Below are positions 1 through 64,000 of a stretch of 64,000 nt of DNA, in pieces. The DNA comes from a virus: IMG/VR virus record IMGVR_UViG_3300045988_158809. One strand, 5' to 3'. Numbering within the stretch: position 1 is the first letter of the stretch; the number at the start of each line of letters is the position of its first letter. The notes under the pieces were generated by a model. The model did no database searches and had not been told where the DNA came from. It saw only the letters and a list, made by a program, of their open reading frames with translations. Made by a program: the position numbers and the translations under genes.

Positions 1-1
1 T

Positions 2-106
2 CCTGTTGTTACCGACCAGGAACTATCTGATGAATTGAACAAATACAAGTTCAGACCCGATGTGATTGTAGATATAGAAGATGAAATATCCAGTGTGATA
101 AATTAA
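2..106 (+). CDS. 3' end of an unidentified CDS (partial at window edge)
   Basis: Frame is open from the window edge to TAA at 104-106. Same orientation as downstream genes. No motif recognised. Confidence 0.3.
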   Translation, partial: PVVTDQELSDELNKYKFRPDVIVDIEDEISSVIN

Positions 107-117
107 ATTGACTTTCG

Positions 118-750
118 ATGGCACGCGTTTTTTTGAGAGTCCCCGATTACATAGGGGCATACGTAAGAAACCGTAAGCCGGGTACACGCATCCCCATAGG
201 TGGGGATGTGTCTTTTCCTGAAAACAGTACGGTGTTCTTTCTCATCGCCGGAGCTTTGAGGGATAACCCGAACGGTGACTTTTTAGGTATTGATTGTTTT
301 TCTGAAAACCAATTCCAGCATTTTCAGGATTTGGCAAAAGGAAGTTATCCCACCGATGAAGACATCATGAGCTTTACCGGCTCTGAAAGAAAGGTGAAGG
401 AGAGAGGTGAATATATTTCCGTATCTTTGCCCAGAGAGATAGAAATAGGAGAACATCGAAAGGTGCCTTCTTCTTCATGGACATTATATCCTTCAAGTGT
501 TCCTTCTATTAAGAAGGAACTGAACCGCATGTTTTGGAGGGATTTTTTTGTTTACATGGAAAAGGAAAAAGACTTTGCTCTGGCTCATGGCACGGAACGC
601 ACGGTGATGGAAGGAATTGAGCGGTTCATGGAGCGATACGATATTCCGAATCAGTCAGGAAACGGCATGAAGAAAAACCTGAAGCGTAACTATTACCGCA
701 AGTTGGGCAGCACTTCATTTACCGAAGAGGAATACGTGGAGCACGCATAG
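118..750 (+). CDS. hypothetical protein
   Basis: 210-aa ORF with an ATG 12 nt after the previous stop. No recognisable motif. Confidence 0.55.
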   Translation: MARVFLRVPDYIGAYVRNRKPGTRIPIGGDVSFPENSTVFFLIAGALRDNPNGDFLGIDCFSENQFQHFQDLAKGSYPTDEDIMSFTGSERKVKERGEYISVSLPREIEIGEHRKVPSSSWTLYPSSVPSIKKELNRMFWRDFFVYMEKEKDFALAHGTERTVMEGIERFMERYDIPNQSGNGMKKNLKRNYYRKLGSTSFTEEEYVEHA

Positions 751-915
751 GGATTTTGAAGGCTTATTTTTGTAAATATTAAACGGTTATTTATTTATGT
801 AAAATTATAGTTAAACAAACGTCTGTTTTTGCCAATTTTTGTCACACGTATGTCACCACGCTTTATGCACGGGTTTTGTTAAATATTTTAATAGTAATAC
901 ACACATTATTATACT

Positions 916-1404
916 ATGCTTTGCGAACAGTTTAACGATATTGTAGAAATTTACCTGATACCCGAAAGTTCGGTCTCTCTTGCTACCCCTTTCCAGGTCG
1001 GTGCGCCCACTGTGGAAATTTCCGATTTTTCAGTGGCCGATGCCGAGCTCCGGAAAAACATCTGTTTTGCTCTTTCGGTTCCTGCCTTGTACGGCAAACC
1101 CACGTTCACTATGGAAATGGACGATCCTGCCGAAGTAAAGGTTACTTCGGAGAAAACCCGTGCGGGATTTCAGAAAAAAGTGTCCGTGACGGTGGAAATT
1201 TCCGATTATTCTCAGGAAGTGGAAGAAAAGATACCGGGAATAGAGAAAAAACCGCATCATCTTCTTATGTACCGTAGCGACGGAAGAAGAGTGTTCGTGC
1301 GGTGCTCTCCGTTTGCCTATCTCTGTTCAGTAGATGACACGAGCGATATAAAAACAATCCAGTTCGAGATAACCAACACGAACGGAATGCAGTTGGTTAT
1401 TTAA
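916..1404 (+). CDS. hypothetical protein
   Basis: 162-aa ORF followed by an intrinsic terminator. No motif recognised. Confidence 0.55.
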   Translation: MLCEQFNDIVEIYLIPESSVSLATPFQVGAPTVEISDFSVADAELRKNICFALSVPALYGKPTFTMEMDDPAEVKVTSEKTRAGFQKKVSVTVEISDYSQEVEEKIPGIEKKPHHLLMYRSDGRRVFVRCSPFAYLCSVDDTSDIKTIQFEITNTNGMQLVI

Positions 1405-1433
1405 TCACATAAACCCTATATTATTAGTTGAGA

Positions 1434-1467
1434 GCCGCTTGTCTGTGAAGACAGGTGGCTTTTTTTA
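1434..1467 (+). terminator. rho-independent terminator
   Basis: 10-bp stem GCCGCTTGTC/GACAGGTGGC (two G-U pairs), 6-nt loop, then a T7 run. Confidence 0.7.
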
Positions 1468-1523
1468 TGTCACAAAGTGAGTGGCTGCGGTGCTTTTCTT
1501 TGTAGAAAAATAGTAAAGATTTT

Positions 1524-3113
1524 ATGAAAGGAACATTGATTGAATTACTCAGAGAAAAGTATTTCCTGCTGGAGCCTGCATTTTTCACCGGAGCCCGCAA
1601 CCGTGTTCTTTCCGATCCTACAGGCGCGTCGTTTGCGTCACAATCGAAGGACGGTTCCGTTCAGGGTATAATCAGGTTTCGTTCAGGGTCAGCGGTGGAT
1701 TCCTTCAATTCGGGGAAAATCTGGATGGGGGATGCCGATTATATCAACCGTTATCGTGACCTCGATGATGACGACTGCATAGTGAATGTAGTGCGTCTGA
1801 CTTCCGCTATGACTCGCGGAGGTGGCGAGTGTTCGTATGGCAGTCTTGAACTGCGCGACATCATCATGGAGGCTGCCGATGTTAACAAGTGTATCGGTCA
1901 GATAATCTACTGCCGTACTCCGGGAGGCGCGGCTTCCACTCTCCGCGATTTCCGCATGGCTATCGACTATGCCCACAGCAAAGGTCAGAAAGTGTATATG
2001 TTCTGCGACGGCGACATTGCCAGTGGTGGCGCATTCCTTTCCGCTATGTGCGACGGCGTGTATTTCATGAATCCTGACGACGAGATAGGTTCCATAGGTA
2101 TGTACTCCGCATTCTTCACCATGAAGGACGGTGCAAAAAACAGCATCACTGACGAGGACTATCACGAGTATTACTGTACAAAGAGTCCAGAAAAGAACAA
2201 ATGGTATCGTGATGCGGCAAACGGCGACATGGAGACAGTGGCAAAGGAAACGGAAGAGTTTCTGGATGAACTTCTTGCAGACCTGAAAGCAGACCGCCCG
2301 TCAATCCTCGACGAACAGATGAAGGGAGCCATGTACAAGATGCGCGATGTGGTAGGCTCGCTCGTGGACGGTCAAAGCACAATGGACGAACTCGCACAGA
2401 TGATTTACAACGAATGGTATTCGAGAAACAATGCTTCGGCGACCGCCGGAGATAGGCAATCAAATAACAATCAAAAAAACATTATGAGCAAACAGTACAT
2501 TCAAATCTCTGCGTTCATAGGCAACCCAGTTGCTCTTGGATGCGACAAGGATGGCGGTGTTTATCTCCAGGCTCACGAAGCAGATGCTTTGGAAGCAAAA
2601 ATTCCTACGGTAGCCGGACGTGAAATGGAGCTCGCCAAACAGGTAATGGAACTGCAAGCCCAGCTTTCTGATGCTCAGAAACTTGCTGAAACAGTTACAG
2701 CAGAACGCAACGGATTGAAACAGCAGGTGGACGAATTGCAGAAACAGCTTGAAGGCGCGGTTCCGGGTGACGACGTTTCAGCATTGAAACAGGAACTTGA
2801 AGGAACAAAGGCTTCTCTTGCAACAGCGGAAACCGAGAATGCTTCTCTGAAAGAACAGCTTAACACCGTGAACGGCGAGCTTGAAGAAAGTCGTCAGGCA
2901 GTTGAAGACCTTAACGCTAAGGTAGCTGCATACGAGGCAGGACCGGGTAAAGGTCAGGGACAGGGTGAAGCTCCTAAGACTAACGGGTTGCAGCCAAAGA
3001 CTCCGCATCTGGAGGCGGCACCGGAATGGAATGATGCTTTGAGCGTAGCTGAAAACCGTAAGAGGTTTGAGGAATACAAAAAGAAACTGCAAGTGCAGGC
3101 TTCCCAGATGTAA
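1524..3113 (+). CDS. prohead protease (S49/SppA-ClpP-like) fused to a coiled-coil scaffolding-like C-terminal half
   Basis: 'GGAASTLRDFRMAIDYAHSKGQKVYMFCDGDIASGGAFLSAM' resembles the S49 peptidase core. The C-terminal ~180 aa is heptad-like and Q/E/L-rich. It lies directly upstream of the capsid candidate. Confidence 0.6.
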   Translation: MKGTLIELLREKYFLLEPAFFTGARNRVLSDPTGASFASQSKDGSVQGIIRFRSGSAVDSFNSGKIWMGDADYINRYRDLDDDDCIVNVVRLTSAMTRGGGECSYGSLELRDIIMEAADVNKCIGQIIYCRTPGGAASTLRDFRMAIDYAHSKGQKVYMFCDGDIASGGAFLSAMCDGVYFMNPDDEIGSIGMYSAFFTMKDGAKNSITDEDYHEYYCTKSPEKNKWYRDAANGDMETVAKETEEFLDELLADLKADRPSILDEQMKGAMYKMRDVVGSLVDGQSTMDELAQMIYNEWYSRNNASATAGDRQSNNNQKNIMSKQYIQISAFIGNPVALGCDKDGGVYLQAHEADALEAKIPTVAGREMELAKQVMELQAQLSDAQKLAETVTAERNGLKQQVDELQKQLEGAVPGDDVSALKQELEGTKASLATAETENASLKEQLNTVNGELEESRQAVEDLNAKVAAYEAGPGKGQGQGEAPKTNGLQPKTPHLEAAPEWNDALSVAENRKRFEEYKKKLQVQASQM

Positions 3114-3173
3114 TCAGGCATCAATCATCAACAAACACAACACAAAGTATTAACAACGAAAAACTCGTAAGAT

Positions 3174-4466
3174 ATGGCAGATACAGCTACATTTATCGGT
3201 TTGGAGGCACTTGAACAGATTTGTGTCAAGTATAAACCACAAGTAATTATGGGTGCGGCTCAGTTCCGCCCTGATGTATTTGAACGTATGAAAATCAAAG
3301 TCAGCACCGGACTTCGTTTCAAAGACGTTCAGAATGTAATGGTTCGCAAGGGTCATACCACACAGCGTAAGGTGGTAGGCAACGTAAAAGTCAGCACCCT
3401 TGGCTACATGGAAGAACGTGTTATGACAGGATTCCTTACTGTCAACATGTATAAGGACAACAAAGACAACTACATCGAAAAGCCTGTTACATCGGCAGAT
3501 CCTGACAATGTAGGATATACTTATCCAATGTCAGAACTTGCTTTCCTTGCTGCTGTAGCAAACTACGGTGAGGATATTTTCGACTGTCTGTGGCATGGTG
3601 ACGACGAAATAGAATACAGTGAGACTGACGAATTCGGAACGAACTACCTTCGTCTGTTCTGCGGTCTGGTAACATATCTTCGTCGTGACAAGGCAAGTGG
3701 TCGTATTTCAGTAACAAACGGCAACTATGCTGATTGCGACGGAATTACAGAGCCTGCCGATAATCAGGACGTAACAGCATACGCAAACTTCAAAGCATGG
3801 CGTATGAAATGGAAATCTTCATTGCGTAACGCTTCTGAAGTATTGGTTTACTGTACTGAAGAAACAGGTTCGGCAATTGCAGCCGGATATGGTAACAGCA
3901 AGAACAATAATTCAGGTGTTATCTATGCCGAAGATATGACTTTCAAGATTCCGGAATGGAGAAACATCACATTCTGCCCTGAGTCATCATTCGGTAAAGG
4001 TGATTTGCTTATCGCAACTACTCCTTACAACTTCGAGTATGGTGTAGATTCCAACGACTCTCGAAACTTCGTAAGTGTACGTGTAGGTTCAGATCAGGAT
4101 CATGCTGATATCAGCTTCCAGATTCAGTCTATTCAGGGATCACGTGTAAACAACGTGAACGCTTCCAACTTCTGTATGAGTAACGGTAACCTTGAACCAA
4201 GTGACATTGCAGGCGACTTCCTTAAATCAACATTCGTGGTAGTATCAAGCAATGATACTGACGGTACTGTTCAGGTTAACAGTTCTTCTCCTGAAAACAA
4301 CAAAGAGTACAAGGTTGGCACAGAACTTACATTGAAGGCTACTAACGCATCCGGTACATTCTCTCACTGGCTAATCAATGGTAAGAAATATACCACTGAG
4401 ACAGTTAAGGTTACAGCCGAAGTCCGTCCGGGCTATGCTATCGCAATGTTCACTCCGGCAGATTAA
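3174..4466 (+). CDS. major capsid protein (candidate) with a C-terminal Ig-like extension
   Basis: 430 aa, immediately after the protease-scaffold gene, with a hairpin at its stop. The C-terminal 'GTVQVNSS..YKVGTELTLKATNASGTFSHWLINGK' resembles bacterial Ig-like/InlB-B-type repeats. The call is largely positional. Confidence 0.5.
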   Translation: MADTATFIGLEALEQICVKYKPQVIMGAAQFRPDVFERMKIKVSTGLRFKDVQNVMVRKGHTTQRKVVGNVKVSTLGYMEERVMTGFLTVNMYKDNKDNYIEKPVTSADPDNVGYTYPMSELAFLAAVANYGEDIFDCLWHGDDEIEYSETDEFGTNYLRLFCGLVTYLRRDKASGRISVTNGNYADCDGITEPADNQDVTAYANFKAWRMKWKSSLRNASEVLVYCTEETGSAIAAGYGNSKNNNSGVIYAEDMTFKIPEWRNITFCPESSFGKGDLLIATTPYNFEYGVDSNDSRNFVSVRVGSDQDHADISFQIQSIQGSRVNNVNASNFCMSNGNLEPSDIAGDFLKSTFVVVSSNDTDGTVQVNSSSPENNKEYKVGTELTLKATNASGTFSHWLINGKKYTTETVKVTAEVRPGYAIAMFTPAD

Positions 4467-4474
4467 TCTGCCGG
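4455..4474 (+). terminator. perfect 20-nt palindrome/hairpin overlapping the capsid gene stop codon
   Basis: CCGGCAGATTAATCTGCCGG is fully self-complementary. There is no T-run after it, so it may be an mRNA-stabilising hairpin or an attenuating terminator. Confidence 0.35.
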
Positions 4475-4531
4475 CATTGCCTGAAGCAAGACTTAATCAT
4501 TTTATTGTATAACACTGAAAATTAGTATAAT

Positions 4532-5071
4532 ATGGCAGAAACTTGTCCTACACTTGAACACTTCAGAGAGGGCGAACAGTGTCTTGAAAACTTTGCCGGC
4601 CTCTCCCCAAAAATATATGTAGGTTTGAAGTCTGATTTGTCTGCTCCTATGACAGCCACAGGCGGAACTTATGCTACTCCTACATTTGCATCGACCAAAG
4701 GGCTTTACGAAATTGACTGTAAGGAAAATTCTGTAAATCTGAAAGGTTCCAGCCTTGGTAAGAGAAAAGGTTTCAAACAGACACTTACATTTACCATAGA
4801 TGTAGTAAATCAGATTGCAGCAAAATTGGGACGTGCATTCAACAACCTCGATATTTTCTTCATCATCCCTGATGGAGACGTATATCAAATCGTTTACGAC
4901 CCGAATAGAAAGGTAACTTTCGATACAGACGGTATCGCATCTGATACAGGTTCAGCACCGGAAGATGATCGTACAACTGTTTACACAGCTACACTTTCTC
5001 CGGTTAAGTACATGAACCAGTACGTGACAATTGACAATATTTCAACTTTGCTTGAAGGAAAGGAGGAGTAA
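4532..5071 (+). CDS. hypothetical head-module protein
   Basis: 179-aa ORF after the capsid candidate, followed by a terminator. No motif recognised. Confidence 0.55.
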   Translation: MAETCPTLEHFREGEQCLENFAGLSPKIYVGLKSDLSAPMTATGGTYATPTFASTKGLYEIDCKENSVNLKGSSLGKRKGFKQTLTFTIDVVNQIAAKLGRAFNNLDIFFIIPDGDVYQIVYDPNRKVTFDTDGIASDTGSAPEDDRTTVYTATLSPVKYMNQYVTIDNISTLLEGKEE

Positions 5072-5130
5072 TACCCTATCTGACATTAGACCGCTCAAAG
5101 TTAGATAAATCAAAACTCTTATAGAGCGAA

Positions 5131-5166
5131 ACAGCCGACATATTCATTTATGCCGGCTGTTTTTTG
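5131..5166 (+). terminator. rho-independent terminator
   Basis: ACAGCCG..CGGCTGT stem with a ~16-nt loop, followed by T6. Confidence 0.55.
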
Positions 5167-5234
5167 TCCCCGTGCGAGCGTGCGTGATGTGCATTTTTGT
5201 ATCGGAAAATATGTTCAAAAAAAGTTGTAAACGT

Positions 5235-6410
5235 ATGAATGATAGCAAATTATTTAAAGACATGACATTAGAAGAACAGGAAAAGTACCTGAAAGATTTT
5301 TCAAATTTTACTGTAGAAAAACTACCTCTTCTTTGCCAGTTGGGTGATGCCTGGACGGAAGCGAGAGTTAAATCTTTTGAGGACGGGCTTACGCTGCTCC
5401 AGGCTTTCTCTTACTGCCGTGACTTTGTGAAACAGGCTTTTTACTGGCGCGACTTCAACCGTCGCGTGAAGTCGTTTATGTACCTTATGGATAAAGTACG
5501 CAAGGAAATAAATGAAGGTCGCAGCATGAAAACAGCCGAAGGCAAAACCATAGTGGCACTGGAAGAAGACAAGAAGCCGGAGCGCGGCAGACCTTCAAAA
5601 GACAGAGCCGCAAAAGCGGAAACGCAAACTGAAACACAGCCCCCCTCTGCTTCTCCCGCACCACAACCTACCATGACTCTGCTACAGCAGATTGCATCGC
5701 AGGTGGCTGGCGTTGAACGCCTCAGTCTGAAAGAATTGTCGTGGTTGCTTACACCGGAACTTCAGGAAGAAGTGAAGAAGGTGCAGTTGCTTCGTGCCAC
5801 AGCTACAGCAGAAAGTGAACAGGCAAAAGCTTTGGCAGAAAACAACGTAGCCGCAGAAATTATCAAACCTCATTCGGAGGCTACGGTAAAGGCCATGGAA
5901 ATGATTCAAAGTATCTATAATAAAGTGGATTTGGAACTTGCGGAAGTGTATTATCGTCTTTCGGAAGACAATGATTTCGGCGGTTTCAAGGCTGCATGGG
6001 AAAAGAAAGGCGGTGCGTTCTCCGGTCTGCTGGAAATTCTTCTTCCTTATTACGAAAAAATGGGTGGAAAGGAATTTGGTGCTACACTGAAAACCAACGA
6101 CCAGGTGAAAGCTGAAAAGGAAGCTCAGAGTAAGGAAGCTGCAGAAAGAGCACAGAAAATCCATACTGCAAGGACTTACATTCTCCGTGATGATCAGGCG
6201 TTGACTTCCGACAGACTGAAACGAATGAAGGAATATCTGGAAGAATGCCGTAAACTGGAATACGACAAGATAGTAGAACTTGAAAAGGCTGTAGAGATAG
6301 CGGAAAAGAAGATAGAGGATGAAATAGTCAGCCGTCCTGATTTGTTTGCTGCATTGAAGACTACAGATTCCACAGCCAAAACCGCATCGAAAACCGCTAA
6401 AAAGAAATAA
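5235..6410 (+). CDS. hypothetical coiled-coil protein
   Basis: Long ORF. The ATG at 5235 (MNDSKLFK) is preferred over the GTG at 5172, which overlaps the terminator. K/E/A-rich helical sequence. Confidence 0.55.
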   Translation: MNDSKLFKDMTLEEQEKYLKDFSNFTVEKLPLLCQLGDAWTEARVKSFEDGLTLLQAFSYCRDFVKQAFYWRDFNRRVKSFMYLMDKVRKEINEGRSMKTAEGKTIVALEEDKKPERGRPSKDRAAKAETQTETQPPSASPAPQPTMTLLQQIASQVAGVERLSLKELSWLLTPELQEEVKKVQLLRATATAESEQAKALAENNVAAEIIKPHSEATVKAMEMIQSIYNKVDLELAEVYYRLSEDNDFGGFKAAWEKKGGAFSGLLEILLPYYEKMGGKEFGATLKTNDQVKAEKEAQSKEAAERAQKIHTARTYILRDDQALTSDRLKRMKEYLEECRKLEYDKIVELEKAVEIAEKKIEDEIVSRPDLFAALKTTDSTAKTASKTAKKK

Positions 6411-6413
6411 GCC

Positions 6414-6989
6414 ATGTATCTGGAACCATGTTGTATAGCTAAGGATTTGCCGAAGCTACTGAAGGAAAATACTTTCAGGGATAAGGCAGGCAGAACACGA
6501 AATGCGGTGTGCTTTCAGTCTGGTGGAGACTGGACGGTTACGGATCTGCTGAAATCCGTTACATGCCTTGCGGACAAAGGTCTTCTCATTCTGGCCATGC
6601 CGGATGTGGACGAGAATCTTTTGCGCACCGTGTCAACCTATCTTTCGAGGGACTGGTGCAAGGAATTGTTGCTCGTTACACGCGAGGGACAGGAAGAGCT
6701 TGTAAGGGAAAGTCTGGCAGGGCATTTGGAGAAAGTCACTTATTCGGTAAACAAAGGTCTGTACGAGGGATTTTTAGGCCTGTTCAACGGACTTAAATGT
6801 GTTGCTGTTAACGGACCTATGCTTTTGGATAAAAGTTTCTCTATCTGCCTGTATTCGGCCATGTACGGCGATGATCCCGACATTATATATTCCGCTACCG
6901 ACGCATTCCGTCCGCTGTTGAGAATGAACAGTGTGATTAAGGGTAGTGGAGAACTGACCGAAACATTCCTGAACCATAAAACCGTATAA
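6414..6989 (+). CDS. hypothetical protein
   Basis: 191-aa ORF abutting its neighbours. Confidence 0.55.
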   Translation: MYLEPCCIAKDLPKLLKENTFRDKAGRTRNAVCFQSGGDWTVTDLLKSVTCLADKGLLILAMPDVDENLLRTVSTYLSRDWCKELLLVTREGQEELVRESLAGHLEKVTYSVNKGLYEGFLGLFNGLKCVAVNGPMLLDKSFSICLYSAMYGDDPDIIYSATDAFRPLLRMNSVIKGSGELTETFLNHKTV

Positions 6990-6991
6990 CT

Positions 6992-7714
6992 ATGGGAAGA
7001 CCTGTAAGCGAAAAATACCTGGAGACATTGGGTAAGTTTGTTCTTAACGGTCTCCCTCTGAAGAATGCGGCAATGACATCGCAACAGAAGATGCGTACGC
7101 TTATCGTATATGAAGCTTATCAGGTGTTTGTACGCAACCGCCAGGTAAAGCCTATTACGCTGTGCAGAAACATCGCTCACCGTTTGTATGACACATATCT
7201 GCAGAAAGCCGAAACAGACGAGGAAGCGGCTGAAATGTGCCGTTCCTGTGGTATAGCACCGGGAAAGAAAAGGGATTTCTGTTCCCTTTCTTCCGATGTT
7301 CAGGCATTGAACTACATCGTGAATATGCTGGAGAATCCTACTCCGGCCATTGAACGGGCAAAGGTGGAGGACGCGAGCGACTGGCTTGTGCGTGAGGGCA
7401 TGAAGATGGGTAACGCCAACTCTGTGGCGAAAGGTGCCGAACTGAAAATGCGTCTGTACAAGGACTTCGACGAGAAGGAGCAGGAATTCGACAAGACAGC
7501 ACAGTCGGATATCAATATCTCAGGCGACGTGAGCATTATCAAGGCCGATCGTCAGAATTTCTCAATCGAAGAGAAGAAGAAACTCGCGAAACGCTTTGGT
7601 GGAAACATTCAGGAAGTGGAAGACCTTATCCAGAAGAGTAACGGAGAGTATGAGACTGCTCCGATGGAAACGCTTGAAGATGAAGATTTCTTTGTAATGA
7701 GTGAGGAGGAATAG
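6992..7714 (+). CDS. possible small terminase subunit (positional inference only)
   Basis: 240-aa ORF ending 2 nt before the large-terminase start. No diagnostic motif. Confidence 0.3.
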   Translation: MGRPVSEKYLETLGKFVLNGLPLKNAAMTSQQKMRTLIVYEAYQVFVRNRQVKPITLCRNIAHRLYDTYLQKAETDEEAAEMCRSCGIAPGKKRDFCSLSSDVQALNYIVNMLENPTPAIERAKVEDASDWLVREGMKMGNANSVAKGAELKMRLYKDFDEKEQEFDKTAQSDINISGDVSIIKADRQNFSIEEKKKLAKRFGGNIQEVEDLIQKSNGEYETAPMETLEDEDFFVMSEEE

Positions 7715-7716
7715 GC

Positions 7717-9711
7717 ATGGAAGTTCGCAATGTATATATGAATCACCTGCAGCAGCGTATCTATTACGCCGGAGCCAGGGATATACGTGCCGTATGTGCC
7801 CGACGATTCGGGAAGACCGACGGTATTATAGGCCCGCAGGTGAAGCGTGTGGTCGATTCCATGCCGCAAGGAGCAGGTATCTGGGCCGGAAACAGCCGGA
7901 AACAGCTTTTTACACGTACCGTTCCGGCCACAATCGCCGCCATCGAACGTTTCTGGGGACTTCGTGAAGGGGTACATTTCTGGTGGGGCAGACCGCCTGA
8001 GAAACTGGGTGTGCCGCGTCCTATCATCAAGCCGAAGGACTGGAGCCATGTAATTACGTTTTATAATGGTTTTGTGTGGCATCTTGTGTCTCTCGAAACA
8101 AGGGGGTCTGCCAACTCTATGACAGTGAACTACATAATCGTCGATGAAGCGAGATTTATAAAGAAGGAGAAGTATGACGCCGAAGTACAGCCCACGCTGT
8201 CAGGTATTACGCATCCGCTTGGTCATGAAGGTTTCACAGAGTATAATCCGTTCTATAAAGGCACTCTTATAGTGAGTGATGCCGGACTCTCACAGCGTGA
8301 GAACTGGATGGAAAAGGAAGAGGAGAAATGCGACCAGACGCTTGAATCGGGACCTTTCAAGGGAAAGACTTCGCGCCAGCTTCAGGTGGAGCTTGACGGA
8401 TTTGCGGAGAAGGTGATACGTTATAATAACCTTATGTATAACGCAAAGAAAAACGGCAGGGAAATTCTTGTGTCCGACGAAAACAAGATTAAGGAAATAA
8501 AAGCCATAGCTGAATCGTGTTTCTCGCGTACAGGTCCTTTCAAGATACTTCCTGCTCCCGGAGTAACGAAACAGAATGTGGATATGCTGGTGAACTACAA
8601 GGTTATTCCCGCCGATGACGCGCGTCTGCTTTACTCGTACGAATACTTGATTACAAAGTTCGACCTTATGGAGATAAAGGCCATTAAGGACATGAAATCC
8701 TATAAGGAGCATATCCGTAAGCTACGCTGCAATACTTTCGCCTTTTATCGAGGCAGCACGCTCGATAATATAGACCTATTAGGACCTGACTATATCGCCA
8801 AGATGAAGCGTGACCTTCCGCCGGTGGTGTATGCTATTTCCATTCTTAATATGAAGAAACAGCACAGCAGCGACGGATTTTACTCCAAACTGGATATTGA
8901 CAATCTGCATGGATATGTTCCTGAAGACTGTCCGGCTGTGGAGAAAAGTGTACGCCTGAAGATAGCGAGCCGCGAGATAGGTGGGCAGACCATAAACACA
9001 GACTACGAAACGCCGGACTTCGACGAACTGCAACGTGTGAAGAACTGTACGCTGGACGGCGACGTGGTACCGCATCTTCCGCTACATATAGCATTTGACT
9101 TCAACGCGAATATCAACTGGGTGGTGACTGGACAGGTGCGCCATGATCCGGTGGTAAACCGTGAGGCACTTATGGTACTTTCATCCATGTTCGTGAAAAA
9201 TGAAAGAAAACTCGGTGAACTTGTCGATGATTGGAACAAGTATTATGCTCCGCACAAGGCTACATGCCGCGATGTGTATTTCTACTATGACTCGACCGCA
9301 AAGCATAAGGGATATGCGATAGCAAACCAACAGGACTTTAAGGATTTGATTATAGAGAAACTGAGAAAGGCGGGCTGGAACGTGATAGCCATAGACATGG
9401 GCCGCCCGATGGAACACCGTTTCAAGCACAAGGATATAAACGAAGCTCTGGCCGGTGTTACTTATCCTTTTATCCGCATAAACAAGGAAAACAACGAGGC
9501 TCTTATCGTGGCAATGGAGAATACCGGCGTGAGGGTAGGAAGAAACGGTTTCGAGAAAGACAAATCGAAAGAGAAATACGTCGAGACGGAAGTTGATCCT
9601 CTGGAGTTAAGAACAGACGGAACCGACGCTTTCGACTCCCTCTTTATCGGCGTGAAACACTTCCGCTATCAGATGGCTGGCGTGTGTATGCCCGTTATCG
9701 GCAATCTGTAA
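7717..9711 (+). CDS. terL: terminase large subunit
   Basis: Walker A-like 'CARRFGKTDG', Walker B-like 'VNYIIVDEARF', and a C-terminal nuclease-like 'HIAFDFNANINWVVTG'. 664 aa. Confidence 0.75.
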   Translation: MEVRNVYMNHLQQRIYYAGARDIRAVCARRFGKTDGIIGPQVKRVVDSMPQGAGIWAGNSRKQLFTRTVPATIAAIERFWGLREGVHFWWGRPPEKLGVPRPIIKPKDWSHVITFYNGFVWHLVSLETRGSANSMTVNYIIVDEARFIKKEKYDAEVQPTLSGITHPLGHEGFTEYNPFYKGTLIVSDAGLSQRENWMEKEEEKCDQTLESGPFKGKTSRQLQVELDGFAEKVIRYNNLMYNAKKNGREILVSDENKIKEIKAIAESCFSRTGPFKILPAPGVTKQNVDMLVNYKVIPADDARLLYSYEYLITKFDLMEIKAIKDMKSYKEHIRKLRCNTFAFYRGSTLDNIDLLGPDYIAKMKRDLPPVVYAISILNMKKQHSSDGFYSKLDIDNLHGYVPEDCPAVEKSVRLKIASREIGGQTINTDYETPDFDELQRVKNCTLDGDVVPHLPLHIAFDFNANINWVVTGQVRHDPVVNREALMVLSSMFVKNERKLGELVDDWNKYYAPHKATCRDVYFYYDSTAKHKGYAIANQQDFKDLIIEKLRKAGWNVIAIDMGRPMEHRFKHKDINEALAGVTYPFIRINKENNEALIVAMENTGVRVGRNGFEKDKSKEKYVETEVDPLELRTDGTDAFDSLFIGVKHFRYQMAGVCMPVIGNL

Positions 9712-10086
9712 ATGTCACTATCCCGTGTGTGCGTATATCTATTTTTGCTACAAAGAGAAACATTAGAAAACATGCCTAAGAACGTAGAAAAACTCAGCTA
9801 CAATCTGATAAGGATGTATGCCGAAAACTTTGAATATACCGACAGGAACGGTATTCGGAAAAAGGGGTTCAATCCTTCGGCGGATGCGACCGACATAAAG
9901 CGTGTTCCGTTCTACATCAAATACATAACAAGGGACGGAGTAGTGGAAGAAGGTACGGTGGAATGTGTCTCCGTTGATACTTTCCGCAAGCAGCGCAAGA
10001 TAAGATACGTTGAAAGCGGAGAAATCCGTGTGGTAAGGGATTACCTGGTAGTGGAAATTGACGGAGTGAAATTTAAAACGCTATAG
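9712..10086 (+). CDS. hypothetical protein (start uncertain; alternative ATG at 9772)
   Basis: 124-aa ORF between terL and the portal candidate. Confidence 0.45.
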   Translation: MSLSRVCVYLFLLQRETLENMPKNVEKLSYNLIRMYAENFEYTDRNGIRKKGFNPSADATDIKRVPFYIKYITRDGVVEEGTVECVSVDTFRKQRKIRYVESGEIRVVRDYLVVEIDGVKFKTL

Positions 10087-10091
10087 TGGAA

Positions 10092-11882
10092 ATGAAAAAG
10101 AACAACACAAGCACATACAGAGGCAGTACCCCGGATGTGGAGAAATTTCACGAGGAAGTGAGCAAGCTTATCAGTGAGGGGTATGTGGCCATGCCTATGA
10201 ACGAAAGTTTAGGCAAAAAAAGCAACGCTCCGCAGTGGAGTGATACGGTAAACACTTTCCTTGAGCCTACAAAAGACGTGAACGGCGAGATTGTTCCGGG
10301 GCAGGTGTTCTCTTCTTCGTCGGTAGAGGTAGACGTGTCCGGCATAGGTACGGAAAACCTTGGGTATATGTCGTGGGGACCGTACAACAATCTGCCCAAC
10401 CGTGTAGCTCTCCTTTCCTCCCTGCTTCCCTACACAGCCACAGGCAACCGCTTCAATACCGATGTGGCAGCCGGACTGGGACCACGCGCAAAGTACCGCT
10501 ACACAATCACGGTAAACGACACACTGACTCCGAAAGAAGTGGATTACAATGATGCCGGCGAGCTTATCAAATCGAAGATTTACGCCAAGCAGAAGGAACT
10601 TCTGGACTTCTACGCATCATGTAAGGATAGAGGCATTACCCTGAAACGTCAGATGTCGGATTATGAAACGGTATCAAACAAAGAGCTGGAGCATTATAAG
10701 AAGGTGGAAGAAACTCTGATAGAGGAAATAGACCGCCTGAACAAGGATTACGAGATATGGGAAAAGACTTCGGAAGAAATCAAGGCGTTCATAGAAGAAT
10801 CTTCTTTACAGAATGTCTGCATGAGCCTTTTCACAAGCATGACGCTGTTTGATATCTGTTATCCTGAAATACGTCTTTCTCAGGGTAAAAACGGAGAAAA
10901 CGGCGCAACATGGAAGCCGAAGGTTACGAGCATCGGTTTTTATGACTCCGTGATTTGCCGTCTGGAAAGAATGGACGATAACAATAAAATCAACTACGTT
11001 TATGTTTCCAACCGCTTCTATGATACGGCCGTAAAAGACGTGAATGACCAGCTCGATATAAAGGCTGTTCCGGCTCTCGATCCTGTACGACCTTTGGCAT
11101 CGCTCCGTGAAAAGATACGCGATTCAAGGCTGAACGCATATTTCGGCAAGAAACGTAACGGCAGGCCAGTAACGGAAAACAAGCCTACACGCTTTATTCT
11201 TCCTTCATATTATCCGGCTGCAGGCCGTCCGTATTACCCGCAACCTGCATGGTGGAGTATCTTCGGCGGTTCGATATATCAGTATGCGGCAAATATCATT
11301 TCCGACCGCGTACAGGCAAAGGAAAACTCGAATATGTGGGGCAAGGTGGTTTATGTACACACTGAATATCTCGGACAGCTTTATCATCAGATGAATATCA
11401 ATGACGAAAACAAACGTGCTGAGATAAGAAATCAGTTATGGAACAGTGTAAACACTTTCCTCAAAGACCGCAGCCAGAACGGTTCCACTCTGCTTTCATT
11501 CTCATTTACCGGATCGGACGGAAAAGAACATGACGCATTCCGCATTGTCGATATTCCTGCCACAAGTAAGTCTGAAGCCGATGCACAGAAAACCGAATTG
11601 CAGGAGATAAGCAGTATCATCTTCTTCAGTATGCAGATCAATCCTGCTCTGATTGGTTCGGTACCGGGTTCTTCTTCATCATCGGGAGGAACATACCAAA
11701 GGGAATTATATCTGCTCAAACAGCTTAATATGAAGCCTACACAGCAGATAGTTCTGTCCGTGTTCGACGTGGTATCAAGATTCAACGAATGGGACAAGCA
11801 CCTGGTATGGCGCATTCAGGAAAATTCTCTTACAACGCTTGACCGCAGCGCAACGGGACTGACGGAATCTCAATCTGCATAA
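10092..11882 (+). CDS. portal protein (candidate)
   Basis: ~596-aa ORF just downstream of terL. Size and position are typical of portals. No motif verified. Confidence 0.5.
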   Translation: MKKNNTSTYRGSTPDVEKFHEEVSKLISEGYVAMPMNESLGKKSNAPQWSDTVNTFLEPTKDVNGEIVPGQVFSSSSVEVDVSGIGTENLGYMSWGPYNNLPNRVALLSSLLPYTATGNRFNTDVAAGLGPRAKYRYTITVNDTLTPKEVDYNDAGELIKSKIYAKQKELLDFYASCKDRGITLKRQMSDYETVSNKELEHYKKVEETLIEEIDRLNKDYEIWEKTSEEIKAFIEESSLQNVCMSLFTSMTLFDICYPEIRLSQGKNGENGATWKPKVTSIGFYDSVICRLERMDDNNKINYVYVSNRFYDTAVKDVNDQLDIKAVPALDPVRPLASLREKIRDSRLNAYFGKKRNGRPVTENKPTRFILPSYYPAAGRPYYPQPAWWSIFGGSIYQYAANIISDRVQAKENSNMWGKVVYVHTEYLGQLYHQMNINDENKRAEIRNQLWNSVNTFLKDRSQNGSTLLSFSFTGSDGKEHDAFRIVDIPATSKSEADAQKTELQEISSIIFFSMQINPALIGSVPGSSSSSGGTYQRELYLLKQLNMKPTQQIVLSVFDVVSRFNEWDKHLVWRIQENSLTTLDRSATGLTESQSA

Positions 11883-11903
11883 TCACTTTAAAACAGAACG
11901 CTT

Positions 11904-12911
11904 ATGATAATAAATACTATAGAAGAAGTAAGGTTGTATCTTCCAAACCACAGGCTCGATGATATTCAGGGGTTGAAAGGTTTTATAGACAGTAGCGAGC
12001 GCGATTTCTTGGCTGATAAGCTGGGGACTGAACTTTATGATGCCGTATGCGAGAAATATAACGAAATTCTTCCTGAAGAACTTTTTCCGGAAAACTCGAA
12101 GTACTGGACGGAATGGCACAAGCTGATACGTGCTGCACAGCCTGTAGTGGTGTTCGATGCCCTTTATCGTAGTGCGGACCTGAATGTAATTTCTCTGAAC
12201 GAAGCAGGAATGAATATCGCATCGAGCGACAATTACGAATCGGCAGGGGAGAAACTGATAGAAAAGTTCAAGTCGCGCTGTAATACAGAATCGCATCGTG
12301 CCGTTGACCGTATGCTGGTATTGCTCGAAACATGGGCGCAGGAAGTGGGATCTTTACCTGACGAACCGGAAGAGGAAGAAACCGAAATGCAGCAGATAGT
12401 ACGCTTGTGGAAGAAAAGCAAATACTATTATCAGGACTCTTCTCTCTTTATCAGCACAGCCACACAGATGCAGCAGTATCTTGACATTTACGAAAGCCGC
12501 GAGAAGTTTGTTTCTCTCATTCCGCAGTTACGATACATTCAGTCCGTGCTGATAGAAGGGGAGATAGGAAGCAGTTTTGTAAGCTATCTTATAAAGGCAC
12601 AAAAGGAAGGTAAGCTGAAGGAGCAGGAAAAGATTCTGGTAGAAAAGATATGCTGGTGGACAGCCTTTGCTGTTGAGTCACGCTCAAAGATGTTCAACCG
12701 TAGCGAAGCCACAGAGGACGCGATAAGGATGCGCCAGAATGCCATTGGATTTATCCAGCAGCGCTATGCCGATTTCAGTGAGAATATAGGTATAGACTCT
12801 CCGCTGTATGTGGCACCCGTAGAGGGAACCACAAGCGACACTCCGAAATGGGAAAACAATCGTCCTGGAAACAAGCTTTTCGTTACTCCGTCAATCGACA
12901 CTAAACTCTAA
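11904..12911 (+). CDS. hypothetical virion-module protein
   Basis: 335-aa ORF that tiles with its neighbours. Confidence 0.55.
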   Translation: MIINTIEEVRLYLPNHRLDDIQGLKGFIDSSERDFLADKLGTELYDAVCEKYNEILPEELFPENSKYWTEWHKLIRAAQPVVVFDALYRSADLNVISLNEAGMNIASSDNYESAGEKLIEKFKSRCNTESHRAVDRMLVLLETWAQEVGSLPDEPEEEETEMQQIVRLWKKSKYYYQDSSLFISTATQMQQYLDIYESREKFVSLIPQLRYIQSVLIEGEIGSSFVSYLIKAQKEGKLKEQEKILVEKICWWTAFAVESRSKMFNRSEATEDAIRMRQNAIGFIQQRYADFSENIGIDSPLYVAPVEGTTSDTPKWENNRPGNKLFVTPSIDTKL

Positions 12912-12913
12912 CG

Positions 12914-13918
12914 ATGAAAAAGTCCGATACTCTAAGAATTGATTTGCACCTGCCACGCCACTGGGACGCGCTGACCACGCCACAGATGGAAGTCGTGGCA
13001 GATTGCATTATGCGTGAGATTGCGGCCGGTGGGAAAAGCGGTGCGTACAACCCGAAGAAGGTGAAGATGGATATCTTTCTTCGCCTGACCGGACTGGAGA
13101 TAATAGAATCGGTAACAGACAGCCTTCCGCCCGAAGAGAGATACTTCATAGCTGTAAAGAAAAACGAAAGCGAAAACCGGATGAAACGTATCTACATGAA
13201 GCTTACGGGCAACAGCTACACCGCACCTTTCAAGGTCTATATCTGGCAGGTGAACCAATGGATTGATGAATGCCTGAAATGGCTGGACAATACATCAAAC
13301 CGCACAGTCTTTCCTTATCCTATCTTCAAAAGCAAGGGCAGGATATTCCGCGGCCCGTCAAGACTGATGCAGAACTTCAACTGGAGGCAGTACCGCATTT
13401 CGTCCGATTATTACGACTACTACCTGTCAGAATCAAACTCATTGGTGAGATACGCAGCAAGAAAGGACTGTAATCCGCGAAAGTTAGCCGATATGCAGAA
13501 GACTGTCCGAAACGCACGAAACCTCCTCCTTGCTTCCCTGTTTTGTGAGGAAGTGGATGTACGCAATGCAGCCGGACTTCTGGAAAAGGACAATCCCTAC
13601 ATACTCGGACAGGAAGCGAAGAACAAAGATTGTTTTGAGAAGTTTACCGATATTCAAATGCAGGTGATACTTTTCTGGTGGATGGGAATGATGGATTATC
13701 TTCAGAGAAAGTTCCCGAAAGTATTCAAGAAAGGGAATCCCAAAAAACAGCAGCAGGTAAATCCATTTGAGGTTTACACCCGCATGATGACAAACCTGCA
13801 AAAGTATCTTAACGGAGCGAGTGAGGAACAGATTAATAATGCAACATACACAATAATGCTTGAAAATCTTAACGATATGATGGAAGAGCATGAGCGTATG
13901 GAAAGAAGAAAGGGGTAG
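12914..13918 (+). CDS. hypothetical virion-module protein
   Basis: 334-aa ORF starting 2 nt after the previous stop. Confidence 0.55.
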   Translation: MKKSDTLRIDLHLPRHWDALTTPQMEVVADCIMREIAAGGKSGAYNPKKVKMDIFLRLTGLEIIESVTDSLPPEERYFIAVKKNESENRMKRIYMKLTGNSYTAPFKVYIWQVNQWIDECLKWLDNTSNRTVFPYPIFKSKGRIFRGPSRLMQNFNWRQYRISSDYYDYYLSESNSLVRYAARKDCNPRKLADMQKTVRNARNLLLASLFCEEVDVRNAAGLLEKDNPYILGQEAKNKDCFEKFTDIQMQVILFWWMGMMDYLQRKFPKVFKKGNPKKQQQVNPFEVYTRMMTNLQKYLNGASEEQINNATYTIMLENLNDMMEEHERMERRKG

Positions 13919-13924
13919 AAGAAT

Positions 13925-16513
13925 ATGGAAAATAAGATAGTAATAGATATAAACGGAAAGTCTTTAAATCTTCCTTCTGATTTCAGTATTGATATAGAAG
14001 ATGTAAATCCGTATTTCAATGACAACGAATCTTTTTCGTATGAAGTTCCTGTATCTATAGAAGAAAACAGGGAGGTTTTCAAAGATGTAGATAATGTACA
14101 AAGCGATAAGCGTCTGGTTGATTTGGAAAATTCATCCATGAGATTAAAAGTATGTGGAGTTCCTTTTCGTAGTGGAAAAATGCAGATTTCTGAAGATGCT
14201 GAGATATCCGGACAAATAAACATATCTTTAATCTCTACTTCTGCCACATTAAAAGATTTGATAGGGGAGAAGAATTGTCAGGATATACCTGTAAAGGATA
14301 AGATTCAGATTGGAGAGATGATTGGAGATATAAATCTTAAAGGTACATACGATTATAATTTCGCTTTTGTACTTTATAAAGAGCCTTATACTTATTTGTC
14401 TGAATCAGAAAAATTATCGGATGAAATAAATTATACATTAAATATTAACGCTTTAGGTTATTCTTTCCCCGGAATTTGCAAAGTAAAAGATAAAGAAACT
14501 GATTCCGGTTTTGAAACAGCAGTAAAGAAAGACGGTAAACCTGTTGTTGAAAAAAGTTTTATCAATGTAAGTGATGAATATCCGATTGCAAAATACTGCA
14601 ATGCAAGGGTTTGTTATACGCATTACAAAAAGCCAAGTTCGGAAGATAGTAATCCTATTGTAAGCGATGAAGGAGATTTTGATCCTTATTACATACTTGA
14701 AGCAGACCGTATGCAAAGCGGTATTTGTTTTTATATCCTATATTTTCTGGATTGCCTTTTCAGTTCATTGGATATGAATTATGACAACAGCAATCTGTTG
14801 AATGTGGGAGATATGAAAAGATTGTGCTTTTTTACCACATATTGTAAATATGATCTTGAAAGAAAATATCCAGATAAACAGGAACCTGATTTTAAAAAAA
14901 CTCGTGAAATATTAATGTGGCTTGATAGTCGGAACACGAAAGGTAAGCTGTCACATGAAACAAAATATTCTGAAGAAGTTGACAATATTGAGCTCGGTGG
15001 TAAAACATATAGTGTAGGAGATACATTGTCGCTTGGTTCTGTCATAAAAAAAATCGTAGTTCAAACATTCTCTAAAACGCTTGTTATGTCAGCAAGTGTA
15101 ATGAACATGTATGCAAACTCCAGAAATTTCCCTGATGCGAGTGTGACATCTGTAATTGATTCCTTATGGGCATCATTTGGTATCCGTTTTTTGGTTGATT
15201 ATGACAAGCGTACTGTAAAAGCCGTTTTCATAAGAGATTTGTTTCGTGATACATCAGAACCTATCACATTAAAATGTGAAATTATTGATACGCCGGTGAA
15301 ATTAAATGAGAAAATAACCGGACTTCGTATGCGATATTCTGCTGAAAGCGACAACGATGAGAAAACATATAATATAAAATACGGCGTTAAGGATTATGAT
15401 ACGAATTTTGATTATGTAGATTACAGAAAGATTGATACATCTTTGGATTATCTTAGTATAATTAAAAAGCAGAACAGCTCTGATACTACATGTTACATTG
15501 ATTTGAATACAGGGAATCGGTACAGATTGAAAGTAGATAAAGACGCAGAAGGATTTGATGACCTTAAACCGAGCGTTTTTGAAGTAGGAGCATTTACAGG
15601 TGTAGAAATAGGTGATTGCAGTGTAGAGAATCAGGATTACATAGAAGAGCTTATCAGTGATTTTAGTCCAATTATACCTAATGATGTAAATGGGAAAAGA
15701 CAGAGAAATTCAAGTAGTAAGACAAATATACCTGTTTCGTTTACAGGAGAAAATGTGCCTGAAGAATTGAAAAATACTACTTTTAATGGATTGAATATAA
15801 CAGATAGAGAACAGATATTGGCCATGTTTGTCGATGAAGAAATGCAGCATGAAAATACGACCATGGTCATACAAAACGCTGTTGGCACAAACTATTCTAA
15901 TTTTTTCATTACCCAAACATTTGAAACAGATGAGTCTTACGATGTAACGAAAACTGAAAACGGAGAATCTCCTCTCCAGACAATTGACTGGGGGCTGGCT
16001 ATCGGAGTGATGCGTGGAGGTGGTTCCGATGCTACTATACAGACTTACGACTGGAATTACGACGGACACGGTAACAGCAAGTGGCGCACCGTGGCCGGTA
16101 AATATGCCATGAGTAGTGACAGTATGGATAACTGGGGTTCGCAATATGACTATAACGGCACGCAGACAGGAATTGGCGACGATGAGCGTTTTTCTCTTAA
16201 AATCCGTTCGTACATCGAAAAAGACGGAAAGATTCTTTGTAACGAAGACCAGCGTGACGAAGAAGGAAACATCGAGACAAAAGTACGCACACGCGGACTT
16301 TACGACACATTCATGAGCGAATACGCACATTTCCTTCTTAACCGGAAGAAACTGCAGGTGAAATTCCGTTGCGAAGTGGCCGAGCTGGCCAACATCCAGT
16401 GGGGAAAACGTTACAACATCGGCGGATATATCGGCTGGATTAACAAGCTTTCTTACACCATTTCGGCAGAAGAAGGACTTGGTGTGGTAACGGCAGAACT
16501 TTATCAACTCTAA
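13925..16513 (+). CDS. large structural protein (tail/baseplate candidate)
   Basis: 862-aa ORF in the late module. No motif recognised. Confidence 0.5.
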   Translation: MENKIVIDINGKSLNLPSDFSIDIEDVNPYFNDNESFSYEVPVSIEENREVFKDVDNVQSDKRLVDLENSSMRLKVCGVPFRSGKMQISEDAEISGQINISLISTSATLKDLIGEKNCQDIPVKDKIQIGEMIGDINLKGTYDYNFAFVLYKEPYTYLSESEKLSDEINYTLNINALGYSFPGICKVKDKETDSGFETAVKKDGKPVVEKSFINVSDEYPIAKYCNARVCYTHYKKPSSEDSNPIVSDEGDFDPYYILEADRMQSGICFYILYFLDCLFSSLDMNYDNSNLLNVGDMKRLCFFTTYCKYDLERKYPDKQEPDFKKTREILMWLDSRNTKGKLSHETKYSEEVDNIELGGKTYSVGDTLSLGSVIKKIVVQTFSKTLVMSASVMNMYANSRNFPDASVTSVIDSLWASFGIRFLVDYDKRTVKAVFIRDLFRDTSEPITLKCEIIDTPVKLNEKITGLRMRYSAESDNDEKTYNIKYGVKDYDTNFDYVDYRKIDTSLDYLSIIKKQNSSDTTCYIDLNTGNRYRLKVDKDAEGFDDLKPSVFEVGAFTGVEIGDCSVENQDYIEELISDFSPIIPNDVNGKRQRNSSSKTNIPVSFTGENVPEELKNTTFNGLNITDREQILAMFVDEEMQHENTTMVIQNAVGTNYSNFFITQTFETDESYDVTKTENGESPLQTIDWGLAIGVMRGGGSDATIQTYDWNYDGHGNSKWRTVAGKYAMSSDSMDNWGSQYDYNGTQTGIGDDERFSLKIRSYIEKDGKILCNEDQRDEEGNIETKVRTRGLYDTFMSEYAHFLLNRKKLQVKFRCEVAELANIQWGKRYNIGGYIGWINKLSYTISAEEGLGVVTAELYQL

Positions 16514-16525
16514 AAATCATTAATT

Positions 16526-17551
16526 ATGGCACAAAAAATAGAAATCACATCCGGAAGCCCGCTTTGCGGCAGTCCGATCATCGTGGCAGTAACGGCCGAC
16601 TCACCAGTAAGCCGCGCCACATTCCACCGGTTGAAACTTGTGGTAAAGGCAGCCTTGCAGACCAACCTCGATTATGAGGACTATGTGCTGAGCTGGCCGG
16701 CGTCCGACGGCGAAGTGATAGAGTTTGACATATCCAGCGCATTACGCAGTGAACTGAAAGAGCACAAGTATTCCGCACTTACCGCACAGGCAGCCATGCC
16801 CTACATAAAATACACCCTTCAGGCATACGACGAGTGGATGATCGACGGAATCATTTACGACGAGCAGAACGTACGCGACTACGGAGGCTATCTGTTTGCG
16901 CTTGATGGTGCTTTTACCGAAGTCGAACGCTATCTTTCCAACACTTCAAAAAACGTAACGAAGTTTTCCAGAAAGCCGGAATCAGGCGAAGTATGCAATT
17001 TGGGCGACATATATCTCTCTTCTGCTCCTCCTTCTGAGCCGATTTCATTTGCCACTCAGTTGGAAAGTGGCCCATTGGTAGAGGTATTCAATCTTCAGGA
17101 AAAAGGATTTAAAACTATTCATAACCGAAAGATATTCGTTGAAGAAAATCCGGACAGATGGCTATTCCAGTTCATTAACGGTCTGGGAGTCATAGAAACC
17201 GCTTCCTGCCTTTCGCTTGAATCTCTTCAGTATGAATTTAAGAACGAGCGTAATGTGTTGAACAGTTTCCGTCAGTTCAGACCCAGTGCCACGCGTAGCA
17301 TGAGCCGATACACTTCAGGACAGGTTTACGAAATGTCTACCGGACCGGTCAACCGTGAATGGGCCGACTGGTGGTGTAACGAGTTCCTTTGTTGCCCTGC
17401 ATCATGGGTACGTATCGAAGGCAGATGGTTCCCTTGTACCATCGAGCCGGAAGAAGAAGTAGAGATTTACGACCGTACCGAAGAATCCCTCATATCAATA
17501 ACCTTCACCATGCGTCCCGACTTCTCCGGAGGGTTCCGTAACCTGCTTTGA
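16526..17551 (+). CDS. hypothetical structural protein
   Basis: 341-aa ORF in the late module. Confidence 0.55.
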   Translation: MAQKIEITSGSPLCGSPIIVAVTADSPVSRATFHRLKLVVKAALQTNLDYEDYVLSWPASDGEVIEFDISSALRSELKEHKYSALTAQAAMPYIKYTLQAYDEWMIDGIIYDEQNVRDYGGYLFALDGAFTEVERYLSNTSKNVTKFSRKPESGEVCNLGDIYLSSAPPSEPISFATQLESGPLVEVFNLQEKGFKTIHNRKIFVEENPDRWLFQFINGLGVIETASCLSLESLQYEFKNERNVLNSFRQFRPSATRSMSRYTSGQVYEMSTGPVNREWADWWCNEFLCCPASWVRIEGRWFPCTIEPEEEVEIYDRTEESLISITFTMRPDFSGGFRNLL

Positions 17552-17614
17552 TTTTCGTCACTCCTTCGCTGCCGTGTATCATTAAGTTTGTGTCAAATAA
17601 AAGCTATTTTATAC

Positions 17615-19591
17615 ATGGCAGCCACAACACCAAACACACTATCCACTTCCGAATATTGGATGTCGCCCGATGCCCTAACGATAGAGTTAAATGCGCTTGA
17701 CAATCCACAATACCTGCAGGTGTCACTTCTTGCGGGTTCTGTGATTACGGCATATCGTCAGGACGTGATAGATTACGATGCGTCACTCAATTACCGGAAG
17801 TGGACTCTTCAGGCTTACAACAATTTTTTCGACCGTACAGACCGCGCATACGTTTATGCCCAGCTCGAAAAAGAAGGAAACACTGCACTTATCATCTATT
17901 CTTACGATATACTTGAACTTACCGAAACTGTTACAAGCGATACTGAAGAAAGCCGTGAGGTTTATAACGTATATCTTGGGACTATTTCTTCATCTGTAAA
18001 CTCCAACGGAGAAAGTATTCCGCGTATATGGGAAGATTCTTTCAAAACAGGTAGCTTTAGTACAGACAAGAACCGGAATGAAGAACAGCTTGGAGAATGG
18101 GCTAAGATGTTCCGGTTGAATAAGGTAACGGATATGATTGAGGTGCTAAAGGACATCACCTCTGCCGTAATACACAAACTGTACATCGGTGCCAGGAAAA
18201 TCATGATAAACGATGTGCAGACAAGCTATGATAGTGAAAATGATTTACCTGCAAGTGATTCTATTATTCCTACTACAAAATTCCTTAAAGAAAGTACAGA
18301 AGAAAAGTTTCATCGGAAGGATAAGACGGATGAAAATCCATTTTGGCAAAGATTTTTAGGAGGAGCTTCTTTTGGTGAGTTTATTGATTCATTGATTGCT
18401 GGTAAAGGAGCTGGGATATTTGATAATGGAGAAGGACAATTTGAAAGTTTAAAAGTTCGTTCATCTTTAATCGTAAAAGAACTGATATATAACCGTTGGT
18501 TCGCTCAGGAAGGTAATGTGACATACTCCGAAGCCGGCACAATCGAACGGATTGAACTTCTTGAGGACGGCACGTATGACTTGTATCTTCGTCGCCGATG
18601 GGATAATGATATTACGGCATTCAAGGAACAGGACGTAAGTTACGGATCAGTAAATAATCTGAACTCTACAGGAGAGTATTATGACAGCTGGTTCCGCGTC
18701 CTTAGTGTGATGCAGGCGGAAAACAAACTGAATGTCATACTCTATCCGGATGAAGAGGTTCCTGGGGGTAAGAACTATCCTCCAGCTGTCAGTATGGTGA
18801 TTACACGTCGTGGCAATGCGGTAGACGAAGAACGGCAAGGATTCTGGTATATATCCAGCTATGAAGGCTGTATTTGCATGCTGGATGGCGTAACAAAGCC
18901 CGTGCTGGAAGAATCTAATTACAGCATCATTATCGGAAAACTAAAGCGATTGGAACTGTTCGATAACCTCCCAATCAACTACCGACAGAGTTATGTGTAT
19001 TGCCGTGGTATCGCTATCCAGGACTTGATGCGGATAGACTATCAGGGTGTGGTTGTTGTACAGCTTAACGACCGTGGGTTCTGGTCGCTGGAGGTTGCTC
19101 AGAGCGAGAATCCTTATACAGTTGGGAAAGAAACGGTCGATACGGTATGGCATTACGGCTGTCGCTGGAAATGCCTTGTCACCGGAACAACGGACGAACC
19201 TCGCTATGCCAGTACGGGATGGGCGATGATTGAAGGTAATCCTGAATTTACGATAGATATTGATAGCGAAAACGGTTGGCAGTTTGACGGGAGCCAGCTT
19301 CAGGAAGGAGTAGTCTTTACTACCTTAACTGTAACTGGACAGCTCTACAACCGTGACGTGACAGACAGCATACTTGATACGGACGTGTCCTGGACACGCG
19401 ATACGGGCAATGTGTCTGAAGATAATGCCTGGGCTATCAAGAGAGCGGATGCTGGTAAGTCTCTTACGCTGACAGTAGACGATTTGGGGATTGAATTTGG
19501 CCGCACGAAGACTGTTTGCACGTTCAAGGCTCGCGCCTTATTACGTGACGGTCAGACATTCGAAGTTGCAGAGAATGAAATAACATTTTAA
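17615..19591 (+). CDS. hypothetical structural protein (tail candidate)
   Basis: Long ORF. The ATG at 17615 (MAATTPNT) is preferred over the TTG at 17588. Confidence 0.5.
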   Translation: MAATTPNTLSTSEYWMSPDALTIELNALDNPQYLQVSLLAGSVITAYRQDVIDYDASLNYRKWTLQAYNNFFDRTDRAYVYAQLEKEGNTALIIYSYDILELTETVTSDTEESREVYNVYLGTISSSVNSNGESIPRIWEDSFKTGSFSTDKNRNEEQLGEWAKMFRLNKVTDMIEVLKDITSAVIHKLYIGARKIMINDVQTSYDSENDLPASDSIIPTTKFLKESTEEKFHRKDKTDENPFWQRFLGGASFGEFIDSLIAGKGAGIFDNGEGQFESLKVRSSLIVKELIYNRWFAQEGNVTYSEAGTIERIELLEDGTYDLYLRRRWDNDITAFKEQDVSYGSVNNLNSTGEYYDSWFRVLSVMQAENKLNVILYPDEEVPGGKNYPPAVSMVITRRGNAVDEERQGFWYISSYEGCICMLDGVTKPVLEESNYSIIIGKLKRLELFDNLPINYRQSYVYCRGIAIQDLMRIDYQGVVVVQLNDRGFWSLEVAQSENPYTVGKETVDTVWHYGCRWKCLVTGTTDEPRYASTGWAMIEGNPEFTIDIDSENGWQFDGSQLQEGVVFTTLTVTGQLYNRDVTDSILDTDVSWTRDTGNVSEDNAWAIKRADAGKSLTLTVDDLGIEFGRTKTVCTFKARALLRDGQTFEVAENEITF

Positions 19592-19595
19592 AGAT

Positions 19596-20756
19596 ATGAT
19601 AACTACAAGAAAAAAAAGACTGGATGTGAATTATACCCCATTGCAATGCAGTGGGGATATAGAAACCGTGGGAAGTGTACCTGACCGACAGATATACTCC
19701 GCCGACACCAAGGAATATACCCCTGACTACACGCTGACTCCACTTGTGCTGTTTCCACGTTGCAATGCAACAGATCCGGACCAGTACACCAAGTCTGGAG
19801 TGGTAAACGCTTCTCTTACCAATATGAAGTGGTATGAGATACTGGGCACGAAGCGCACGCTGATTGATTCAGGTAATGCGAATTACGAGATAACCAACGA
19901 GGGTGATACCAAGGGGCAGATTAAAATTAAACGTAACTCTAGCGTTACAACACCACTGGCTCTTGAGTTTTACGCTGAATACGTAGACACGCGGACAAAT
20001 CAGGTATTTCCCTTCAGAATGAGTACGGTAATACCTGTATCAGATGCTACACTTCCAAGTCCAGTCATGAAACTGGACAGCCCTTCCAGCGTAATATGGA
20101 ATCCGCTTCGCAATCCACTGACACGTACAATCAAGGCATCTGTCTTTGTCGGAGGAAGCGATATCGCATCGGATAAGCAGAAGTGCAAATTTTTCTGGTA
20201 CCGAAAACTGGACACCGGAGCATTGGAAGCCATTACAGATGGGAACGGAGATAATGACTGGGAAGTAGATAGTATAGACCACAATACGCTGACCATTAAT
20301 CAGGATTATATTGGAGAGGAACAGACCTATGTCTGCAAGCTGGCCTATGCAGCAGACGGTAATCTTCCTGGATCACCATCGGACAATGCACCTGTAGTCA
20401 GTACCACCATCCGACGACGTATTCCTGATGTGGAAGCAGACTGGAAAGGAGTTCCTTCGCAGTTTCCAGGCGGTACCACCAAATTTACTCCGGAAGCGTT
20501 TGTGATGGACGGCATGGGTATTATCCCTAATGCGGATGAATGGCTCCGGTTTGTCTGGAACGTAAAATCACCTTATTCGCAGAGTTACAGCAGACAGGCT
20601 ATCGGAGTAAAGCCGACAATCACATTCATTCCAGGAATGATGCTGGAACTGGAGGTACAGGATAGAGGGCCACAGGCAATACTGATAGATGATACGGATG
20701 GCACCGTACTGCAGGATGCTGATGGTAATGTTTTATTTGACAGAATTAATAACTAA
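19596..20756 (+). CDS. hypothetical structural protein with Ig-like-looking repeats
   Basis: 386 aa. Repeated beta-rich segments of the form 'W(Y/F)..L..G...' are seen. Confidence 0.45.
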   Translation: MITTRKKRLDVNYTPLQCSGDIETVGSVPDRQIYSADTKEYTPDYTLTPLVLFPRCNATDPDQYTKSGVVNASLTNMKWYEILGTKRTLIDSGNANYEITNEGDTKGQIKIKRNSSVTTPLALEFYAEYVDTRTNQVFPFRMSTVIPVSDATLPSPVMKLDSPSSVIWNPLRNPLTRTIKASVFVGGSDIASDKQKCKFFWYRKLDTGALEAITDGNGDNDWEVDSIDHNTLTINQDYIGEEQTYVCKLAYAADGNLPGSPSDNAPVVSTTIRRRIPDVEADWKGVPSQFPGGTTKFTPEAFVMDGMGIIPNADEWLRFVWNVKSPYSQSYSRQAIGVKPTITFIPGMMLELEVQDRGPQAILIDDTDGTVLQDADGNVLFDRINN

Positions 20757-20767
20757 TACATACGACT

Positions 20768-21088
20768 ATGGCATATTACGTAAAAGTGACAAAACAGGTG
20801 TCTGATAAGATGAATCTTACTGCAATACGCAATAAGACTGCGGATGGAAACGTGCTGCTGTGGCAGGCAGATTTAAATAGAATTGAAGGTGATACCATAT
20901 TTGAACGCGCAGAGCGGATAGGCGGAAAGGCTATTACAGCTCAGGAAGCCAAGGCTGAAACAGACGGTACAGAAAATCCTTCCGAAGTATATACACCTGA
21001 CGAATATAAGGAAGATACGCCTAGCGTCTTGCCGGAGATATCAAATGACACCGTATCTACTGAAGCAGAGGAAGGAGGTACATTATGA
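20768..21088 (+). CDS. hypothetical protein
   Basis: 106-aa ORF whose stop overlaps the next start. Confidence 0.5.
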   Translation: MAYYVKVTKQVSDKMNLTAIRNKTADGNVLLWQADLNRIEGDTIFERAERIGGKAITAQEAKAETDGTENPSEVYTPDEYKEDTPSVLPEISNDTVSTEAEEGGTL

Positions 21089-22140
21089 GTGAAGCAAGTG
21101 TATCACGGCAAGTAGTGTATGTGCGGAAAGGCAGCGTATATATGCCTTTCCTTCAGTCCAACATGGGAGACTTATATCAGGAGTACCAGGGTACAGCAGA
21201 TAATCCGACAAATATCACGCCGGATTTCACTACGTTGACTCCGATGTTGAGTTACATCATCACCTCTTCTTTGGCCGCTGCCGGGATTGTGGTTCCTTCG
21301 TCGGTTAAGTGGTTTTTCAATGATACGGAACTTACGTTTGGAGGCAACAAACTTTCTACGAATACTTTTGGTGGCGAGACAGGTCATTTTGAAAACGTAC
21401 CGTATTCTTCCGGAACACAAAATTATTTTGCACTGAAGATAAAGAAGAACCTGGTGAAGGCATCTGCAGGTGCTGCATGTAACATTAAAGCAGAAGCGAC
21501 TATTGCAGTCGGTAATACCAGCGACAAGATACAGTGCGTGTACAGTATACCTGTTACTGTAGGTGTGGGCAACAGTAAGCGCGTTACCATCATGGCCGGT
21601 GACAACAAGTTCTTTACACTGACTGATAAGGGAGACTCCTGTATCCTCAAGGCTGTAGCGTGGATAGGTAGCGATGAACTCAATGCTGGTCAGACATACA
21701 AGTGGTACACGCTAAAGTCAGGTTCCTGGTCCGTGTTGGACGGGCAGACAAAACAAAGTTTGACCGTTACCAATGATATGGTAGATACCACCGGACAATT
21801 CAAGGTCGAAGTGTGCCAGAACGGAAACCTTATCGGGATGGATGTCCAGACGGTAGTAGATGCTTCTGACCCGTTCGACATTATTACCAACCCCAATCCA
21901 GAAAGCGAAACGATTGAGCAGGGAAGCGGTGGTACGGTAGTCTATACGCCACTATTCGTCAAACGTGGAAGTACAACCAAGTACAAGGAAATGAAGTTCT
22001 ACTTCGTATTCACGGACAGTGCAGGTAATATTCTTAATCCCAGTACAGCTACTACGCCATCTGCAACCGGAACCGTAACTGAAGCTATGTGTGAACAGGC
22101 ATCCGGTAACGTGGCTGTATCAATAACTACGGAGGAGTAG
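21085..22140 (+). CDS. hypothetical structural protein with Ig-like-looking repeats
   Basis: 351 aa with a GGAGG box upstream. Contains a beta-rich 'YKWYTLKSGSWSVLDG' segment. Confidence 0.45.
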   Translation: MSEASVSRQVVYVRKGSVYMPFLQSNMGDLYQEYQGTADNPTNITPDFTTLTPMLSYIITSSLAAAGIVVPSSVKWFFNDTELTFGGNKLSTNTFGGETGHFENVPYSSGTQNYFALKIKKNLVKASAGAACNIKAEATIAVGNTSDKIQCVYSIPVTVGVGNSKRVTIMAGDNKFFTLTDKGDSCILKAVAWIGSDELNAGQTYKWYTLKSGSWSVLDGQTKQSLTVTNDMVDTTGQFKVEVCQNGNLIGMDVQTVVDASDPFDIITNPNPESETIEQGSGGTVVYTPLFVKRGSTTKYKEMKFYFVFTDSAGNILNPSTATTPSATGTVTEAMCEQASGNVAVSITTEE

Positions 22141-22142
22141 GT

Positions 22143-23144
22143 ATGACATTAGCAAGCAAAACAACTGAGGTAAAATTTCTTCAAAAAGGCCCTCAAGGGA
22201 ATAAAGGGGCTAAACTTCGTATGAGAGACTGGAAGGAAGGAGAGGAGTTCCTTGCTGGTGCAGAAGGAGAAGCATATTACGATGTTGTTAATTATTTTGA
22301 CAAACTTTATTTGACTATTGTGTCTCATACTGCAAAATCAGGTGTTAATGACCCTATTACTTCAGTGTCACAGCAAAAAGGTTTTTGGGAATTAGCACAG
22401 GACTGGACATTTATTGCGACTAAACTTTTGCTTGCAGAGAAAATATCGGCCGAAGAAATTGATGCAGACGGACTTGTTGCGAAGAATGTGAATATAACTG
22501 GTAAGATATATGCAGAAGAAGGTGAACTTGGGAAAATAACAATAAAGGCTGATGCAGCAGATGATGGTTTGTTTTTAAAGGATGATACTTATGGTTCTGA
22601 AATGTCTCTAAAATCTAGGATGTTTATGAGCATCCCATATAATGTGTTTGCTGTTAATCCAGGAAGCGACCAGTCAAATGTATTGCTTTACGTAAAAAAA
22701 CGTAGAGGTAATTCTTTAGACAGGGCTTTGTATGTAGATGGCGTTGCTGAAGTTTATGGCAGATTGGGCGTTGGTAGAGGTAAGGATACAGGATTTAATC
22801 AGTTCTATCCGGCGCTTGTCGCTGAGGGTATTAGCTGTTATGGTCAATTTTGCCTTCCGATTAAAACAGTGACTTCAACTTCTTCTTTAGACTCGACTTC
22901 CAGTTATGTGGTTTTGAATTTTTCTTCTTCCGGTGGATATATACGTCTACCTTCCACCAACCTGACAGATGGACAGACTATTATTATAAGGAATATAGGT
23001 TCTAATAATGTCACGGTGTATGGTAATATGAAAAATGAAAGCAATAGTAGTATTACACAATATACATTCAGAACTGGAGGGCGATTACACGTTCATACTT
23101 ATTATCAGAATGGTAATTACTGGCTTGTAAACAATCTTAATTAA
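22143..23144 (+). CDS. tail fibre protein (candidate)
   Basis: N-terminal collagen-like 'KGPQGNKGAKLRMRDW..AYYDVVNYFDKLY', a pattern common in Bacteroidota phage fibres, plus 'ISAEEIDADGLVAKNVNITGKIYAEEG'. Confidence 0.5.
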   Translation: MTLASKTTEVKFLQKGPQGNKGAKLRMRDWKEGEEFLAGAEGEAYYDVVNYFDKLYLTIVSHTAKSGVNDPITSVSQQKGFWELAQDWTFIATKLLLAEKISAEEIDADGLVAKNVNITGKIYAEEGELGKITIKADAADDGLFLKDDTYGSEMSLKSRMFMSIPYNVFAVNPGSDQSNVLLYVKKRRGNSLDRALYVDGVAEVYGRLGVGRGKDTGFNQFYPALVAEGISCYGQFCLPIKTVTSTSSLDSTSSYVVLNFSSSGGYIRLPSTNLTDGQTIIIRNIGSNNVTVYGNMKNESNSSITQYTFRTGGRLHVHTYYQNGNYWLVNNLN

Positions 23145-23154
23145 AACGATAATC

Positions 23155-23421
23155 ATGAAACAAGTAGATTTTGGTAAAGTAAAAGTTCAGCTGACCTTTG
23201 AAGGTAATCCGGTTGAATTTAATATGCGTAAAGTAATAGGTAATATGATTCGTCAGAACACTAATGATATAGGGTTAGATGAGTTTGCCAGAAAGGTATA
23301 TTTTTCAGATGGCCCGGTTGAAATTCCGGATGAATATATAAAGCCTATTTTGGGCATAGTAAAATTGAGTATGACAGTTCCAGCTCAAAAAGCATTAAAT
23401 GAATTATTAACAAATGAATAA
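23155..23421 (+). CDS. hypothetical protein
   Basis: 88-aa ORF. Confidence 0.45.
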   Translation: MKQVDFGKVKVQLTFEGNPVEFNMRKVIGNMIRQNTNDIGLDEFARKVYFSDGPVEIPDEYIKPILGIVKLSMTVPAQKALNELLTNE

Positions 23422-23432
23422 AATTTAAAATT

Positions 23433-23810
23433 ATGATACAGAAAAAAACTTTAAAAGAAGCTATACAAAATCCGGAGATAATATCAGTTGTGGGAGAACT
23501 ACTGCCTGTGGTTAGTGAATTGAAAAAGGGGTTAATGGATAAGGACAACTTTTATTACAGAGGTACAATCAGTCTAACATCCCCAGACACCATTCTTGAT
23601 AAAATAAAATCAAACTTAAAAATGGGAATATATAGTGTAAGTGGTTACAATAGTGAAGAAACTTATACGGATTGGGGGGTGCTGTATATTAATAATAATG
23701 CAGGTATGTATATTACCAGAAATTCCAGAAAGGTTGTTTTTTTTGTCAAAACTGGTCCAGGATGGTATTACGGGGAAGTTTCACCGACAGCCTGGAGTTT
23801 TATAAGTTGA
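23433..23810 (+). CDS. hypothetical protein
   Basis: 125-aa ORF. Confidence 0.5.
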   Translation: MIQKKTLKEAIQNPEIISVVGELLPVVSELKKGLMDKDNFYYRGTISLTSPDTILDKIKSNLKMGIYSVSGYNSEETYTDWGVLYINNNAGMYITRNSRKVVFFVKTGPGWYYGEVSPTAWSFIS

Positions 23811-23820
23811 TTAATTTAGT

Positions 23821-23843
23821 CTCCCACGGGCCCCTCGTGGGAG
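23821..23843 (+). promoter_or_regulatory. GC-rich hairpin without a T-run
   Basis: CTCCCACG-GGCCCCT-CGTGGGAG, an 8-bp stem in an otherwise AT-rich spacer. Confidence 0.4.
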
Positions 23844-23853
23844 GACCCGCCAA

Positions 23854-24054
23854 ATGAACCAGTTGGAATTAAGAATTTTGAGTCTTGAAAAGCTCACAAA
23901 CGAGCAGGCAGTATATAATTCTCAGTTAAAAGAAGATTTAATTTCAAGTCAACAGAGCATAAAGGATTTGTACGGCAGAATTGAAGTATTAGAGAAAGCT
24001 GTATCAATGCCTTCCCATACAAAGACTCAAAAGGCCACAAAATCAGAAAAATAA
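23854..24054 (+). CDS. small coiled-coil protein
   Basis: 66-aa ORF with heptad-like sequence. Confidence 0.45.
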   Translation: MNQLELRILSLEKLTNEQAVYNSQLKEDLISSQQSIKDLYGRIEVLEKAVSMPSHTKTQKATKSEK

Positions 24055-24085
24055 TTCGATTATCCGCATAAATACAAAATAAAAC

Positions 24086-24568
24086 ATGAATGTAAACGAA
24101 AAAGCTTTAGAGCTGAAAAGTAAGATAATGGATAGCGTTCAGATGTGGAGTGATGGGCTTATCGACAATTTTTTCGATACCCATCACCTTCCGAAAATCG
24201 CCGTGAAGTACATCAAGCGCGGACGCGACAACTTCATAGCCCAGCAGGACGAAGCTATCACGAAGAAGATTAACAACGCACTCCTTTTCGTGACCGACAA
24301 GGACGGAAACTACGACCTCGGAATGCTTTCGGACGATGTAATCTCCCTGCTCAGGGATATGCCCGAAACTCCGTTCGACTTCGGACTTACCGGAACCATC
24401 GGCGCTGGAGCCATACGCATCTACATCCCGGAGATACCGTTCGTATCAAGCGTTTTCGGCGACTTCGGCTCTGTAAAGATAACAGAAAGCGACCTCCTTA
24501 TCCTGAAGGAAATGCTCTGCCAGCAGGACGGAATCGCATCGGCAGCAAGTCAAACCATTAAAAAATAA
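24086..24568 (+). CDS. hypothetical protein
   Basis: 160-aa ORF. Confidence 0.55.
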   Translation: MNVNEKALELKSKIMDSVQMWSDGLIDNFFDTHHLPKIAVKYIKRGRDNFIAQQDEAITKKINNALLFVTDKDGNYDLGMLSDDVISLLRDMPETPFDFGLTGTIGAGAIRIYIPEIPFVSSVFGDFGSVKITESDLLILKEMLCQQDGIASAASQTIKK

Positions 24569-24573
24569 CGATT

Positions 24574-25098
24574 ATGGGATACACTTACAAGGAAATAATC
24601 CACGAAGCAAAGGAAGCCGGACTCTTCAATGAGAAGAAGGCATACGAAATTCTGTGCGACATGAGCGAAGGCATAGAAGAAATGGCTCTCACCAACAAGG
24701 AAGAAGCCTGGGCATTAAAGCGTCGCCACTACCAGATGCTTTTCGGACCGCACTACAACGAAGCGTTTGCCATCTGGCAGGTCGCTCAGATGTACCACAA
24801 GGACAGCAAGACCGGCATGGAAGTACGCGGCCAGCACTGGTCGCCCGAACAGGTCAAGCAGGTGTTCATGGGCGTGGCTTCCAAAAACAAGGCCCTGTCA
24901 GAATATAATTACTGGGATTTCTACGTCACCATTCACATGATGTGGCACGACAATATCTGCATGTACCGCACCTGGTGGCCCGAAGCCGACGAAGAAGTCC
25001 TTACCCAGAAAGTAGCCGAATCGGCAGTCAACTATCTGACCGACGACGACGGCGAAAAAGGTAAAATCTGGATGCGTTACGCTCCCATGTACCAGTAA
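24574..25098 (+). CDS. hypothetical protein
   Basis: 174-aa ORF followed by a terminator. Confidence 0.55.
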   Translation: MGYTYKEIIHEAKEAGLFNEKKAYEILCDMSEGIEEMALTNKEEAWALKRRHYQMLFGPHYNEAFAIWQVAQMYHKDSKTGMEVRGQHWSPEQVKQVFMGVASKNKALSEYNYWDFYVTIHMMWHDNICMYRTWWPEADEEVLTQKVAESAVNYLTDDDGEKGKIWMRYAPMYQ

Positions 25099-25124
25099 AA
25101 CTGTTTCAATTCCACATAACGATT

Positions 25125-25189
25125 GCAGGCTGGCATACCTCCGCTCCATGGTGAAAGCGCAAGGGGGTAATGCCAGCCTGCCCCTTTTT
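25125..25189 (+). terminator. rho-independent terminator (long loop)
   Basis: 12-bp stem GCAGGCTGGCAT/ATGCCAGCCTGC with a ~33-nt loop, followed by CCCTTTTT. Confidence 0.55.
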
Positions 25190-25289
25190 GTCCCTTCCCC
25201 TCCTTCTGCTCCTCCTATCTTTACAGAAAGAAACTGAAACGCAACCGGAAGGGAACCATTAACAAACACAAAACAACACGAAGAACATC

Positions 25290-25919
25290 ATGGAATTATT
25301 GACAATCACAGGGGCAGAAGTACAGGGATTCTGGGGATTTCTGTCAGTAGTAATCGTTACACTCATTGGAGTCTATCAGATTCGGTTTCAGAAAATGACC
25401 GACATCAAGGTTGAAGAGTACAAAAAGGAGCTCACACGCAAGAGCAACCGCCGCAATGACAATACCTCAAAGGTGTGGGGCGAAATCCACCATCTTCTCG
25501 GACAGCTACGGGCCGATCGCGTGTACATCATCCAGACTTATCCGCTTGGCAGGAACGATTATGTTACCGTAGAGTTTGAAGTCACTACACACGGAGTGGC
25601 CTATATCAAGGAATCCATAAAAGACCTTCACATGAAGGATGTGCCGAAATTCTGTTCCGTCATTTCATCCACCGACTTTCTTTACGTAAAAAACCTGAAT
25701 GATATGGAAGGAATGCGTGCCCGTGCGCTCTTCGCCACCAACGGCACCCGACAGATGTACATCCATCGACTGAAAGACAGCACGTACGACTGGATAGGAA
25801 GTCTCGTGTGCGACTACACCACCGACGACGTTCCCTCTGAAGAAGAAGCACGCAGCGCAATGGAGGTAGCCGCGCTCAACATTCAGTACATCCTTCCGGA
25901 AATACAACACGCAAAATAA
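25290..25919 (+). CDS. membrane-anchored protein of the lysis region
   Basis: One N-terminal transmembrane helix ('GFWGFLSVVIVTLIGVYQI'). Lies directly upstream of the holin and endolysin. Confidence 0.5.
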   Translation: MELLTITGAEVQGFWGFLSVVIVTLIGVYQIRFQKMTDIKVEEYKKELTRKSNRRNDNTSKVWGEIHHLLGQLRADRVYIIQTYPLGRNDYVTVEFEVTTHGVAYIKESIKDLHMKDVPKFCSVISSTDFLYVKNLNDMEGMRARALFATNGTRQMYIHRLKDSTYDWIGSLVCDYTTDDVPSEEEARSAMEVAALNIQYILPEIQHAK

Positions 25920-25943
25920 GAACAGCCACACACACAAACACAC

Positions 25944-26255
25944 ATGAAAGCATTTTTCAGTTACATTGAATCGCTGTGCAAGGCCAACTCGATGGCCAGC
26001 TCCAAAAGCTTCACCCTCCTGCTTACAGCAGCCACCGGTTGCCTGGGAGTGATCTGCATCAGCATCGGCCTGCTGGTGGAATGGTTCACTGCAGGCTACA
26101 TACGCACCAGCCTGTCCGAAATGAGCATGTACATCGCTTCACTGGGAGTTTTCGTAGGCAGCGGAGCAATATCAAAAATCAGCGGGGAAAAGAGAGAACG
26201 TAAAGAAAGGGAAGAAGTGCCTCCAGCAGCACCTTCTCCCGGACATAAAGACTAA
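25944..26255 (+). CDS. holin (class II-like, two transmembrane helices)
   Basis: 103 aa with two hydrophobic helices and a highly charged C-terminal tail ('GEKRERKEREE'). Lies immediately upstream of the endolysin. Confidence 0.6.
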   Translation: MKAFFSYIESLCKANSMASSKSFTLLLTAATGCLGVICISIGLLVEWFTAGYIRTSLSEMSMYIASLGVFVGSGAISKISGEKRERKEREEVPPAAPSPGHKD

Positions 26256-26266
26256 AAAATTAAGTC

Positions 26267-26791
26267 ATGGCAGACATCTACAAACTTGCACCTTTCATCC
26301 TGAAGTGGGAGGGAGGTTTCGTGAGCGACCCCGTAGACAAGGGAGGCGCGACAAACATGGGAGTAACAATCGGCACCTGGCGCAGCGTGGGATACGACAA
26401 AGACGGCGACGGCGACATTGACGTGGACGACCTTCGTCTTCTTACCAGAGAAGACGTGATAGAACGCGTACTCCGTCCGCATTACTGGAACCGCTGGCGT
26501 GCCGACGAGATACACAACCAGTCAGTAGCGAACATCCTCGTAGACTGGGTATGGGCATCGGGTGCACACGGCATCCGCCGTCCGCAGCGCATCCTCGGAG
26601 TGACAGCCGACGGCATAGTAGGGCCGAAAACCCTTGTCGCAGTCAACTCAATGGACCCTATGGAGCTGCATTTCCGCATCAAGAACGACCGCATCCGTTT
26701 TATCGACGAAATCTGTAAGGCCAACCCCTCGCAGGAACGCTTCCGCCGCGGATGGCTCAACCGTATCAATGAGCTCACATTCAAGCCCTGA
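26267..26791 (+). CDS. endolysin, GH108-type lysozyme with a peptidoglycan-binding C-terminal domain
   Basis: Canonical GH108 N-terminus '[24 protein letters not shown]'. 174 aa. Confidence 0.8.
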
Positions 26792-26810
26792 TTATCTTTT
26801 TTGAACACAA

Positions 26811-26846
26811 AAATCCCGAAAATTTCCATTTCCGGGATTTTTTGCG
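26811..26846. terminator. bidirectional terminator between convergent genes
   Basis: AAATCCCG..CGGGATTT stem extended by AAA/TTT, with a 6-nt loop. T-run downstream, A-rich upstream. Confidence 0.6.
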
Positions 26847-26908
26847 TTTTTCTGTAGAAAATTTCAGTTTTCCGCGAAAAAATTTCCATTCCCCTACAGA
26901 AATGAACG

Positions 26909-27793
26909 TCAGAAATCAATCTCATATTCCGGAATCCAGTCGCCCGGCTCCGAAAAAGTCACACCACCATCATAAGAGAAAATACGTCCTTTAGCCACCG
27001 TACAGCGGTTTTTCAGCAGCGGAATACCGCTCGCCATGCGGTCCTCCAGCACCTTTCCTTCCGCGTCGCGAGCCACTACCCGCAGCGACACCTCAAACTC
27101 ATCCTCCTCGCAGAACGAAAACACCGAGAATTTAAGTCCTTTCTCCCCGACATATCCACCGTTCAAGTCCCATCCGATGCTGAAATCCTCCTTCTCCTCT
27201 GCTACTCCCAGTCCCGTAGCCATGTCCAGTGCCGCCATGTGTCCGCCTACCGTCAGTTCAATTCTGGCCACACCTTCAGGAATCGCATCCAGAATCATCA
27301 GCGTAAGCTTCGCCACCACGCGGTCCATTTGCAGCGTCAGCGTCTCATCCGTACCCTCGTCCACCTCCATAGGCACACATTTCAGAAAGGTTTCCGTCAC
27401 CTTACCCGTCCGGAAAACACCCTTCGCTTCGTCCACCTGCCAGTCAGTCGAGCTGTGCCCCAAAAATCTCAGTTCGTGCAGTCCGTAGTCCATTGTCAGC
27501 GAAAAAGGCTCCTCCGCCGGACGGCATATTTTCTGCTTTGCCACGCCGTCCATGTAGTCCACACATAGCAGCGAGTCCGCATAATCAGCCATGTTCGCCC
27601 TCGAAGCCCTGCTTTTCATTCCATCCTCCGCCGTCCAGTCAGAAATACCGGCATCCAGCCCGAAAAACGGCATAAAAACCATTGTTTTCCGTGAATTTTC
27701 GTTCGAAATCTCCATTTCGGGCACATTTCCCGCCCGTTCGCAGCTTCCACACAATAGAGCAGAAGCCATTACCAACGCAATAAAATTTCTCAT
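26909..27793 (-). CDS. lipoprotein, fimbrillin-like (FimB/Mfa2-like)
   Basis: Signal peptide with a lipobox ('ALLCGSC'). 'LQMDRVVAKLTLMI' and the C-terminal 'LLKNRCTVAKGRIF' resemble Bacteroidales fimbrillin-family proteins. It is the only reverse-strand gene in this region and has its own TATCTTTG box upstream. Confidence 0.5.
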   Translation of the reverse strand: MRNFIALVMASALLCGSCERAGNVPEMEISNENSRKTMVFMPFFGLDAGISDWTAEDGMKSRASRANMADYADSLLCVDYMDGVAKQKICRPAEEPFSLTMDYGLHELRFLGHSSTDWQVDEAKGVFRTGKVTETFLKCVPMEVDEGTDETLTLQMDRVVAKLTLMILDAIPEGVARIELTVGGHMAALDMATGLGVAEEKEDFSIGWDLNGGYVGEKGLKFSVFSFCEEDEFEVSLRVVARDAEGKVLEDRMASGIPLLKNRCTVAKGRIFSYDGGVTFSEPGDWIPEYEIDF

Positions 27794-28027
27794 AAAAAAA
27801 GGTTTTGAAGTTAAATTCTACATAGAATAACTCCAAAACCTCAGAACGTTTCCATTTTTCAGCATTGAAAAAGCAACAAATATGCCGAAAAACACGTTTT
27901 AAACCCAAAATTTCCGTGCCGTGCAAAATATGCCGTTGGCAAAGATAACTTTCCAATCAATAAGTAGTAGTTAATTATTAGTTAAATATTTTTCGCCACA
28001 ATGTTAACGCTGTACGAAAACCATATT

Positions 28028-28042
28028 AATTCACTGATTTTT
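28028..28042 (+). repeat. degenerate copy of the AAATCACTGATTTTT core
   Basis: AATTCACTGATTTTT, immediately 5' of the GC-rich island. Confidence 0.4.
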
Positions 28043-28044
28043 AG

Positions 28045-28345
28045 GCGATGAACGGCACGGGAAAAGTGTCTTTCGCGCGGAAAACCCGTCGCCACGCTAC
28101 GGGGCCGGCGGTCCGCACGGGGGCCGGTGGGGCTGGAAATATGCGGGTAGGGGGGCCCGGGGTGCGGTCCTGGTGTGCTGGTGTGTGGGTGCTTGGGTGT
28201 CCAGGTGGGCGGAGAAGGACCGGCGGCCGCCCCTTCTTGCTTCCCTGGTTGCATCGGGACGCGAAGGAAGACGACGAAGGCCGGCGGCCGTTCCTGATCC
28301 GTTGGCGGGTTGGCATGTTGGCGCGTGGGTGTGTAGGTGATTACG
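28045..28345 (+). other. G-rich, GC-rich non-coding island (structured RNA, genome terminus/cos, or R-loop candidate)
   Basis: ~300 nt with strong G excess on the + strand, including GGGGGGCCCGGGG. Contains the repeated CCGGCGG(C/T)CCG and a long imperfect hairpin at 28222-28292. ORFs here on either strand translate to Pro/Gly/Arg low-complexity sequence. Confidence 0.5.
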
Positions 28346-28402
28346 TGCGTGTATTGATTTCTGGCGTGTACAATATTTTTTTTGAAAATAAGTTGTATCT
28401 TA

Positions 28403-28434
28403 TTTGCATACTTAGAATATATGTAGTATATTTG
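28403..28434 (+). promoter_or_regulatory. Bacteroides-type promoter
   Basis: TTTG (28403-28406), 20 nt, TATATTTG (28427-28434). Lies ~48 nt upstream of the ATG at 28482. Confidence 0.6.
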
Positions 28435-28481
28435 CATACAGATAAAACAAAACAAGTAATAACATTCTAAAGCTTACGATT

Positions 28482-28793
28482 ATGAAGAAAGAAAAACTTT
28501 ATCAGATTACAGGAACTACCAACAGTTGGATAGCTCAGCGCGATTTAAAGTTCAACGGTAAAACAAGAATTACCCTTGAAAAAGACTTGACATTAAAGGA
28601 AGCATATAATAAGCTGCTTGATATGTTTAACAATGATTACGAGGATGAAGGCTGGTACGCTGAGAATTGGGGTATAGCTGTTAACATATCCAATCGCAAA
28701 GCGTCGCCAACCTTCAGCGATGGCACACGCATGTACGAATACGATTCCAGATATTATAAGATTGAGGAACAGGAAGAAGAAGCCAATGAATAA
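28482..28793 (+). CDS. hypothetical protein
   Basis: 103-aa ORF that overlaps the next start by 8 nt. Confidence 0.55.
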   Translation: MKKEKLYQITGTTNSWIAQRDLKFNGKTRITLEKDLTLKEAYNKLLDMFNNDYEDEGWYAENWGIAVNISNRKASPTFSDGTRMYEYDSRYYKIEEQEEEANE

Positions 28794-28989
28794 TCAGGAC
28801 ATAGGAGCAATGATAAAGGATATACGCACCCGCCGCGGCTTATCAATCCGCGCGCTGGGTGAGTTGTCCGGCGTTCAGTTTGCCAATATCGGCAAGCTGG
28901 AACGCGGAGAGTATAACCCATCGGTGAACATACTTAATAAGCTGTTATTAGCTTTAGACTGTGAACTGATAATTAGAGAGAACAAATAA
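28786..28989 (+). CDS. XRE-family helix-turn-helix protein
   Basis: 'IRTRRGLSIRALGELSGVQFANIGKLERGEYNPSVNILNKLLLAL'. ATG at 28786 chosen. Confidence 0.7.
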   Translation: MNNQDIGAMIKDIRTRRGLSIRALGELSGVQFANIGKLERGEYNPSVNILNKLLLALDCELIIRENK

Positions 28990-29002
28990 AAATAATAAGA
29001 TT

Positions 29003-29290
29003 ATGACAACAGAAAACCGCTACCAGTACAGCGAAGACCGCTTGATAAAATTTGATACTTATTCCGATTCGTGGCCCGCAAGGCCTGAGGATTGCGCCTA
29101 CCTTGTTGAAGACAATTCTAAATTAGATTTAGATTCCGATTCGTCCGAGGATGGCTCTATATCTTATTATCAGGGTGAAAAGGGAGCTCTTGTTATAGAA
29201 CATGATTCAGACGGTACGGAAAATGCATATAAATCAGGTTTTTATTTAACTTCTTCTTTTCAGGAATACAAGGAAATGTATTCAGATTAA
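29003..29290 (+). CDS. hypothetical acidic protein, paralogue of the C-terminus of 35338-35826
   Basis: Shared 'YYQGE.GA.V.E.DSDGTEN..KSG.Y..SS..EY'. Confidence 0.55.
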   Translation: MTTENRYQYSEDRLIKFDTYSDSWPARPEDCAYLVEDNSKLDLDSDSSEDGSISYYQGEKGALVIEHDSDGTENAYKSGFYLTSSFQEYKEMYSD

Positions 29291-29300
29291 TATAGTTTCT

Positions 29301-29337
29301 ATATCCTGTTATCCATCCGATAACAGGATATTTTTTT
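29301..29337 (+). terminator. rho-independent terminator
   Basis: Perfect 13-bp stem ATATCCTGTTATC/GATAACAGGATAT, 5-nt loop, T7. Confidence 0.8.
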
Positions 29338-29395
29338 CTATTACTATACCCCGCAAAAATAAATATCAAATTTTAAAATTTTTCTTTGCTTTTTC

Positions 29396-29426
29396 TTTGG
29401 TGAATAAAATAAAAGCCGTATATTTG
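29396..29426 (+). promoter_or_regulatory. Bacteroides-type promoter
   Basis: TTTG (29396-29399), 19 nt, TATATTTG (29419-29426). Confidence 0.6.
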
Positions 29427-29432
29427 TAATGC

Positions 29433-29583
29433 CAAACTCATATAGCCCGATACGTTATATATTTACGTATCAAACATATTTTTGAAACGAGTTAAAAAGA
29501 TATTTAACGCTCCGTTTAAAGTTTCATTCATAACTTTGGTTATGTGGGTTTGGCGACCGAAACTTTATCGGAGCGTTTTTTAT
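29433..29583 (+). ncRNA. candidate small RNA or attenuator leader
   Basis: Begins just after the promoter. Has a hairpin at 29449-29471 (GATACGT/ACGTATC). A ~20-bp imperfect stem (AACGCTCCG-TTTAAAGTTTC / GAAACTTTA-T-CGGAGCGTT) at 29506-29577 is followed by a T-run. No convincing ORF. Confidence 0.35.
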
Positions 29584-29612
29584 TGTTTAATTTCATAAAA
29601 TGCCAAACCCTT

Positions 29613-29855
29613 ATGAAAACAAAAATTTTTAACGGCCTTATAGTATTGGCCAGTCTTTACGTACTTAGTTACGTTGTTAACCTTATTTTTGTAGCAGCTA
29701 ATTTGTCGGCCTTGTTCATCGGCCGCACTCCTTCACTCTCATTTGCTTCCCAACTGAATTTTGCCGCGTGGGGTTTTCCTCTTGCATTGGCTATCACTGG
29801 AGCGGTGTTCCTGATGGATGCCGGGTATATCTCATTCAATTCTTCAAAGAAATAA
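29613..29855 (+). CDS. small membrane protein
   Basis: ATG at 29613 (MKTKIFNGL...). Two or three hydrophobic helices. Confidence 0.5.
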   Translation: MKTKIFNGLIVLASLYVLSYVVNLIFVAANLSALFIGRTPSLSFASQLNFAAWGFPLALAITGAVFLMDAGYISFNSSKK

Positions 29856-29879
29856 GTTTAATTTTTAATTGTATAAGCT

Positions 29880-30179
29880 ATGGTAATTAATATAAACTAT
29901 CATTATTTTTCAAATTACAGCGGTAAAAGTGATCTTGAAAAATTAGGTAACTATCAAGTAGGAGAGATAATAACAGATTGGGAAGGTGATACAGGATGTA
30001 TCTTAATGATAATGAAAGACGGAAGTATAAGAACAGATTCTAACGGAATAGGTGATATTAGTAAGATTAAGAAGGTTAGAAGTAAAAAAAAGATATTGGA
30101 ATACTTGCAAATCCTTCATAAATCCGATATGAATTTTATGTTGGAAAGACAAAAAAGAGAGCTTGGAATGATTGGATAA
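29880..30179 (+). CDS. hypothetical protein
   Basis: 99-aa ORF. Confidence 0.5.
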   Translation: MVININYHYFSNYSGKSDLEKLGNYQVGEIITDWEGDTGCILMIMKDGSIRTDSNGIGDISKIKKVRSKKKILEYLQILHKSDMNFMLERQKRELGMIG

Positions 30180-30198
30180 ATAATTAATACTTACTATC

Positions 30199-30570
30199 AT
30201 GAGAACAAATATAAGAACCACCGCCGAAAGTAACGCAGTTGTAAACCACTTTTTTCCTATTCATTGCATTGTAGTGAACCACGCAGCGCCCGCAGCCGTA
30301 CAGGATGACGAACAGGCATTACTTTACGTATGGCGTGAGATAATGTGCGCCGGCCATCATTGGAACATTGATTTTCTTAACACCCCGCAGGGAAATGTGT
30401 ACAGCCTTAACCCGTGTTTGCTGCATCATTATTTTGATAACAGCTTTATCAGCTTTGAGGAGCTGAAGAAATCGGCCTACGTGGACGAATACCAGAATAT
30501 AACAGCTTTTCCGGACACAGGAAAGAATCTTGTTAATATGGTTAATCTTTGCAGTGTTTATCCTGCTTAA
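30199..30570 (+). CDS. hypothetical protein
   Basis: 123-aa ORF. Confidence 0.5.
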   Translation: MRTNIRTTAESNAVVNHFFPIHCIVVNHAAPAAVQDDEQALLYVWREIMCAGHHWNIDFLNTPQGNVYSLNPCLLHHYFDNSFISFEELKKSAYVDEYQNITAFPDTGKNLVNMVNLCSVYPA

Positions 30571-30629
30571 TTCTTCACACTATAAATCTATATCTAACTA
30601 TTTTTCCCAACTTTTTAATACTTACTATT

Positions 30630-32390
30630 ATGACTTATTTCCAGAATATAACCAGCCTTTCAGAATTGAAAAAACAATACCGTGAACTTGTAAAGAACAA
30701 CCACCCGGATAAGGGTGGCGATATAGCCGTAATGCAGGATATTAACAACGAGTTTGAGCAGTTGTACAACATTTGGAAAGACAGAAAAGAAACTGAAGAT
30801 AATACAGGCTACGCCAACGACTACGAAGGTGCAACCGCTAAGCAGTACACGCAACACGTTTACGAGGAGTACGGCTGGACCGGCTCACGCCGTGACCGTT
30901 CGTACACACGTAAGGAACTGAAAGTAATTTTCGCTAAGTGGTTAAAAGAAACTTATAAGGGCTGTACATTCTCTATCAGTCTGAGCGGATATAATAGTAT
31001 TTGCGTGCGGCTTCTCAAAGCTGATTTTAACCCGTTCAAGGGCGATGTGAAATTAAAATATAGCTTTTCGCGCTACAGTATAACCGATGATCCGGAACTG
31101 AATGACCGAGCAAAAGAGATGTTTAATAACATAGAATCTTATCTCATGTCATACAATTATGACCACTCAGATTTAATGACCGATTATTACGATGTAGGTT
31201 TTTATTTTGACATGGAAATAGGAAGCGGTAAAACTCCGTTCAAAGTAGAGATACCGAAAAACCGCCGCGCGTCTGGGGCTTGTTCCGCTGAATTCAAGTA
31301 CAAGGAAGGGCCGGCACATCAGGCAATTAAAAAAGCGTTAGGCAAACAATACTTTGCCGATGTTGTAAATTATGGGTTAGTATTAGGTTCTGATTATATC
31401 TATAATGATAGCGTATTTTTTAGCGCAAATAATTATTCAGCGCCAAAAACTATGCGTAAAAAAATGGATAAACTTTTATCCGTTGGAATAGTTACAAAAG
31501 CTAAATACGGTTGTATTGTGTTCGTAGGTTATACTCCAGAAGTAGAAAAATCTTTAGCCGATGAAGACCGCGCAAAAGAAGAAGCGTATAAAAGATGGAA
31601 AGAAGAACAGGCCAAAGGAACAGCCGGAAAGTCTCACAAAGAAAATATATCCTATGGAGACGGAGAAAAATCACTGTTTTCTGACGGACAGGGAAGCGAA
31701 AAAATCGGCGAATTTGAACTTGTAAACTATTCGGAAAAAGCGTTTGCCGTTGTCGGCGACACACGCGAAATAAAGGATCTTTTAAAGGAAAACGGAGGCC
31801 GTTTTAATCCGGCGTTAACAGTTAACGGCGTGAAGTGTGCCGGCTGGATATTCAGCAAAAAGAGCCTTCAGGCCGTACGTCTGGCCCTGATAGGTTATAC
31901 TGTCCAGGATATAACAGTAGATCAGGAACAGCCGGAACAGGAACAGGCGCAAACGATTGAGCCGGACAAAGAAAATACATCCTATGGAGACGGAGAAAAA
32001 TCACTGATTTTTTTCAATGCTTTTGTATCTTTTTGGGATGCCGTTCAGGAAGTAATGAAAGAACAGCCGGAAGAAGAAAAACAGCCGGAGCCGGAAGATA
32101 TTGCAAAAGTGCTGGAAGTATTCCCGGCTTTACTAGATGCCGTTTGTGAAATAATGAAAGCGGAGCCAGGCAAGGAGCCACGGAACAAGGAACGCGAACA
32201 GGGTACCAATGAAATATATAATTCCGTTTGCTCCTCCGCTATTCTTTCGGGTGATTATATCAAGGCACGCCAGGAAATAAAACAGGCTATAAGGCAATAC
32301 CGTTTTACGTTGCCACAGCTCAAATATTTGATTTATATCCTGAATACTCACCCCGGCATAAAAAGGGAAAGCCACAGAAAGGCGGCATAA
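30630..32390 (+). CDS. J-domain (DnaJ-like) protein, apparently built from three modules
   Basis: N-terminal 'LSELKKQYRELVKNNHPDKGGD' carries the HPD motif. ATG at 30630. The ORF reads through two internal copies of the intergenic repeat. Confidence 0.7.
   Translation: MTYFQNITSLSELKKQYRELVKNNHPDKGGDIAVMQDINNEFEQLYNIWKDRKETEDNTGYANDYEGATAKQYTQHVYEEYGWTGSRRDRSYTRKELKVIFAKWLKETYKGCTFSISLSGYNSICVRLLKADFNPFKGDVKLKYSFSRYSITDDPELNDRAKEMFNNIESYLMSYNYDHSDLMTDYYDVGFYFDMEIGSGKTPFKVEIPKNRRASGACSAEFKYKEGPAHQAIKKALGKQYFADVVNYGLVLGSDYIYNDSVFFSANNYSAPKTMRKKMDKLLSVGIVTKAKYGCIVFVGYTPEVEKSLADEDRAKEEAYKRWKEEQAKGTAGKSHKENISYGDGEKSLFSDGQGSEKIGEFELVNYSEKAFAVVGDTREIKDLLKENGGRFNPALTVNGVKCAGWIFSKKSLQAVRLALIGYTVQDITVDQEQPEQEQAQTIEPDKENTSYGDGEKSLIFFNAFVSFWDAVQEVMKEQPEEEKQPEPEDIAKVLEVFPALLDAVCEIMKAEPGKEPRNKEREQGTNEIYNSVCSSAILSGDYIKARQEIKQAIRQYRFTLPQLKYLIYILNTHPGIKRESHRKAA
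31651..31680 (+). repeat. gene-end repeat copy inside the J-domain ORF
   Basis: CCTATGGAGACGGAGAAAAATCACTGTTTT, translated as SYGDGEKSLF. Confidence 0.8.
31981..32014 (+). repeat. gene-end repeat copy inside the J-domain ORF
   Basis: CCTATGGAGACGGAGAAAAATCACTGATTTTTTT. The 41 nt at 31966-32006 match 31636-31676 with one mismatch. Confidence 0.8.
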
Positions 32391-32427
32391 GCCGCCAGGC
32401 CTTGCGCCGGAGCGGTTTATATTCGAG

Positions 32428-32461
32428 CCTATGGACTCCGACAGAAATCACTGATTTTTTT
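32428..32461 (+). repeat. gene-end repeat copy
   Basis: CCTATGGACTCCGACAGAAATCACTGATTTTTTT. Confidence 0.85.
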
Positions 32462-32499
32462 ACTTTATATTGAATCAATAAAAAAACATACACTACATT

Positions 32500-32691
32500 A
32501 TGAAAACAAAAAGAATGACAAAAGAAGAAGGCCAACGTTGCAATATTAGCAGATTCCCAAATTTTCATAAATCCGGAAGTATAAAAGGCATGAAACGTTT
32601 GTACTATGGCAAAAATGCGCTTTTGGTACGTTGTGGCGATTATATATACAATGTCACATCAGAACCGGAAATATATCAGGCTGCCAGATAA
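32500..32691 (+). CDS. hypothetical small protein
   Basis: 63-aa ORF flanked by repeat copies. Confidence 0.45.
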   Translation: MKTKRMTKEEGQRCNISRFPNFHKSGSIKGMKRLYYGKNALLVRCGDYIYNVTSEPEIYQAAR

Positions 32692-32694
32692 CAG

Positions 32695-32728
32695 CCTATG
32701 GAATCCGACAGAAATCACTGATTTTTTT
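32695..32728 (+). repeat. gene-end repeat copy
   Basis: CCTATGGAATCCGACAGAAATCACTGATTTTTTT. Confidence 0.85.
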
Positions 32729-32747
32729 AACTTAAAATATTAAAACT

Positions 32748-33176
32748 ATGTTTCAGAATATCAAACCTATATCAGAAAAGTCTTATAAAGTTTTTTCATA
32801 CCTGGCAGATGCAGCCAGAAACAGCAAAAACCATGCTATAAAAATAAAAAACTCAGAAACATATACCCCCGTTACAGTGGAAATAATTTTTTCTACTCCG
32901 GAGTATGAACACGTATCTATATGTCATTACGGCGAAATGAACGGCGATCTTATGGCCGATCCTGAAATGGTTTTCTTCCATGATAAAAAAGAAAATGTGG
33001 CTTATCCAGGTTATTACCTGAACCATTATGCCGGTATAGAACAAACATCTTTGCAATATGATGATTATGGTAAGCCGGTAGGCGTTAGAAGGGCTATGCA
33101 GCGCGGTCAGGCCGATTTTGCAAACATGTGGATGAAAAATATCGACGAACAGCAAGCTTTGGCCCTTATAGGATAA
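32748..33176 (+). CDS. hypothetical protein (resembles a domain seen on conjugative elements)
   Basis: 142 aa. 'HVSICHYGEMNGDLMADPEMVFF' recalls the DUF6908-type motif. Assigned from memory only. Confidence 0.4.
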   Translation: MFQNIKPISEKSYKVFSYLADAARNSKNHAIKIKNSETYTPVTVEIIFSTPEYEHVSICHYGEMNGDLMADPEMVFFHDKKENVAYPGYYLNHYAGIEQTSLQYDDYGKPVGVRRAMQRGQADFANMWMKNIDEQQALALIG

Positions 33177-33180
33177 TAAA

Positions 33181-33238
33181 CCTATGGCCCCATGGAAAAA
33201 TCACTCTATGGGGCTTGACAGAAATCACTGATTTTTTT
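33181..33238 (+). repeat. gene-end repeat, tandem doublet
   Basis: CCTATGGCCCCATGGAAAAATCACT followed by CTATGGGGCTTGACAGAAATCACTGATTTTTTT. Confidence 0.85.
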
Positions 33239-33252
33239 CTAACTTTGCAAAC

Positions 33253-33555
33253 ATGAATAAAGACTTTTACATATCGACAGAAAAAGGCGTTGAATGCGTT
33301 GTTCAATCTGCTTCCCCTCAGTACATCTTCCAGATTATCCGCACGACGGACGACGCGAAGTTCCGCGCTCTTATGGAAGACTCCACACAGTTATGCCTGC
33401 AGGTGCATCCAGATCATAACATTGCCATCCGGACGGCAGGTAATAAGGTGTATATAGCCATGACATCCGCCAACGTGGAACTTATATATAAAGAGCTTCA
33501 GGAAGTCAAGAGACAGGCTGCTGAATGGCTGTGTGAATACTACGGCATTAAATAG
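33253..33555 (+). CDS. hypothetical protein
   Basis: 100-aa ORF. TAACTTTG lies 5 nt before the ATG, so the mRNA may be leaderless. Confidence 0.5.
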   Translation: MNKDFYISTEKGVECVVQSASPQYIFQIIRTTDDAKFRALMEDSTQLCLQVHPDHNIAIRTAGNKVYIAMTSANVELIYKELQEVKRQAAEWLCEYYGIK

Positions 33556-33587
33556 TAGAATATTTTTAAAAATAATTGTAGTTTTAT

Positions 33588-33618
33588 TTTGCTGCATCAA
33601 AATAAAACCTTATCTTTG
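33588..33618 (+). promoter_or_regulatory. Bacteroides-type promoter (copy 1 of a duplicated promoter-leader)
   Basis: TTTG, 19 nt, TATCTTTG. The surrounding ~50 nt is nearly identical to 34302-34353. Confidence 0.65.
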
Positions 33619-33680
33619 TCACAGAATTAAGAAACAAACCATTAAAAGTGGGGGCAACACTATAAACACCGCGGAAAATC

Positions 33681-34271
33681 ATGAAAAATCAAGTAGTCAT
33701 TACCGTATTCACAAAAAAAGCTGAATACGAGCATCCGGAAGAATACAGAAGTTATGCAGGTGATACCGTATATCAGTGTATGGAAGACATATACTACGAT
33801 TATGAAATTGTAATGAAGTACGGTGTCTCAGCGTCCGACATTGCAGACCGTACGGAAATACTGGTAGAAAATACCGGCGATGCTTTCCGATATAATCCTC
33901 AAACCTGGGAGCACATCGAAAACATGAATCTCGATCCACAGCTCCCTCTGCTTCCCCTTATGAAGAAATCTTTTCTTCCCGCTCTGTTCCTGAGCAACAA
34001 CACAGACCGCCCGGAAGAAGAACAACGCCCGCGCCGTCTGAAGGGTTTTACCTTCGCCATTACCGGTACTTTGAGTACAAAGAGAAAGAACGCCGTGGCT
34101 TATATCCTGGCCAACGGCGGCGATTATCTGCCGCGTGTGACAAAGAATGTAGATTTCCTGATAGTTGGAGAGGATGCCGGCGACACGAAGACAGAACTTT
34201 GTGAGCGTTATGGAATACGGGAAATTTCCGAGTGTGATCTTAGAACTATGGCAGAAGGTAAGGCCGCATAA
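33681..34271 (+). CDS. BRCT-domain protein
   Basis: The C-terminal 'LKGFTFAITGTLSTKRKNAVAYILANGGDYLPRVTKNVDFLIVGEDAGDTKTELCERYGI' matches the LigA-type BRCT pattern. Confidence 0.6.
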   Translation: MKNQVVITVFTKKAEYEHPEEYRSYAGDTVYQCMEDIYYDYEIVMKYGVSASDIADRTEILVENTGDAFRYNPQTWEHIENMNLDPQLPLLPLMKKSFLPALFLSNNTDRPEEEQRPRRLKGFTFAITGTLSTKRKNAVAYILANGGDYLPRVTKNVDFLIVGEDAGDTKTELCERYGIREISECDLRTMAEGKAA

Positions 34272-34320
34272 TTTGATGATATAAAACATATTTTTCCATA
34301 TAAAATAATTGTGTTTTTAT

Positions 34321-34351
34321 TTTGCAAAAACAAAATAAAACCTTATCTTTG
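34321..34351 (+). promoter_or_regulatory. Bacteroides-type promoter (copy 2)
   Basis: TTTG (34321-34324), 19 nt, TATCTTTG (34344-34351). Confidence 0.65.
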
Positions 34352-34386
34352 TATCAGTGTTAAGGAACAAACATTATTTACTTTTT

Positions 34387-34413
34387 ACCGTGGTGGCAAC
34401 ACGTCAATTCAGC
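34387..34413 (+). repeat. 27-nt leader repeat ACCGTGGTGGCAACACGTCAATTCAGC (copy a)
   Basis: Identical to 34725-34751. A related GTGGGGGCAACAC lies at 33648-33660. Confidence 0.8.
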
Positions 34414-34422
34414 ATTATTTAT

Positions 34423-34710
34423 ATGACTAAAAATCTCAACGTATGGTGTACATTATTTCATGAAAGTGAATGTAAAATTTACATACAAGATGAAGATGGT
34501 GAAACACTTTCTGAATATCTACATGTCCAAGGAAATCCAATTTCTGTAAAAGAAGTATATAAAAAAACAGGAGAGATAAAAGGTTCTTATAAAGGGATCT
34601 GTGAATCTGTGAAAGAGATTAAAGAAAGAGAAAAAGAGTTTATGAAAAGAAATAAAGAGGATTTTGCGCGATATTACGGTAGAAGAGAAGCGGATAAATA
34701 CTTTAAATAA
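34423..34710 (+). CDS. hypothetical protein
   Basis: ATG at 34423 (MTKNLNVW) is preferred. The upstream part of the ORF overlaps the conserved leader. Confidence 0.5.
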   Translation: MTKNLNVWCTLFHESECKIYIQDEDGETLSEYLHVQGNPISVKEVYKKTGEIKGSYKGICESVKEIKEREKEFMKRNKEDFARYYGRREADKYFK

Positions 34711-34724
34711 AATATTCATTTATA

Positions 34725-34751
34725 ACCGTGGTGGCAACACGTCAATTCAGC
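34725..34751 (+). repeat. 27-nt leader repeat (copy b)
   Basis: Exact copy of 34387-34413, lying 10 nt upstream of the ATG at 34761. Confidence 0.8.
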
Positions 34752-34760
34752 AGACACATT

Positions 34761-35270
34761 ATGTTACTTTACGTCGAAAAAAAATCTTCACAGGAACAAA
34801 TTTATCAGTTTGCAAAAGAAGTAGGTGCAAAATGGATTGTAGTCAATTCAGATCATTATAAGGGAAACAATAAAGGGTATTACCAGGATGTAGAATCTTT
34901 CCGTAGTTCAACGGTATTCCACTGGAATTTAAAACCGGAAGATCGCGGTGCCATTTCTGTATATGTTACGGATATTGATATACCGGCTGCAGTGTCTAAG
35001 AGGATAGAATTACAGCGGGAAATAGTCAGACTTGATTACGATTTTCAGTTATTTATGAAAAAGATTGAGACTGATTATCCTTTGCAGAAAATAGATAAAA
35101 GATGGGGAGTAAATAACCCTAAAAGGCTGGAAATTGAGGAACTTAGAGATAAACGTAGAGAGGCGATAAAGAATGCTTGTGAAGAGCATGACAAAAATGT
35201 AGCTCATATCAAGTCAGAAATGATTTCCACTAATTTCGTTTCTTCCACATTTATAGAATTATCCTTATAA
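34761..35270 (+). CDS. hypothetical protein
   Basis: ATG at 34761 (MLLYVEKK). Confidence 0.5.
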   Translation: MLLYVEKKSSQEQIYQFAKEVGAKWIVVNSDHYKGNNKGYYQDVESFRSSTVFHWNLKPEDRGAISVYVTDIDIPAAVSKRIELQREIVRLDYDFQLFMKKIETDYPLQKIDKRWGVNNPKRLEIEELRDKRREAIKNACEEHDKNVAHIKSEMISTNFVSSTFIELSL

Positions 35271-35281
35271 TTTTTTATAAG

Positions 35282-35312
35282 CCTATGTACTTTCAGAAAA
35301 ATCACTGTTTTT
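35282..35312 (+). repeat. gene-end repeat copy (variant)
   Basis: CCTATGTACTTTCAGAAAAATCACTGTTTTT. Confidence 0.75.
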
Positions 35313-35337
35313 ATTAAACTTCATAAAATCAATTATC

Positions 35338-35826
35338 ATGAAACGTATTGTAAACATATTAAATATTAATCAGGCTGTATGCCGTTCCAGAGAAGACAAT
35401 ACAATAGTATCTTCTCTGGAAGATGAAAAATTATCTATAGCATTTATCGAGTCTTATCTAAATGGTAATATATGGGGAGTGTATTATCAAGAAGATAACC
35501 TGGTATATGAAACAAAAGACGGTGATATTTATTTCATGTCAGAAGATTGTGTGAAACTATCAGACGACGAACAATTACTTTTTGATACCAGCGATTTCGG
35601 CTGGAAAGTAAATCCGCAAAACTGGGTGTATCTTATAGGTACTGATAGTGTTGAAAAATTGGATTTGGAAGAAAATTCGGCCGATTCTGATAGCGATGTA
35701 TGTTACTATCAGGGAGAGTCTGGAGCCATGGTGACTGAAAAAGATAGTGACGGGACTGAGAATCCACTAAAATCAGGATGGTATCCGTGCTCCAGTTACA
35801 ATGAATATGTTGAATCTTATAATTAA
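35338..35826 (+). CDS. hypothetical acidic protein, paralogue of 29003-29290
   Basis: C-terminal 'CYYQGESGAMVTEKDSDGTENPLKSGWYPCSSYNEYVESY'. Confidence 0.55.
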   Translation: MKRIVNILNINQAVCRSREDNTIVSSLEDEKLSIAFIESYLNGNIWGVYYQEDNLVYETKDGDIYFMSEDCVKLSDDEQLLFDTSDFGWKVNPQNWVYLIGTDSVEKLDLEENSADSDSDVCYYQGESGAMVTEKDSDGTENPLKSGWYPCSSYNEYVESYN

Positions 35827-35835
35827 TTTGCTACA

Positions 35836-36273
35836 ATGAAAAAATTCAAAATATCACAAGACCAGATACATTATCAGGACGATAAAGTATTATTATCATT
35901 TGCAGTTGACAAAGGTGTACCGGGATATAATTCGCGTGAAAACAAGTTTTCTGAGCCGTTTGTGGCCGATATAGATGGCCGCATGTATCTTATACGGCCC
36001 GAAAATGTAACATCGTCCTCAGACGGTAAATTCTTCCTTATGGAAGCCGTAATGCCCGACCGCACCATGAACGACGCGGAAATCATTGGATGGAAACTGA
36101 AATGCGCCCGCCAGGACGCCGGGATTACATGCGATGAACTGGCCGATCGTGCCGGCGTGCGGCGTAACACAGTTGAACTCATTGAAAAAGGTTGTTTCAA
36201 CGCGAAAATCAATCTCATTTGCAGCCTGGCAGAAGCTATGGGAATGGAAGTAACACTCACCCCTATGGAGTGA
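35836..36273 (+). CDS. protein with a C-terminal XRE-type HTH
   Basis: 'IIGWKLKCARQDAGITCDELADRAGVRRNTVELIEKGCFNAKINLICSLAEAMG'. Confidence 0.65.
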   Translation: MKKFKISQDQIHYQDDKVLLSFAVDKGVPGYNSRENKFSEPFVADIDGRMYLIRPENVTSSSDGKFFLMEAVMPDRTMNDAEIIGWKLKCARQDAGITCDELADRAGVRRNTVELIEKGCFNAKINLICSLAEAMGMEVTLTPME

Positions 36274-36315
36274 CGGAAAAATCACTCTATGGCACCTCAG
36301 AAAAATCACTGTTTT
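36262..36315 (+). repeat. gene-end repeat, tandem doublet overlapping the stop codon
   Basis: CCTATGGAGTGACGGAAAAATCACT followed by CTATGGCACCTCAGAAAAATCACTGTTTT. Confidence 0.8.
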
Positions 36316-36597
36316 ATCGTCTAAATGTAAATAAACAAACGTAAGGCATACGGAAAAAACTGTATTAAATGGGTATTAAATATAAATTAAAAGCGCGACG
36401 GAGTACGCCGCGCTAGGATACTAAAAGTGTGAAGCAATTCACAAATGAAAACCTACTGATAGTAGATTTTCGTTTTAATCCACAAGGGAAAATCCCTTGA
36501 CGGCACAAAGATAGTATTTATCTTATATCCAAAAAATATTCATCATAATTTCTATACCTGTTTTATGAACTGAATTATTATTTTAAAAGAAAAATCA

Positions 36598-37263
36598 ATG
36601 AAAACACAAATAGAGAAACTTAGACAACTTTCAGATAAAAAGAAAGGTGTAGTAATGAATCAATATGTAGATGATTTATTACGCAATGGAAAAGCATATA
36701 CTGTACGGAGCCGGTATAGTGGACGTTACTACCATAAAAAGAGTTATACTGAAGAACTGGATAAACTTCTTACAGAGCATGGCATAAGCCATGAAATAGG
36801 AAACGACGCCCCTCGCGGTGGAATGAATGGTGAGTTTGTATCACTTAAAGGTACTGTGTTAAAGTATGTATTAGACCGCAAAAAGGAAAGAGAGGAATTC
36901 TGGAAAGCAGAACAAGATGGCAAGGATAAACAAAGGAAATTGGCTTATGAAAGATATAAACAGGAATGCGAAAAAACTTATAAGTTCTGCGTGGAGAATA
37001 ATATAGAAATTGATTTTTCTTACTTTACTGAAAAAGATAATGAAAGGTTTTTCCATCTTGATTATGACGATATAAAGAAGGAAAAATTAGGATATAAAAT
37101 ATCTATTCCTAAACGCTTTTACGGTATAGCATCGAGGTCTTCAGGTGTACATTCGAATGAAGGATTTCGTAGATACGTTAAAGAAAAACTGTTGTCTTCG
37201 GGTTTATCGCATGAAGGGTGCAAGATTACTAAAGTTTACGACTGTGGCGTTGGCGATGGTTAA
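36598..37263 (+). CDS. hypothetical protein
   Basis: 221-aa ORF. Confidence 0.55.
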   Translation: MKTQIEKLRQLSDKKKGVVMNQYVDDLLRNGKAYTVRSRYSGRYYHKKSYTEELDKLLTEHGISHEIGNDAPRGGMNGEFVSLKGTVLKYVLDRKKEREEFWKAEQDGKDKQRKLAYERYKQECEKTYKFCVENNIEIDFSYFTEKDNERFFHLDYDDIKKEKLGYKISIPKRFYGIASRSSGVHSNEGFRRYVKEKLLSSGLSHEGCKITKVYDCGVGDG

Positions 37264-37272
37264 TTTATACCA

Positions 37273-37309
37273 CCTATGGAGTTTCAGAAATATCACTGTT
37301 TTGTTTTTT
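37273..37309 (+). repeat. gene-end repeat copy (variant)
   Basis: CCTATGGAGTTTCAGAAATATCACTGTTTTGTTTTTT. Confidence 0.75.
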
Positions 37310-37322
37310 AATTATACTATTT

Positions 37323-37616
37323 ATGGACGAAAGATTTATAATTACACGATTTACTGACGATACAAACCGCTGGGCGTTGGAAGACACTGAGTTTGGAGTG
37401 TTGTATGAATATGTTGGCGCAGACCTTAACCCTGTAAATATCCTTACAGAAAAGAAAGGATTTTTCGACGGCAAGAAAGGACATCAGCGGATGGTTAATT
37501 TAGGAGTGGACGCTATCCAGTTCATCATAAAGAATCATGAGAAGATTTTCAGACTGGCCGAAATAGAAGAAGATGATATTGATGAATATCCGCAAATGGC
37601 GACAGAACTGAACTGA
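37323..37616 (+). CDS. hypothetical protein
   Basis: 97-aa ORF. Confidence 0.5.
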   Translation: MDERFIITRFTDDTNRWALEDTEFGVLYEYVGADLNPVNILTEKKGFFDGKKGHQRMVNLGVDAIQFIIKNHEKIFRLAEIEEDDIDEYPQMATELN

Positions 37617-37656
37617 GTTATCCCGAATAAATCCGTTTCTCTTTATTATATTCAAC

Positions 37657-37688
37657 CCTATGGACCTATAAAAATATCACTGTTTTTT
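37657..37688 (+). repeat. gene-end repeat copy abutting the next ATG
   Basis: CCTATGGACCTATAAAAATATCACTGTTTTTT. The T-run ends at 37688 and the ATG is at 37689. Confidence 0.75.
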
Positions 37689-38144
37689 ATGCAAGTATTC
37701 GTAACATCTACATCGTGTATCGAGACCGCCTCACAGCTCGACAAGAAAAGACTTAACAAACAGATTATAGAAGCCGGACAAATCCTTAAAGCCATAAGAG
37801 GGGAGGGGAAAGGCTGGCACCATCATCCTGCTACCCTGATGTATTCACACCACACGGCATGGCTGGAGCTTTACCGTCTTTGCCTGCAGGCCTACATGTC
37901 CGGCAACACTCAGGAGGCAGAAGCATACAGCCGACAGGCAGACGCGATACGTCCGCCCTTCCTGACAGACAGCCTTTGCGAGCAGCACAGAAAACGCCTG
38001 TTCACCAAAGCTCCGGAGCTATATCCTTTATTCCAGGCGTACGGCACGAGCCGCGAGAACTGGTATATTGTAGATGGCAGATTATTGAGATATATCGACG
38101 GCAAACTTATAAAGAAGCCTATGGAAAATGCCGGAAATCACTGA
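37689..38144 (+). CDS. pyrimidine-dimer DNA glycosylase-like protein (DenV/Pyr_excise-like)
   Basis: 'MQVF....ETASQLDKKRLNKQIIEAGQILKAI..GKGWHHHPATLMY' matches the remembered pattern MQTF..LD..RLGKQRVE..QIL....GW.NHPA..MW. Confidence 0.45.
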   Translation: MQVFVTSTSCIETASQLDKKRLNKQIIEAGQILKAIRGEGKGWHHHPATLMYSHHTAWLELYRLCLQAYMSGNTQEAEAYSRQADAIRPPFLTDSLCEQHRKRLFTKAPELYPLFQAYGTSRENWYIVDGRLLRYIDGKLIKKPMENAGNH

Positions 38145-38151
38145 TTTTTTT
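38118..38151 (+). repeat. gene-end repeat copy overlapping the last 9 codons
   Basis: CCTATGGAAAATGCCGGAAATCACTGATTTTTTT. The gene's stop codon is the TGA of the core. Confidence 0.85.
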
Positions 38152-38229
38152 ATTTATAATCGTGTCGGCAAAAAAAGATTGTAGTGAATACTGATTATAA
38201 TAGAAGTAACAATTAAAAATGTAGATATT

Positions 38230-39006
38230 ATGGGAAAATACGATTTCGATGATTCAATATATGACTATGAAGAAGAATTGTTTTATAACATTCGTTACTC
38301 AGACGATGTGACATTGATAGAAAATGTATCACATCTGCGTCATCACATAAACTGTCATGGCTTTAGTGAAAAATTATATGAGTATCTGAATATGGATTAC
38401 GAACAAATCTGTCAAGTGGTGGAATGCGCCAAAGGATCTATTTCTGTGGCAAGTCTGAGAAAAGATTTTAATGGCGTTATGGCTCCATTGATTGAGGAAA
38501 AACAGCGTAAAGAGGAAGCAATGGCAAAGAATGAAAAACTCATTGCCTGCCTGAAGGACAAAAGAAAAACTATGTGTGGAATAGGGACAAGAAAGCTGAA
38601 ACTGTTCCTTAACAAACTGATAAAGCAAGGTGACACAACAGCAGCTTTATATAGGACAGTACTGGAAGCAGAAGACTTTAATATTAAAGCAAAAGATACC
38701 CGTCTTGATTACAAGGAAAAAGTTTACGAAAAAAAGCATGAAGAAATACACAAACTGATAGAATTATGCCGTGAATATGGAGTCACGTTCGGGAAACAGT
38801 TGTCCGATGTCAGAGATACACGATATGTGGTTTATTTTGAACTGCCAAATATGGAACAAATCAGTTTTCATACGGATTTGATTGATGCCGGTAAGATACC
38901 CGACTATACGAAGGAGTGGGACGGCAAGCGATGTTCCACCCTCGGAAAGATTGAGAATGCCATTAATTTCAGATACAGAGATAGGATTGAAGAAGTCTAT
39001 AAATAA
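38230..39006 (+). CDS. hypothetical protein
   Basis: 258-aa ORF. Confidence 0.55.
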   Translation: MGKYDFDDSIYDYEEELFYNIRYSDDVTLIENVSHLRHHINCHGFSEKLYEYLNMDYEQICQVVECAKGSISVASLRKDFNGVMAPLIEEKQRKEEAMAKNEKLIACLKDKRKTMCGIGTRKLKLFLNKLIKQGDTTAALYRTVLEAEDFNIKAKDTRLDYKEKVYEKKHEEIHKLIELCREYGVTFGKQLSDVRDTRYVVYFELPNMEQISFHTDLIDAGKIPDYTKEWDGKRCSTLGKIENAINFRYRDRIEEVYK

Positions 39007-39089
39007 ATCTGAACCTATATTTATCAGGAATTATAATAATTGTTTCAATCTTATTGAGAAAACGATTAATGCACAGGCTTACAGAGTAG

Positions 39090-39124
39090 CCTATGGAACT
39101 TGACATAAATCACTGATTTTTTTT
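39090..39124 (+). repeat. gene-end repeat copy
   Basis: CCTATGGAACTTGACATAAATCACTGATTTTTTTT. Confidence 0.85.
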
Positions 39125-39137
39125 AAATATTGGAATT

Positions 39138-40088
39138 ATGGAAGAATTAGACAGACAGATAATTGAAATGTACCGTGCAGGCATAAAGGTGTCCGAAATT
39201 TGTCGTACATTGGGCACACACACCCAGAAAGTATATAAGGTGCTCCGAGAAAACAATATCTCGAAGAACGGACGCCGACTGACTCCGGAAGTTATTCAGG
39301 AAATTGCAGAAAAGCTTCGTCAGGATGTGCCATCTACAAAGCTGGCCGAACAGTACGGATGCTCCGTCTGGACCATACACAAGATTATGCGCGAAAACAA
39401 CATACCTATGCAGGTGGGCCGTCCGTGGCATCGCCGCAAAGACAAGCAGGCAGCATCCGCGCCATCTGCTCCCATCCCTGAGTCCTTACAAGCTCCCGAA
39501 ATGCCTGATTCGCTTCGCGCACTGGTCATGGCACCTGAAAACCGTACGTACTTTGCCTGTTTCCACAAAAACAAAAAAGAAGTGTCTTCTGCAGCCGAAG
39601 CGGTAGCCTTTCTGTATTCCGTCATGTCACGCCGTTTCACGCTGTCGTCCGACGACGTGACTCGCATAGAGCAGACATTTGCCCAGCTACAGGCATTCGA
39701 CAAACCGCGCCAGACGCTTGTATGCCCGCTCAGCATAAATGAAAATCTCCGTTTTAAGATTATGCTGGCACCGGAAGTGAACGCGCAGTACAGCGCATTC
39801 CAGAAGGGACGCGACGAGAGTGTGGTGAGATTGAAAAAGACAGACTGGCGGGCTTTTAATCCGGGCATGTACGGCATCTGTATTCCGGTAGGCGTGTATT
39901 CTGAGAATGGCGATGCGGTGAAGTATTACGACTTTAAGGGAGCGGTTCAGGCCGAATGCAAGGAGCAGGCATACGATCGTGCGCTGGATAAGTTGAAGGC
40001 AGAAACCGGTGAAGATCGTTTCAACAGCCTGAAAGTTCCTGGCAAGTACAGCGACAAGGTAAAATTCACTTTCAAGCCTATGGACTGA
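39138..40088 (+). CDS. DNA-binding protein with two N-terminal HTH motifs
   Basis: Duplicated 'IKVSEICRTLGTHTQKVYKVLRENNI' and 'STKLAEQYGCSVWTIHKIMRENNI' (Hin/resolvase-type HTH look). Confidence 0.5.
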   Translation: MEELDRQIIEMYRAGIKVSEICRTLGTHTQKVYKVLRENNISKNGRRLTPEVIQEIAEKLRQDVPSTKLAEQYGCSVWTIHKIMRENNIPMQVGRPWHRRKDKQAASAPSAPIPESLQAPEMPDSLRALVMAPENRTYFACFHKNKKEVSSAAEAVAFLYSVMSRRFTLSSDDVTRIEQTFAQLQAFDKPRQTLVCPLSINENLRFKIMLAPEVNAQYSAFQKGRDESVVRLKKTDWRAFNPGMYGICIPVGVYSENGDAVKYYDFKGAVQAECKEQAYDRALDKLKAETGEDRFNSLKVPGKYSDKVKFTFKPMD

Positions 40089-40134
40089 CAAAAATATCAC
40101 CCTATGGAGTTTTTGAGAAATCACTGATTTTTTT
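40077..40134 (+). repeat. gene-end repeat, tandem doublet overlapping the stop codon
   Basis: CCTATGGACTGACAAAAATATCAC followed by CCTATGGAGTTTTTGAGAAATCACTGATTTTTTT. Confidence 0.85.
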
Positions 40135-40154
40135 GAAACATTCATTCCATTAAA

Positions 40155-40802
40155 ATGAAAAAGAACAGATTGTTTGAAGAGCGTAAAAGAAAAGTGTCCG
40201 CAAAAGCCAAAGAATTGGTCGATTCAGCTTTTAAACGAATTGATGAAGAGCATGAACTTTTAAAGGACAAAAATCTGCCTAAAGAGGATTTATTTCAATC
40301 AATATCTAAAACAACAAACATGAAAAAAGAATTCACATTAGAACAACTCGTAACGATACGCGACGTGTTTGCCGACATGTGCGACAAGCAGATTGAACGC
40401 GGAAAAAGAGATTTGGCAGAAGAATATCTGGACATTGTGAATGTAGTTCAAGCCAAAACAGGATGCGACGAATACGAAAGTCTGGAAGATTTTCAACTTG
40501 ACGAGAGTGGAACTTACGGCTATGCGGAAAAGAGAGAGCTGGACGACCTGGAAGAAGTGGCAGTGGACGAAATGATAGCTTTCGCAAAGTCTTCTGACGA
40601 GCAGCCATGGGAAATACTGAAAGCGAGAGTAAACAATTATCTGGAGGATGTTTCGGCAAACACAGGCATGACCCGTAAGGACACAATAGACCGTAGAACC
40701 ATTTGCATAAACAGGCTAATTATTCATTGTATCCATGCCTGCACCAGCGAAGAATTGAAGCGTCTGGACGGGATAGTAAAAGAACTTGCAGAGAATTTTT
40801 AG
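40155..40802 (+). CDS. hypothetical acidic protein
   Basis: 215-aa ORF. Confidence 0.55.
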   Translation: MKKNRLFEERKRKVSAKAKELVDSAFKRIDEEHELLKDKNLPKEDLFQSISKTTNMKKEFTLEQLVTIRDVFADMCDKQIERGKRDLAEEYLDIVNVVQAKTGCDEYESLEDFQLDESGTYGYAEKRELDDLEEVAVDEMIAFAKSSDEQPWEILKARVNNYLEDVSANTGMTRKDTIDRRTICINRLIIHCIHACTSEELKRLDGIVKELAENF

Positions 40803-40905
40803 CCTATGGGCTCGGAGAAATATCACTCTATGGCATTTGCCAGAAATCACTGATTTTCCCACCTATGATTACGGTAAAAATATTTTACACTAAAATCACG
40901 CAAAA
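40803..40905 (+). repeat. gene-end repeat, tandem doublet plus a degenerate third copy
   Basis: CCTATGGGCTCGGAGAAATATCACT, then CTATGGCATTTGCCAGAAATCACTGATTTT, then CCTATGATTACGG..AAAATCACG. Confidence 0.75.
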
Positions 40906-40971
40906 AAGTCGCTACGAAAACAAAAAATTTCTACCGCGGTAGCAAAAAAACGCCTTCGTAGTCACATAAAA

Positions 40972-41011
40972 AATAAGCATACAGTCCGGTAGTTCTGTAT
41001 GCTTATTTTTT
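40972..41011. terminator. bidirectional rho-independent terminator
   Basis: 13-bp stem AATAAGCATACAG/CTGTATGCTTATT, flanked by an A-run and a T-run, between convergent genes. Confidence 0.8.
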
Positions 41012-41025
41012 ATTCAGATGTCGGT

Positions 41026-41490
41026 TTAAGTCAACTCTCCACCTCCACCGTCTTCACCACCGCCAGACTCTCCGCCGCCACCGGGTGATGTCGGTTCCGT
41101 GTCGGCTTCTTCGTAAGACACGACCGACAGATTACCGATAAATTCACGAAGTTTCTTTCCCGGTTGGAAAAGTATATGTTTGCGTTTTATGGAGTCCACT
41201 GTGGCTGTATCTGCCGTGTCCTGGCTTGCTGCGCTGAAAGTTGGTTTGAAGATACCGAAATCGCCAAGCCTTACGCCGTGACCTTGTTTCATAAACGTAA
41301 TACTTACTTCAATAAGAGCTTCTATAGCTGCATAGACTTCACCGTTATTAAGACGTGATTGTTTAGCGACTTCCTGAAGAATGTCCTCATAGCTGACTGT
41401 GTGGTTTCGCTGTGCGGTAGCCACATACTTTTCTGCTTTAGTCTTGTCGAAAGCAAAAACTCTTTTCTTTACTTTGTAACCTAATGGCAT
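41026..41490 (-). CDS. HU-family DNA-binding protein (Bacteroidales type) with a Gly/Glu-rich tail
   Basis: 'VSYEDILQEVAKQSRLNNGEVYAAIEALIEVSITFMKQGHGVRLGDFGIFKPTF'. ATG at 41490 chosen. Confidence 0.65.
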   Translation of the reverse strand: MPLGYKVKKRVFAFDKTKAEKYVATAQRNHTVSYEDILQEVAKQSRLNNGEVYAAIEALIEVSITFMKQGHGVRLGDFGIFKPTFSAASQDTADTATVDSIKRKHILFQPGKKLREFIGNLSVVSYEEADTEPTSPGGGGESGGGEDGGGGELT

Positions 41491-41642
41491 AATTTTAAGG
41501 TTTAGTTTTTGTGTTTTGTATTGTGCTGCATCTACCGGAATGCGCCATAAAGATAAAAACAATTATCGGAAATGCAAATTTTCGGGGATAAAAAAAGCTG
41601 CTGCATTTATAGGTGCAACAGCTTTTATCAGAGGATATGTAA

Positions 41643-43187
41643 TTATTTTTGAACTATCTCATACTTAATCTTCGCCTTCTCGCCAAATGCAGCTTCCGAA
41701 GCCTGTTCCAGCAGGGGCTTGAAGTTTTCCTGAATATATGTGTAGAAGAATGCGGTAGGCACTTTAATCGTGACTGTACCGCAGCCCGTTCCGCCGTAAT
41801 CGAGAAAGCGTAGCCAGGTGTTATATTCCGTCACGGTGCAGTTGTTCTGAATCACGTCCATGAAGATTTGCCATGCCTGGAGTTCCTTTTCCGTAGGCTG
41901 CGGGGTGGGGGATGCTTCCTTCTCCTCCTGCTGCCCTTTCTGTTCCGGTGGTTCCGGGTGAGCTTCTGGCGTGCGGCTGGTGATGAAGTTCTTCAGCGAG
42001 GTGATGACGTATGCCTTTACTGAGCGCGGCTTGTATCGCTTCACCATATCGCCCAGTTCGAGCACATATTTGCGGAAGTCGTTCACCAGCTCGTCGGGAA
42101 GCATATCCGACAGGCCTTTCACGTCGGTATCGGTCAGCTTGTATTCGGTGCGAAGGAGCGTCCATGCGTCGGCAGGCTGGTTGATGCGCTTGCGCTGCTG
42201 ACGGAGTTCTTCGCCCAGTCCTGAAAGCTTTATCTGGAACTGCAGGTTTTCGGGGTTTCCCCGCTTTGCGCCATTCTTGTATAGCGGCTTGTAATCAAAA
42301 GTAAAGTCCACGAGGTTGTATTCAGAAAGTTCGTCCAGATCTTCCTTTATCGGGTCGAGCACAGTGGAACAGAAACGTGAAAATTTGGGGTAAATGTCCT
42401 TATCCACCTTCACCTTGTTTCCGTTCTTGTCAGTTTCGGTCACTTCCTCTATCAGTCCGAGGTACTTTTTAAGCTCTACAAGGTTGACTGATTTACTGCC
42501 TATATCCTTCCATCGGGTGAGGTAGATGTAGATGGAAGGGGTGCGCTTGCGCCGGCATATACGGGTGATGTGGCGAAGATGGTTCATGTATCCCAGTCCG
42601 TTTCCGAGGTCGCAAAGGTATCTCAGGGTATTAAGCGACATCTGGACTTCCACATAGTTTTCGCGCCGTGTGGTGCTTTTCTTGTATTTGTATGTGCCTC
42701 CGATTTTCTCTTTTTCGGGAATACTGATTTCGGTGAACACATTTGCGAACACGCGCCTTAGCTGACCTGTTTCGGCATCCCGGCGTATGTAAGTGACGGA
42801 CATGTTTTTCAGATTCCCGCACGTTTCCTGAAGGATATGATACGCGTCCGGCTTTACACCTATCGATGCGGTATCTACGCGCAGAGTGACTATCTTGTTT
42901 TCGGTCTGTTTATTGTCTTTCGACTTATCCAGGCACTCCGCAAGGTCGTTTTCTTCTGGCATTCCGAGTTCAGGGAAAAGTACGAGCTGACGCCCGGCAT
43001 TTCCTTTTTTCAGGTATTGGTTGAACTGGTCCTGCAGGGAGTTCATGAGTTCTATCATGATGCTTCGCTCCGTGAGGGTGAAGTCGCCTCCTATCGTGGC
43101 GTAAAGATACGGCTGCTTGATAAATTCACAGTCTTTCAGCTCGCTTACAAGCTGGCTTTTCGGCAGAATATCTTTCTGTTTTTTCAT
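41643..43187 (-). CDS. replication initiator (Rep_3-like) with a DnaA-N-like C-terminal domain
   Basis: N-terminal 'IKQPYLYATIGGDFTLTERSIMIELMNSL' looks like plasmid Rep proteins. C-terminal 'EYNTWLRFLDYGG..VTIKVPTAFFYTYIQENFKPLLEQA' looks like DnaA domain I. Adjacent to the iterons. Confidence 0.55.
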   Translation of the reverse strand: MKKQKDILPKSQLVSELKDCEFIKQPYLYATIGGDFTLTERSIMIELMNSLQDQFNQYLKKGNAGRQLVLFPELGMPEENDLAECLDKSKDNKQTENKIVTLRVDTASIGVKPDAYHILQETCGNLKNMSVTYIRRDAETGQLRRVFANVFTEISIPEKEKIGGTYKYKKSTTRRENYVEVQMSLNTLRYLCDLGNGLGYMNHLRHITRICRRKRTPSIYIYLTRWKDIGSKSVNLVELKKYLGLIEEVTETDKNGNKVKVDKDIYPKFSRFCSTVLDPIKEDLDELSEYNLVDFTFDYKPLYKNGAKRGNPENLQFQIKLSGLGEELRQQRKRINQPADAWTLLRTEYKLTDTDVKGLSDMLPDELVNDFRKYVLELGDMVKRYKPRSVKAYVITSLKNFITSRTPEAHPEPPEQKGQQEEKEASPTPQPTEKELQAWQIFMDVIQNNCTVTEYNTWLRFLDYGGTGCGTVTIKVPTAFFYTYIQENFKPLLEQASEAAFGEKAKIKYEIVQK

Positions 43188-43242
43188 GGGAAAAAGTTTT
43201 ATATTCGATTCGACACTTTATCTGACCTAAGTATTACTGAGG

Positions 43243-43500
43243 TCAGCTTTTCACTTCGCGTATTTCGAAGTGTCTCTCTCCGCTGGTGAAGGTGGATACC
43301 ACGCGCGAGGTATCGTCTTCTATCAGACTGATGAATGACACGCCGAGCACCTGGGCCACTTTCTCCATAAACTCGGTGGTGCAGCTCAGGTGTCCGTTCA
43401 TGCGCTGTGAGAGCGCCACCGGAGTCATTCCGAGTTCCTGGGCAAGTTCTATCTGCGACATGCCTTTTTCTTTCAGAATTTCCTTTATTCTTAATTTCAT
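43243..43500 (-). CDS. XRE-family HTH regulator
   Basis: 'KEKGMSQIELAQELGMTPVALSQRMNG'. First gene of the reverse-strand operon, facing the iterons. Confidence 0.7.
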   Translation of the reverse strand: MKLRIKEILKEKGMSQIELAQELGMTPVALSQRMNGHLSCTTEFMEKVAQVLGVSFISLIEDDTSRVVSTFTSGERHFEIREVKS

Positions 43501-43601
43501 GATGAATGTGTTTTGTTTCCGGCAAAGGTAGAAATAATTTCTAAATAATGAAATATTATTCTGGCATATTTCTATAAATCGAAATTATAAGAAAATATAT
43601 A

Positions 43602-43738
43602 GTTGTAGTAATTTGTACCTTCAGGCTGAAAAGTTGTAGTAAATTGTACTAAATGTTGGGGTAATTTGTACAATAAGTTGTAGTAATTTGTACCAAATGT
43701 TGTAGTAAATTGTCCCTATAGTTGTAGTAATTTGTACC
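43602..43738 (+). repeat. iteron array (6 direct repeats)
   Basis: GTTGTAGTAA(A)TTTGTACC-type 18-mers start at 43602, 43633, 43655, 43677, 43699 and 43721. The last five are spaced exactly 22 bp apart. Confidence 0.85.
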
Positions 43739-43917
43739 GAAGCGTTTTTAATTTGCTGATTTTCAATTATTATTGCATCGTTATATATCTATATCTTATC
43801 ATTTCATATTTAAGCAGAACGAAAGGTATTTATTCTATAAATAATAATCTTTCCTCTTTTCCATATACTATGATGGATATATGATATAGAGAGTTTGTGA
43901 CGGTTGAATTTCAGAAG
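43739..43917. other. AT-rich spacer (candidate DNA unwinding element of the origin)
   Basis: Very AT-rich and ORF-free. Bracketed by oppositely oriented iteron arrays. Confidence 0.5.
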
Positions 43918-43932
43918 GTTACAAATGCGTTT

Positions 43933-44063
43933 GTACAAATTACTACAACATTTGGTACAAAACGCTCAAACATTAGGGGCAAAACGGTGCAACATTACGG
44001 CCAAAATGATACAGCATTAGGGACAAAAAGTTCCAACTATACGGTCACAAAAATAGCAGCCCC
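43933..44063 (-). repeat. second, inverted and degenerate iteron array
   Basis: GTACAAATTACTACAAC is the exact reverse complement of the iteron core. It is followed by about five degenerate units (..GGNCAAAA....CAAC) at 21-22-bp spacing. Confidence 0.7.
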
Positions 44064-44158
44064 GATTCACATCGGAGCTGCATTTCCGCCGGTCGCATCC
44101 GGCATACTGTAATCAATCTAAAATTCAAGTTTTATGCTAATACTCAATTCAGAGTGCA

Positions 44159-44479
44159 TTATCTGTAGTCTACGCAAATAATCGGCTCTCCTGCTACCCC
44201 CGTTATCATACGGAAACCCTGGGCTCCCAGGAGCTCCAGGTAGTTTACCAGCGGGTCGCCAAGCGGACGAGGGTAAGCCTGAAAATACGACCGCAGCCGC
44301 GCTTCATCGAAAATCTCGTCGGCATCGGCTTCGTTGTCGGTATATCTGTATGACTTCACAAATGCTTCCACCTTGTGATAGGAAACGAAGTCGAGCACGC
44401 TGGGGCCCGATTGGGTTTCGGCCTGAGACGGTTCCGAATCGTACTCGTCGCGATCGTATTTTCGTTTAGACTTTCCCAT
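44159..44479 (-). CDS. hypothetical acidic protein
   Basis: 106-aa ORF with a TATATTTG box on its strand at 44524-44531. Confidence 0.5.
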   Translation of the reverse strand: MGKSKRKYDRDEYDSEPSQAETQSGPSVLDFVSYHKVEAFVKSYRYTDNEADADEIFDEARLRSYFQAYPRPLGDPLVNYLELLGAQGFRMITGVAGEPIICVDYR

Positions 44480-44627
44480 TTTTCTAAAGCATTTTACTTA
44501 TGTTGAAGAAATTCTATTGCGTTGCAAATATAGGATATTTTCTTTATCTAAATGCTAAAAACGACAATAAATCTCCTTTATGTTTAAAAATATATACCAA
44601 AACGGTAAACATTTATGAATACTTTTA

Positions 44628-44635
44628 TATATTTG
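44628..44635 (+). promoter_or_regulatory. -7 box TATATTTG (candidate promoter of a small RNA)
   Basis: Matches TAnnTTTG. No well-spaced TTTG at -33. Confidence 0.35.
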
Positions 44636-44716
44636 TGCGCATGAAGGCATCCGTGAGGATATCCAATTCGACTCATTAGTTGGTGAATCGTATTCTTTAT
44701 TTAGGTAACAATTCTT

Positions 44717-44742
44717 CTGCCACGGGAAACCGTGGCAGTTTT
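44717..44742 (+). terminator. rho-independent terminator
   Basis: 9-bp stem CTGCCACGG/CCGTGGCAG with a GAAA tetraloop, then TTTT. Confidence 0.75.
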
Positions 44743-44836
44743 CCGGGTATTAATGATTTGATAATTCTCATTTTCATTACTTGCTGCGCCTTTTGTGAAA
44801 AATGTGCGGCGGTCTTTTTTTATAGTAGCTATACGA

Positions 44837-44868
44837 GGGAAAGAACCGAAAGATTCTTTCCCTTTTTT
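44837..44868 (+). terminator. rho-independent terminator
   Basis: 9-bp stem GGGAAAGAA/TTCTTTCCC with an 8-nt loop, then T6. Confidence 0.75.
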
Positions 44869-44953
44869 GTGAAAAAACGGCTCAAATGGTATATTAACTT
44901 TTTGTAATGCCCAAAAACATAAAAAATAATATACCATTTTGGTATAGATTCTT

Positions 44954-44961
44954 TATCTTTG
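44954..44961 (+). promoter_or_regulatory. -7 box TATCTTTG upstream of 44996
   Basis: Matches TAnnTTTG. Flanked by ATACC..GGTAT inverted repeats at 44931-44945 and 44982-44992. Confidence 0.4.
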
Positions 44962-44995
44962 TAGCAAAATTTAAAATATTAATACCGGGTATGTA

Positions 44996-46741
44996 ATGGA
45001 AAACGTTATTACAAATGCTTATGGAACAGGTAATTTATTGTCCAGAAGCAATCTCATGAAAGGCTGTACTTCTTACAGCGCAACGAGTATCGAAAACTGT
45101 TCGGGCGACTTTGCCCGTATGCTGCATCCCGCATCCGTCGGTAATCTGGTCACGGTCAGCAATCCGTACGACAAATTTTCTACGCAGGAACGTGAGGCGA
45201 TGGCCCACACCTGGCACTTTCATCTTATCTCTGCCGAATGCACCTTTGCAGAATATCTGTATAACTATGTGCGCGAACTGGAGCAGATGATGGACGCTCA
45301 CGGTTTGCTGAAGTTCAACGCCAAGCGTCTGGTGAATGAACTGAAGGATACCGTACAGAGTATGCAGGTGCTCGTAAGGGGACACGGACGCGCACAGATC
45401 AAGCTTTTCTGTGTTCCTATCTTCGCCCCGATGGCCGACGAGTATTACAACATCGGCGGAGACCTGACAAGCCGTATCGTGCTGCGCATCCGCAAGCGCA
45501 TTGACGAGGAAGTGACCCGTATGTTCTACTGCACGAAGAATATGCTGAACCGTACCGGTTGCCCGTATGCCGACGTGCTGAACCACCTGCAGATGATTAT
45601 GTTCGTGGTGACTACCGATATAGAGTTTTCCGACGTGGTGAGAGACCGCGCAAGAAAGTTGCTCGACGGTACCGGAAAGGAGATTCAGTACACCATGTCG
45701 AACCACAACGCGCGCATCGTGAAGGCCGCACGCCAGCTCATCCTCCAGCTATACAATGAAACGAAGTATCCTTTCCACAAGGAGGATATGGAAAACGTGC
45801 GTACGCTGGCCCGCGTGATTCAGGAAAGGCTGGTGGGCGAACGTACCCGCGATGCGATGGACGAAGAAATATGGGGTGTGCGCGGCGACTTTACGCTCTT
45901 CGTGCTTCTCCGTCTGGCCATGCGCCTGCAAGGTCAGGGCGAGCCGGTGAGCCGCAAGGAGCTGAAGCATCTGCTGTTCCGCCTGGGCACGAAAGAGAAT
46001 GTGCGGGCCTTTGTGAAGGAACTGCGGGCAACCGCTATTCCCGAAGGTGAGGACATGATAGACCGCCTGGAGGGGTTTGACATTCCGGAAAGCAGTGACA
46101 CCCTGATGCAGCAGTTTTTCCGCCTGTGTCTGGAAGACAAGTCGATGTACCGGCCTTTCAGCTCGGACGAGGAAGTGAAGATGCGAAATATTCGTCAGAT
46201 GGTGTACTACAGCAAGGACTCCACTATCAGCGATTCTATGCTACGCTACATCTTCATCATGAAGGGAGGAGTGAAGAAGCGGGTGGAAGAGTTTCTTTCC
46301 GCCGCCGGTACCGAAGTGATGCGCAAGACGCTGCGCAAGCTGAAAAAGATGAAGGTGGCCGACCTGCAAGGACGAAAGGGCCGTTACTACTTTGATTTCT
46401 TTAAGGGTATAGACGAGCTGCGTAAGGAGCGCGGACTGAGCGACAAGGGCATGATGCAGGCCATGGGTTTAGGAAAGACGAAATATTACGGCATGAAGAA
46501 AGTCACCTCCATGCGCTATACGCGTGGTGATGAAATAAGCCGTCTGATTCGTGACCTTTCCACTTTCATGAAGGTGGATGCCGCCTATTACCTGTATCTG
46601 TGCATCCGTGAGACGGACAACGAGCTGGTTTCCGAGCAGACGGTGGAATACGTGCTTCGACGCGGCATTGTGGTGTATCTCACGAATAATGAAATCATGG
46701 CCGAAATGGATTCTGGAGAAGAGTATCAATTGGAAGGATAA
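44996..46741 (+). CDS. hypothetical protein
   Basis: 581-aa ORF. No motif recognised. Confidence 0.6.
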   Translation: MENVITNAYGTGNLLSRSNLMKGCTSYSATSIENCSGDFARMLHPASVGNLVTVSNPYDKFSTQEREAMAHTWHFHLISAECTFAEYLYNYVRELEQMMDAHGLLKFNAKRLVNELKDTVQSMQVLVRGHGRAQIKLFCVPIFAPMADEYYNIGGDLTSRIVLRIRKRIDEEVTRMFYCTKNMLNRTGCPYADVLNHLQMIMFVVTTDIEFSDVVRDRARKLLDGTGKEIQYTMSNHNARIVKAARQLILQLYNETKYPFHKEDMENVRTLARVIQERLVGERTRDAMDEEIWGVRGDFTLFVLLRLAMRLQGQGEPVSRKELKHLLFRLGTKENVRAFVKELRATAIPEGEDMIDRLEGFDIPESSDTLMQQFFRLCLEDKSMYRPFSSDEEVKMRNIRQMVYYSKDSTISDSMLRYIFIMKGGVKKRVEEFLSAAGTEVMRKTLRKLKKMKVADLQGRKGRYYFDFFKGIDELRKERGLSDKGMMQAMGLGKTKYYGMKKVTSMRYTRGDEISRLIRDLSTFMKVDAAYYLYLCIRETDNELVSEQTVEYVLRRGIVVYLTNNEIMAEMDSGEEYQLEG

Positions 46742-46753
46742 ACAATATATAAA

Positions 46754-47609
46754 ATGAATTTGACAGAGAAAATAGAGTATTCAATTAATCTATTGAAAAA
46801 GAGTGAGAAAATGGCTCTTAAAATAGACCCTGAAAACGGCTTTTATTTGGCGTTTTCGGGTGGGAAAGACTCACAGGTATTATACCATTTAGCCGTAATG
46901 GGGGGGGGTGAAATTTAAAGCCCACATGAACCTTACAAGCGTAGATCCACCGGAGGTTATCAGGTTCGTAAAACAGCATTATCCTGATGTGGAACTGATA
47001 AAGCCGAAAATGAGTATCTATGATATGGCGAAGAAGAAAGGCTGTCTTCCTACTCAGAAAGTCAGATGGTGCTGTGAGGAATTTAAGGAAATGTCTGGGG
47101 CCGGCAAGGTTACGTTAATCGGAATAAGACGAGAGGAAAGTGCAAGAAGATCGAAGCGTAATGAGGTAGAAATGAATAATTATAAATTCAGCGGAAGCTT
47201 CGGTCAGTGGAGCGAACATCGCGAGAATATGGTGACTTGCGTGGGAGGAAAAGATAAGATAATTGTCAGTCCGATACTCTACTGGACGAGCCGCGACGTT
47301 TGGGAGTTTCTTAATTCAAACTACATACCTCATTGCAGTCTTTACGATAAAGGGTATAAAAGAATAGGTTGCATACTCTGTCCAATGTCAAATTATAAAC
47401 AAAAGATTAGAGAGATAAGAGATTATCCGCATGTTAAAAGAAATTGGATAAAAGCTATAGAGTGGATGATGGAAAATAAATGGACTGAAAAACGTTTAAC
47501 GGAAGATGCGGAAATGGCTTTCAACTGGTGGATAAGCGGGAAATCTTTCAAACAGTTTTATGCGGATGAATATCTGCAACAGAAGATAGATTTTGAGAAC
47601 GTAAAATGA
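46754..47609 (+). pseudogene. PAPS-reductase-family PP-loop protein interrupted by a frameshift at a G9 tract
   Basis: The frame from the ATG at 46754 encodes 'FYLAFSGGKDSQVLYHLA' (PP-loop SGGKDS) and stops at 46916-46918. The frame of 46908-47609 continues with 'VDPPEVIRFV..RWCCEEFKE..GCILCP'. The two frames join if the G9 run (46900-46908) were G8. Confidence 0.7.
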
Positions 47610-47615
47610 TTTACT

Positions 47616-48119
47616 ATGAACTATAGAAAAGAAACTGAACTTGGGCCGGATGCCATTCAGAAATGGTGTGAGGAATTGGACAGAAAGCCTAAGATGGAAA
47701 TGAGCGAAGAAGATACAAAAATCTTTGTAGGAATAAAGCTTAGAGAAGATAAGATAAACAATGATTTGTATTGTAAGACAATGCTTGCGATGTCTCTTGT
47801 ACATAATAGAATAAAACAGTTTCACACATTCACAGCCAACAATGCTGTGCTGATGTTTCTGGGCTGCATGATTGATCGTCCTGGTATCGCAGTGGAATAC
47901 TGTAACTATATGCAGTACAAATGCTGGCAGCACGGAATCAAACACGTTGATATGGATTCATTCAGCAGATATATTTTCCCCATGGGATTTTTCAGCGAAG
48001 AAACTCTTCATGAAATGTGGGAGAAACAGAAAATCATTCCTAAAGACGGCGGAGGTTTGGCAAATATGCTCGATCATCCGGAATTTATGGAAAGTATCAG
48101 AGAGATTAAAGAGAAGTGA
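47616..48119 (+). CDS. hypothetical protein
   Basis: 167-aa ORF. Confidence 0.55.
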   Translation: MNYRKETELGPDAIQKWCEELDRKPKMEMSEEDTKIFVGIKLREDKINNDLYCKTMLAMSLVHNRIKQFHTFTANNAVLMFLGCMIDRPGIAVEYCNYMQYKCWQHGIKHVDMDSFSRYIFPMGFFSEETLHEMWEKQKIIPKDGGGLANMLDHPEFMESIREIKEK

Positions 48120-48121
48120 GT

Positions 48122-48634
48122 ATGGGAAAGGTTGTATTCGCAAAAACATCATGCAAGTCAGCTTCGGCAAAGCTTATTGACGACAGACTGGAGAAGGCTT
48201 TTGATGATCATATTTATATCGCTTACGATGCCCTGTATAATGATTACGGGGTGACAGGTGATTTGTCTGACGGATTATTTGCTGATAAACATGAATTTCA
48301 GCTTGATCCGGACGAAGCCGACATGAGCCTTTGGGAGAATATCCGCGATGACTGGTATATTCCGAAAGAAGATGCAGCAGATGAGAATCTTCGAAAGATA
48401 TGGAAAGATATTAATGAACTTTTCCCGAAGAAGTCAGAAATAGCAGAAATGCTGAAGTTGCCAGCCGGAACGGAAGTATTGGAATACGTTTCAAACCGGA
48501 AAGGTTTTGATGTGTTCGTATTCTACTTTAATTGCGAGTATAAACCGGAACTTCTGCCCGATGATTTGGAAGAGATTTCCGACAAGGAATACGAAAGACT
48601 TTCGGGCGGAATTATTGAATTTCTTAAACGATAA
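48122..48634 (+). CDS. hypothetical acidic protein
   Basis: ATG at 48122 (MGKVVFAK). Confidence 0.55.
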   Translation: MGKVVFAKTSCKSASAKLIDDRLEKAFDDHIYIAYDALYNDYGVTGDLSDGLFADKHEFQLDPDEADMSLWENIRDDWYIPKEDAADENLRKIWKDINELFPKKSEIAEMLKLPAGTEVLEYVSNRKGFDVFVFYFNCEYKPELLPDDLEEISDKEYERLSGGIIEFLKR

Positions 48635-48640
48635 ATAGTT

Positions 48641-49123
48641 ATGGACAGATATTACAAAACAGCAAAGGATTCTGAAACTGGGAAGAAGCTTTCGGAATTG
48701 GTAGAAAGATATAACGATTTTGAAGTCAAGAAAAAGGAGTTTGCTGAGAAGTACGGAATAAAAGGATTTTACAGTTATGAAATGTATTTAGCCCATGTAG
48801 GTGATGTAGTGTTTAAAGACAGTTCGCATGTAGATAAAAACAACTGGAAGAAAGGCTGTGCTTCAAACGCCTACCTGCCTAAGCAGAACCCGAAAGACAG
48901 GCAGCTCAAAAAAGACTGGGAAGAGCTTCGTTCTAAATCCATCCAGCGTTTTGAGCTTGATAAGATTGTAGGAGGTAAGGATCCGTTTCACATGTGCGGA
49001 TTTGATTACTCCTCCGAAGATTACTTCTTCATCATCACAAACAAACCGGAGAAATTCGATTTTCCTTTCGACGTGATAGAGATTAGTAACCTGGAATATT
49101 TGGAACTTACAAAACAGAAATGA
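48641..49123 (+). CDS. hypothetical protein
   Basis: 160-aa ORF. Confidence 0.55.
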   Translation: MDRYYKTAKDSETGKKLSELVERYNDFEVKKKEFAEKYGIKGFYSYEMYLAHVGDVVFKDSSHVDKNNWKKGCASNAYLPKQNPKDRQLKKDWEELRSKSIQRFELDKIVGGKDPFHMCGFDYSSEDYFFIITNKPEKFDFPFDVIEISNLEYLELTKQK

Positions 49124-49124
49124 T

Positions 49125-50117
49125 ATGGAAAACAAATTACCGAAATATATCAAAGGACAGTTTGTGGTAATGAGAAGTATAGAAGAGCTTCGAGCCATGA
49201 ATTATAAAGACGATGTGCTTAATTTTGTCCGTCCACTTGCGGGACAGGTAGTTATTATAGATAATGTTTCTAAAGCAGCGAATTCTTATTTTTATACCGT
49301 ACGAAAGTATAAGGAAAATCATTGTGTAATGGTACATGAAGATTTTATTTTGTGCGATGCAAACGGCCGGACGCAAAGAGAATCTCTTGAATGTCGCAAT
49401 GAAATAGACAGTATAATAGCTCGTGATATTCATGTAGCGCAATTAGATACCAGCAAGTTCAATCCCAGCCCTATGGAAACATGGAAAGCCTTGTTTGCCA
49501 GTGTAGAATCTTTTCTCTCCGTTGCTTCTCCTGATATACAGGCATGGGCAGCCGGACAACTATATGGTTACTCTGAATGTCTGATGCAGCAGATAACTGA
49601 AACGCCTATAGAAGCTCCGGATACCGGGAAGGAAGATTTCAATGCTACAATTCTTGTATGTCTTGCAGATGATGTACTGGAATGTCCGAATGAATGTGGA
49701 GGAAAAGAATTTGCTACTGGTACATTTAAACTGAAAGATGGTGCTTATTTCAGTAAGTACAGGATAAAGTCGTCATGTGTAGTTTATACTTCAAAAAACA
49801 TCGGATTAAGAAGTTATAACCATAAATCCGGACTTTTTTCTTTGGGATTTACAATTCGTCAGGAAGGATTTACTGAAGAAGATTTAAAGGATTTCCTGTT
49901 TAAATTTAAGGGAAGGAGAGTGGTTTTATTGTATAAGGAAGATGACAAAACATATTATAGCTGTATTTATACCAATGATATTACTTCTTCTTATGTGAAT
50001 TTTCTTTTAGATGAATCTGGTCTGAAATATGTTAGCCTGATTGCAGAAAGAGTTTTTGCTTTAGAGATAAGATTAAAAGAAGAGGATTTGAATTTATCTG
50101 AATTATTAAAAGACTAA
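49125..50117 (+). CDS. hypothetical protein
   Basis: 330-aa ORF. Confidence 0.55.
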   Translation: MENKLPKYIKGQFVVMRSIEELRAMNYKDDVLNFVRPLAGQVVIIDNVSKAANSYFYTVRKYKENHCVMVHEDFILCDANGRTQRESLECRNEIDSIIARDIHVAQLDTSKFNPSPMETWKALFASVESFLSVASPDIQAWAAGQLYGYSECLMQQITETPIEAPDTGKEDFNATILVCLADDVLECPNECGGKEFATGTFKLKDGAYFSKYRIKSSCVVYTSKNIGLRSYNHKSGLFSLGFTIRQEGFTEEDLKDFLFKFKGRRVVLLYKEDDKTYYSCIYTNDITSSYVNFLLDESGLKYVSLIAERVFALEIRLKEEDLNLSELLKD

Positions 50118-50121
50118 TTCT

Positions 50122-50418
50122 ATGAATAACCTGATACAAATACCTCCCATAACCAACCGATTGGGGCAGGGTTGGGAACAGCCGGATGCAGCCGAAATAC
50201 TGGTGGACGATGAATATGCAGTAATGTCGAAGGAAGCTTTCGATAAACTAAAAGACTATACAGCTTCTCAACCTACAGCACTTTATAATGGGAAGATGTG
50301 GAAAGCATGTTATCGTACGAAAGACGGCCCGTTATGGGTGTTGCACTACTGTTTCAATGAGGATATGGAAAATAATCTGATAGATATCGCCGCACGTGAT
50401 ATTTTGATTTTGGAATAA
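50122..50418 (+). CDS. hypothetical protein
   Basis: 98-aa ORF. Confidence 0.5.
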   Translation: MNNLIQIPPITNRLGQGWEQPDAAEILVDDEYAVMSKEAFDKLKDYTASQPTALYNGKMWKACYRTKDGPLWVLHYCFNEDMENNLIDIAARDILILE

Positions 50419-50438
50419 CACAGAAAGGAGAAAGACAC

Positions 50439-51215
50439 ATGTTCACATTGACACAAGCTACACCCACCGGCGGAGATTGTACCGCCGGTTACGATGTGAA
50501 ATTCAGTAATGAATATACCGTAAGAGAGCTTATAGAAGAAGTTTTAAAGACGCATCCCGGAGAGTGGGGATATTTCGAGTTAAAGAATTTAGGAGTCAGA
50601 ACGGATTATAAGCGTGGAAGACTGCTGAAACAGCATTTTGCCGATGAACTTCTGAACTCAAAGATAGTGAAAGCTTATGCTTCGGGCGGATGGTCACGTA
50701 TGGATTATTACCTGACCATAGAGCTGAAAGACGAGCATCCGGATAAATCAGTAAAACCTACTGAAGTGAAAGGGTGTTTCCAGAATGGAAATAACCACCC
50801 GCAACCTTTGGAAACGCTGGTTCCTCTCCGGTATAGTGAGGAAAATCAGAAAGACCTTCAGATAGTAAAGCTGAAAAGGATTATCGAGGACTACAAGAAG
50901 TATGACGCACGAAGGAAGGAATATTACGCTAAATCTATGATTCGACTGGGGATGCTTGAATCCGCATTCGATGAATTGAAAGAGTGCGGTTCCTACAATT
51001 CGCTAAAGGCAAAAGTTTTGTCTCAAAGAATTGAGATTGCCAGGTTGCTTCGCATACAGGGAGTAAATGAACTGTACCACAAGATAGACCCGGACATGAT
51101 TGATCACATAAAGTCTGTTTCTGAACTGATAATAGAGAATGAGGAGCTGAAGAAACGGGTCGATAGTTTGAACTACATTGTCAGCAAGCTGCTGAGAAAG
51201 GAGAATAATCAATGA
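50439..51215 (+). CDS. hypothetical protein
   Basis: 258-aa ORF preceded by AAAGGAGAAAG. Confidence 0.55.
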   Translation: MFTLTQATPTGGDCTAGYDVKFSNEYTVRELIEEVLKTHPGEWGYFELKNLGVRTDYKRGRLLKQHFADELLNSKIVKAYASGGWSRMDYYLTIELKDEHPDKSVKPTEVKGCFQNGNNHPQPLETLVPLRYSEENQKDLQIVKLKRIIEDYKKYDARRKEYYAKSMIRLGMLESAFDELKECGSYNSLKAKVLSQRIEIARLLRIQGVNELYHKIDPDMIDHIKSVSELIIENEELKKRVDSLNYIVSKLLRKENNQ

Positions 51216-51442
51216 TAAACAAAAGAATGAAATCCCTTCTGCTTCCCCTTATCCTGGGGATGGCCGCGTCGGGGAATCCGAAAGAAGTGTTTGCTTCTTC
51301 GTTCCCTCAGAAGCCGAAATACAACCCCGATTATAAGCCGGAACAATCCCATCGTGAGTTGAAAGAGTTTTGTATCAAAGGTAAGAAAGTGATGGCCTAT
51401 TCGCGCAAGGATGCGATAGTCCGGTTAAGACATAAGAAATAG
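51212..51442 (+). CDS. small secreted or membrane protein
   Basis: N-terminal signal-like 'MKSLLLPLILGMAASG'. Confidence 0.45.
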   Translation: MINKRMKSLLLPLILGMAASGNPKEVFASSFPQKPKYNPDYKPEQSHRELKEFCIKGKKVMAYSRKDAIVRLRHKK

Positions 51443-51443
51443 A

Positions 51444-51701
51444 ATGATGGAATGGACTAATTTAAGACAGTTTTTTGCAGACACATTATCAGAAAATTTA
51501 ATTGCCGCCATGCTTATACAGTGGGCCATAGTGGGACTTTTCTATTTGTTCTGCTACATCGATAAGGTGAAGCCTTCTACTATGTGGTCGCGCTACATTG
51601 TGTTAGGTGTTGCTTTAGTGATTACTTTTTTGTTTGCTGGTATTTGTTTTGGATATGCTTCTATAGATATTTATCATTTTGTAAGGAGCTGGATTTTTTA
51701 A
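51444..51701 (+). CDS. small membrane protein (two transmembrane helices)
   Basis: Two hydrophobic helices. Confidence 0.45.
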   Translation: MMEWTNLRQFFADTLSENLIAAMLIQWAIVGLFYLFCYIDKVKPSTMWSRYIVLGVALVITFLFAGICFGYASIDIYHFVRSWIF

Positions 51702-51713
51702 TGTAGATGATTC

Positions 51714-51959
51714 ATGAATAAGTTTTATTACCTACACATCGCTCCGATAATCTGCCGGATATTCGGCCATAAATGGGATGGGGAATGTTATTCATTTCTT
51801 GACGCTTATGACATCGGCATACGGCGTTTCAATCGCGGAAGGAAAGGCGGAAAACGGCGTCCTCAGATATACCGTAAACGTAGTAAGCAAACTTTTGAAT
51901 ATTGCAGCCGGTGTGGTGAAGTAATGACAAAAACAGAAAGGAGAAAACTACATAAATAA
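51714..51959 (+). CDS. small zinc-ribbon-like protein
   Basis: 'CRIFGHKW...CSRCGEVM', similar in layout to the N-terminus of 56684-57277. Confidence 0.45.
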   Translation: MNKFYYLHIAPIICRIFGHKWDGECYSFLDAYDIGIRRFNRGRKGGKRRPQIYRKRSKQTFEYCSRCGEVMTKTERRKLHK

Positions 51960-52149
51960 TACCTATCCCTACACACCCGACAGCAAATAGTATTGTCCGA
52001 AGTGGAACAGAAGGCAGGCTTCGACAAACGATAACGGCACCACCTCTCCGCGTAAATCTTGCTTGCGTCTGCAGTACGAGCTACAAGGATGAAACAGTAG
52101 TAGCGGAAAATTGGACGAGCGGGAAATGGGGATCTAAAAACTAAAGAAG

Positions 52150-52302
52150 ATGATTGAAGTTTTAGAATTTATATTTCAAGATTTTTGGCATTGGATTGGG
52201 ACGGTGATACTCCTTTGCTGTACTCCTGTTCCGTTTAGCCGAAATGGATTCGAATTTAATATAGGTAAAAAACAATCTAAAGACGAGGAGGAGAAGAAGT
52301 GA
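52150..52302 (+). CDS. possible 50-aa membrane peptide (below the ORF-track cutoff)
   Basis: The ATG at 52150 gives MIEVLEFIFQDFWHWIGTVILLCCTPVPF... Its stop overlaps the GTG of the next ORF (GTGA). Confidence 0.3.
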   Translation: MIEVLEFIFQDFWHWIGTVILLCCTPVPFSRNGFEFNIGKKQSKDEEEKK

Positions 52303-52697
52303 GCAAACAAGTATTAGATATAGAACAAATGAAGCACTTGCAGGAGCTTGGGTTAGATACAAGCAAAGCAAGTATGTGTTATGTGGTAGACGACAGTAAA
52401 GCGTACAAGCCTATACTGTGTGTTTCTGGTAATGAAAGCGAGTATCTGGATGCGATTTCCTATTCCGTTCCTGCTTTTACGTTGCAGGATATAATAGATT
52501 TTTTTCCTGTAAACATAGACGGATATGTTTTGAGCATAGGTAAAAAAGGTGTAGCGTATAACAGATATGAGGATTTAGAAACTAAAGTCGGGAAAGGAGA
52601 CCGTGAATTGATAGACGCTGCTTATAAAATGCTTTGCTGGTGCATTGAAAACAAGCATATAGATAAAAGACATTTAAGCCATGAAACGAAAGTATAA
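52299..52697 (+). CDS. hypothetical protein
   Basis: GTG start preceded by GAGGAGGAG. Confidence 0.5.
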   Translation: MSKQVLDIEQMKHLQELGLDTSKASMCYVVDDSKAYKPILCVSGNESEYLDAISYSVPAFTLQDIIDFFPVNIDGYVLSIGKKGVAYNRYEDLETKVGKGDRELIDAAYKMLCWCIENKHIDKRHLSHETKV

Positions 52698-52884
52698 ATA
52701 CACCCTCATAGTGGAGTTGTTGGGATTCATCGGTTCATACATCATTTATGCCTGTTGCACCTGTAGACTTGATATTTGGAATTTACCGGAGAGTTTTTTT
52801 CGCATGTTCCTGGTTTCGACAATAGTCATGTGCCTGATTGGAGGGATACTGGTGAATTTAGTCGAAAATGAAATAGAAAAATAG
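52681..52884 (+). CDS. small membrane protein
   Basis: Two hydrophobic helices. Confidence 0.45.
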   Translation: MKRKYKYTLIVELLGFIGSYIIYACCTCRLDIWNLPESFFRMFLVSTIVMCLIGGILVNLVENEIEK

Positions 52885-52915
52885 TGATACAGATTAAATA
52901 GGAAAGGAGTTTAAA

Positions 52916-53392
52916 ATGAAGATAACGCCAAAATTTGAATACGTGACAGGAAGCTTTGATACTGATAATGTCAAGATGCTTTGCCTGGCAAACGAGAACC
53001 ATGGGAAAGTAGAATTATGTATAGAAGAAAATCCTAATGGATTTAATTTCCCGATATCAACTATAAAGCTACATAGCAGAGACCTTTATGTTGATTTCAA
53101 GGAAACGCTGGAAGATGCCAAATGTTTAGGAAAAGAAATAGCAAGAAGGTGGAATGAGTTTCCTTCTTGGCGTGACGTGTCGGACGAGAAATATCCTATA
53201 GACAAGGAAGTATTTTGTAGAATGAAATCGAATGGAGCGATTGTAAGTGGATATATCTATAAAGACAATGGCAAATACAAGGTGGCTACGTCTCCCAATT
53301 TTCATTTTGAAGATTACGGCGATTACGAATGCGATTTATATATGTTGATACCGGGAATGCCGGATAATGATACGACCAAAGAGGAGGAATAA
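52916..53392 (+). CDS. hypothetical protein
   Basis: 158 aa, preceded by AAAGGAG. Confidence 0.55.
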   Translation: MKITPKFEYVTGSFDTDNVKMLCLANENHGKVELCIEENPNGFNFPISTIKLHSRDLYVDFKETLEDAKCLGKEIARRWNEFPSWRDVSDEKYPIDKEVFCRMKSNGAIVSGYIYKDNGKYKVATSPNFHFEDYGDYECDLYMLIPGMPDNDTTKEEE

Positions 53393-53395
53393 ACC

Positions 53396-53698
53396 ATGAC
53401 AGTACACAGAGTTGCAGCCAGTCTGCAAGGAATAAGGAAACATCTTTGGAAAAAGAATCTTCATAGGTTCTTTACGGTAAATGGCCGGTATCTTACCGAC
53501 GACGAAGTGCGCAAAGTAGTGGACTACGGAATATCAAAGGGATATGACACGAATAAGGAATTTACGGACGAAGAGATTATTAATTTATTAGGCTGGAAAA
53601 ATGAGAAAACAGGATTATGTATCGATAGAAGTGGCAAAGTTGCTTCAGGAGAAAGGATTCAGGGAGCCGTGCAAGGGAACTTATTTGATGGAGTTTAA
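53396..53698 (+). CDS. hypothetical protein
   Basis: 100 aa, preceded by GAGGAGG. The 3' end overlaps the next ORF by 98 nt. Confidence 0.45.
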   Translation: MTVHRVAASLQGIRKHLWKKNLHRFFTVNGRYLTDDEVRKVVDYGISKGYDTNKEFTDEEIINLLGWKNEKTGLCIDRSGKVASGERIQGAVQGNLFDGV

Positions 53699-54017
53699 AG
53701 ACAGATACGATTTGTTTGTTTATGACAGAAAGAAGACTTTTAAATATTTGTCCCGCATTCCTTCAAAGGGAATACAGTTGCAGTATCTTGCGCCTACAAT
53801 CTATGAAGCACGAGATTGGATCATGAAGAAATATAATATCGTACTGCTTGTGGACTGGAATGAAACATTCTCTTCCAGGAATGGATATAGTCCTCTTCAC
53901 TTCGGATTCAAGATATATAAGAAATTGGAAGTTAGAGGATACTATGAAACGATGGAGCAAGCTTTAGATGCAGGAATATTGTATGTATTGGAAAATGAAG
54001 ATTTATGGGAAAATTGA
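53601..54017 (+). CDS. hypothetical protein
   Basis: 138 aa. The N-terminus 'YVSIEVAKLLQEKGF' looks protein-like. Confidence 0.5.
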   Translation: MRKQDYVSIEVAKLLQEKGFREPCKGTYLMEFKDRYDLFVYDRKKTFKYLSRIPSKGIQLQYLAPTIYEARDWIMKKYNIVLLVDWNETFSSRNGYSPLHFGFKIYKKLEVRGYYETMEQALDAGILYVLENEDLWEN

Positions 54018-54223
54018 ATTTTAGAGGAAACGGAGATACTACAAAAAATATTGCAACAGTTTTTAATCAATTATGTGAAGATCTGGAAAACTTAGGCGAA
54101 ATGGATCAAAGTTATTGGGCTTTACATCTTCGAGGTAATAAAGCCACACTAAGAAGCCGTGCTAAACAGATAGTTATGAGGGCGAAATTGTTGCAGGAAG
54201 CGATAAATAGTTATACAGCCTAA
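54005..54223 (+). CDS. hypothetical small protein
   Basis: 72-aa ORF. Confidence 0.4.
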   Translation: MGKLNFRGNGDTTKNIATVFNQLCEDLENLGEMDQSYWALHLRGNKATLRSRAKQIVMRAKLLQEAINSYTA

Positions 54224-54234
54224 ACAAACATACT

Positions 54235-54459
54235 ATGTTTAACGGAGAATTTAAAATCGGTGAGGTATTTCAGTGCGGACTTCTCAAACTGAAAGTAGTA
54301 GAAGCATCAAATCCCCTTCATGTACTGGATGCGACCTTGACGTTTTTGCTGATTGTTATGGCCATTTGTACAGTCTTGTGGGATTGTGCCGGGAAAGAAA
54401 AGATAATAAGAATGTCATCTTTAAAATTGTGGATGGAATATGACAATAGAAGAATTTAG
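54235..54459 (+). CDS. hypothetical small protein
   Basis: 74-aa ORF. Confidence 0.4.
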   Translation: MFNGEFKIGEVFQCGLLKLKVVEASNPLHVLDATLTFLLIVMAICTVLWDCAGKEKIIRMSSLKLWMEYDNRRI

Positions 54460-54640
54460 TAAAACCGGATTTCATGCAGGAATGAAGGTGAGATACAAGT
54501 GCGAAATAAGAGATTTGGTTTCTGTAGATTTTGAAGAAAATCTTATCGGGATTGAATCTGGAGAAATAGAATGTGAAGAGTGCGGACATGTTGAGACAGG
54601 CATTCAATGGGTAAGATGTGAAAACTGTGATTTGATTTAG
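54440..54640 (+). CDS. small zinc-ribbon protein
   Basis: 'CEECGHV....VRCENC'. Confidence 0.45.
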   Translation: MTIEEFSKTGFHAGMKVRYKCEIRDLVSVDFEENLIGIESGEIECEECGHVETGIQWVRCENCDLI

Positions 54641-54652
54641 GAGGACTGACAC

Positions 54653-55048
54653 ATGATACTACACAGATTTTGTTCCCAGGAAGAATTTGACAGCTATAAT
54701 CGTGGAGACCGGCTTGTAAACAATAAGGATCACAGCAAAACCCGCGGAAAGGCGACTACATCCGTCGGCTTTTGCTGGTTCACGGAAGACCCTGAGAAAG
54801 CCAAACACAGGCTGTCAGGAATTGTAGATTTCGATGTCTGCATTACGGTTGAAACAGATGCAAGCAATGTGAAGGAATCGAAAGGCCGTTATTGTGTAAA
54901 CGGAAAACGAGGTGTTTACCTTACCGAATATTGCTGTACTACATACGATAACACCCGGTTCCGACTCGTGGAAGCAACGGACAAATATAAATCGTATGCT
55001 CCCAATTTCCGTGATTTGAAACGGATAATGCCGTGGATGTTTGTATAA
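54653..55048 (+). CDS. hypothetical protein
   Basis: 131 aa, preceded by TAGGAGGA. Confidence 0.55.
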   Translation: MILHRFCSQEEFDSYNRGDRLVNNKDHSKTRGKATTSVGFCWFTEDPEKAKHRLSGIVDFDVCITVETDASNVKESKGRYCVNGKRGVYLTEYCCTTYDNTRFRLVEATDKYKSYAPNFRDLKRIMPWMFV

Positions 55049-55073
55049 TATAAAAAACTAAGGAGAAAAGGAA

Positions 55074-55295
55074 ATGATACAGAAAGTAGATATGTACGCA
55101 TGTGTATGCGACAGATGTAGCAAAACACATGTAAACGAGAATTTAGGATATGTAGCTTGGACAGATGGAAGTCGGGCTTTTGAAGATGCAGAAGAAGCCG
55201 GTTGGACTGAAATAGACGGAAAATATTACTGCCCTGATTGCTATGAATATGACGAAGAAACAGACGAGTATAAACCAAAATCAAAGGAAGACTAA
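55074..55295 (+). CDS. small zinc-ribbon protein
   Basis: 'CVCDRCSK....YYCPDCYE', preceded by AAGGAG. Confidence 0.5.
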   Translation: MIQKVDMYACVCDRCSKTHVNENLGYVAWTDGSRAFEDAEEAGWTEIDGKYYCPDCYEYDEETDEYKPKSKED

Positions 55296-55299
55296 AAAA

Positions 55300-55566
55300 A
55301 TGACACCAGAAGAATATATAAAATCAAAAAGACGTGAAGATTACCCAGGAGGACAGCTTTGTTATACTGTATCAGAAGAAACCGCCTTGGAAGCTGTGAG
55401 AATGGCAAGGGAAGAAAAGGATAATTCAGCAATTCAAAATACAGGAATATTTGGTCAGCAAGGTTGGATATGTCCTAAGTGCGGAAGAGTTTATTCTCCG
55501 TTCACTTCAATGTGTAGTTTTTGTTCAAATGACAACATTTTTAAAACAACTTGCATGACTAAGTGA
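55300..55566 (+). CDS. small zinc-ribbon protein
   Basis: ATG at 55300. 'CPKCGRVYSPFTSMCSFC'. Confidence 0.5.
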   Translation: MTPEEYIKSKRREDYPGGQLCYTVSEETALEAVRMAREEKDNSAIQNTGIFGQQGWICPKCGRVYSPFTSMCSFCSNDNIFKTTCMTK

Positions 55567-55610
55567 TATTATTATTTACGAATTATTAAAAACATTAAGG
55601 AGGACAAACA

Positions 55611-55856
55611 ATGATAACAACACAATTCATCTTAAACGTAATATGGGCTTTGCTCGGAATAGCAATATTCATCTACTCATTTATCGCCATACGCGAACAG
55701 CGAAGAAAAACAAAGTTTGAATCCCTCATGCTTCACTTCCGCTACATCGAACAACTTACGAAGATGCGCGACATCTTCCGCAGCTACGGAATGAACCAGG
55801 CAGCCGATAACCTCGACAACGACATCAAGAAACTTATAAATGACCTGAAGATATGA
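55611..55856 (+). CDS. small membrane protein
   Basis: N-terminal transmembrane helix, preceded by AAGGAGG. Confidence 0.5.
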   Translation: MITTQFILNVIWALLGIAIFIYSFIAIREQRRKTKFESLMLHFRYIEQLTKMRDIFRSYGMNQAADNLDNDIKKLINDLKI

Positions 55857-55878
55857 GTGTCGTAAAACTCTCCGAAAG

Positions 55879-56109
55879 ATGATAAAACTTTTTCGCGCAG
55901 ACCAGCTTTTCCCGTCATCGTACGTGGTGGCGGTGAAAAGCCTGCATAAGACAGTATCCAAATGCCGCGAGCTGACCGGAAGCATCCTTCAGAAGCTTAT
56001 CGATGATGGGTACATCCCGGAGGAGAAGAAAGAAGAAATGCTCTCCCTCTTCGACCGGGAAATGAACGAGTATTTACAGTTCAAGAAAATAGAAAAGAAA
56101 CGTAAATGA
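55879..56109 (+). CDS. hypothetical small protein
   Basis: 76-aa ORF. Confidence 0.4.
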   Translation: MIKLFRADQLFPSSYVVAVKSLHKTVSKCRELTGSILQKLIDDGYIPEEKKEEMLSLFDREMNEYLQFKKIEKKRK

Positions 56110-56119
56110 ATTTGAAGAT

Positions 56120-56665
56120 ATGAAAGAATTAAAAATGTATGGAGGTCAGAGCATAGGTGATGCCTACAGACTTATGAAAGATTATTCTCGCCGCACAGGT
56201 GAAGTTTGCTTTGTAAACTTTAATGATCAGATATTGTATTCTTATGATAGCTGGAATGCAATTTACATGAAGGTTACTCATAGGAACAGACGTGCATTTG
56301 AAAAGATGATGCGTGACAGTCAGAGAAAGATTAAAGAATCATTCAGACGTTATTTGGCATCTTTGCCGAAGTGGAGAAGAGAATTGAAAAGCAAGGCCCG
56401 TGGCGTGATAGATGATAAATATCTTGATAAATGGGACGAGTGCGTGAATATCAGGACGAAGGATTTGTATCGCGGATTTGAATTAAAGTGTGTTCTGGAA
56501 CTTATACAAGAGCTGAATCGGGATATTCCAAAGAACGAGAGATTTGAAAACTGTAAAGCGATAATGTTTCGTCAGGACCATACGGGAGGAAGTGCATATA
56601 TGACTCTTTCTTGTTTACGTGCTTTCCATGATTTAGGAGAAGAAGCTTCCTTATATCTTCGTTGA
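56120..56665 (+). CDS. hypothetical protein
   Basis: 181-aa ORF. Confidence 0.55.
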   Translation: MKELKMYGGQSIGDAYRLMKDYSRRTGEVCFVNFNDQILYSYDSWNAIYMKVTHRNRRAFEKMMRDSQRKIKESFRRYLASLPKWRRELKSKARGVIDDKYLDKWDECVNIRTKDLYRGFELKCVLELIQELNRDIPKNERFENCKAIMFRQDHTGGSAYMTLSCLRAFHDLGEEASLYLR

Positions 56666-56683
56666 ACTTAAAAGGATACCTTC

Positions 56684-57277
56684 ATGAGTAAAAAGAATAT
56701 TTGGTGCCGGATATTAGGTCACAGATACCAGATGGCGCTCGGTGGATATAGATGTGCAAGGTGTGGACATTTCAGGGAAGGGGCATGGGCTAAGATACCA
56801 CCTCCACCCAAACCTCCGAAGCCAGTTGAAAAAAGAACAGATTATGAAGAGCTTTGGAAAAACTCAAGAAGCGTCACGGATATTTTTCAATCCATGCGCC
56901 TGGCATTGTGGGGGATGTCCACTGACACATGCGATGTGATGTATGTCGGCGGGAAATACATCATTCTCGACGAGCCCCCCTCTCTGCTTCCCGAACAGGA
57001 GAAAGTCGCGCAGCTCCGATGGTCACTGGCCCGACTCATTGCGCTCGTTCCGAAATGTATCATTACGCCGCGAGGAACATTTAATGACTATCTGTTCCAC
57101 ATTAGTGGAGATTTTATAGTTTATTCCCATGAGGAGAATGGAGAACACATAAGTAATCTGATATTTGTCCGGTGCAATGGAGATTATGTAAGTGGGATGA
57201 TAAGTATCATAATCTGGCTTATTCAGAAAGGATTTATTGACAAAAAATATTTACGTGAAGATGCAGAAATAAAGTAA
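56684..57277 (+). CDS. hypothetical protein with an N-terminal zinc-ribbon-like motif
   Basis: 'CRILGHRYQ...YRCARCGH', then a proline-rich linker. Confidence 0.55.
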   Translation: MSKKNIWCRILGHRYQMALGGYRCARCGHFREGAWAKIPPPPKPPKPVEKRTDYEELWKNSRSVTDIFQSMRLALWGMSTDTCDVMYVGGKYIILDEPPSLLPEQEKVAQLRWSLARLIALVPKCIITPRGTFNDYLFHISGDFIVYSHEENGEHISNLIFVRCNGDYVSGMISIIIWLIQKGFIDKKYLREDAEIK

Positions 57278-57301
57278 AATTTTGTTTTCCATGACTTGTT
57301 T

Positions 57302-57347
57302 CAGCACAGCCGAGAGCATTCTATGTTCTCGGCTGTGCTGATTTTTT
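57302..57347 (+). terminator. rho-independent terminator
   Basis: 14-bp stem CAGCACAGCCGAGA/TCTCGGCTGTGCTG with an 11-nt loop, then ATTTTTT. Confidence 0.85.
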
Positions 57348-57370
57348 ATGCAGTTATCATCCGTTTTTAC

Positions 57371-57507
57371 GCTCAAAGTGGTAAAGAATCTTTGTAAAAA
57401 TCTTAAATTTTACTATAATCATTCTATCCCATGCTCAAAAACATAAGAATCTTTACAATATAGCGGTAAATTATAGATAACTTTGCCAAAAAATTAAAGA
57501 ATCTATC
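57371..57507 (+). promoter_or_regulatory. promoter region with three ~24-nt direct repeats
   Basis: GCTCAAAGTGGTAAAGAATCTTTG, GCTCAAAAACATAAGAATCTTTAC and GCCAAAAAATTAAAGAATCTATCC. A TAACTTTG -7 box lies at 57478-57485. TCTATCCCAT occurs twice. Confidence 0.45.
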
Positions 57508-57559
57508 CCATAATGGTAAAGAAAAGAAATCATTTTGAGCAAAAGAACAGATAGAATTT

Positions 57560-57991
57560 ATGACGGAAGATAAAACAGAATATACAGGGACTTTCGTTGG
57601 TCTTACTGCTAAGATATATGTGGCAAAGGAAGATGGCGAGCTGGTGGAGATTAATACACAGAAAAATCCGATAGCCTTGTCGCCTTATGATGAAACGGAT
57701 AAAGTGGGTCCGACTACTTCCGATAGCGATAGGATTGTCGATGAAGGATGCCGTTCACTAAAAGAGTATTCAATCACGTGCAGCGTTCGCTGTACGGAGA
57801 TCAGGAAGCTTATGAAAATTCTGGGGATAAGTCGCGGAGGGAAACATAAAGTTCTGTCCAGTGCTCCGTATTACCGCCGTTTTGAAGGAGACTTTTTCCG
57901 CGTGATGAAATCCGTCGGCCGTCAGCATACAAAATTCAATAGGAATGTCCGTCCGAAAGGTACGCATTCTCACTTCAGGTTTTACAGATAG
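57560..57991 (+). CDS. hypothetical protein
   Basis: 143-aa ORF. Confidence 0.5.
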   Translation: MTEDKTEYTGTFVGLTAKIYVAKEDGELVEINTQKNPIALSPYDETDKVGPTTSDSDRIVDEGCRSLKEYSITCSVRCTEIRKLMKILGISRGGKHKVLSSAPYYRRFEGDFFRVMKSVGRQHTKFNRNVRPKGTHSHFRFYR

Positions 57992-58001
57992 CACTAATTA
58001 T

Positions 58002-58187
58002 ATGGGAAAAGTCAAGAATAAATGTGTTGAATGTGAATTATATTATCGTTTGCGTGTAAATAATCCATATCATAAAACAGCATATTGTGAAGTCGGTTCA
58101 AAATCCGTTAATATGATATCTGATAAATCTATTGCTTGTGAGAATTTTAAGATGAGAAAATCGTTAGAAAGTCGTCTGAAAGAATAA
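58002..58187 (+). CDS. small Cys-rich protein
   Basis: ATG at 58002 (MGKVKNKCVECELYY...). Confidence 0.4.
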   Translation: MGKVKNKCVECELYYRLRVNNPYHKTAYCEVGSKSVNMISDKSIACENFKMRKSLESRLKE

Positions 58188-58199
58188 AATCATGAAAGT

Positions 58200-58472
58200 A
58201 TGAAAAAGAAATCAGATAAAAAAGAAAATGCACAATCGCTGAAGATGAAGATAGATAAGATTGCGCTGGAATACGGTTTCTATAAAGAGTCGAGCAATGC
58301 AGCAAATCTTTCGTCGAATTATCGTGACCCGGTGCTTCCGTTGCTAATTATATTCTATGCTACGACATGTACCATCGGGATAAGTTACTGTAAGCAACCT
58401 TTCAAATGGCATAAAGAATTAAAGGAGGAAAAGATAAAAGATGTGTTTGCTAATCCTTTGAATTATGTTTGA
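58200..58472 (+). CDS. hypothetical small protein
   Basis: 90-aa ORF. Confidence 0.45.
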   Translation: MKKKSDKKENAQSLKMKIDKIALEYGFYKESSNAANLSSNYRDPVLPLLIIFYATTCTIGISYCKQPFKWHKELKEEKIKDVFANPLNYV

Positions 58473-58505
58473 TATAATCCTAATTATGTTTAATCAGCTT
58501 TGAAA

Positions 58506-59012
58506 ATGGATAATTCTAAAGTAAAACAGCGAAAGAAAGTATGTACCAAATGCGGCAGGAAGTTATGGCTTCGTGACTTTTACCGGCGCATTGACGGAAC
58601 GCTTGCTTCTGAATGCAAGGATTGTTACAGGGCGTACAAGCGTGAATATTACCGGCAGAACTTGAAGGTGGAAGACGGCACTTTCTATCATAAATCGTAT
58701 GGCAGGATAATGGTACACAATGGACTTTCCACACGCATATTTTGGTCTCCTTCAATGATAAGCTACCTGCAAAAGCATTTCCCTACAACAAAGAATAAGG
58801 AACTGGCAGAAGAATTAGGAGTTTCTCCACGCACCATGATACGCAAGGCCCGTGAGATGGGTTTACAGAAAAACCCGCAATGGATTCAAGGTGTATGGGA
58901 CGAACACAGGTTAATGGCACAGGCAGAGAACAAGCGAAAAGGTTATCCCGGAGCATTCAAACCTGGAAATGAGATAGGAAAAGAATACAGGTTTAAGAAA
59001 AAAGTCGTATAG
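58506..59012 (+). CDS. zinc-ribbon plus HTH DNA-binding protein (paralogue A)
   Basis: 'CTKCGRKL....CKDCYRAYKREYY' plus 'NKELAEELGVSPRTMIRKAREMGLQK'. Confidence 0.55.
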   Translation: MDNSKVKQRKKVCTKCGRKLWLRDFYRRIDGTLASECKDCYRAYKREYYRQNLKVEDGTFYHKSYGRIMVHNGLSTRIFWSPSMISYLQKHFPTTKNKELAEELGVSPRTMIRKAREMGLQKNPQWIQGVWDEHRLMAQAENKRKGYPGAFKPGNEIGKEYRFKKKVV

Positions 59013-59015
59013 AAT

Positions 59016-59513
59016 ATGAATTTAACCAGACCTTACAAGACCTGCCGCGTATGCGGATGCACCAAGCCGAAAGAGGATTTCGTGGAAGGAAGGAAAGTAT
59101 GTCTCTCTTGCTTCTCCGAATACAATAAGCAGCTCTACAGAAAAAGACATGCAGACCGTTCGGATGGAGTAAGATACAGCAAGGAATCCCGACAGATAGT
59201 GGAATACCGTAACGGGCTACAGCGGAAATACTGGAATCCGCAGATGATAGCCGATTTCAGGAAATTGTTTCCCGTCACTACGAATGAAGAGCTTGCTTCT
59301 TTGTTCTGTGTGTCGAAAAGAACAATCAACCGTAAGGCTACGGAACTGGGGTTGAGAAAAGATGCGGAGTGGATGCGGAAGATGAGTCGTCACAACCTGT
59401 TTTTCGCATCGGTGAAGAATCGCTTAAACGGTTATTCACAACTGGTAAAGGCCCGTAAGGCACTGGAAATAAAGTATAACAATCCGAATTTTACAAGAAT
59501 AGACAGAGTATGA
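59016..59513 (+). CDS. zinc-ribbon plus HTH DNA-binding protein (paralogue B)
   Basis: 'CRVCGCTK....CLSCFSEYNKQLY' plus 'NEELASLFCVSKRTINRKATELGLRK'. Confidence 0.55.
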   Translation: MNLTRPYKTCRVCGCTKPKEDFVEGRKVCLSCFSEYNKQLYRKRHADRSDGVRYSKESRQIVEYRNGLQRKYWNPQMIADFRKLFPVTTNEELASLFCVSKRTINRKATELGLRKDAEWMRKMSRHNLFFASVKNRLNGYSQLVKARKALEIKYNNPNFTRIDRV

Positions 59514-60292
59514 ATATAGAACTGAATACAATATATAACGAGGACTGTATGGAAGGTATGAAGCGTATTCCTGACGGATCGGTGGATTGCATTATTTGTG
59601 ATTTGCCGTATGGAGTATTGAATAGAGGAAATGAACATGCGCAGTGGGACTGTCCTTTACCTATGGATCAACTTTGGGCTGAATATAAAAGAGTAACAAA
59701 GGACAATGCAGCTATAATTCTTTTTGCTCAAGGAATGTTTACTGCAGATTTAATGGTTAGCAACAGGAACATGTGGAGATATAATCTGATATGGGATAAA
59801 ATGGGTAAAACGGGATTTTTGAACGCCAACAGAATGCCTCTCCGACAGCATGAAGATATATGTGTATTCTATAATTCTTTGCCGGTGTATAATCCACAAA
59901 TGGAGAAATGTGAATTGCATAAAAGAAATCATGGACGTGGAAATCTTAAATCGCCTGTAACAAATAGTTGTTATGGTAAACATATAGAAGTAAAAACTAT
60001 CGAAAGTGATGAAAAATTCCCTACTTCTATTATAAGTATATCAAAGGAACATAAAATAGGGCATTTTTTTCACCCCACCCAGAAACCCGTTTCCCTCCTG
60101 AAATACCTCGTCCTCACCTACTCTAACAAAGGCGACACAATTCTTGACAACTGTATTGGAAGTGGCACAACAGCCTTAGCTTGCATAGATACTGGGCGCA
60201 ACTTCATCGGATTCGAGAAAGAAAAGAAATATTTCGACATAGCCATGAAGCGTATCGCTCAAATGAGACAACAACCAAAACTTGATTTTTAA
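59510..60292 (+). CDS. DNA methyltransferase (N6-adenine/N4-cytosine type, beta class)
   Basis: Motif IV 'CIICDLPYG', then 'HPTQKPVSLLKYL' and motif I 'ILDNCIGSGTTALAC..GRNFIGFE'. Confidence 0.8.
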   Translation: MNIELNTIYNEDCMEGMKRIPDGSVDCIICDLPYGVLNRGNEHAQWDCPLPMDQLWAEYKRVTKDNAAIILFAQGMFTADLMVSNRNMWRYNLIWDKMGKTGFLNANRMPLRQHEDICVFYNSLPVYNPQMEKCELHKRNHGRGNLKSPVTNSCYGKHIEVKTIESDEKFPTSIISISKEHKIGHFFHPTQKPVSLLKYLVLTYSNKGDTILDNCIGSGTTALACIDTGRNFIGFEKEKKYFDIAMKRIAQMRQQPKLDF

Positions 60293-60312
60293 TAAAAACC
60301 AAAACATACAAA

Positions 60313-61077
60313 ATGGAAAAGAAACAGACCGTTTATTTCCGGTTCCCTGCAGGAAGTGAGGGAGCGGAAAGCATGAAAAAACTCGTGGAAGCAATTACAA
60401 CTTGTGAAGATAAGGCCGAAGAGCTGGCCCTGGAAATGGGAGTCACTGAATACTACCATGACAGCACGGCGGAATTCGGGGGCATTGGACTGATGAGCTT
60501 CGAACGCAAGCCGAAGTCGTCCGTTTTCAAGCAGGTGGATGTGATCAGCCATAAGGAGGGCGAATCGAAGTGTCAACTCGACAAGCTGTATCAGCTCAAC
60601 GTGGACAGCGTAGATCTGGTGATGACCGAAGAAGAAACAGAAAAGCATCTGGGCCTTACGAATGTGCTTATCAGCTCCCAGCACTACACATGGTTGGAGA
60701 TAAAGCACCGTCTTACCATTTCATCGGCTGCGCAGATGTGCGGTTACAAGCTGACCGGCGATAAGGAGCGCGACGACGAATATATCACCATGCAACTTGG
60801 AGGAAAGAAGTTCCGCATCGTGACTGTGCTGAAATCAAAGAGCCAGCAGGCAATAGAATGGTACAAGGCCGTGAACCGCCTCCCCACTCTCCCACCCTTC
60901 ACCAGCAACCAATATGCCGGTGTACCCGTGGAAGGACGGCAGCCCGTGTATTTCTTCTTCAACATAGCGGGCGATTTCTTCTGCAAGGCTCCGGCGTACA
61001 GCAGCTTTTCGCACGAGATACTGACGGAATCGGCCTTCACGAGCATTTATGAAGGACTTAATACGAATAGAACATGA
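60313..61077 (+). CDS. hypothetical protein
   Basis: 254-aa ORF. Confidence 0.55.
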   Translation: MEKKQTVYFRFPAGSEGAESMKKLVEAITTCEDKAEELALEMGVTEYYHDSTAEFGGIGLMSFERKPKSSVFKQVDVISHKEGESKCQLDKLYQLNVDSVDLVMTEEETEKHLGLTNVLISSQHYTWLEIKHRLTISSAAQMCGYKLTGDKERDDEYITMQLGGKKFRIVTVLKSKSQQAIEWYKAVNRLPTLPPFTSNQYAGVPVEGRQPVYFFFNIAGDFFCKAPAYSSFSHEILTESAFTSIYEGLNTNRT

Positions 61078-61206
61078 GACTACACATTGAAAAATCGGCG
61101 GGACTGTACCTCATTCCTTTCTACATAAGGCGGGGCGGTCCGGGTTATCGTGAAAAAATCATTTATTTTTTGAAGTGGCGAATTGCCGTTATTTGGAACA
61201 AGAAAG

Positions 61207-61620
61207 ATGGACGCTAAGGAATTGAAACAGGTTTTGGAGCAGGACTTGTCGGTGCTTTCACCTCGTGAGAGAGCATACGCGCTGGCAGAAAAAATCAAAG
61301 TGTATCGTGAATATGGTATGAGAAACGTGGCGAAGGAAAAGGAGACCGACGTGGAGAAGGCTTTGCGCATGACACGCAATGTTTCCTTCCTCACCACGAA
61401 GGAAGAAAAGGAAATGTATGCGGGCGCTTTGCTGGCCGCAATCCGCTGGGGGCATAAGATTGACCGGATAAACAAGGCTTCGCAGAAGTCGGTAATTGAG
61501 CAGGCCGGTGGACAGAAGCCGGAGAAAAAAGCGGAGACGCAGGAAGAGCGAAGAGAACGCATACGCAAGAATTTTGAGAGATCTGTGAAACTACAAGATT
61601 TTTATAGGAGATATAATTAA
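61207..61620 (+). CDS. hypothetical protein
   Basis: ATG at 61207 (MDAKELKQ). Confidence 0.5.
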   Translation: MDAKELKQVLEQDLSVLSPRERAYALAEKIKVYREYGMRNVAKEKETDVEKALRMTRNVSFLTTKEEKEMYAGALLAAIRWGHKIDRINKASQKSVIEQAGGQKPEKKAETQEERRERIRKNFERSVKLQDFYRRYN

Positions 61621-62165
61621 TGTACAGATTAGACAATCTAATAGAACAGTGGGCGACGGAGTTCAAGCTTGTCTCCCACAATCCCGAAGGCGGTGCAGAC
61701 GGCAAACGGTTTTTCCGCATCGACTCCATATCGGACCTGAAACCCGTTATTCTGAGTCTGACGAAAATCAAGACTCCCGTAGTGGCATACAGCACGCAGA
61801 TAGAAGGCTCGTCCAACGAGGGCGGAAACGGAACGTACTATCTGGCGAACATCTACATACTCGTTCCGCAGGAGAAAACCACAGCCCCCTACCGTGAGGA
61901 CTTGAACGCGGCAAACGCCAAATATCTGGCAGTGGAGATAGCGGAAAAGCTGAAGGCATGGCTCATGGAGAAGAAGAAGAACGAAAAGCAATACCCGGAA
62001 CTGAGAGGTCTAAACCTGAAAACGGCAGCTATGGGATCATTCCCCAAACATTTCAACAACTGGTGGCCGCTCCATATCCAAATGGATTATCTGAACGCCG
62101 ATTACGTGTGCGTAAATCCCGAAGACTATCACCAGGACGAAGCCGGGGAGGGCGCACAGTCATGA
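61620..62165 (+). CDS. hypothetical protein
   Basis: 181-aa ORF with an ATGA overlap to the next gene. Confidence 0.55.
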   Translation: MYRLDNLIEQWATEFKLVSHNPEGGADGKRFFRIDSISDLKPVILSLTKIKTPVVAYSTQIEGSSNEGGNGTYYLANIYILVPQEKTTAPYREDLNAANAKYLAVEIAEKLKAWLMEKKKNEKQYPELRGLNLKTAAMGSFPKHFNNWWPLHIQMDYLNADYVCVNPEDYHQDEAGEGAQS

Positions 62166-62650
62166 AACGTCTGCCTCTTATAGTAGCCGCCTCCCTCCTC
62201 TGTGCTACCCTCTTCTTCGGATGCCGCACACAGCAGACCGGCACCACACGCATCATCACCCTTCGCGGCGACACTGTGATACGCAACCGTGTGGTACCCG
62301 TGGTATCGCCGGCAGACTCGGCCAGGATAAAAGCCCTCATGCGGTGCGACGAGAACGGACGTGTCCTCCTTGACTGGTACGAGCAGGAATGCAGCAAGAA
62401 CGCGCGTCTGAAGTTCAAACTCGATTCGCTTGGCAAGCTGATGATAGACTTCGACGTTCTCCGCGATACGGTGTACATTCCCGTGGCAGACACAACCGTG
62501 AACCGCAGCAGCAGCGTGGAAGAAGTCAATACGGTGGAAGTGGAGCGAAAAATGCGCTGGTGGGAGAAATATCTTATAGGAGTCGGGATATTGGCGCATG
62601 GTGTGTTAATCGGCTTCGGAATCTTTAAACTAAGGAAATTGTGGATTTGA
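62162..62650 (+). CDS. lipoprotein with a C-terminal transmembrane helix (unimolecular-spanin-like architecture)
   Basis: ATG at 62162. Signal peptide and lipobox 'LLCATLFFGC'. C-terminal 'YLIGVGILAHGVLIGFGIF'. Confidence 0.5.
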   Translation: MKRLPLIVAASLLCATLFFGCRTQQTGTTRIITLRGDTVIRNRVVPVVSPADSARIKALMRCDENGRVLLDWYEQECSKNARLKFKLDSLGKLMIDFDVLRDTVYIPVADTTVNRSSSVEEVNTVEVERKMRWWEKYLIGVGILAHGVLIGFGIFKLRKLWI

Positions 62651-62967
62651 TGAAAAAGACGAAAGTATATATCAGTCTGCCTATCTCAGGGCACGACATC
62701 GAGCAGGTGAAGAAACGCGCGGAGGAAGTGAAGCTGCGAATAGAGAACGACAGAGTGGAAGCCATTACCCCCTTCGACGTGTGCGACGAGAAAGACCGTC
62801 CATACTCCTACTACATGGGGCGCGACATCGAAGCCCTGATAGAGTGCGACGGCATCTATGTGTGCAACGGTTGGCACTCGTCGAAAGGCTGTCAGGCGGA
62901 AGTCCATGTAGCTGTGGTGTACGACAAGAAAATGGTGTTTGAGAGTAAAAGTAAGGTGTTTGTATGA
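62650..62967 (+). CDS. DUF4406-like / nucleoside 2-deoxyribosyltransferase-like protein
   Basis: 'KVYISLPISGHD......YYMGRDIEALIECDGIYVCNGWHSSKGCQAEVHVA' fits the remembered DUF4406 pattern. Confidence 0.45.
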   Translation: MKKTKVYISLPISGHDIEQVKKRAEEVKLRIENDRVEAITPFDVCDEKDRPYSYYMGRDIEALIECDGIYVCNGWHSSKGCQAEVHVAVVYDKKMVFESKSKVFV

Positions 62968-63887
62968 AAATAGGTTTGCTTTCGGTTGACAGCAGTTATC
63001 CCAACCTCGCGCTTATGAAGATTTCCGCATATCATAAACAACGCGGCGATGAAGTGGAATGGTACTCTCCTTTCGAGCATTACGATAAGGTTTATGCAGC
63101 AAAGGTATTCAGTTTCACTCCCGATTACGGATATTACATCAATGCTGACGAGGTGGAGCGTGGCGGAACAGGCTACGACATACAGAAATGTCTGCCAAAG
63201 GAAATTGAAACCGTGCAGCCGGACTACAGCATATGTGGCTCGATAGAAAAGAATGTGGCATACGGATTTCTCACCCGCGGCTGTCCGAACCGCTGTAAAT
63301 GGTGCGTCGTTCCTAAGAAAGAAGGTAAGATAGCTCCTTATATGGACGTGGAAGAAATAGCTATTGACGGCCGGAACAATCTTATTCTCATGGATAACAA
63401 CGTGCTGGCAAGCGATTACGGTATCAGTCAGATAGAAAAGATAGTGAAGCTGAAATATCGGGTAGATTTCAATCAGGGACTTGATGCCCGTCTGGTCACT
63501 CCCGAAATAGCCAAACTCCTTTCAAAGGTGAAATGGATAAAGCGAATCCGTTTCGGTTGCGACACTCTCGGACAGATAGACGATTGTGAAAAAGCCATAT
63601 CACTCCTGGAGAGAAACGGTTACAAAGGTGAATACTTTTTCTACTGCATTCTTCTGGACGATTTCGACGAAGCTTTCCGGCGCGTAAACCACTGGAAGCA
63701 GAGAGGCGGACGGTTCTATCCGCATTGCCAGCCATACCGCGACGTGAACAATCCTCACCAGATGATACCGCAATGGCAAAAGGATATGGCAAGCTGGGCA
63801 GACAAGAAGTGGATATTCAAGTCGTGCGAGTTTAAGGACTATGAGCCACGAAAAGGATTTAAGTGTAGTGCGTATTTTGAAAAGTAA
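62964..63887 (+). CDS. radical SAM protein
   Basis: CX3CX2C cluster 'RGCPNRCKWC' after a Rossmann-like N-terminal region. Its start overlaps the previous stop. Confidence 0.65.
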   Translation: MKIGLLSVDSSYPNLALMKISAYHKQRGDEVEWYSPFEHYDKVYAAKVFSFTPDYGYYINADEVERGGTGYDIQKCLPKEIETVQPDYSICGSIEKNVAYGFLTRGCPNRCKWCVVPKKEGKIAPYMDVEEIAIDGRNNLILMDNNVLASDYGISQIEKIVKLKYRVDFNQGLDARLVTPEIAKLLSKVKWIKRIRFGCDTLGQIDDCEKAISLLERNGYKGEYFFYCILLDDFDEAFRRVNHWKQRGGRFYPHCQPYRDVNNPHQMIPQWQKDMASWADKKWIFKSCEFKDYEPRKGFKCSAYFEK

Positions 63888-64000
63888 GCTTTTATAAACT
63901 ACAACTCCCCCCACCCTGATTGCAGGACTTGAACTCCTCGGTTTCCGTCGCAGCCTGATAGACGATTTCAAGGGAGAGATTACAGTGATAACCGACGGAG

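Follow-up and report, generated by a model that had tools for sequence, protein, structure and literature searches.

The window considered here is a stretch of 64 kb, part of a genome of ~95 kb as estimated from related contigs. It is phage-like and almost all of its genes are found on the + strand. The GC-rich island at 28045-28345 has on its left structural genes, a GH108 lysin (26267-26791) and, after these, a lipoprotein-like gene, and on its right small early-type genes, one of which encodes an HTH protein. The first-pass annotation had placed the island at the boundary between late and early genes, and the lysis genes on one side and early-type genes on the other bear this out. Its limits were also described correctly, as the island begins after a degenerate copy of a motif (AATTCACTGATTTTT at 28028-28042) and a promoter-like site of host type lies just past it; this sigma-70-like match (28403-28432), with TAtaTTTG and TTATTTGC boxes visible in the sequence, falls in a region which is conserved in two relatives (L007 and L033). 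The coordinates of all features are collected in the table.

The surroundings of the island offered few names. PHROGs and Pfam searches on the neighbouring genes were mostly empty, and the first downstream products had no Pfam match and, judged by eye, are not arginine-rich. No terminase gene was found next to the island, no toxin-like partner gene was seen near it, the scan for terminators found no terminator-like site, the tRNA/tmRNA scan gave no result and there is no second copy of the island within the 64 kb. When the island and 24 kb of the late region were compared at the DNA level with 50,697 GenBank phage records there was no match, and nothing was found for one structural protein searched against GenBank phages; the sole distant protein match, for another protein of the window, was to the head protease of a Flavobacterium phage.

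Features at and around the GC-rich island (positions in the 64-kb window)
Feature	Position	Strand	Remarks
Lipoprotein-like gene	26909-27793	-	294 aa; after the lysin, left of the island
Conserved AT-rich upstream block	27868..27950		travels with the core; near-invariant in 4 relatives
ACGGCACGG	27914-27922	-	inverted copy of 28052-28060
-7 box TATCTTTG (host-type Bacteroides)	27940-27947	-	predicted promoter box
AT-rich spacer	27951..28027		sequence variable, length almost fixed
Promoter/operator-like motif AATTCACTGATTTTT	28028..28042	+	degenerate copy of the phage's AAATCA(C/G)TGATTTTT element
Conserved GC-rich core	28042..28162	+	~120 nt
Hairpin P1 (predicted)	28045..28078	+	upper stem 28054-28058/28066-28070 (GGCAC/GTGTC); lower stem 28045-28052/28072-28078
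Linear motif M2 CCCGTCGCCACGCTAC	28085..28100	+	(nearly) invariant in the window's lineage; CGCCGCCACACTGG in other lineages
Hairpin P3 (predicted)	28104..28128	+	around GCAC loop (28115-28118); four block variants, all complementary
Linear motif M3 CTGGAAATATGCGG	28133..28146	+	ATATGC invariant across aligned lineages
Hypervariable GT-rich part	28163..28345		TRF; relatives compared
Host-type promoter region (predicted)	28395..28440	+	for the first early gene; outside the island
First early gene	28482-28793	+	

The island was confirmed as GC-rich with an excess of G on the + strand: its GC content is 0.678 (131 G, 73 C, 40 A and 57 T), ~25 points above the genome mean, and the GC maximum of the whole window is the 300-nt stretch beginning at 28041 (0.677, against a mean of 0.428 with a standard deviation of 0.067 and a runner-up of 0.60). 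In a 200-nt profile the island peaks at a GC content of 0.715 with a GC skew of ~ +0.29, and its flanks lie at 0.30-0.40. The recurrence of CCGGCGG-type words was also confirmed, with copies on the + strand at 28105, 28220 and 28281. Open reading frames on both strands (28048-28470 on the +, 27982-28455 and 28041-28316 on the -) would give Pro/Gly/Arg-rich, low-complexity products, as the first reading had described, and none of these has a Pfam match. Related phages differ at the island by insertions and deletions of 1, 2 and 3 nt and of whole repeat units, so that no reading frame is preserved and the island is non-coding; a protein-coding gene was rejected on this ground together with the low complexity of the products and their lack of a Pfam match.

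Related phages were drawn from IMG/VR, from JGI/ENA metagenomes and from Logan assemblies. Conservation, a check proposed at the outset, was found in these genomes, chiefly for the left-hand part of the island. From this comparison the island is non-coding and conserved in its relatives, yet composed of two parts rather than being a single entity, namely a conserved core (28042-28162) and a hypervariable remainder (28163-28345). The mean column identity of the core across 14 distinct relatives is 90%, and the conserved block as a whole runs from ~27868 to 28162. In two of the relatives (L011 and L012) the core is almost unchanged though the lipoprotein-like protein is just 62-68% identical to that of the window. 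A covariance model of the core, R1, scored 139 bits on the window, in which it found a single copy, 120-149 bits on the other close relatives and 49.5 bits on L016, the most divergent, in which the lipoprotein-like protein shares 50% identity with that of the window; a further two loci (L017 and L034) are too short to reach the core. The core is clearly more conserved than the lipoprotein-like gene beside it, a pattern that suggests purifying selection. Two linear motifs stand within it at fixed spacing, CGCCGCCACRCT.. and CTGRAATATGC, the latter (M3) marking where the conservation ends on the 3' side. A search of 185,579 species-representative genomes found the core in none of them, on which account an attP site was rejected, the integrase of the relatives moreover lying ~6 kb away.

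The upstream block appears to belong to the same unit as the core, as an insertion of ~1.9 kb in L007 parts this block from the lipoprotein-like gene and leaves it joined to the core. The Bacteroides promoter consensus is TAnnTTTG, and by it we take TATCTTTG, on the - strand of the block, to be a promoter box. Across the AT-rich spacer the anchors TGCCGTTGGCAAAGATA and GCCACGCTAC lie 160 nt apart in 18 of 20 loci, the most divergent (L016) included, and 159 and 149 nt in L011 and L012 respectively. The motif at 28028-28042 is one of a family repeated in this genome: AATTCACTGATTTTT-type sequences have 29 matches at up to 3 mismatches where 5.8 are expected, and a longer form, CCTATGG-N10-AAATCACTGATTTTT, is present in 13 copies between 31.6 and 40.9 kb. 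The other copies are mostly situated 3-80 nt upstream of start codons, with two lying inside the ORF 30549-32390, and in the copy at 37674 an ATG follows directly after the T-run. The island copy is without the upstream CCTATGG half present in other copies. The motif is a putative promoter; in other lineages TAAATAATTGAWAWTYAGAG is carried at the position matching it.

The first-pass annotation had proposed that the island might be a structured non-coding RNA, and in that form this was not supported. Two short hairpins in the core, P1 and P3, have comparative support, but there is no Rfam match, no excess of folding energy and no fold shared between lineages. P1, with the loop GGGAAAA (28059-28065), is predicted by folding of single sequences in all relatives but one. 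In L016 it reads AGACT[GGGAAAA]AGTCT, such that 4 of the 5 stem pairs are changed on both sides and the loop is the same; a covariation score as high as that of P1 was reached by none of 500 shuffles, in a test where a covariance model built from close relatives was then used to align L016. The score should be considered with caution, as all of the double-sided changes come from this one sequence, aligned by a model fitted to the very structure under examination, and they amount to a single evolutionary event. A G.T pair of P1 becomes G.C in seven sequences, and the wobble (G.U) pairs of both hairpins are possible on the + strand only. For P3 the blocks around the loop are TCC/GGG in the window, CCGGCGCCTC/GAGGGGCCGG in L006, GGCGGCGCCTC/GAGGTGCCGCC in L027 and CCTT/GGGG in L016; L027 has a single swap of C.G to G.C, and 72-76% of cells are paired, so that the support for P3 is weaker than that for P1. 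The covariation check thus yielded four double-changed pairs in P1 (L016) and one pair in P3, and no covariation beyond chance among the 14 close relatives. In the window's lineage, therefore, the two putative hairpins are supported by few compensatory changes, mostly in one divergent sequence.

The other checks on RNA structure went against the proposal. Folding of the whole island gave z-scores of -0.21 (+) and +0.08 (-) against dinucleotide shuffles, and on neither strand was its folding energy below that of shuffled sequence. Rfam 15 had no matches at gathering score over the 64 kb, and at E<=10 between 27800 and 28600 there were two weak, chance-level matches, both outside the island. No consensus fold was returned by RNAalifold across lineages, the z-score of the core's minimum free energy (MFE) ranges from -2.75 to +1.67 in 23 sequences, and in several lineages the + strand is rich in C and poor in G, leaving the core there hardly able to fold. 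Two further helices were rejected, one given by RNAalifold (28085-28097/28144-28155) because it is lost in L016, and a long-range helix (GGCGATG/CGYCGCC) because of mismatches in most relatives. The long imperfect hairpin noted in the first reading (28222-28292) can indeed be drawn, the segment 28215-28300 folding at -41 kcal/mol and the hairpin appearing in the whole-island MFE structure, but it does not hold as a conserved structure: it sits in the hypervariable part, is absent from L008 and is replaced in L015, L027 and L033. It is made (~28218-28296) of two copies of a repeat unit that contains a palindrome.

This unit of ~58-60 nt was reported by TRF as present in ~1.3 copies at 28215-28296, and 8-nt GT microrepeats occur on either side of it (28170-28193 and 28301-28323). 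L001 has the 58-nt unit 2.7 times, and L024-L029 share an identical core and differ in the copy number of the repeat unit. Larger differences are also found: the variable region is missing in L008, in L015 it is replaced by mostly AT-rich DNA, and L006, L010, L011, L027 and L033 carry a GT-rich variable region of a different type. The part 28163-28345 would best be described, on this comparison, as a minisatellite-like spacer in which base composition and not sequence is conserved. The genes to the right of the island differ between close relatives, with ArdA, BRCT, MutS_I, HTH and Pyr_excise cassettes, and the island thus lies on a mosaic junction.

The distribution of the arrangement was examined more widely with the first gene that follows the island in most relatives, which encodes a 114-aa protein (L005:7998-8342) with no Pfam match, a member of a family that numbers at least 339 clusters. 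When IMG/VR was searched with a profile of this family, 68 loci were returned, mostly on contigs of ~50-120 kb and many of ~100 kb. At least seven lineages among these loci have the order M1-M2-M3, GC-rich variable region, early gene: TAAATAATTGAWAWTYAGAG, ~65 nt, GAC..CGCCGCCACACTGG, ~48 nt and CTGRAATATGC, then the GC-rich variable region, a T-run followed by TATATATAATAAGGT, AT-rich DNA and the gene. In lineages B-G, M2 is found again at the matching relative position, and the window's core holds both inner motifs (28085-28100 and 28133-28146). A tandem array is found in ~30 of the 68 variable regions, with a period of 41-131 nt, 2-6 copies and a GC content of 0.56-0.69; on the + strand the regions of some lineages are rich in CA, and those of others, the window's lineage among them, in GT. 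In lineages B, C and D, CCACC/CCCAC occurs every 20-21 bp, whereas the window's variable part has no 20-bp periodicity. Model R1 gave no detection on the core of lineage B. Two scans of GTDB found no prophage copy, a wider motif giving one 8-kb MAG contig only, and a last pattern scan of IMG/VR returned mostly chance matches. The lineage reached through a distant homologue of the 209-aa late protein P0032 was found to have another gene order.

What all lineages have in common is a set of linear motifs at fixed spacing and not a fold, an arrangement equally compatible with DNA-binding sites and with RNA. The module as a whole is common to a large group of uncultured gut Bacteroidales phages. 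It matches no described family and we class it as a variant among known kinds of phage regulatory or repeat regions.

We tentatively favour, at somewhat below an even chance, a reading in which the locus is a promoter-proximal leader or control region with a minisatellite spacer, heading a variable block of early genes; the promoter, the transcription and the target are all things that we infer. In this reading the early accessory block would be headed by a two-part, non-coding module, of which the island makes up the GC-rich half. The segment 28028-28162 would act as the control element, with a phage-type promoter/operator motif followed by the ~120-nt core; transcription would start just past the T-run of the motif, at ~28043, and that RNA would have the core as its 5' leader, in which the hairpins and the single-stranded motifs would be signals recognised by a protein or polymerase and would thereby control the genes to the right. 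The part 28163-28345 would change by slippage and recombination and would mark the joint at which early-gene cassettes are put together. Besides the points on covariation, folding and linear motifs given above, two observations run against the leader: the CCTATGG half is missing from the motif at the island, and the early genes can do without a leader transcript, as host-type promoters stand between the island and the first of them.

The main alternative is a role at the level of DNA, in packaging, as a terminus or as a lytic origin. Under the first of these the locus would be a packaging or terminus region (pac, cos or the edge of a direct terminal repeat), the terminase or an accessory protein binding the motifs and repeats, and the left genome end lying here so that the early anti-restriction genes enter first. 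The position, after the lysis genes and before early genes of which the first, in relatives, are ArdA and other accessory cassettes, would suit this, as would linear motifs at fixed spacing, and the ends of the contigs are suggestive: ~19 of the 68 IMG/VR contigs begin in the region, 270-830 nt upstream of the conserved early gene, one ends inside the array just past the core, and three short ones (L013, L014 and L031) end where the island starts. However, the first bases of those contigs lie inside the tandem arrays, in differing units and registers and at no one fixed base, and a repeat that hinders assembly would explain them; the island is spanned in the window itself and in three contigs of 93-99 kb, a terminase gene was not found alongside, and the repeats are dispensable, as L008 and L015 illustrate. 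A circular or concatemeric assembly graph containing a repeat too long or too uniform to resolve gives this pattern of breaks, which decides neither for nor against a physical end. A cos site or terminal repeat in the form first proposed was therefore not supported, given that near-full-length contigs run through the site and the breaks fall in repeats at varied registers, and a packaging role of any kind we regard as unlikely.

A second, lytic origin of replication, primed by a persistent RNA-DNA hybrid that transcription from the upstream motif would leave in the G-rich tract, or opened by an initiator on the repeat arrays beside the AT-rich spacer, is a shade less probable still. Past the promoter-like motif it is the non-template strand that is G-rich in the window's lineage, an AT-rich spacer adjoins, the CCACC/CCCAC spacing of lineages B, C and D is iteron-like, and copy number varies as it does with iterons. 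However, a Rep3_C/DnaA_N protein (41643-43187, -) beside about six 22-bp direct repeats at 43598-43740 and an inverted copy, together at 41.6-43.7 kb, is obviously the better candidate for a replication origin and is of a standard type. The island, moreover, has no initiator gene beside it and its variable part lacks the 20-bp period, arrays are missing in some members, and the G-rich strand is reversed in many related lineages. The suggestion that a G-quadruplex or R-loop makes the island a secondary origin thus fared poorly, all the more so as the search of its + strand for the canonical motif (four G3+ tracts, loops of 1-7) found none and, with loops of up to 12, a single relaxed one (28119-28155); L015 has too few G tracts to form such a structure.

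It is also conceivable, though improbable, that the core and its GT/CA array represent a class of phage cis-element not yet described, consisting either of Chi-like AddAB sites or of binding sites for a phage protein. Were this true, the arrays would serve to protect and recombine the end of the genome that is first to enter and would drive the exchange of early anti-defence cassettes, and the class would concern one of the commonest groups of gut phages. The narrower version, a recombination hotspot in which Chi-like AddAB sites or RecA-preferred GT-rich DNA in the variable part allow phage DNA to be protected or recombined, producing the shuffling of cassettes to the right, we consider very doubtful. 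A strong GT (or CA) strand bias was found in all 36 of the variable regions examined, the island coincides with the mosaic junction, and the most widely shared words are CCACCG (24/36), CCACCGAT (14/36) and CCACCAGC (12/36), this last word being complementary to the Chi octamer of E. coli; Chi-rich phages are spoken of in PMC12315714. These shared words may, however, just reflect composition. Chi acts in one orientation, whereas the arrays and CCACCAGC occur in both, and exact GCTGGTGG is absent from the window's island. PMC2887965 offers no Bacteroides Chi sequence for comparison, that of B. fragilis AddAB not being known to its authors in 2010.

A stand-alone, trans-acting RNA spanning the whole island, such as a decoy or antitoxin mimic directed against host defence whose repeat number is tuned by selection, has an equally slight chance of being correct. 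It would draw on the hairpins of the + strand, on repeat copy numbers that vary between strains and on the position at the head of an early region rich in anti-defence genes (ArdA), and there is a precedent in the pseudo-ToxI repeats of phages, which expand to escape ToxIN; against it are the lack of a terminator-like site, of an Rfam match and of a toxin-like partner, a conserved downstream protein without a Pfam match, and the flipping of the strand bias of the variable part between lineages, which would alter such an RNA completely. Type III repeats of the ToxI kind (~34-45 nt, with a terminator and ToxN) were rejected, there being no terminator, no Pfam match downstream and ~1.3 copies of the unit, as were a CRISPR-like array, for want of a repeat-spacer layout, and a retron or DGR, no reverse transcriptase being found nearby.

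Whichever of these is correct, the module is present in dozens of contigs of large gut Bacteroidales phages that have no cultured relative, and as such it provides a handle on the start of their early programme. It also marks the junction at which early accessory genes (ArdA anti-restriction, BRCT and MutS_I) are swapped. For those who work with assemblies there are two practical consequences, as the repeat array is a recurrent breakpoint, such that a genome end or a 'terminal repeat' reported for such a contig may be an artefact of the locus, and gene callers place spurious ORFs on the island. The core is small, single-copy and well conserved, and would thus be easily tested once a host is available.

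Amongst known systems, the favoured leader or control region bears comparison with the nut sites of lambda (boxA and boxB) and with the put RNAs of HK022, antitermination leaders found close to the promoters of phage early operons. As in these, the element follows closely on a promoter-like motif where the early region begins, and has a predicted 5-bp hairpin whose stem varies and whose purine-rich loop is kept (GGGAAAA, GGGGAAA, GGAAGAA), with conserved single-stranded motifs beside it. However, the loop is of 7 nt and not the GNRA-like pentaloop of nut, no boxA consensus was recognised in the island and an N-like arginine-rich protein was not found downstream of it; host-type promoters also intervene between the element and the first gene, and the hairpin is not present in all lineages.

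The tandem direct repeats beside an AT-rich segment, with a copy number that varies, recall the iterons of the lambda ori and the ori/crr repeats of phage P4, and the short motif placed every 20-21 bp in lineages B, C and D is a further likeness. Iteron arrays differ from the module in that its units are long (41-131 nt) and GC-rich, the window's island has no such periodicity, some members have no array, and there is a separate Rep and iteron locus at 43.6 kb. With the genome-end repeats of T7-, T5- and N4-like phages the module shares its place between the last late and the first early genes, its repeat arrays and the early anti-restriction genes immediately inside; the differences are that assemblies cross the island, that there is no duplicate in the 64 kb and that a physical end was not seen. 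The variable part is also comparable to the minisatellites (VNTR) of bacteria and viruses, in which units of 41-131 nt likewise change in copy number between strains with identical flanks and short-read assemblies break. What sets it apart from these is that the array is tied to a conserved core at one fixed genomic position across many lineages, and that its GC content stands ~25 points above the mean.

The motif CCTATGG-N10-AAATCA(C/G)TGATTTTT, the second half of which is a 13-bp palindrome, occurs in 13 copies between positions 31636 and 40868 of the window. The majority are found 3-80 nt upstream of the start codons of small + strand genes, and the set resembles a class of promoters or operators that is specific to the phage and serves the middle genes. 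Two copies (31636-31680 and 31966-32010) are internal to the ORF at 30549-32390, which encodes a 613-aa DnaJ/LPD29 protein, and both encode the repeated peptide ..SYGDGEKSL..; these may be internal promoters or else a recombination scar.

Possible elements of a leader type were found at the early genes. A 71-nt promoter-like segment (..TATCTTTG..) is present in two copies with 85% identity (33569-33639 and 34302-34372), each preceding an early gene. In relatives, segments resembling it stand 5′ of differing cassettes, thus suggesting that these are portable promoter-leader units. A shorter element, GTGGKGGCAACAC, comprises a G-rich loop flanked by the stem CGTG/CACG, and variants with an altered stem were found in two related phages, AGTGGGGGCAACACT in L026 and CGGGTGGCAACCG in L205; it is possible that this is a 5′-leader RNA motif. 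Further along the window, the gene for a 514-aa protein together with an adjoining set of 22-bp direct repeats constitutes a candidate plasmid-like Rep-plus-iteron origin within a phage genome.

Features of the window and of related phages (L, related contigs or loci; P, proteins from database searches)
Feature	Location	Strand	Remarks
GTGGKGGCAACAC, three exact copies	window 33648-33660, 34390-34402, 34728-34740		within or just 5′ of early ORF starts
514-aa protein	window 41643-43187	-	DnaA_N match, weak Rep3_C match
22-bp direct repeats AAGTTGTAGTAATTTGTACC, five to seven, plus inverted copy	window 43598-43740, 43931-43960		adjoin 514-aa protein gene
Lipoprotein-like gene, 294 aa	window 26909-27793	-	between lysin and module
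HTH (Cro/CI-type) gene, lineage B	L040 8780-9230	-	also in related lineage B loci
Tyrosine integrase	L024 132-1325
Tyrosine integrase	L005 about 100-1300	-
Gene calls on or reaching into island	L033 3320-3766; L027 6910-7173		proteins P0038, P0040-P0044
Contigs with an end in the tandem array	L045, L047, L051, L056, L060-L062, L067, L069-L071, L076, L078, L085, L093, L094, L165

Public gene calls either place ORFs on the GC-rich island at the late/early boundary or lengthen the first early gene by some 60 residues upstream into it, and these are probably annotation artefacts due to the composition of the island. A number of contigs in IMG/VR, about 12-109 kb long and mostly 88-109 kb, start or end within the tandem array of the module (the island's conserved core and its hypervariable, repeat-prone part). 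Calls of ‘direct terminal repeats’ or of completeness made for these contigs may derive from this array.

Approximately 6 kb to the left of the island, a tyrosine integrase with Arm-DNA-bind_5, Phage_int_SAM_5 and Phage_integrase domains is encoded in many close relatives. The corresponding position in the window, about 20.7-23.8 kb, is occupied by unrelated genes without a Pfam match, thus lifestyle may differ among close relatives.

Facing away from the module on its left is a lipoprotein-like gene, one of the few minus-strand genes in the window. Its product matches no Pfam family and is represented by only 10 clusters in the database; this gene may be a moron under its own host-type promoter. 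In lineage B, one of at least seven phage lineages with the same motif order upstream of the early gene, it is replaced by an HTH gene which likewise points away from the module, giving a divergent layout that resembles an immunity region.

Follow-up and report, generated by a model that had tools for sequence, protein, structure and literature searches.

A repeated bipartite element behaves as a gene-start signal, and possibly a promoter, in the accessory gene array of an uncultured gut phage

We detected an element of about 45 bp that is repeated through a 9.3-kb array of small accessory genes in an uncultured, ~98-kb, Bacteroides-type gut phage, represented here by a 64,000-nt stretch of DNA (the window). 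In comparisons among related phages it behaves as a signal for gene starts, not gene ends. Its most likely role is that of a promoter specific to the phage, and gene cassettes have been swapped between related phages right at its copies. We give a probability of roughly 50% to the full reading, in which it is a factor-dependent promoter of the phage that doubles as a linker for recombination, in analogy with the promoter-early stem-loops (PeSLs) of T4-type phages (Arbiol et al. 2010, PMC2839356; Comeau et al. 2014, PMC4122927).

The existence of the element, its rigid geometry, strand bias and conservation are seen directly in the DNA, as are its association with gene starts, breakpoints and chimeras and the lack of a hairpin. 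Exact matches to CTATG-N13-ATCAC number 17 in the window; they all lie between 31.6 and 40.9 kb and on the + strand, with none on the - strand, whereas 100 dinucleotide-preserving shuffles put the chance expectation at 0.11 +/- 0.31. With at most one mismatch, the core AGAAATCACTG matches 11 times, where 1.56 matches are expected. Relatives, all of them metagenomic contigs, contributed 146 unique copies, confined to one strand in each array. Every locus listed in the initial annotation is present, including four tandem doublets (33182/33206, 36263/36287, 40078/40102 and 40804/40828), two copies inside the J-domain ORF (31652 and 31982) and a degenerate third copy at the array end (40862-40899); at 28028, where a degenerate core had been reported, TCACTGATTTTT is present and CTATGG at the proper spacing is absent. 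The dimensions had to be revised. Instead of a variable spacer of 8-12 nt, CTATGG is fixed at positions 1-6 and ATCAC at positions 19-23 of a bipartite 24-nt unit in every copy, and the units of doublets abut at exactly 24 nt, in phase. The proposed length of ~34 nt was too short. A moderately conserved TATAT-like box lies ~6-12 nt upstream of the unit and a C stands at -1, and the full element is therefore ~45 nt, in agreement with the 45-nt period of a tandem array of six elements in one relative; it reads TATAT-like box, N4, C-CTATGG, N8, ARAAAWATCAC-T-G(A)T4-8. Copies that overlap coding sequence are, as had been described, read in different frames (PME, PMD or PMENAGNH followed by a stop codon, against SYGDGEKSL).

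The first two + strand copies (31651..31680 and 31981..32014) are within the J-domain/LPD29 protein gene (30630-32390), as the left and right direct repeats of a 110-aa domain indel, and the first is the one read as SYGDGEKSL. This 330-nt in-frame indel lies between 45-nt repeats (31636-31680 and 31966-32010) with 96% identity. A single element 38 nt past the stop codon of this gene (32428..32461) has a 24-nt unit ending 47 nt before the ATG at 32500, and another (32695..32728) sits between genes 32500-32691 and 32748-33176. Upstream of gene 33253-33555 is a doublet (33181..33238; units 33182-33205 and 33206-33229, then the T-run), at which homology with relatives begins (33202-33206). The next single element, a CTATGT variant (35282..35312), is upstream of the gene pair 35338-35826 and 35836-36273 and is the site of a 630-nt insertion in one relative (relA). 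In the doublet at 36262..36315, the HTH gene 35836-36273 ends within unit 1 (36263-36286), which supplies its final codons and stop (PME), and unit 2 (36287-36310) is chimeric in relatives. The element at 37273..37309, upstream of gene 37323-37616, is the right boundary of a cassette (36316-37283) that is missing in several relatives. The T-run of the single element at 37657..37688 ends immediately before ATG 37689, the start codon of the Pyr_excise gene, whose leader is 12 nt longer in relatives. The 3' end of this gene (37689-38144) contains the 24-nt unit plus GA of the following element (38118..38151), read as KKPMENAGNH, with the element's TGA as stop codon and the T-run (38145-38151) just past it; gene 38230-39006 lies downstream. 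The element at 39090..39124 precedes the gene for a protein with two HTH domains (2xHTH, 39138-40088), and is absent from this junction in a second relative (relB). The last codons and stop (PMD) of the 2xHTH gene are encoded by unit 1 (40078-40101) of a doublet (40077..40134), and unit 2 (40102-40125) is upstream of ORF 40155-40802. The array is closed on the + strand by a terminal doublet (40804-40827 and 40828-40851, T-run to 40857) and the degenerate third copy (40803..40899 in all), beyond which lies a bidirectional terminator (40966-41013).

The element had originally been labelled a gene-end signal, but its position is tied more closely to the 5' side of the following gene than to the 3' end of the preceding one. 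Most often, in 44 of 82 copies, the next ATG lies 40-59 nt from the start of the unit; the upstream stop codon lies at a median of 14.5 nt. Across 13 related arrays, the element is upstream of 66 gene starts, the canonical promoter TTTG-N19-TAnnTTTG is upstream of 16-20, and 18 are translationally coupled; genes preceding a host-promoter gene never have an element after their stop. When the upstream neighbour changes, the element stays with the downstream gene. In the family of gene 33253 it is upstream in six of seven members, across four different upstream neighbours, and downstream in none of the seven; it is also upstream in all members of the Pyr_excise family (7/7) and of the 40155 family (9/9). 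No gene family was seen to switch between element and host promoter in the related arrays compared, and the functional equivalence of the two is therefore argued from position alone.

We suggest that the element is a modular cis-regulatory signal at which host RNA polymerase, together with a phage-encoded factor, would initiate transcription. Among the hypotheses of the initial annotation, a phage promoter or operator fits best, given the short fixed ATG distance and the movement of the element with the downstream gene, its mutual exclusivity with canonical host promoters and the geometry that both share. The spacing TATG-19 nt-GATTTTTT equals that of the phage's own canonical promoters (TTTG-19 nt-TAnnTTTG), and in a diverged homologue context upstream of the 2xHTH gene, TTTG replaces TATG at the same spacing. 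CTATGG would stand where Bacteroidota promoters have their -33 box, and G(A)TTTTTT where they have the T-rich -7 box, with a predicted transcription start in or right after the T-run and leaders of ~5-25 nt. A subset of copies has a terminator-like hairpin, then ATATA, directly before the element. The genes conserved as the core of the array encode two HTH proteins, both candidates for the factor: a 145-aa protein with a C-terminal XRE-type HTH (35836..36273, + strand) and, chiefly, the 316-aa 2xHTH protein (39138..40088, + strand), a paired/resolvase-like bipartite DNA binder that could read the CCTATGG and AAATCAC boxes. The 2xHTH family is restricted to the lineage of the source phage; its N-terminal double HTH gives a confident model with a weak resemblance to paired domains, and its C-terminal part has no recognised fold.

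Several observations count against a promoter. Neither the window nor 20 kb of the remaining genome contains a recognisable sigma factor or RNA polymerase. As had been pointed out, the element differs from the host promoter (the -33 box is TATG, not TTTG, and the G of the -7 box is missing). The first units of doublets lack a T-run, and the base after the T-run shows no purine preference (C 49, A 46, G 9). Two copies lie in frame within the 586-aa J-domain ORF, no gene lies downstream of the terminal doublet (40804-40857) or of its counterparts in relatives, and in one relative from a diverged clade the last copy forms the 5' arm of a terminator hairpin. At ATG 37689, on the edge of the T-run, there is no room for the predicted start site, unless the mRNA is leaderless or the transcript comes from the upstream copy.

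The MotA-dependent middle promoters of T4 work by sigma appropriation: a phage activator recognises a box at about -30 that stands in for the host -35 element, the downstream element is host-like in position, and many copies precede small early and middle genes. If used as we suggest, the element would resemble them in its upstream box at about -30, its host-like downstream position and its copies before small genes, whereas it differs from them in box sequence, host sigma factor and -7 region, and no MotA or AsiA homologues were found. Halovirus HF2 likewise has virus-specific intergenic repeat classes, which proved to be promoters according to the passages of PMC8707807 that describe them; HF2 is archaeal, with TATA/BRE sequence logic, and no rigid bipartite unit is evident in those passages.

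An unlikely alternative, in our assessment, is an operator or roadblock without promoter activity of its own, at which a phage HTH protein bound to the asymmetric bipartite element would silence the accessory array. Such a site would block elongation or initiation in an orientation-dependent manner, consistent with asymmetric, multicopy sites strictly co-oriented with transcription. The stoperators of cluster A mycobacteriophages (L5 gp71, TipsytheTRex repressor; PMC9283540) are also many asymmetric sites in short intergenic spaces, with an orientation that strictly tracks the direction of transcription, and are read by a monomeric protein with two DNA-binding domains, of which the 2xHTH protein is a plausible analogue. 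The exact 24-bp phase of the doublets and the six-fold tandem array suggest cooperative protein binding, copies inside an ORF or without a gene would be tolerated, HTH genes form the conserved core of the array, and a carrier state needing silencing would be in keeping with the plasmid-like Rep and iteron origin. However, stoperators are 13-mers found genome-wide, whereas the element is ~45 bp with a T-run, is confined to one array, keeps a fixed distance to the start codon and is missing wherever a host promoter occurs, with the result that genes with host promoters would escape silencing. An operator also leaves the conserved T-run and tight ATG spacing unexplained and most accessory genes without a recognisable promoter.

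It is quite improbable that the element acts in RNA, as a processing, stability or translational control site of the 5' leader or intercistronic RNA or, in an alternative form, as an unstructured U-rich translation enhancer suiting the Shine-Dalgarno-poor Bacteroidota. The short fixed ATG distance, the strand specificity and the U-run immediately before the start region would suit this role, and canonical host promoters upstream of elements (29396, 33588 and 34321) would transcribe them. Conserved secondary structure and Rfam matches were not found, however, and the TATAT and CCTATGG boxes are conserved though often within the preceding ORF. Terminal copies have no gene behind them, the first units of doublets lack a U-run, and copies in the J-domain ORF would mean cleavage or binding within a coding region.

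An intrinsic terminator was rejected because no hairpin precedes the T-run; in keeping with the initial annotation, the element forms no stable hairpin (median MFE -3.0 kcal/mol versus -3.4 in shuffles), whereas genuine hairpin terminators elsewhere in the window fold at -16.7 and -23.2. A hairpin-independent, sequence-specific terminator or pause signal like the T7 class II signal (ATCTGTT plus U-run), as had been hypothesised, would account for the conserved T-run of 4-8 after the core, the loose resemblance of ATCACTGTTTT to ATCTGTT, the proximity of the upstream stop codon and the terminal copies that close the array ahead of a convergent gene. We consider it very unlikely: the ~84 kb examined of the ~98-kb genome yielded no phage RNA polymerase, T7-like or other, and bacterial RNA polymerase requires the hairpin that is missing here. 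The element is, moreover, absent from the 3' end of genes preceding a host-promoter gene, a terminator would leave the genes behind each element promoterless, copies occur within the 586-aa ORF, and true hairpin terminators are in use at other places in the window, as well as immediately ahead of some copies.

As one hypothesis of the initial annotation had it, cassettes are exchanged at the element: of 41 synteny breakpoints, each counted once, 17 fall no more than 10 nt from a copy, versus 8.5% expected (p ~1e-8), and relatives contain chimeric units with the crossover within the conserved core. These breakpoints and chimeras support a PeSL-like scaffold as an evolutionary fact; a dedicated recombinase was not found. 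An integron-like platform, with a phage protein such as the 2xHTH protein recombining the elements as dedicated sites, is hardly probable. It would agree with the breakpoints and core crossovers, the co-orientation of elements, arrays that start and finish with an element (including a terminal copy without a gene), the elements flanking a domain-sized cassette inside an ORF, and the retention of a 2xHTH protein with an unassigned C-terminal fold. Integron attC sites also occur at about one per gene cassette, in a single orientation and at cassette boundaries, but they consist of imperfect inverted repeats, form hairpins as single strands and depend on the tyrosine recombinase IntI, and neither such folding nor such a recombinase is present here; integron cassettes are promoterless with attC at the 3' end, whereas the element travels with the 5' end of the gene. 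Near the array there was no sign of a tyrosine or serine recombinase or of a DDE or HUH domain, and abutting doublets are not a product of site-specific recombination. The breakpoint position within the element varies (5' edge, middle or 3' edge), and breakpoints fall equally on repeated host-type promoter modules (33563-33683), as expected of generic homology-driven exchange. The recombination role thus looks like a by-product of repeated regulatory sequence. The ~15-nt core, repeated before most accessory genes, therefore provides homology for the exchange, loss and gain of cassettes, and in one instance of a protein domain, between related phages; elsewhere the genome encodes a lambda-exo-like exonuclease, indicative of a general recombination module.

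PeSLs and the element are both short, conserved, co-oriented intergenic motifs, dense in a hyperplastic region of small genes with unknown function and placed after one gene's stop and before the start of the following gene. Both bound insertions, deletions and replacements among close relatives, and homologous exchange between copies shuffles cassettes. PeSLs are, however, canonical host sigma-70 promoters with a stem-loop terminator, whereas the element matches no host promoter consensus, a stem-loop is not obligatory to it and its promoter activity is a prediction. The rigid 24-nt bipartite unit, the abutting in-phase doublets and the in-frame copies inside a gene also set it apart, as do host phylum (Bacteroidota here) and phage type. 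A Rep iteron set was rejected as the identity of the element; the real iterons, of 22 bp, are located at 43.6-44.05 kb.

The pattern CTATG-N13-ATCAC occurs 17 times in the window, always on the + strand and always between 31.6 and 40.9 kb, against 0.11 +/- 0.31 occurrences in dinucleotide-preserving shuffles. The core given in the initial annotation, AGAAATCACTG, is found at 11 sites when up to one mismatch is allowed (1.56 expected). The element is real, highly non-random and lineage-specific. All loci listed in that annotation were recovered, including the four doublets, the two copies inside the J-domain/LPD29 gene (30630-32390) and a degenerate third copy at 40862-40899. At 28028, where a degenerate core had been proposed, TCACTGATTTTT is present but a properly spaced CTATGG is not. 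A spacer of 8 to 12 nt had also been described; spacing is in fact invariant, with a 24-nt unit in every copy that consists of CTATGG (positions 1-6), eight free positions, ARAAAW (15-18/19) and ATCAC(T) (19-24). In the doublets (33182/33206, 36263/36287, 40078/40102 and 40804/40828) the second unit starts exactly 24 nt after the first. G(A)T4-8 comes after the last unit of each copy, and a T-run of four to eight was detected in 96 of 117 unique terminal copies. Upstream, the C at -1 and a TATAT-like box at about -12 to -6, whose conservation is moderate, bring the whole element to about 45 bp. In one related contig (L013, IMGVR_UViG_3300029111_000017; 2561-2830), six complete elements stand in tandem 5' of a 410-aa gene with a 45-nt period, exactly the length of the element.

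Conservation is at the nucleotide level, as had been proposed: at the 3' ends of genes, translation of the element gives PME, PMD or PMENAGNH, each followed by the stop. The in-frame copies of the J-domain/LPD29 protein encode [SAT]-Y-x-x-[STG]-E-[KI]-S-x, with TAT and TCA codons in every case. Searching the literature with the motif strings returned unrelated primers only, and no description of the element was found. Apart from the spacing and the label 'gene-end', the initial description is essentially right.

Using CCTATGG-N10-AWATCACTG to scan IMG/VR, we identified three related contigs with many copies each, and a metagenome scan with the doublet junction added about ten more; the total is 146 unique instances. 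Single-sequence searches with the locus reached close relatives only, and all array-bearing contigs in public assemblies are long and metagenomic; runs in which this phage is present include SRR6474299 and ERZ28628556. The GTDB genomes contained three single matches, which we judged to be due to chance, and gave no prophage or host assignment. In every related array all copies share one strand, which is the gene strand wherever genes were called. There are no copies in the rest of the 64-kb window nor in 20 kb more of the same genome (L018 and L119). In a diverged clade (L008, L010 and L014; IMGVR_UViG_3300029034_000126, 3300045988_171929 and 3300010262_000012) the element takes the form CTATGG-N8-GAAATATCAC-N-GATTTT, with ATATCAC for AAATCAC. 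Intergenic copies share this form with those inside the ORF of the homologous J/LPD29 protein, thus intergenic and in-ORF copies evolve together as DNA.

Several independent counts favour an association with gene starts over the proposed gene ends. The distance from the unit start to the next ATG has a sharp peak, with 44 of 82 copies at 40-59 nt. Among the gene starts in 13 related arrays, 66 have the element upstream, 16-20 have a canonical host promoter and 18 show translational coupling with the gene before them. The element stays with gene families across different upstream neighbours: it is upstream of 6/7 members of the 33253 family (four neighbours; downstream of none), 7/7 of the Pyr_excise family (37689-38144 in the window; three neighbours) and 9/9 of the 40155 family (four neighbours). 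It never follows the stop of a gene whose downstream neighbour has a host promoter, and the window genes in this situation (33253-33555, 33681-34271 and 34423-34710) have element-free 3' ends. Directly 5' of some copies is a terminator-like hairpin followed by ATATA, which is the order expected of a terminator and then a promoter.

Strict host-type promoters (TTTG-N19-TAnnTTTG) were found at only five sites on the + strand of the window, none of them at an element. Four (28403, 29396, 33588 and 34321) are upstream of genes in the accessory region that they share with the element, and the fifth (21337) is 773 nt from the next gene. The element does not conform to the consensus of the Bacteroidota primary-sigma promoter (-33 TTTG and -7 TAnnTTTG, 19-21 nt apart). 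It has the same geometry, with TATG (unit positions 2-5), 19 nt and G(A)TTTTTT (25-32) as the counterparts of TTTG, 19 nt and TAnnTTTG in canonical phage promoters, which places the T-run at the position of the T-rich -7 box and CTATGG at -33. In short Logan contigs, the region 5' of the gene for a protein with two HTH domains (2xHTH) reads TTTG-19 nt-GTTTTTTA with the same AAAAATCAT core; this is the element itself with its -33 box in canonical form. The element falls short of the host consensus in that the -7 G is absent, and from this we infer that the element would be a factor-dependent promoter, with a probability of about 0.5. The gene-start association and the host-promoter geometry both support the earlier suggestion of a promoter or operator. 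The logic would be comparable to that of the T4 middle promoters, which depend on the factor MotA.

Our confidence in the promoter is limited to this level by several observations. The terminal doublet (40804-40857) has only about 100 nt downstream of it before a bidirectional terminator (40966-41013), and the last copy in L008 is the 5' arm of a terminator hairpin. The ATG at 37689 abuts the T-run; the leader is 12 nt longer in relatives. The first units of doublets have no T-run, and the bases after the T-run, inspected for a purine preference as a hint of a start site, show neither this nor any other base preference.

Two other kinds of transcription signal were rejected. Promoters of crAss-like phages or of virion RNA polymerases were set aside because the window has no similarity to known phages; the phi14:2 paper reports that the early promoters of that phage share no motif. 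RNA-guided dCas12f-sigmaE transcription, known from Bacteroidota (PMC13472631), was considered because the element has a variable middle segment, but this segment is only 8 nt long and no such genes are present.

Pfam and PHROGs revealed neither an RNA polymerase nor a sigma factor in the window, L018 or L119, and no T7-like RNA polymerase was detected in the 64-kb window plus 20 kb more of the ~98-kb genome. An ORF of 1185 aa in L119 has no PDB or Pfam match. The gene content of the arrays is highly mosaic, but nearly every array encodes two HTH proteins: one of 145 aa whose XRE-type HTH is C-terminal (35836-36273) and the 316-aa 2xHTH protein, whose two HTH domains are N-terminal (39138-40088). 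Both are putative factors, and both genes terminate within unit 1 of a doublet. The 2xHTH proteins form a narrow family with 15 clusters only, all at least 58% identical, and no homologue was seen in the partial loci of the diverged clade. Its double HTH is modelled confidently and has a weak likeness to paired-domain and CRISPR-repeat-binding proteins (best PDB E 0.015); this best match covers the HTH part only, and the C-terminal domain has no significant structural match in PDB. By analogy with the mycobacteriophage stoperator repressor, which binds as a bipartite monomer (PMC9283540), a binder of this kind would suit the rigid, bipartite and asymmetric site.

In Logan contigs (L241-L245; SRR10427829, SRR32182651 and others), genes for HU-HIG, the 145-aa HTH protein and a 322-aa 2xHTH protein (58-62% identical to that of the window) form a compact co-oriented trio. 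The trio adjoins a convergent gene with a B12-binding domain, and the element-like sequences there are only degenerate. It may be an ancestral regulatory module, or a different mobile element may carry it.

An operator or roadblock site is an unlikely reading that has some appeal in the likeness to stoperators, which are also asymmetric sites with an orientation tied to the direction of transcription (17/17 window copies are on the gene strand). Stoperators are spread genome-wide, however, whereas the element is confined to 31.6-40.9 kb of the window. We regard a leader function at the RNA level as improbable. A hairpin directly precedes a subset of copies only (for example ATCAGGCGG..CCGCCTGAT followed by ATATAC), and the 52 nt upstream of copies fold with a median of -8.2 against -7.1 in control windows, no better overall. 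Rfam and ARAGORN returned no matches, and a structured RNA, tRNA or ribozyme was rejected, upstream structure not being enriched.

The element also marks points of exchange between relatives. Breakpoints were defined as the ends of blastn matches between the window at 31-41 kb and 17 related sequences, of which three are reconstructed relatives and 14 are loci. We found 17 of 41 unique breakpoints within 10 nt of an element, although only 8.5% of the region is that close (binomial p ~1e-8). The other breakpoints are mostly at the repeated host-type promoter modules (33563-33683) and at 40306. At 40306 relatives carry an element that the window has lost, with the result that two genes are fused into ORF 40155-40802.

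The ORF has the appearance of a fusion: relatives have a 171-aa gene, an element and a 160-aa gene in series. Homology to eight relatives starts at 40306, just beyond the end of their element's T-run, and the internal ATG at 40331 matches the start of their second (160-aa) gene. The host-type promoter module (TTTG-19-TATCTTTG) is about 110 nt long and has two copies (33563-33680 and 34290-34420), which are also synteny breakpoints. A separate leader motif, GTGG(G/T)GGCAACAC, is found at 33648, 34390 and 34728, each time 5' of a gene (three sites, 0.07 expected), and GTGG(G/T)GGCAACAC may be a regulatory RNA or an operator element.

Whole cassettes differ between the relatives. In the related phage relA, 32462-33201 (two genes) is swapped for one different gene and 630 nt are inserted at the element at 35283. 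Cassette 36316-37283 is missing in relA, relB, L101, L104, L108 and L109, and 38153-39073 is missing in L104, L108 and L109. The J-domain gene contains a 330-nt in-frame domain between 45-nt direct repeats that include the element, and relA lacks this domain. Relatives show one variable segment (CACCTCAG) combined with three different leaders at the 3' junction of the 145-aa HTH gene, and one leader combined with different segments, which locates crossovers within the conserved core (ARAAATCACTG-T). This also accounts for the fixed 24-nt phase of the doublets: their first unit is part of the upstream gene, and it is within the second that exchanges take place. The breakpoints at elements and the chimeric junctions support the initial proposal of a recombination scaffold.

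The J-domain/LPD29 'polyvalent-like' protein (30630-32390, with homologues in L008, L010 and relB) has one to four in-frame copies at linker positions. These precede a small YSEKAxAV..GGRFNP..GWIFSKK domain whose number differs between relatives, thus the protein gains and loses length at the element.

None of the genes near the array encodes a recombinase domain. Because breakpoints also fall on the other repeated regulatory module and no dedicated recombinase was seen, recombination is regarded, by analogy with PeSLs, as a consequence of the repeated regulatory sequence rather than as a dedicated site-specific system. Recombination at repeated regulatory sequences is known from the PeSLs of T4-type phages (PMC2839356, PMC4122927). 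A bolder idea, which we give little credence, is that the element is both the recognition and the crossover site of a previously unknown phage-borne cassette platform run by the 2xHTH protein. That lineage-restricted protein would read the bipartite CCTATGG / AAATCAC site, activate the accessory genes, which are probably for counter-defence, and either catalyse their exchange or direct it. If true, this would be an integron-like system without a tyrosine recombinase, in which promoter and recombination site are one and domains are shuffled within a polyvalent protein gene. An integron integrase beside the array was rejected, as the window ORFs, including the divergent 26909-27793(-) and 27982-28437(-), have no recombinase domain in Pfam or PHROGs.

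A dedicated recombination site is very improbable, even with the breakpoints that gather at the element. Integron attC sites are imperfect inverted repeats (R''-L'' / L'-R') that fold as single-stranded DNA, whereas the element logo consists of two unrelated boxes. Its sole inverted symmetry, AAATCA-C-TGATTT, is lost in the TGTTTT and ATATCACGG variants.

Termination independent of a hairpin, the first of the original suggestions, is equally doubtful and is disfavoured, since most genes at 35.3-40.8 kb would be left without any promoter and the element is tied to gene starts. Its core ATCACTG(A)T(n) bears only a loose resemblance to the T7 class II signal (ATCTGTT and a U-run). An intrinsic terminator was rejected: the element has the U-tract (at least 4-5) of Rho-independent terminators but not their G+C-rich hairpin. 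Over 110 copies, the 39 nt 5' of the T-run have a median folding energy of -3.0 kcal/mol, no better than that of shuffles (-3.4), with no hairpin, and the window's two real terminators fold at -16.7 and -23.2; the folded copies thus bear out the remark that this is no canonical intrinsic terminator.

The element belongs with the 'mobile regulatory cassettes' of phages, the PeSL-like class. It resembles the T4-type PeSL in its location in a plastic region, directly 5' of small ORFs, and in bounding indels and replacements between relatives. It differs in that the T4-type PeSL carries an early promoter of host consensus and a stem-loop that acts as terminator or attenuator, and the element has no host promoter boxes and no obligatory stem-loop. 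For T4-type PeSLs, promoter and terminator functions are established, and exchange between their copies yields minicircles. The element is instead a rigid bipartite unit with phased doublets and in-frame copies that mediate domain shuffling, and its phage lineage and host phylum are different. With it, the PeSL principle, known from T4-like coliphages, reaches an unrelated lineage of phages in another host phylum.

To our knowledge, almost nothing is known about the timing of gene expression in Bacteroidota gut phages without their own RNA polymerase. A rigid bipartite signal with the host -33/-7 geometry and different boxes points to a phage-encoded specificity factor, for which about 150 natural variants of the element offer a ready set for defining it. 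Whatever the mechanism, the arrays give a nucleotide-resolution view of how related gut phages swap accessory genes (probably for host takeover or anti-defence) at a conserved core of ~15 nt; in a polyvalent J-domain protein, what is swapped is a domain, with the reading frame kept. In metagenomes, the motif can also serve as a practical marker of hypervariable accessory-gene arrays.

Against about 50,000 deposited phages, the window gave no match at either the nucleotide or the protein level. It is clearly from a tailed phage, with tail proteins, a GH108 endolysin, DNA methyltransferases, PAPS reductase, radical-SAM and HU proteins, and the full genome is ~98 kb. The part 5' of the window encodes a 1659-aa tape-measure protein, a DGR-type reverse transcriptase and a lambda-exo-like exonuclease. 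The reverse transcriptase adjoins tail-fibre-like genes (L018 18-1067 and L120-L149). It recurs at 94-100% identity in about 30 IMG/VR contigs (55-120 kb), of which almost none has the element, thus the structural module is widespread and the element-bearing array is limited to a sub-lineage.

A segment rich in G+C and in G-runs (GGGGCCGG-type repeats) lies at 28060-28340 in surroundings of otherwise 40% GC. It overlaps a minus-strand ORF (27982-28437) just 5' of the first host-type promoter of the accessory region. Within cassette 36316-37283, which several relatives lack, we detected a candidate antisense-oriented small RNA of ~115 nt (36385-36513, minus strand) with four hairpins (MFE -42 kcal/mol, z = -6.7) and no match in Rfam. 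It has a -7 box (TATCTTTG, 36513-36506, minus strand) and an intrinsic terminator (36414-36392, minus strand).

The replication origin (43598-44055) is beside a Rep3/DnaA_N-like initiator gene. It contains 22-bp iterons (about AAGTTGTAGTAATTTGTACC), six direct at 43598-43738 and five inverted at 43924-44055, located between the initiator genes (41643-43187 and 43243-43500, both minus strand) and divergent genes at 44.1-44.9 kb. These genuine iterons beside the rep genes are unrelated in sequence to the element, which was therefore rejected as a Rep iteron. A plasmid-type origin in a tailed phage could indicate a phage-plasmid lifestyle.
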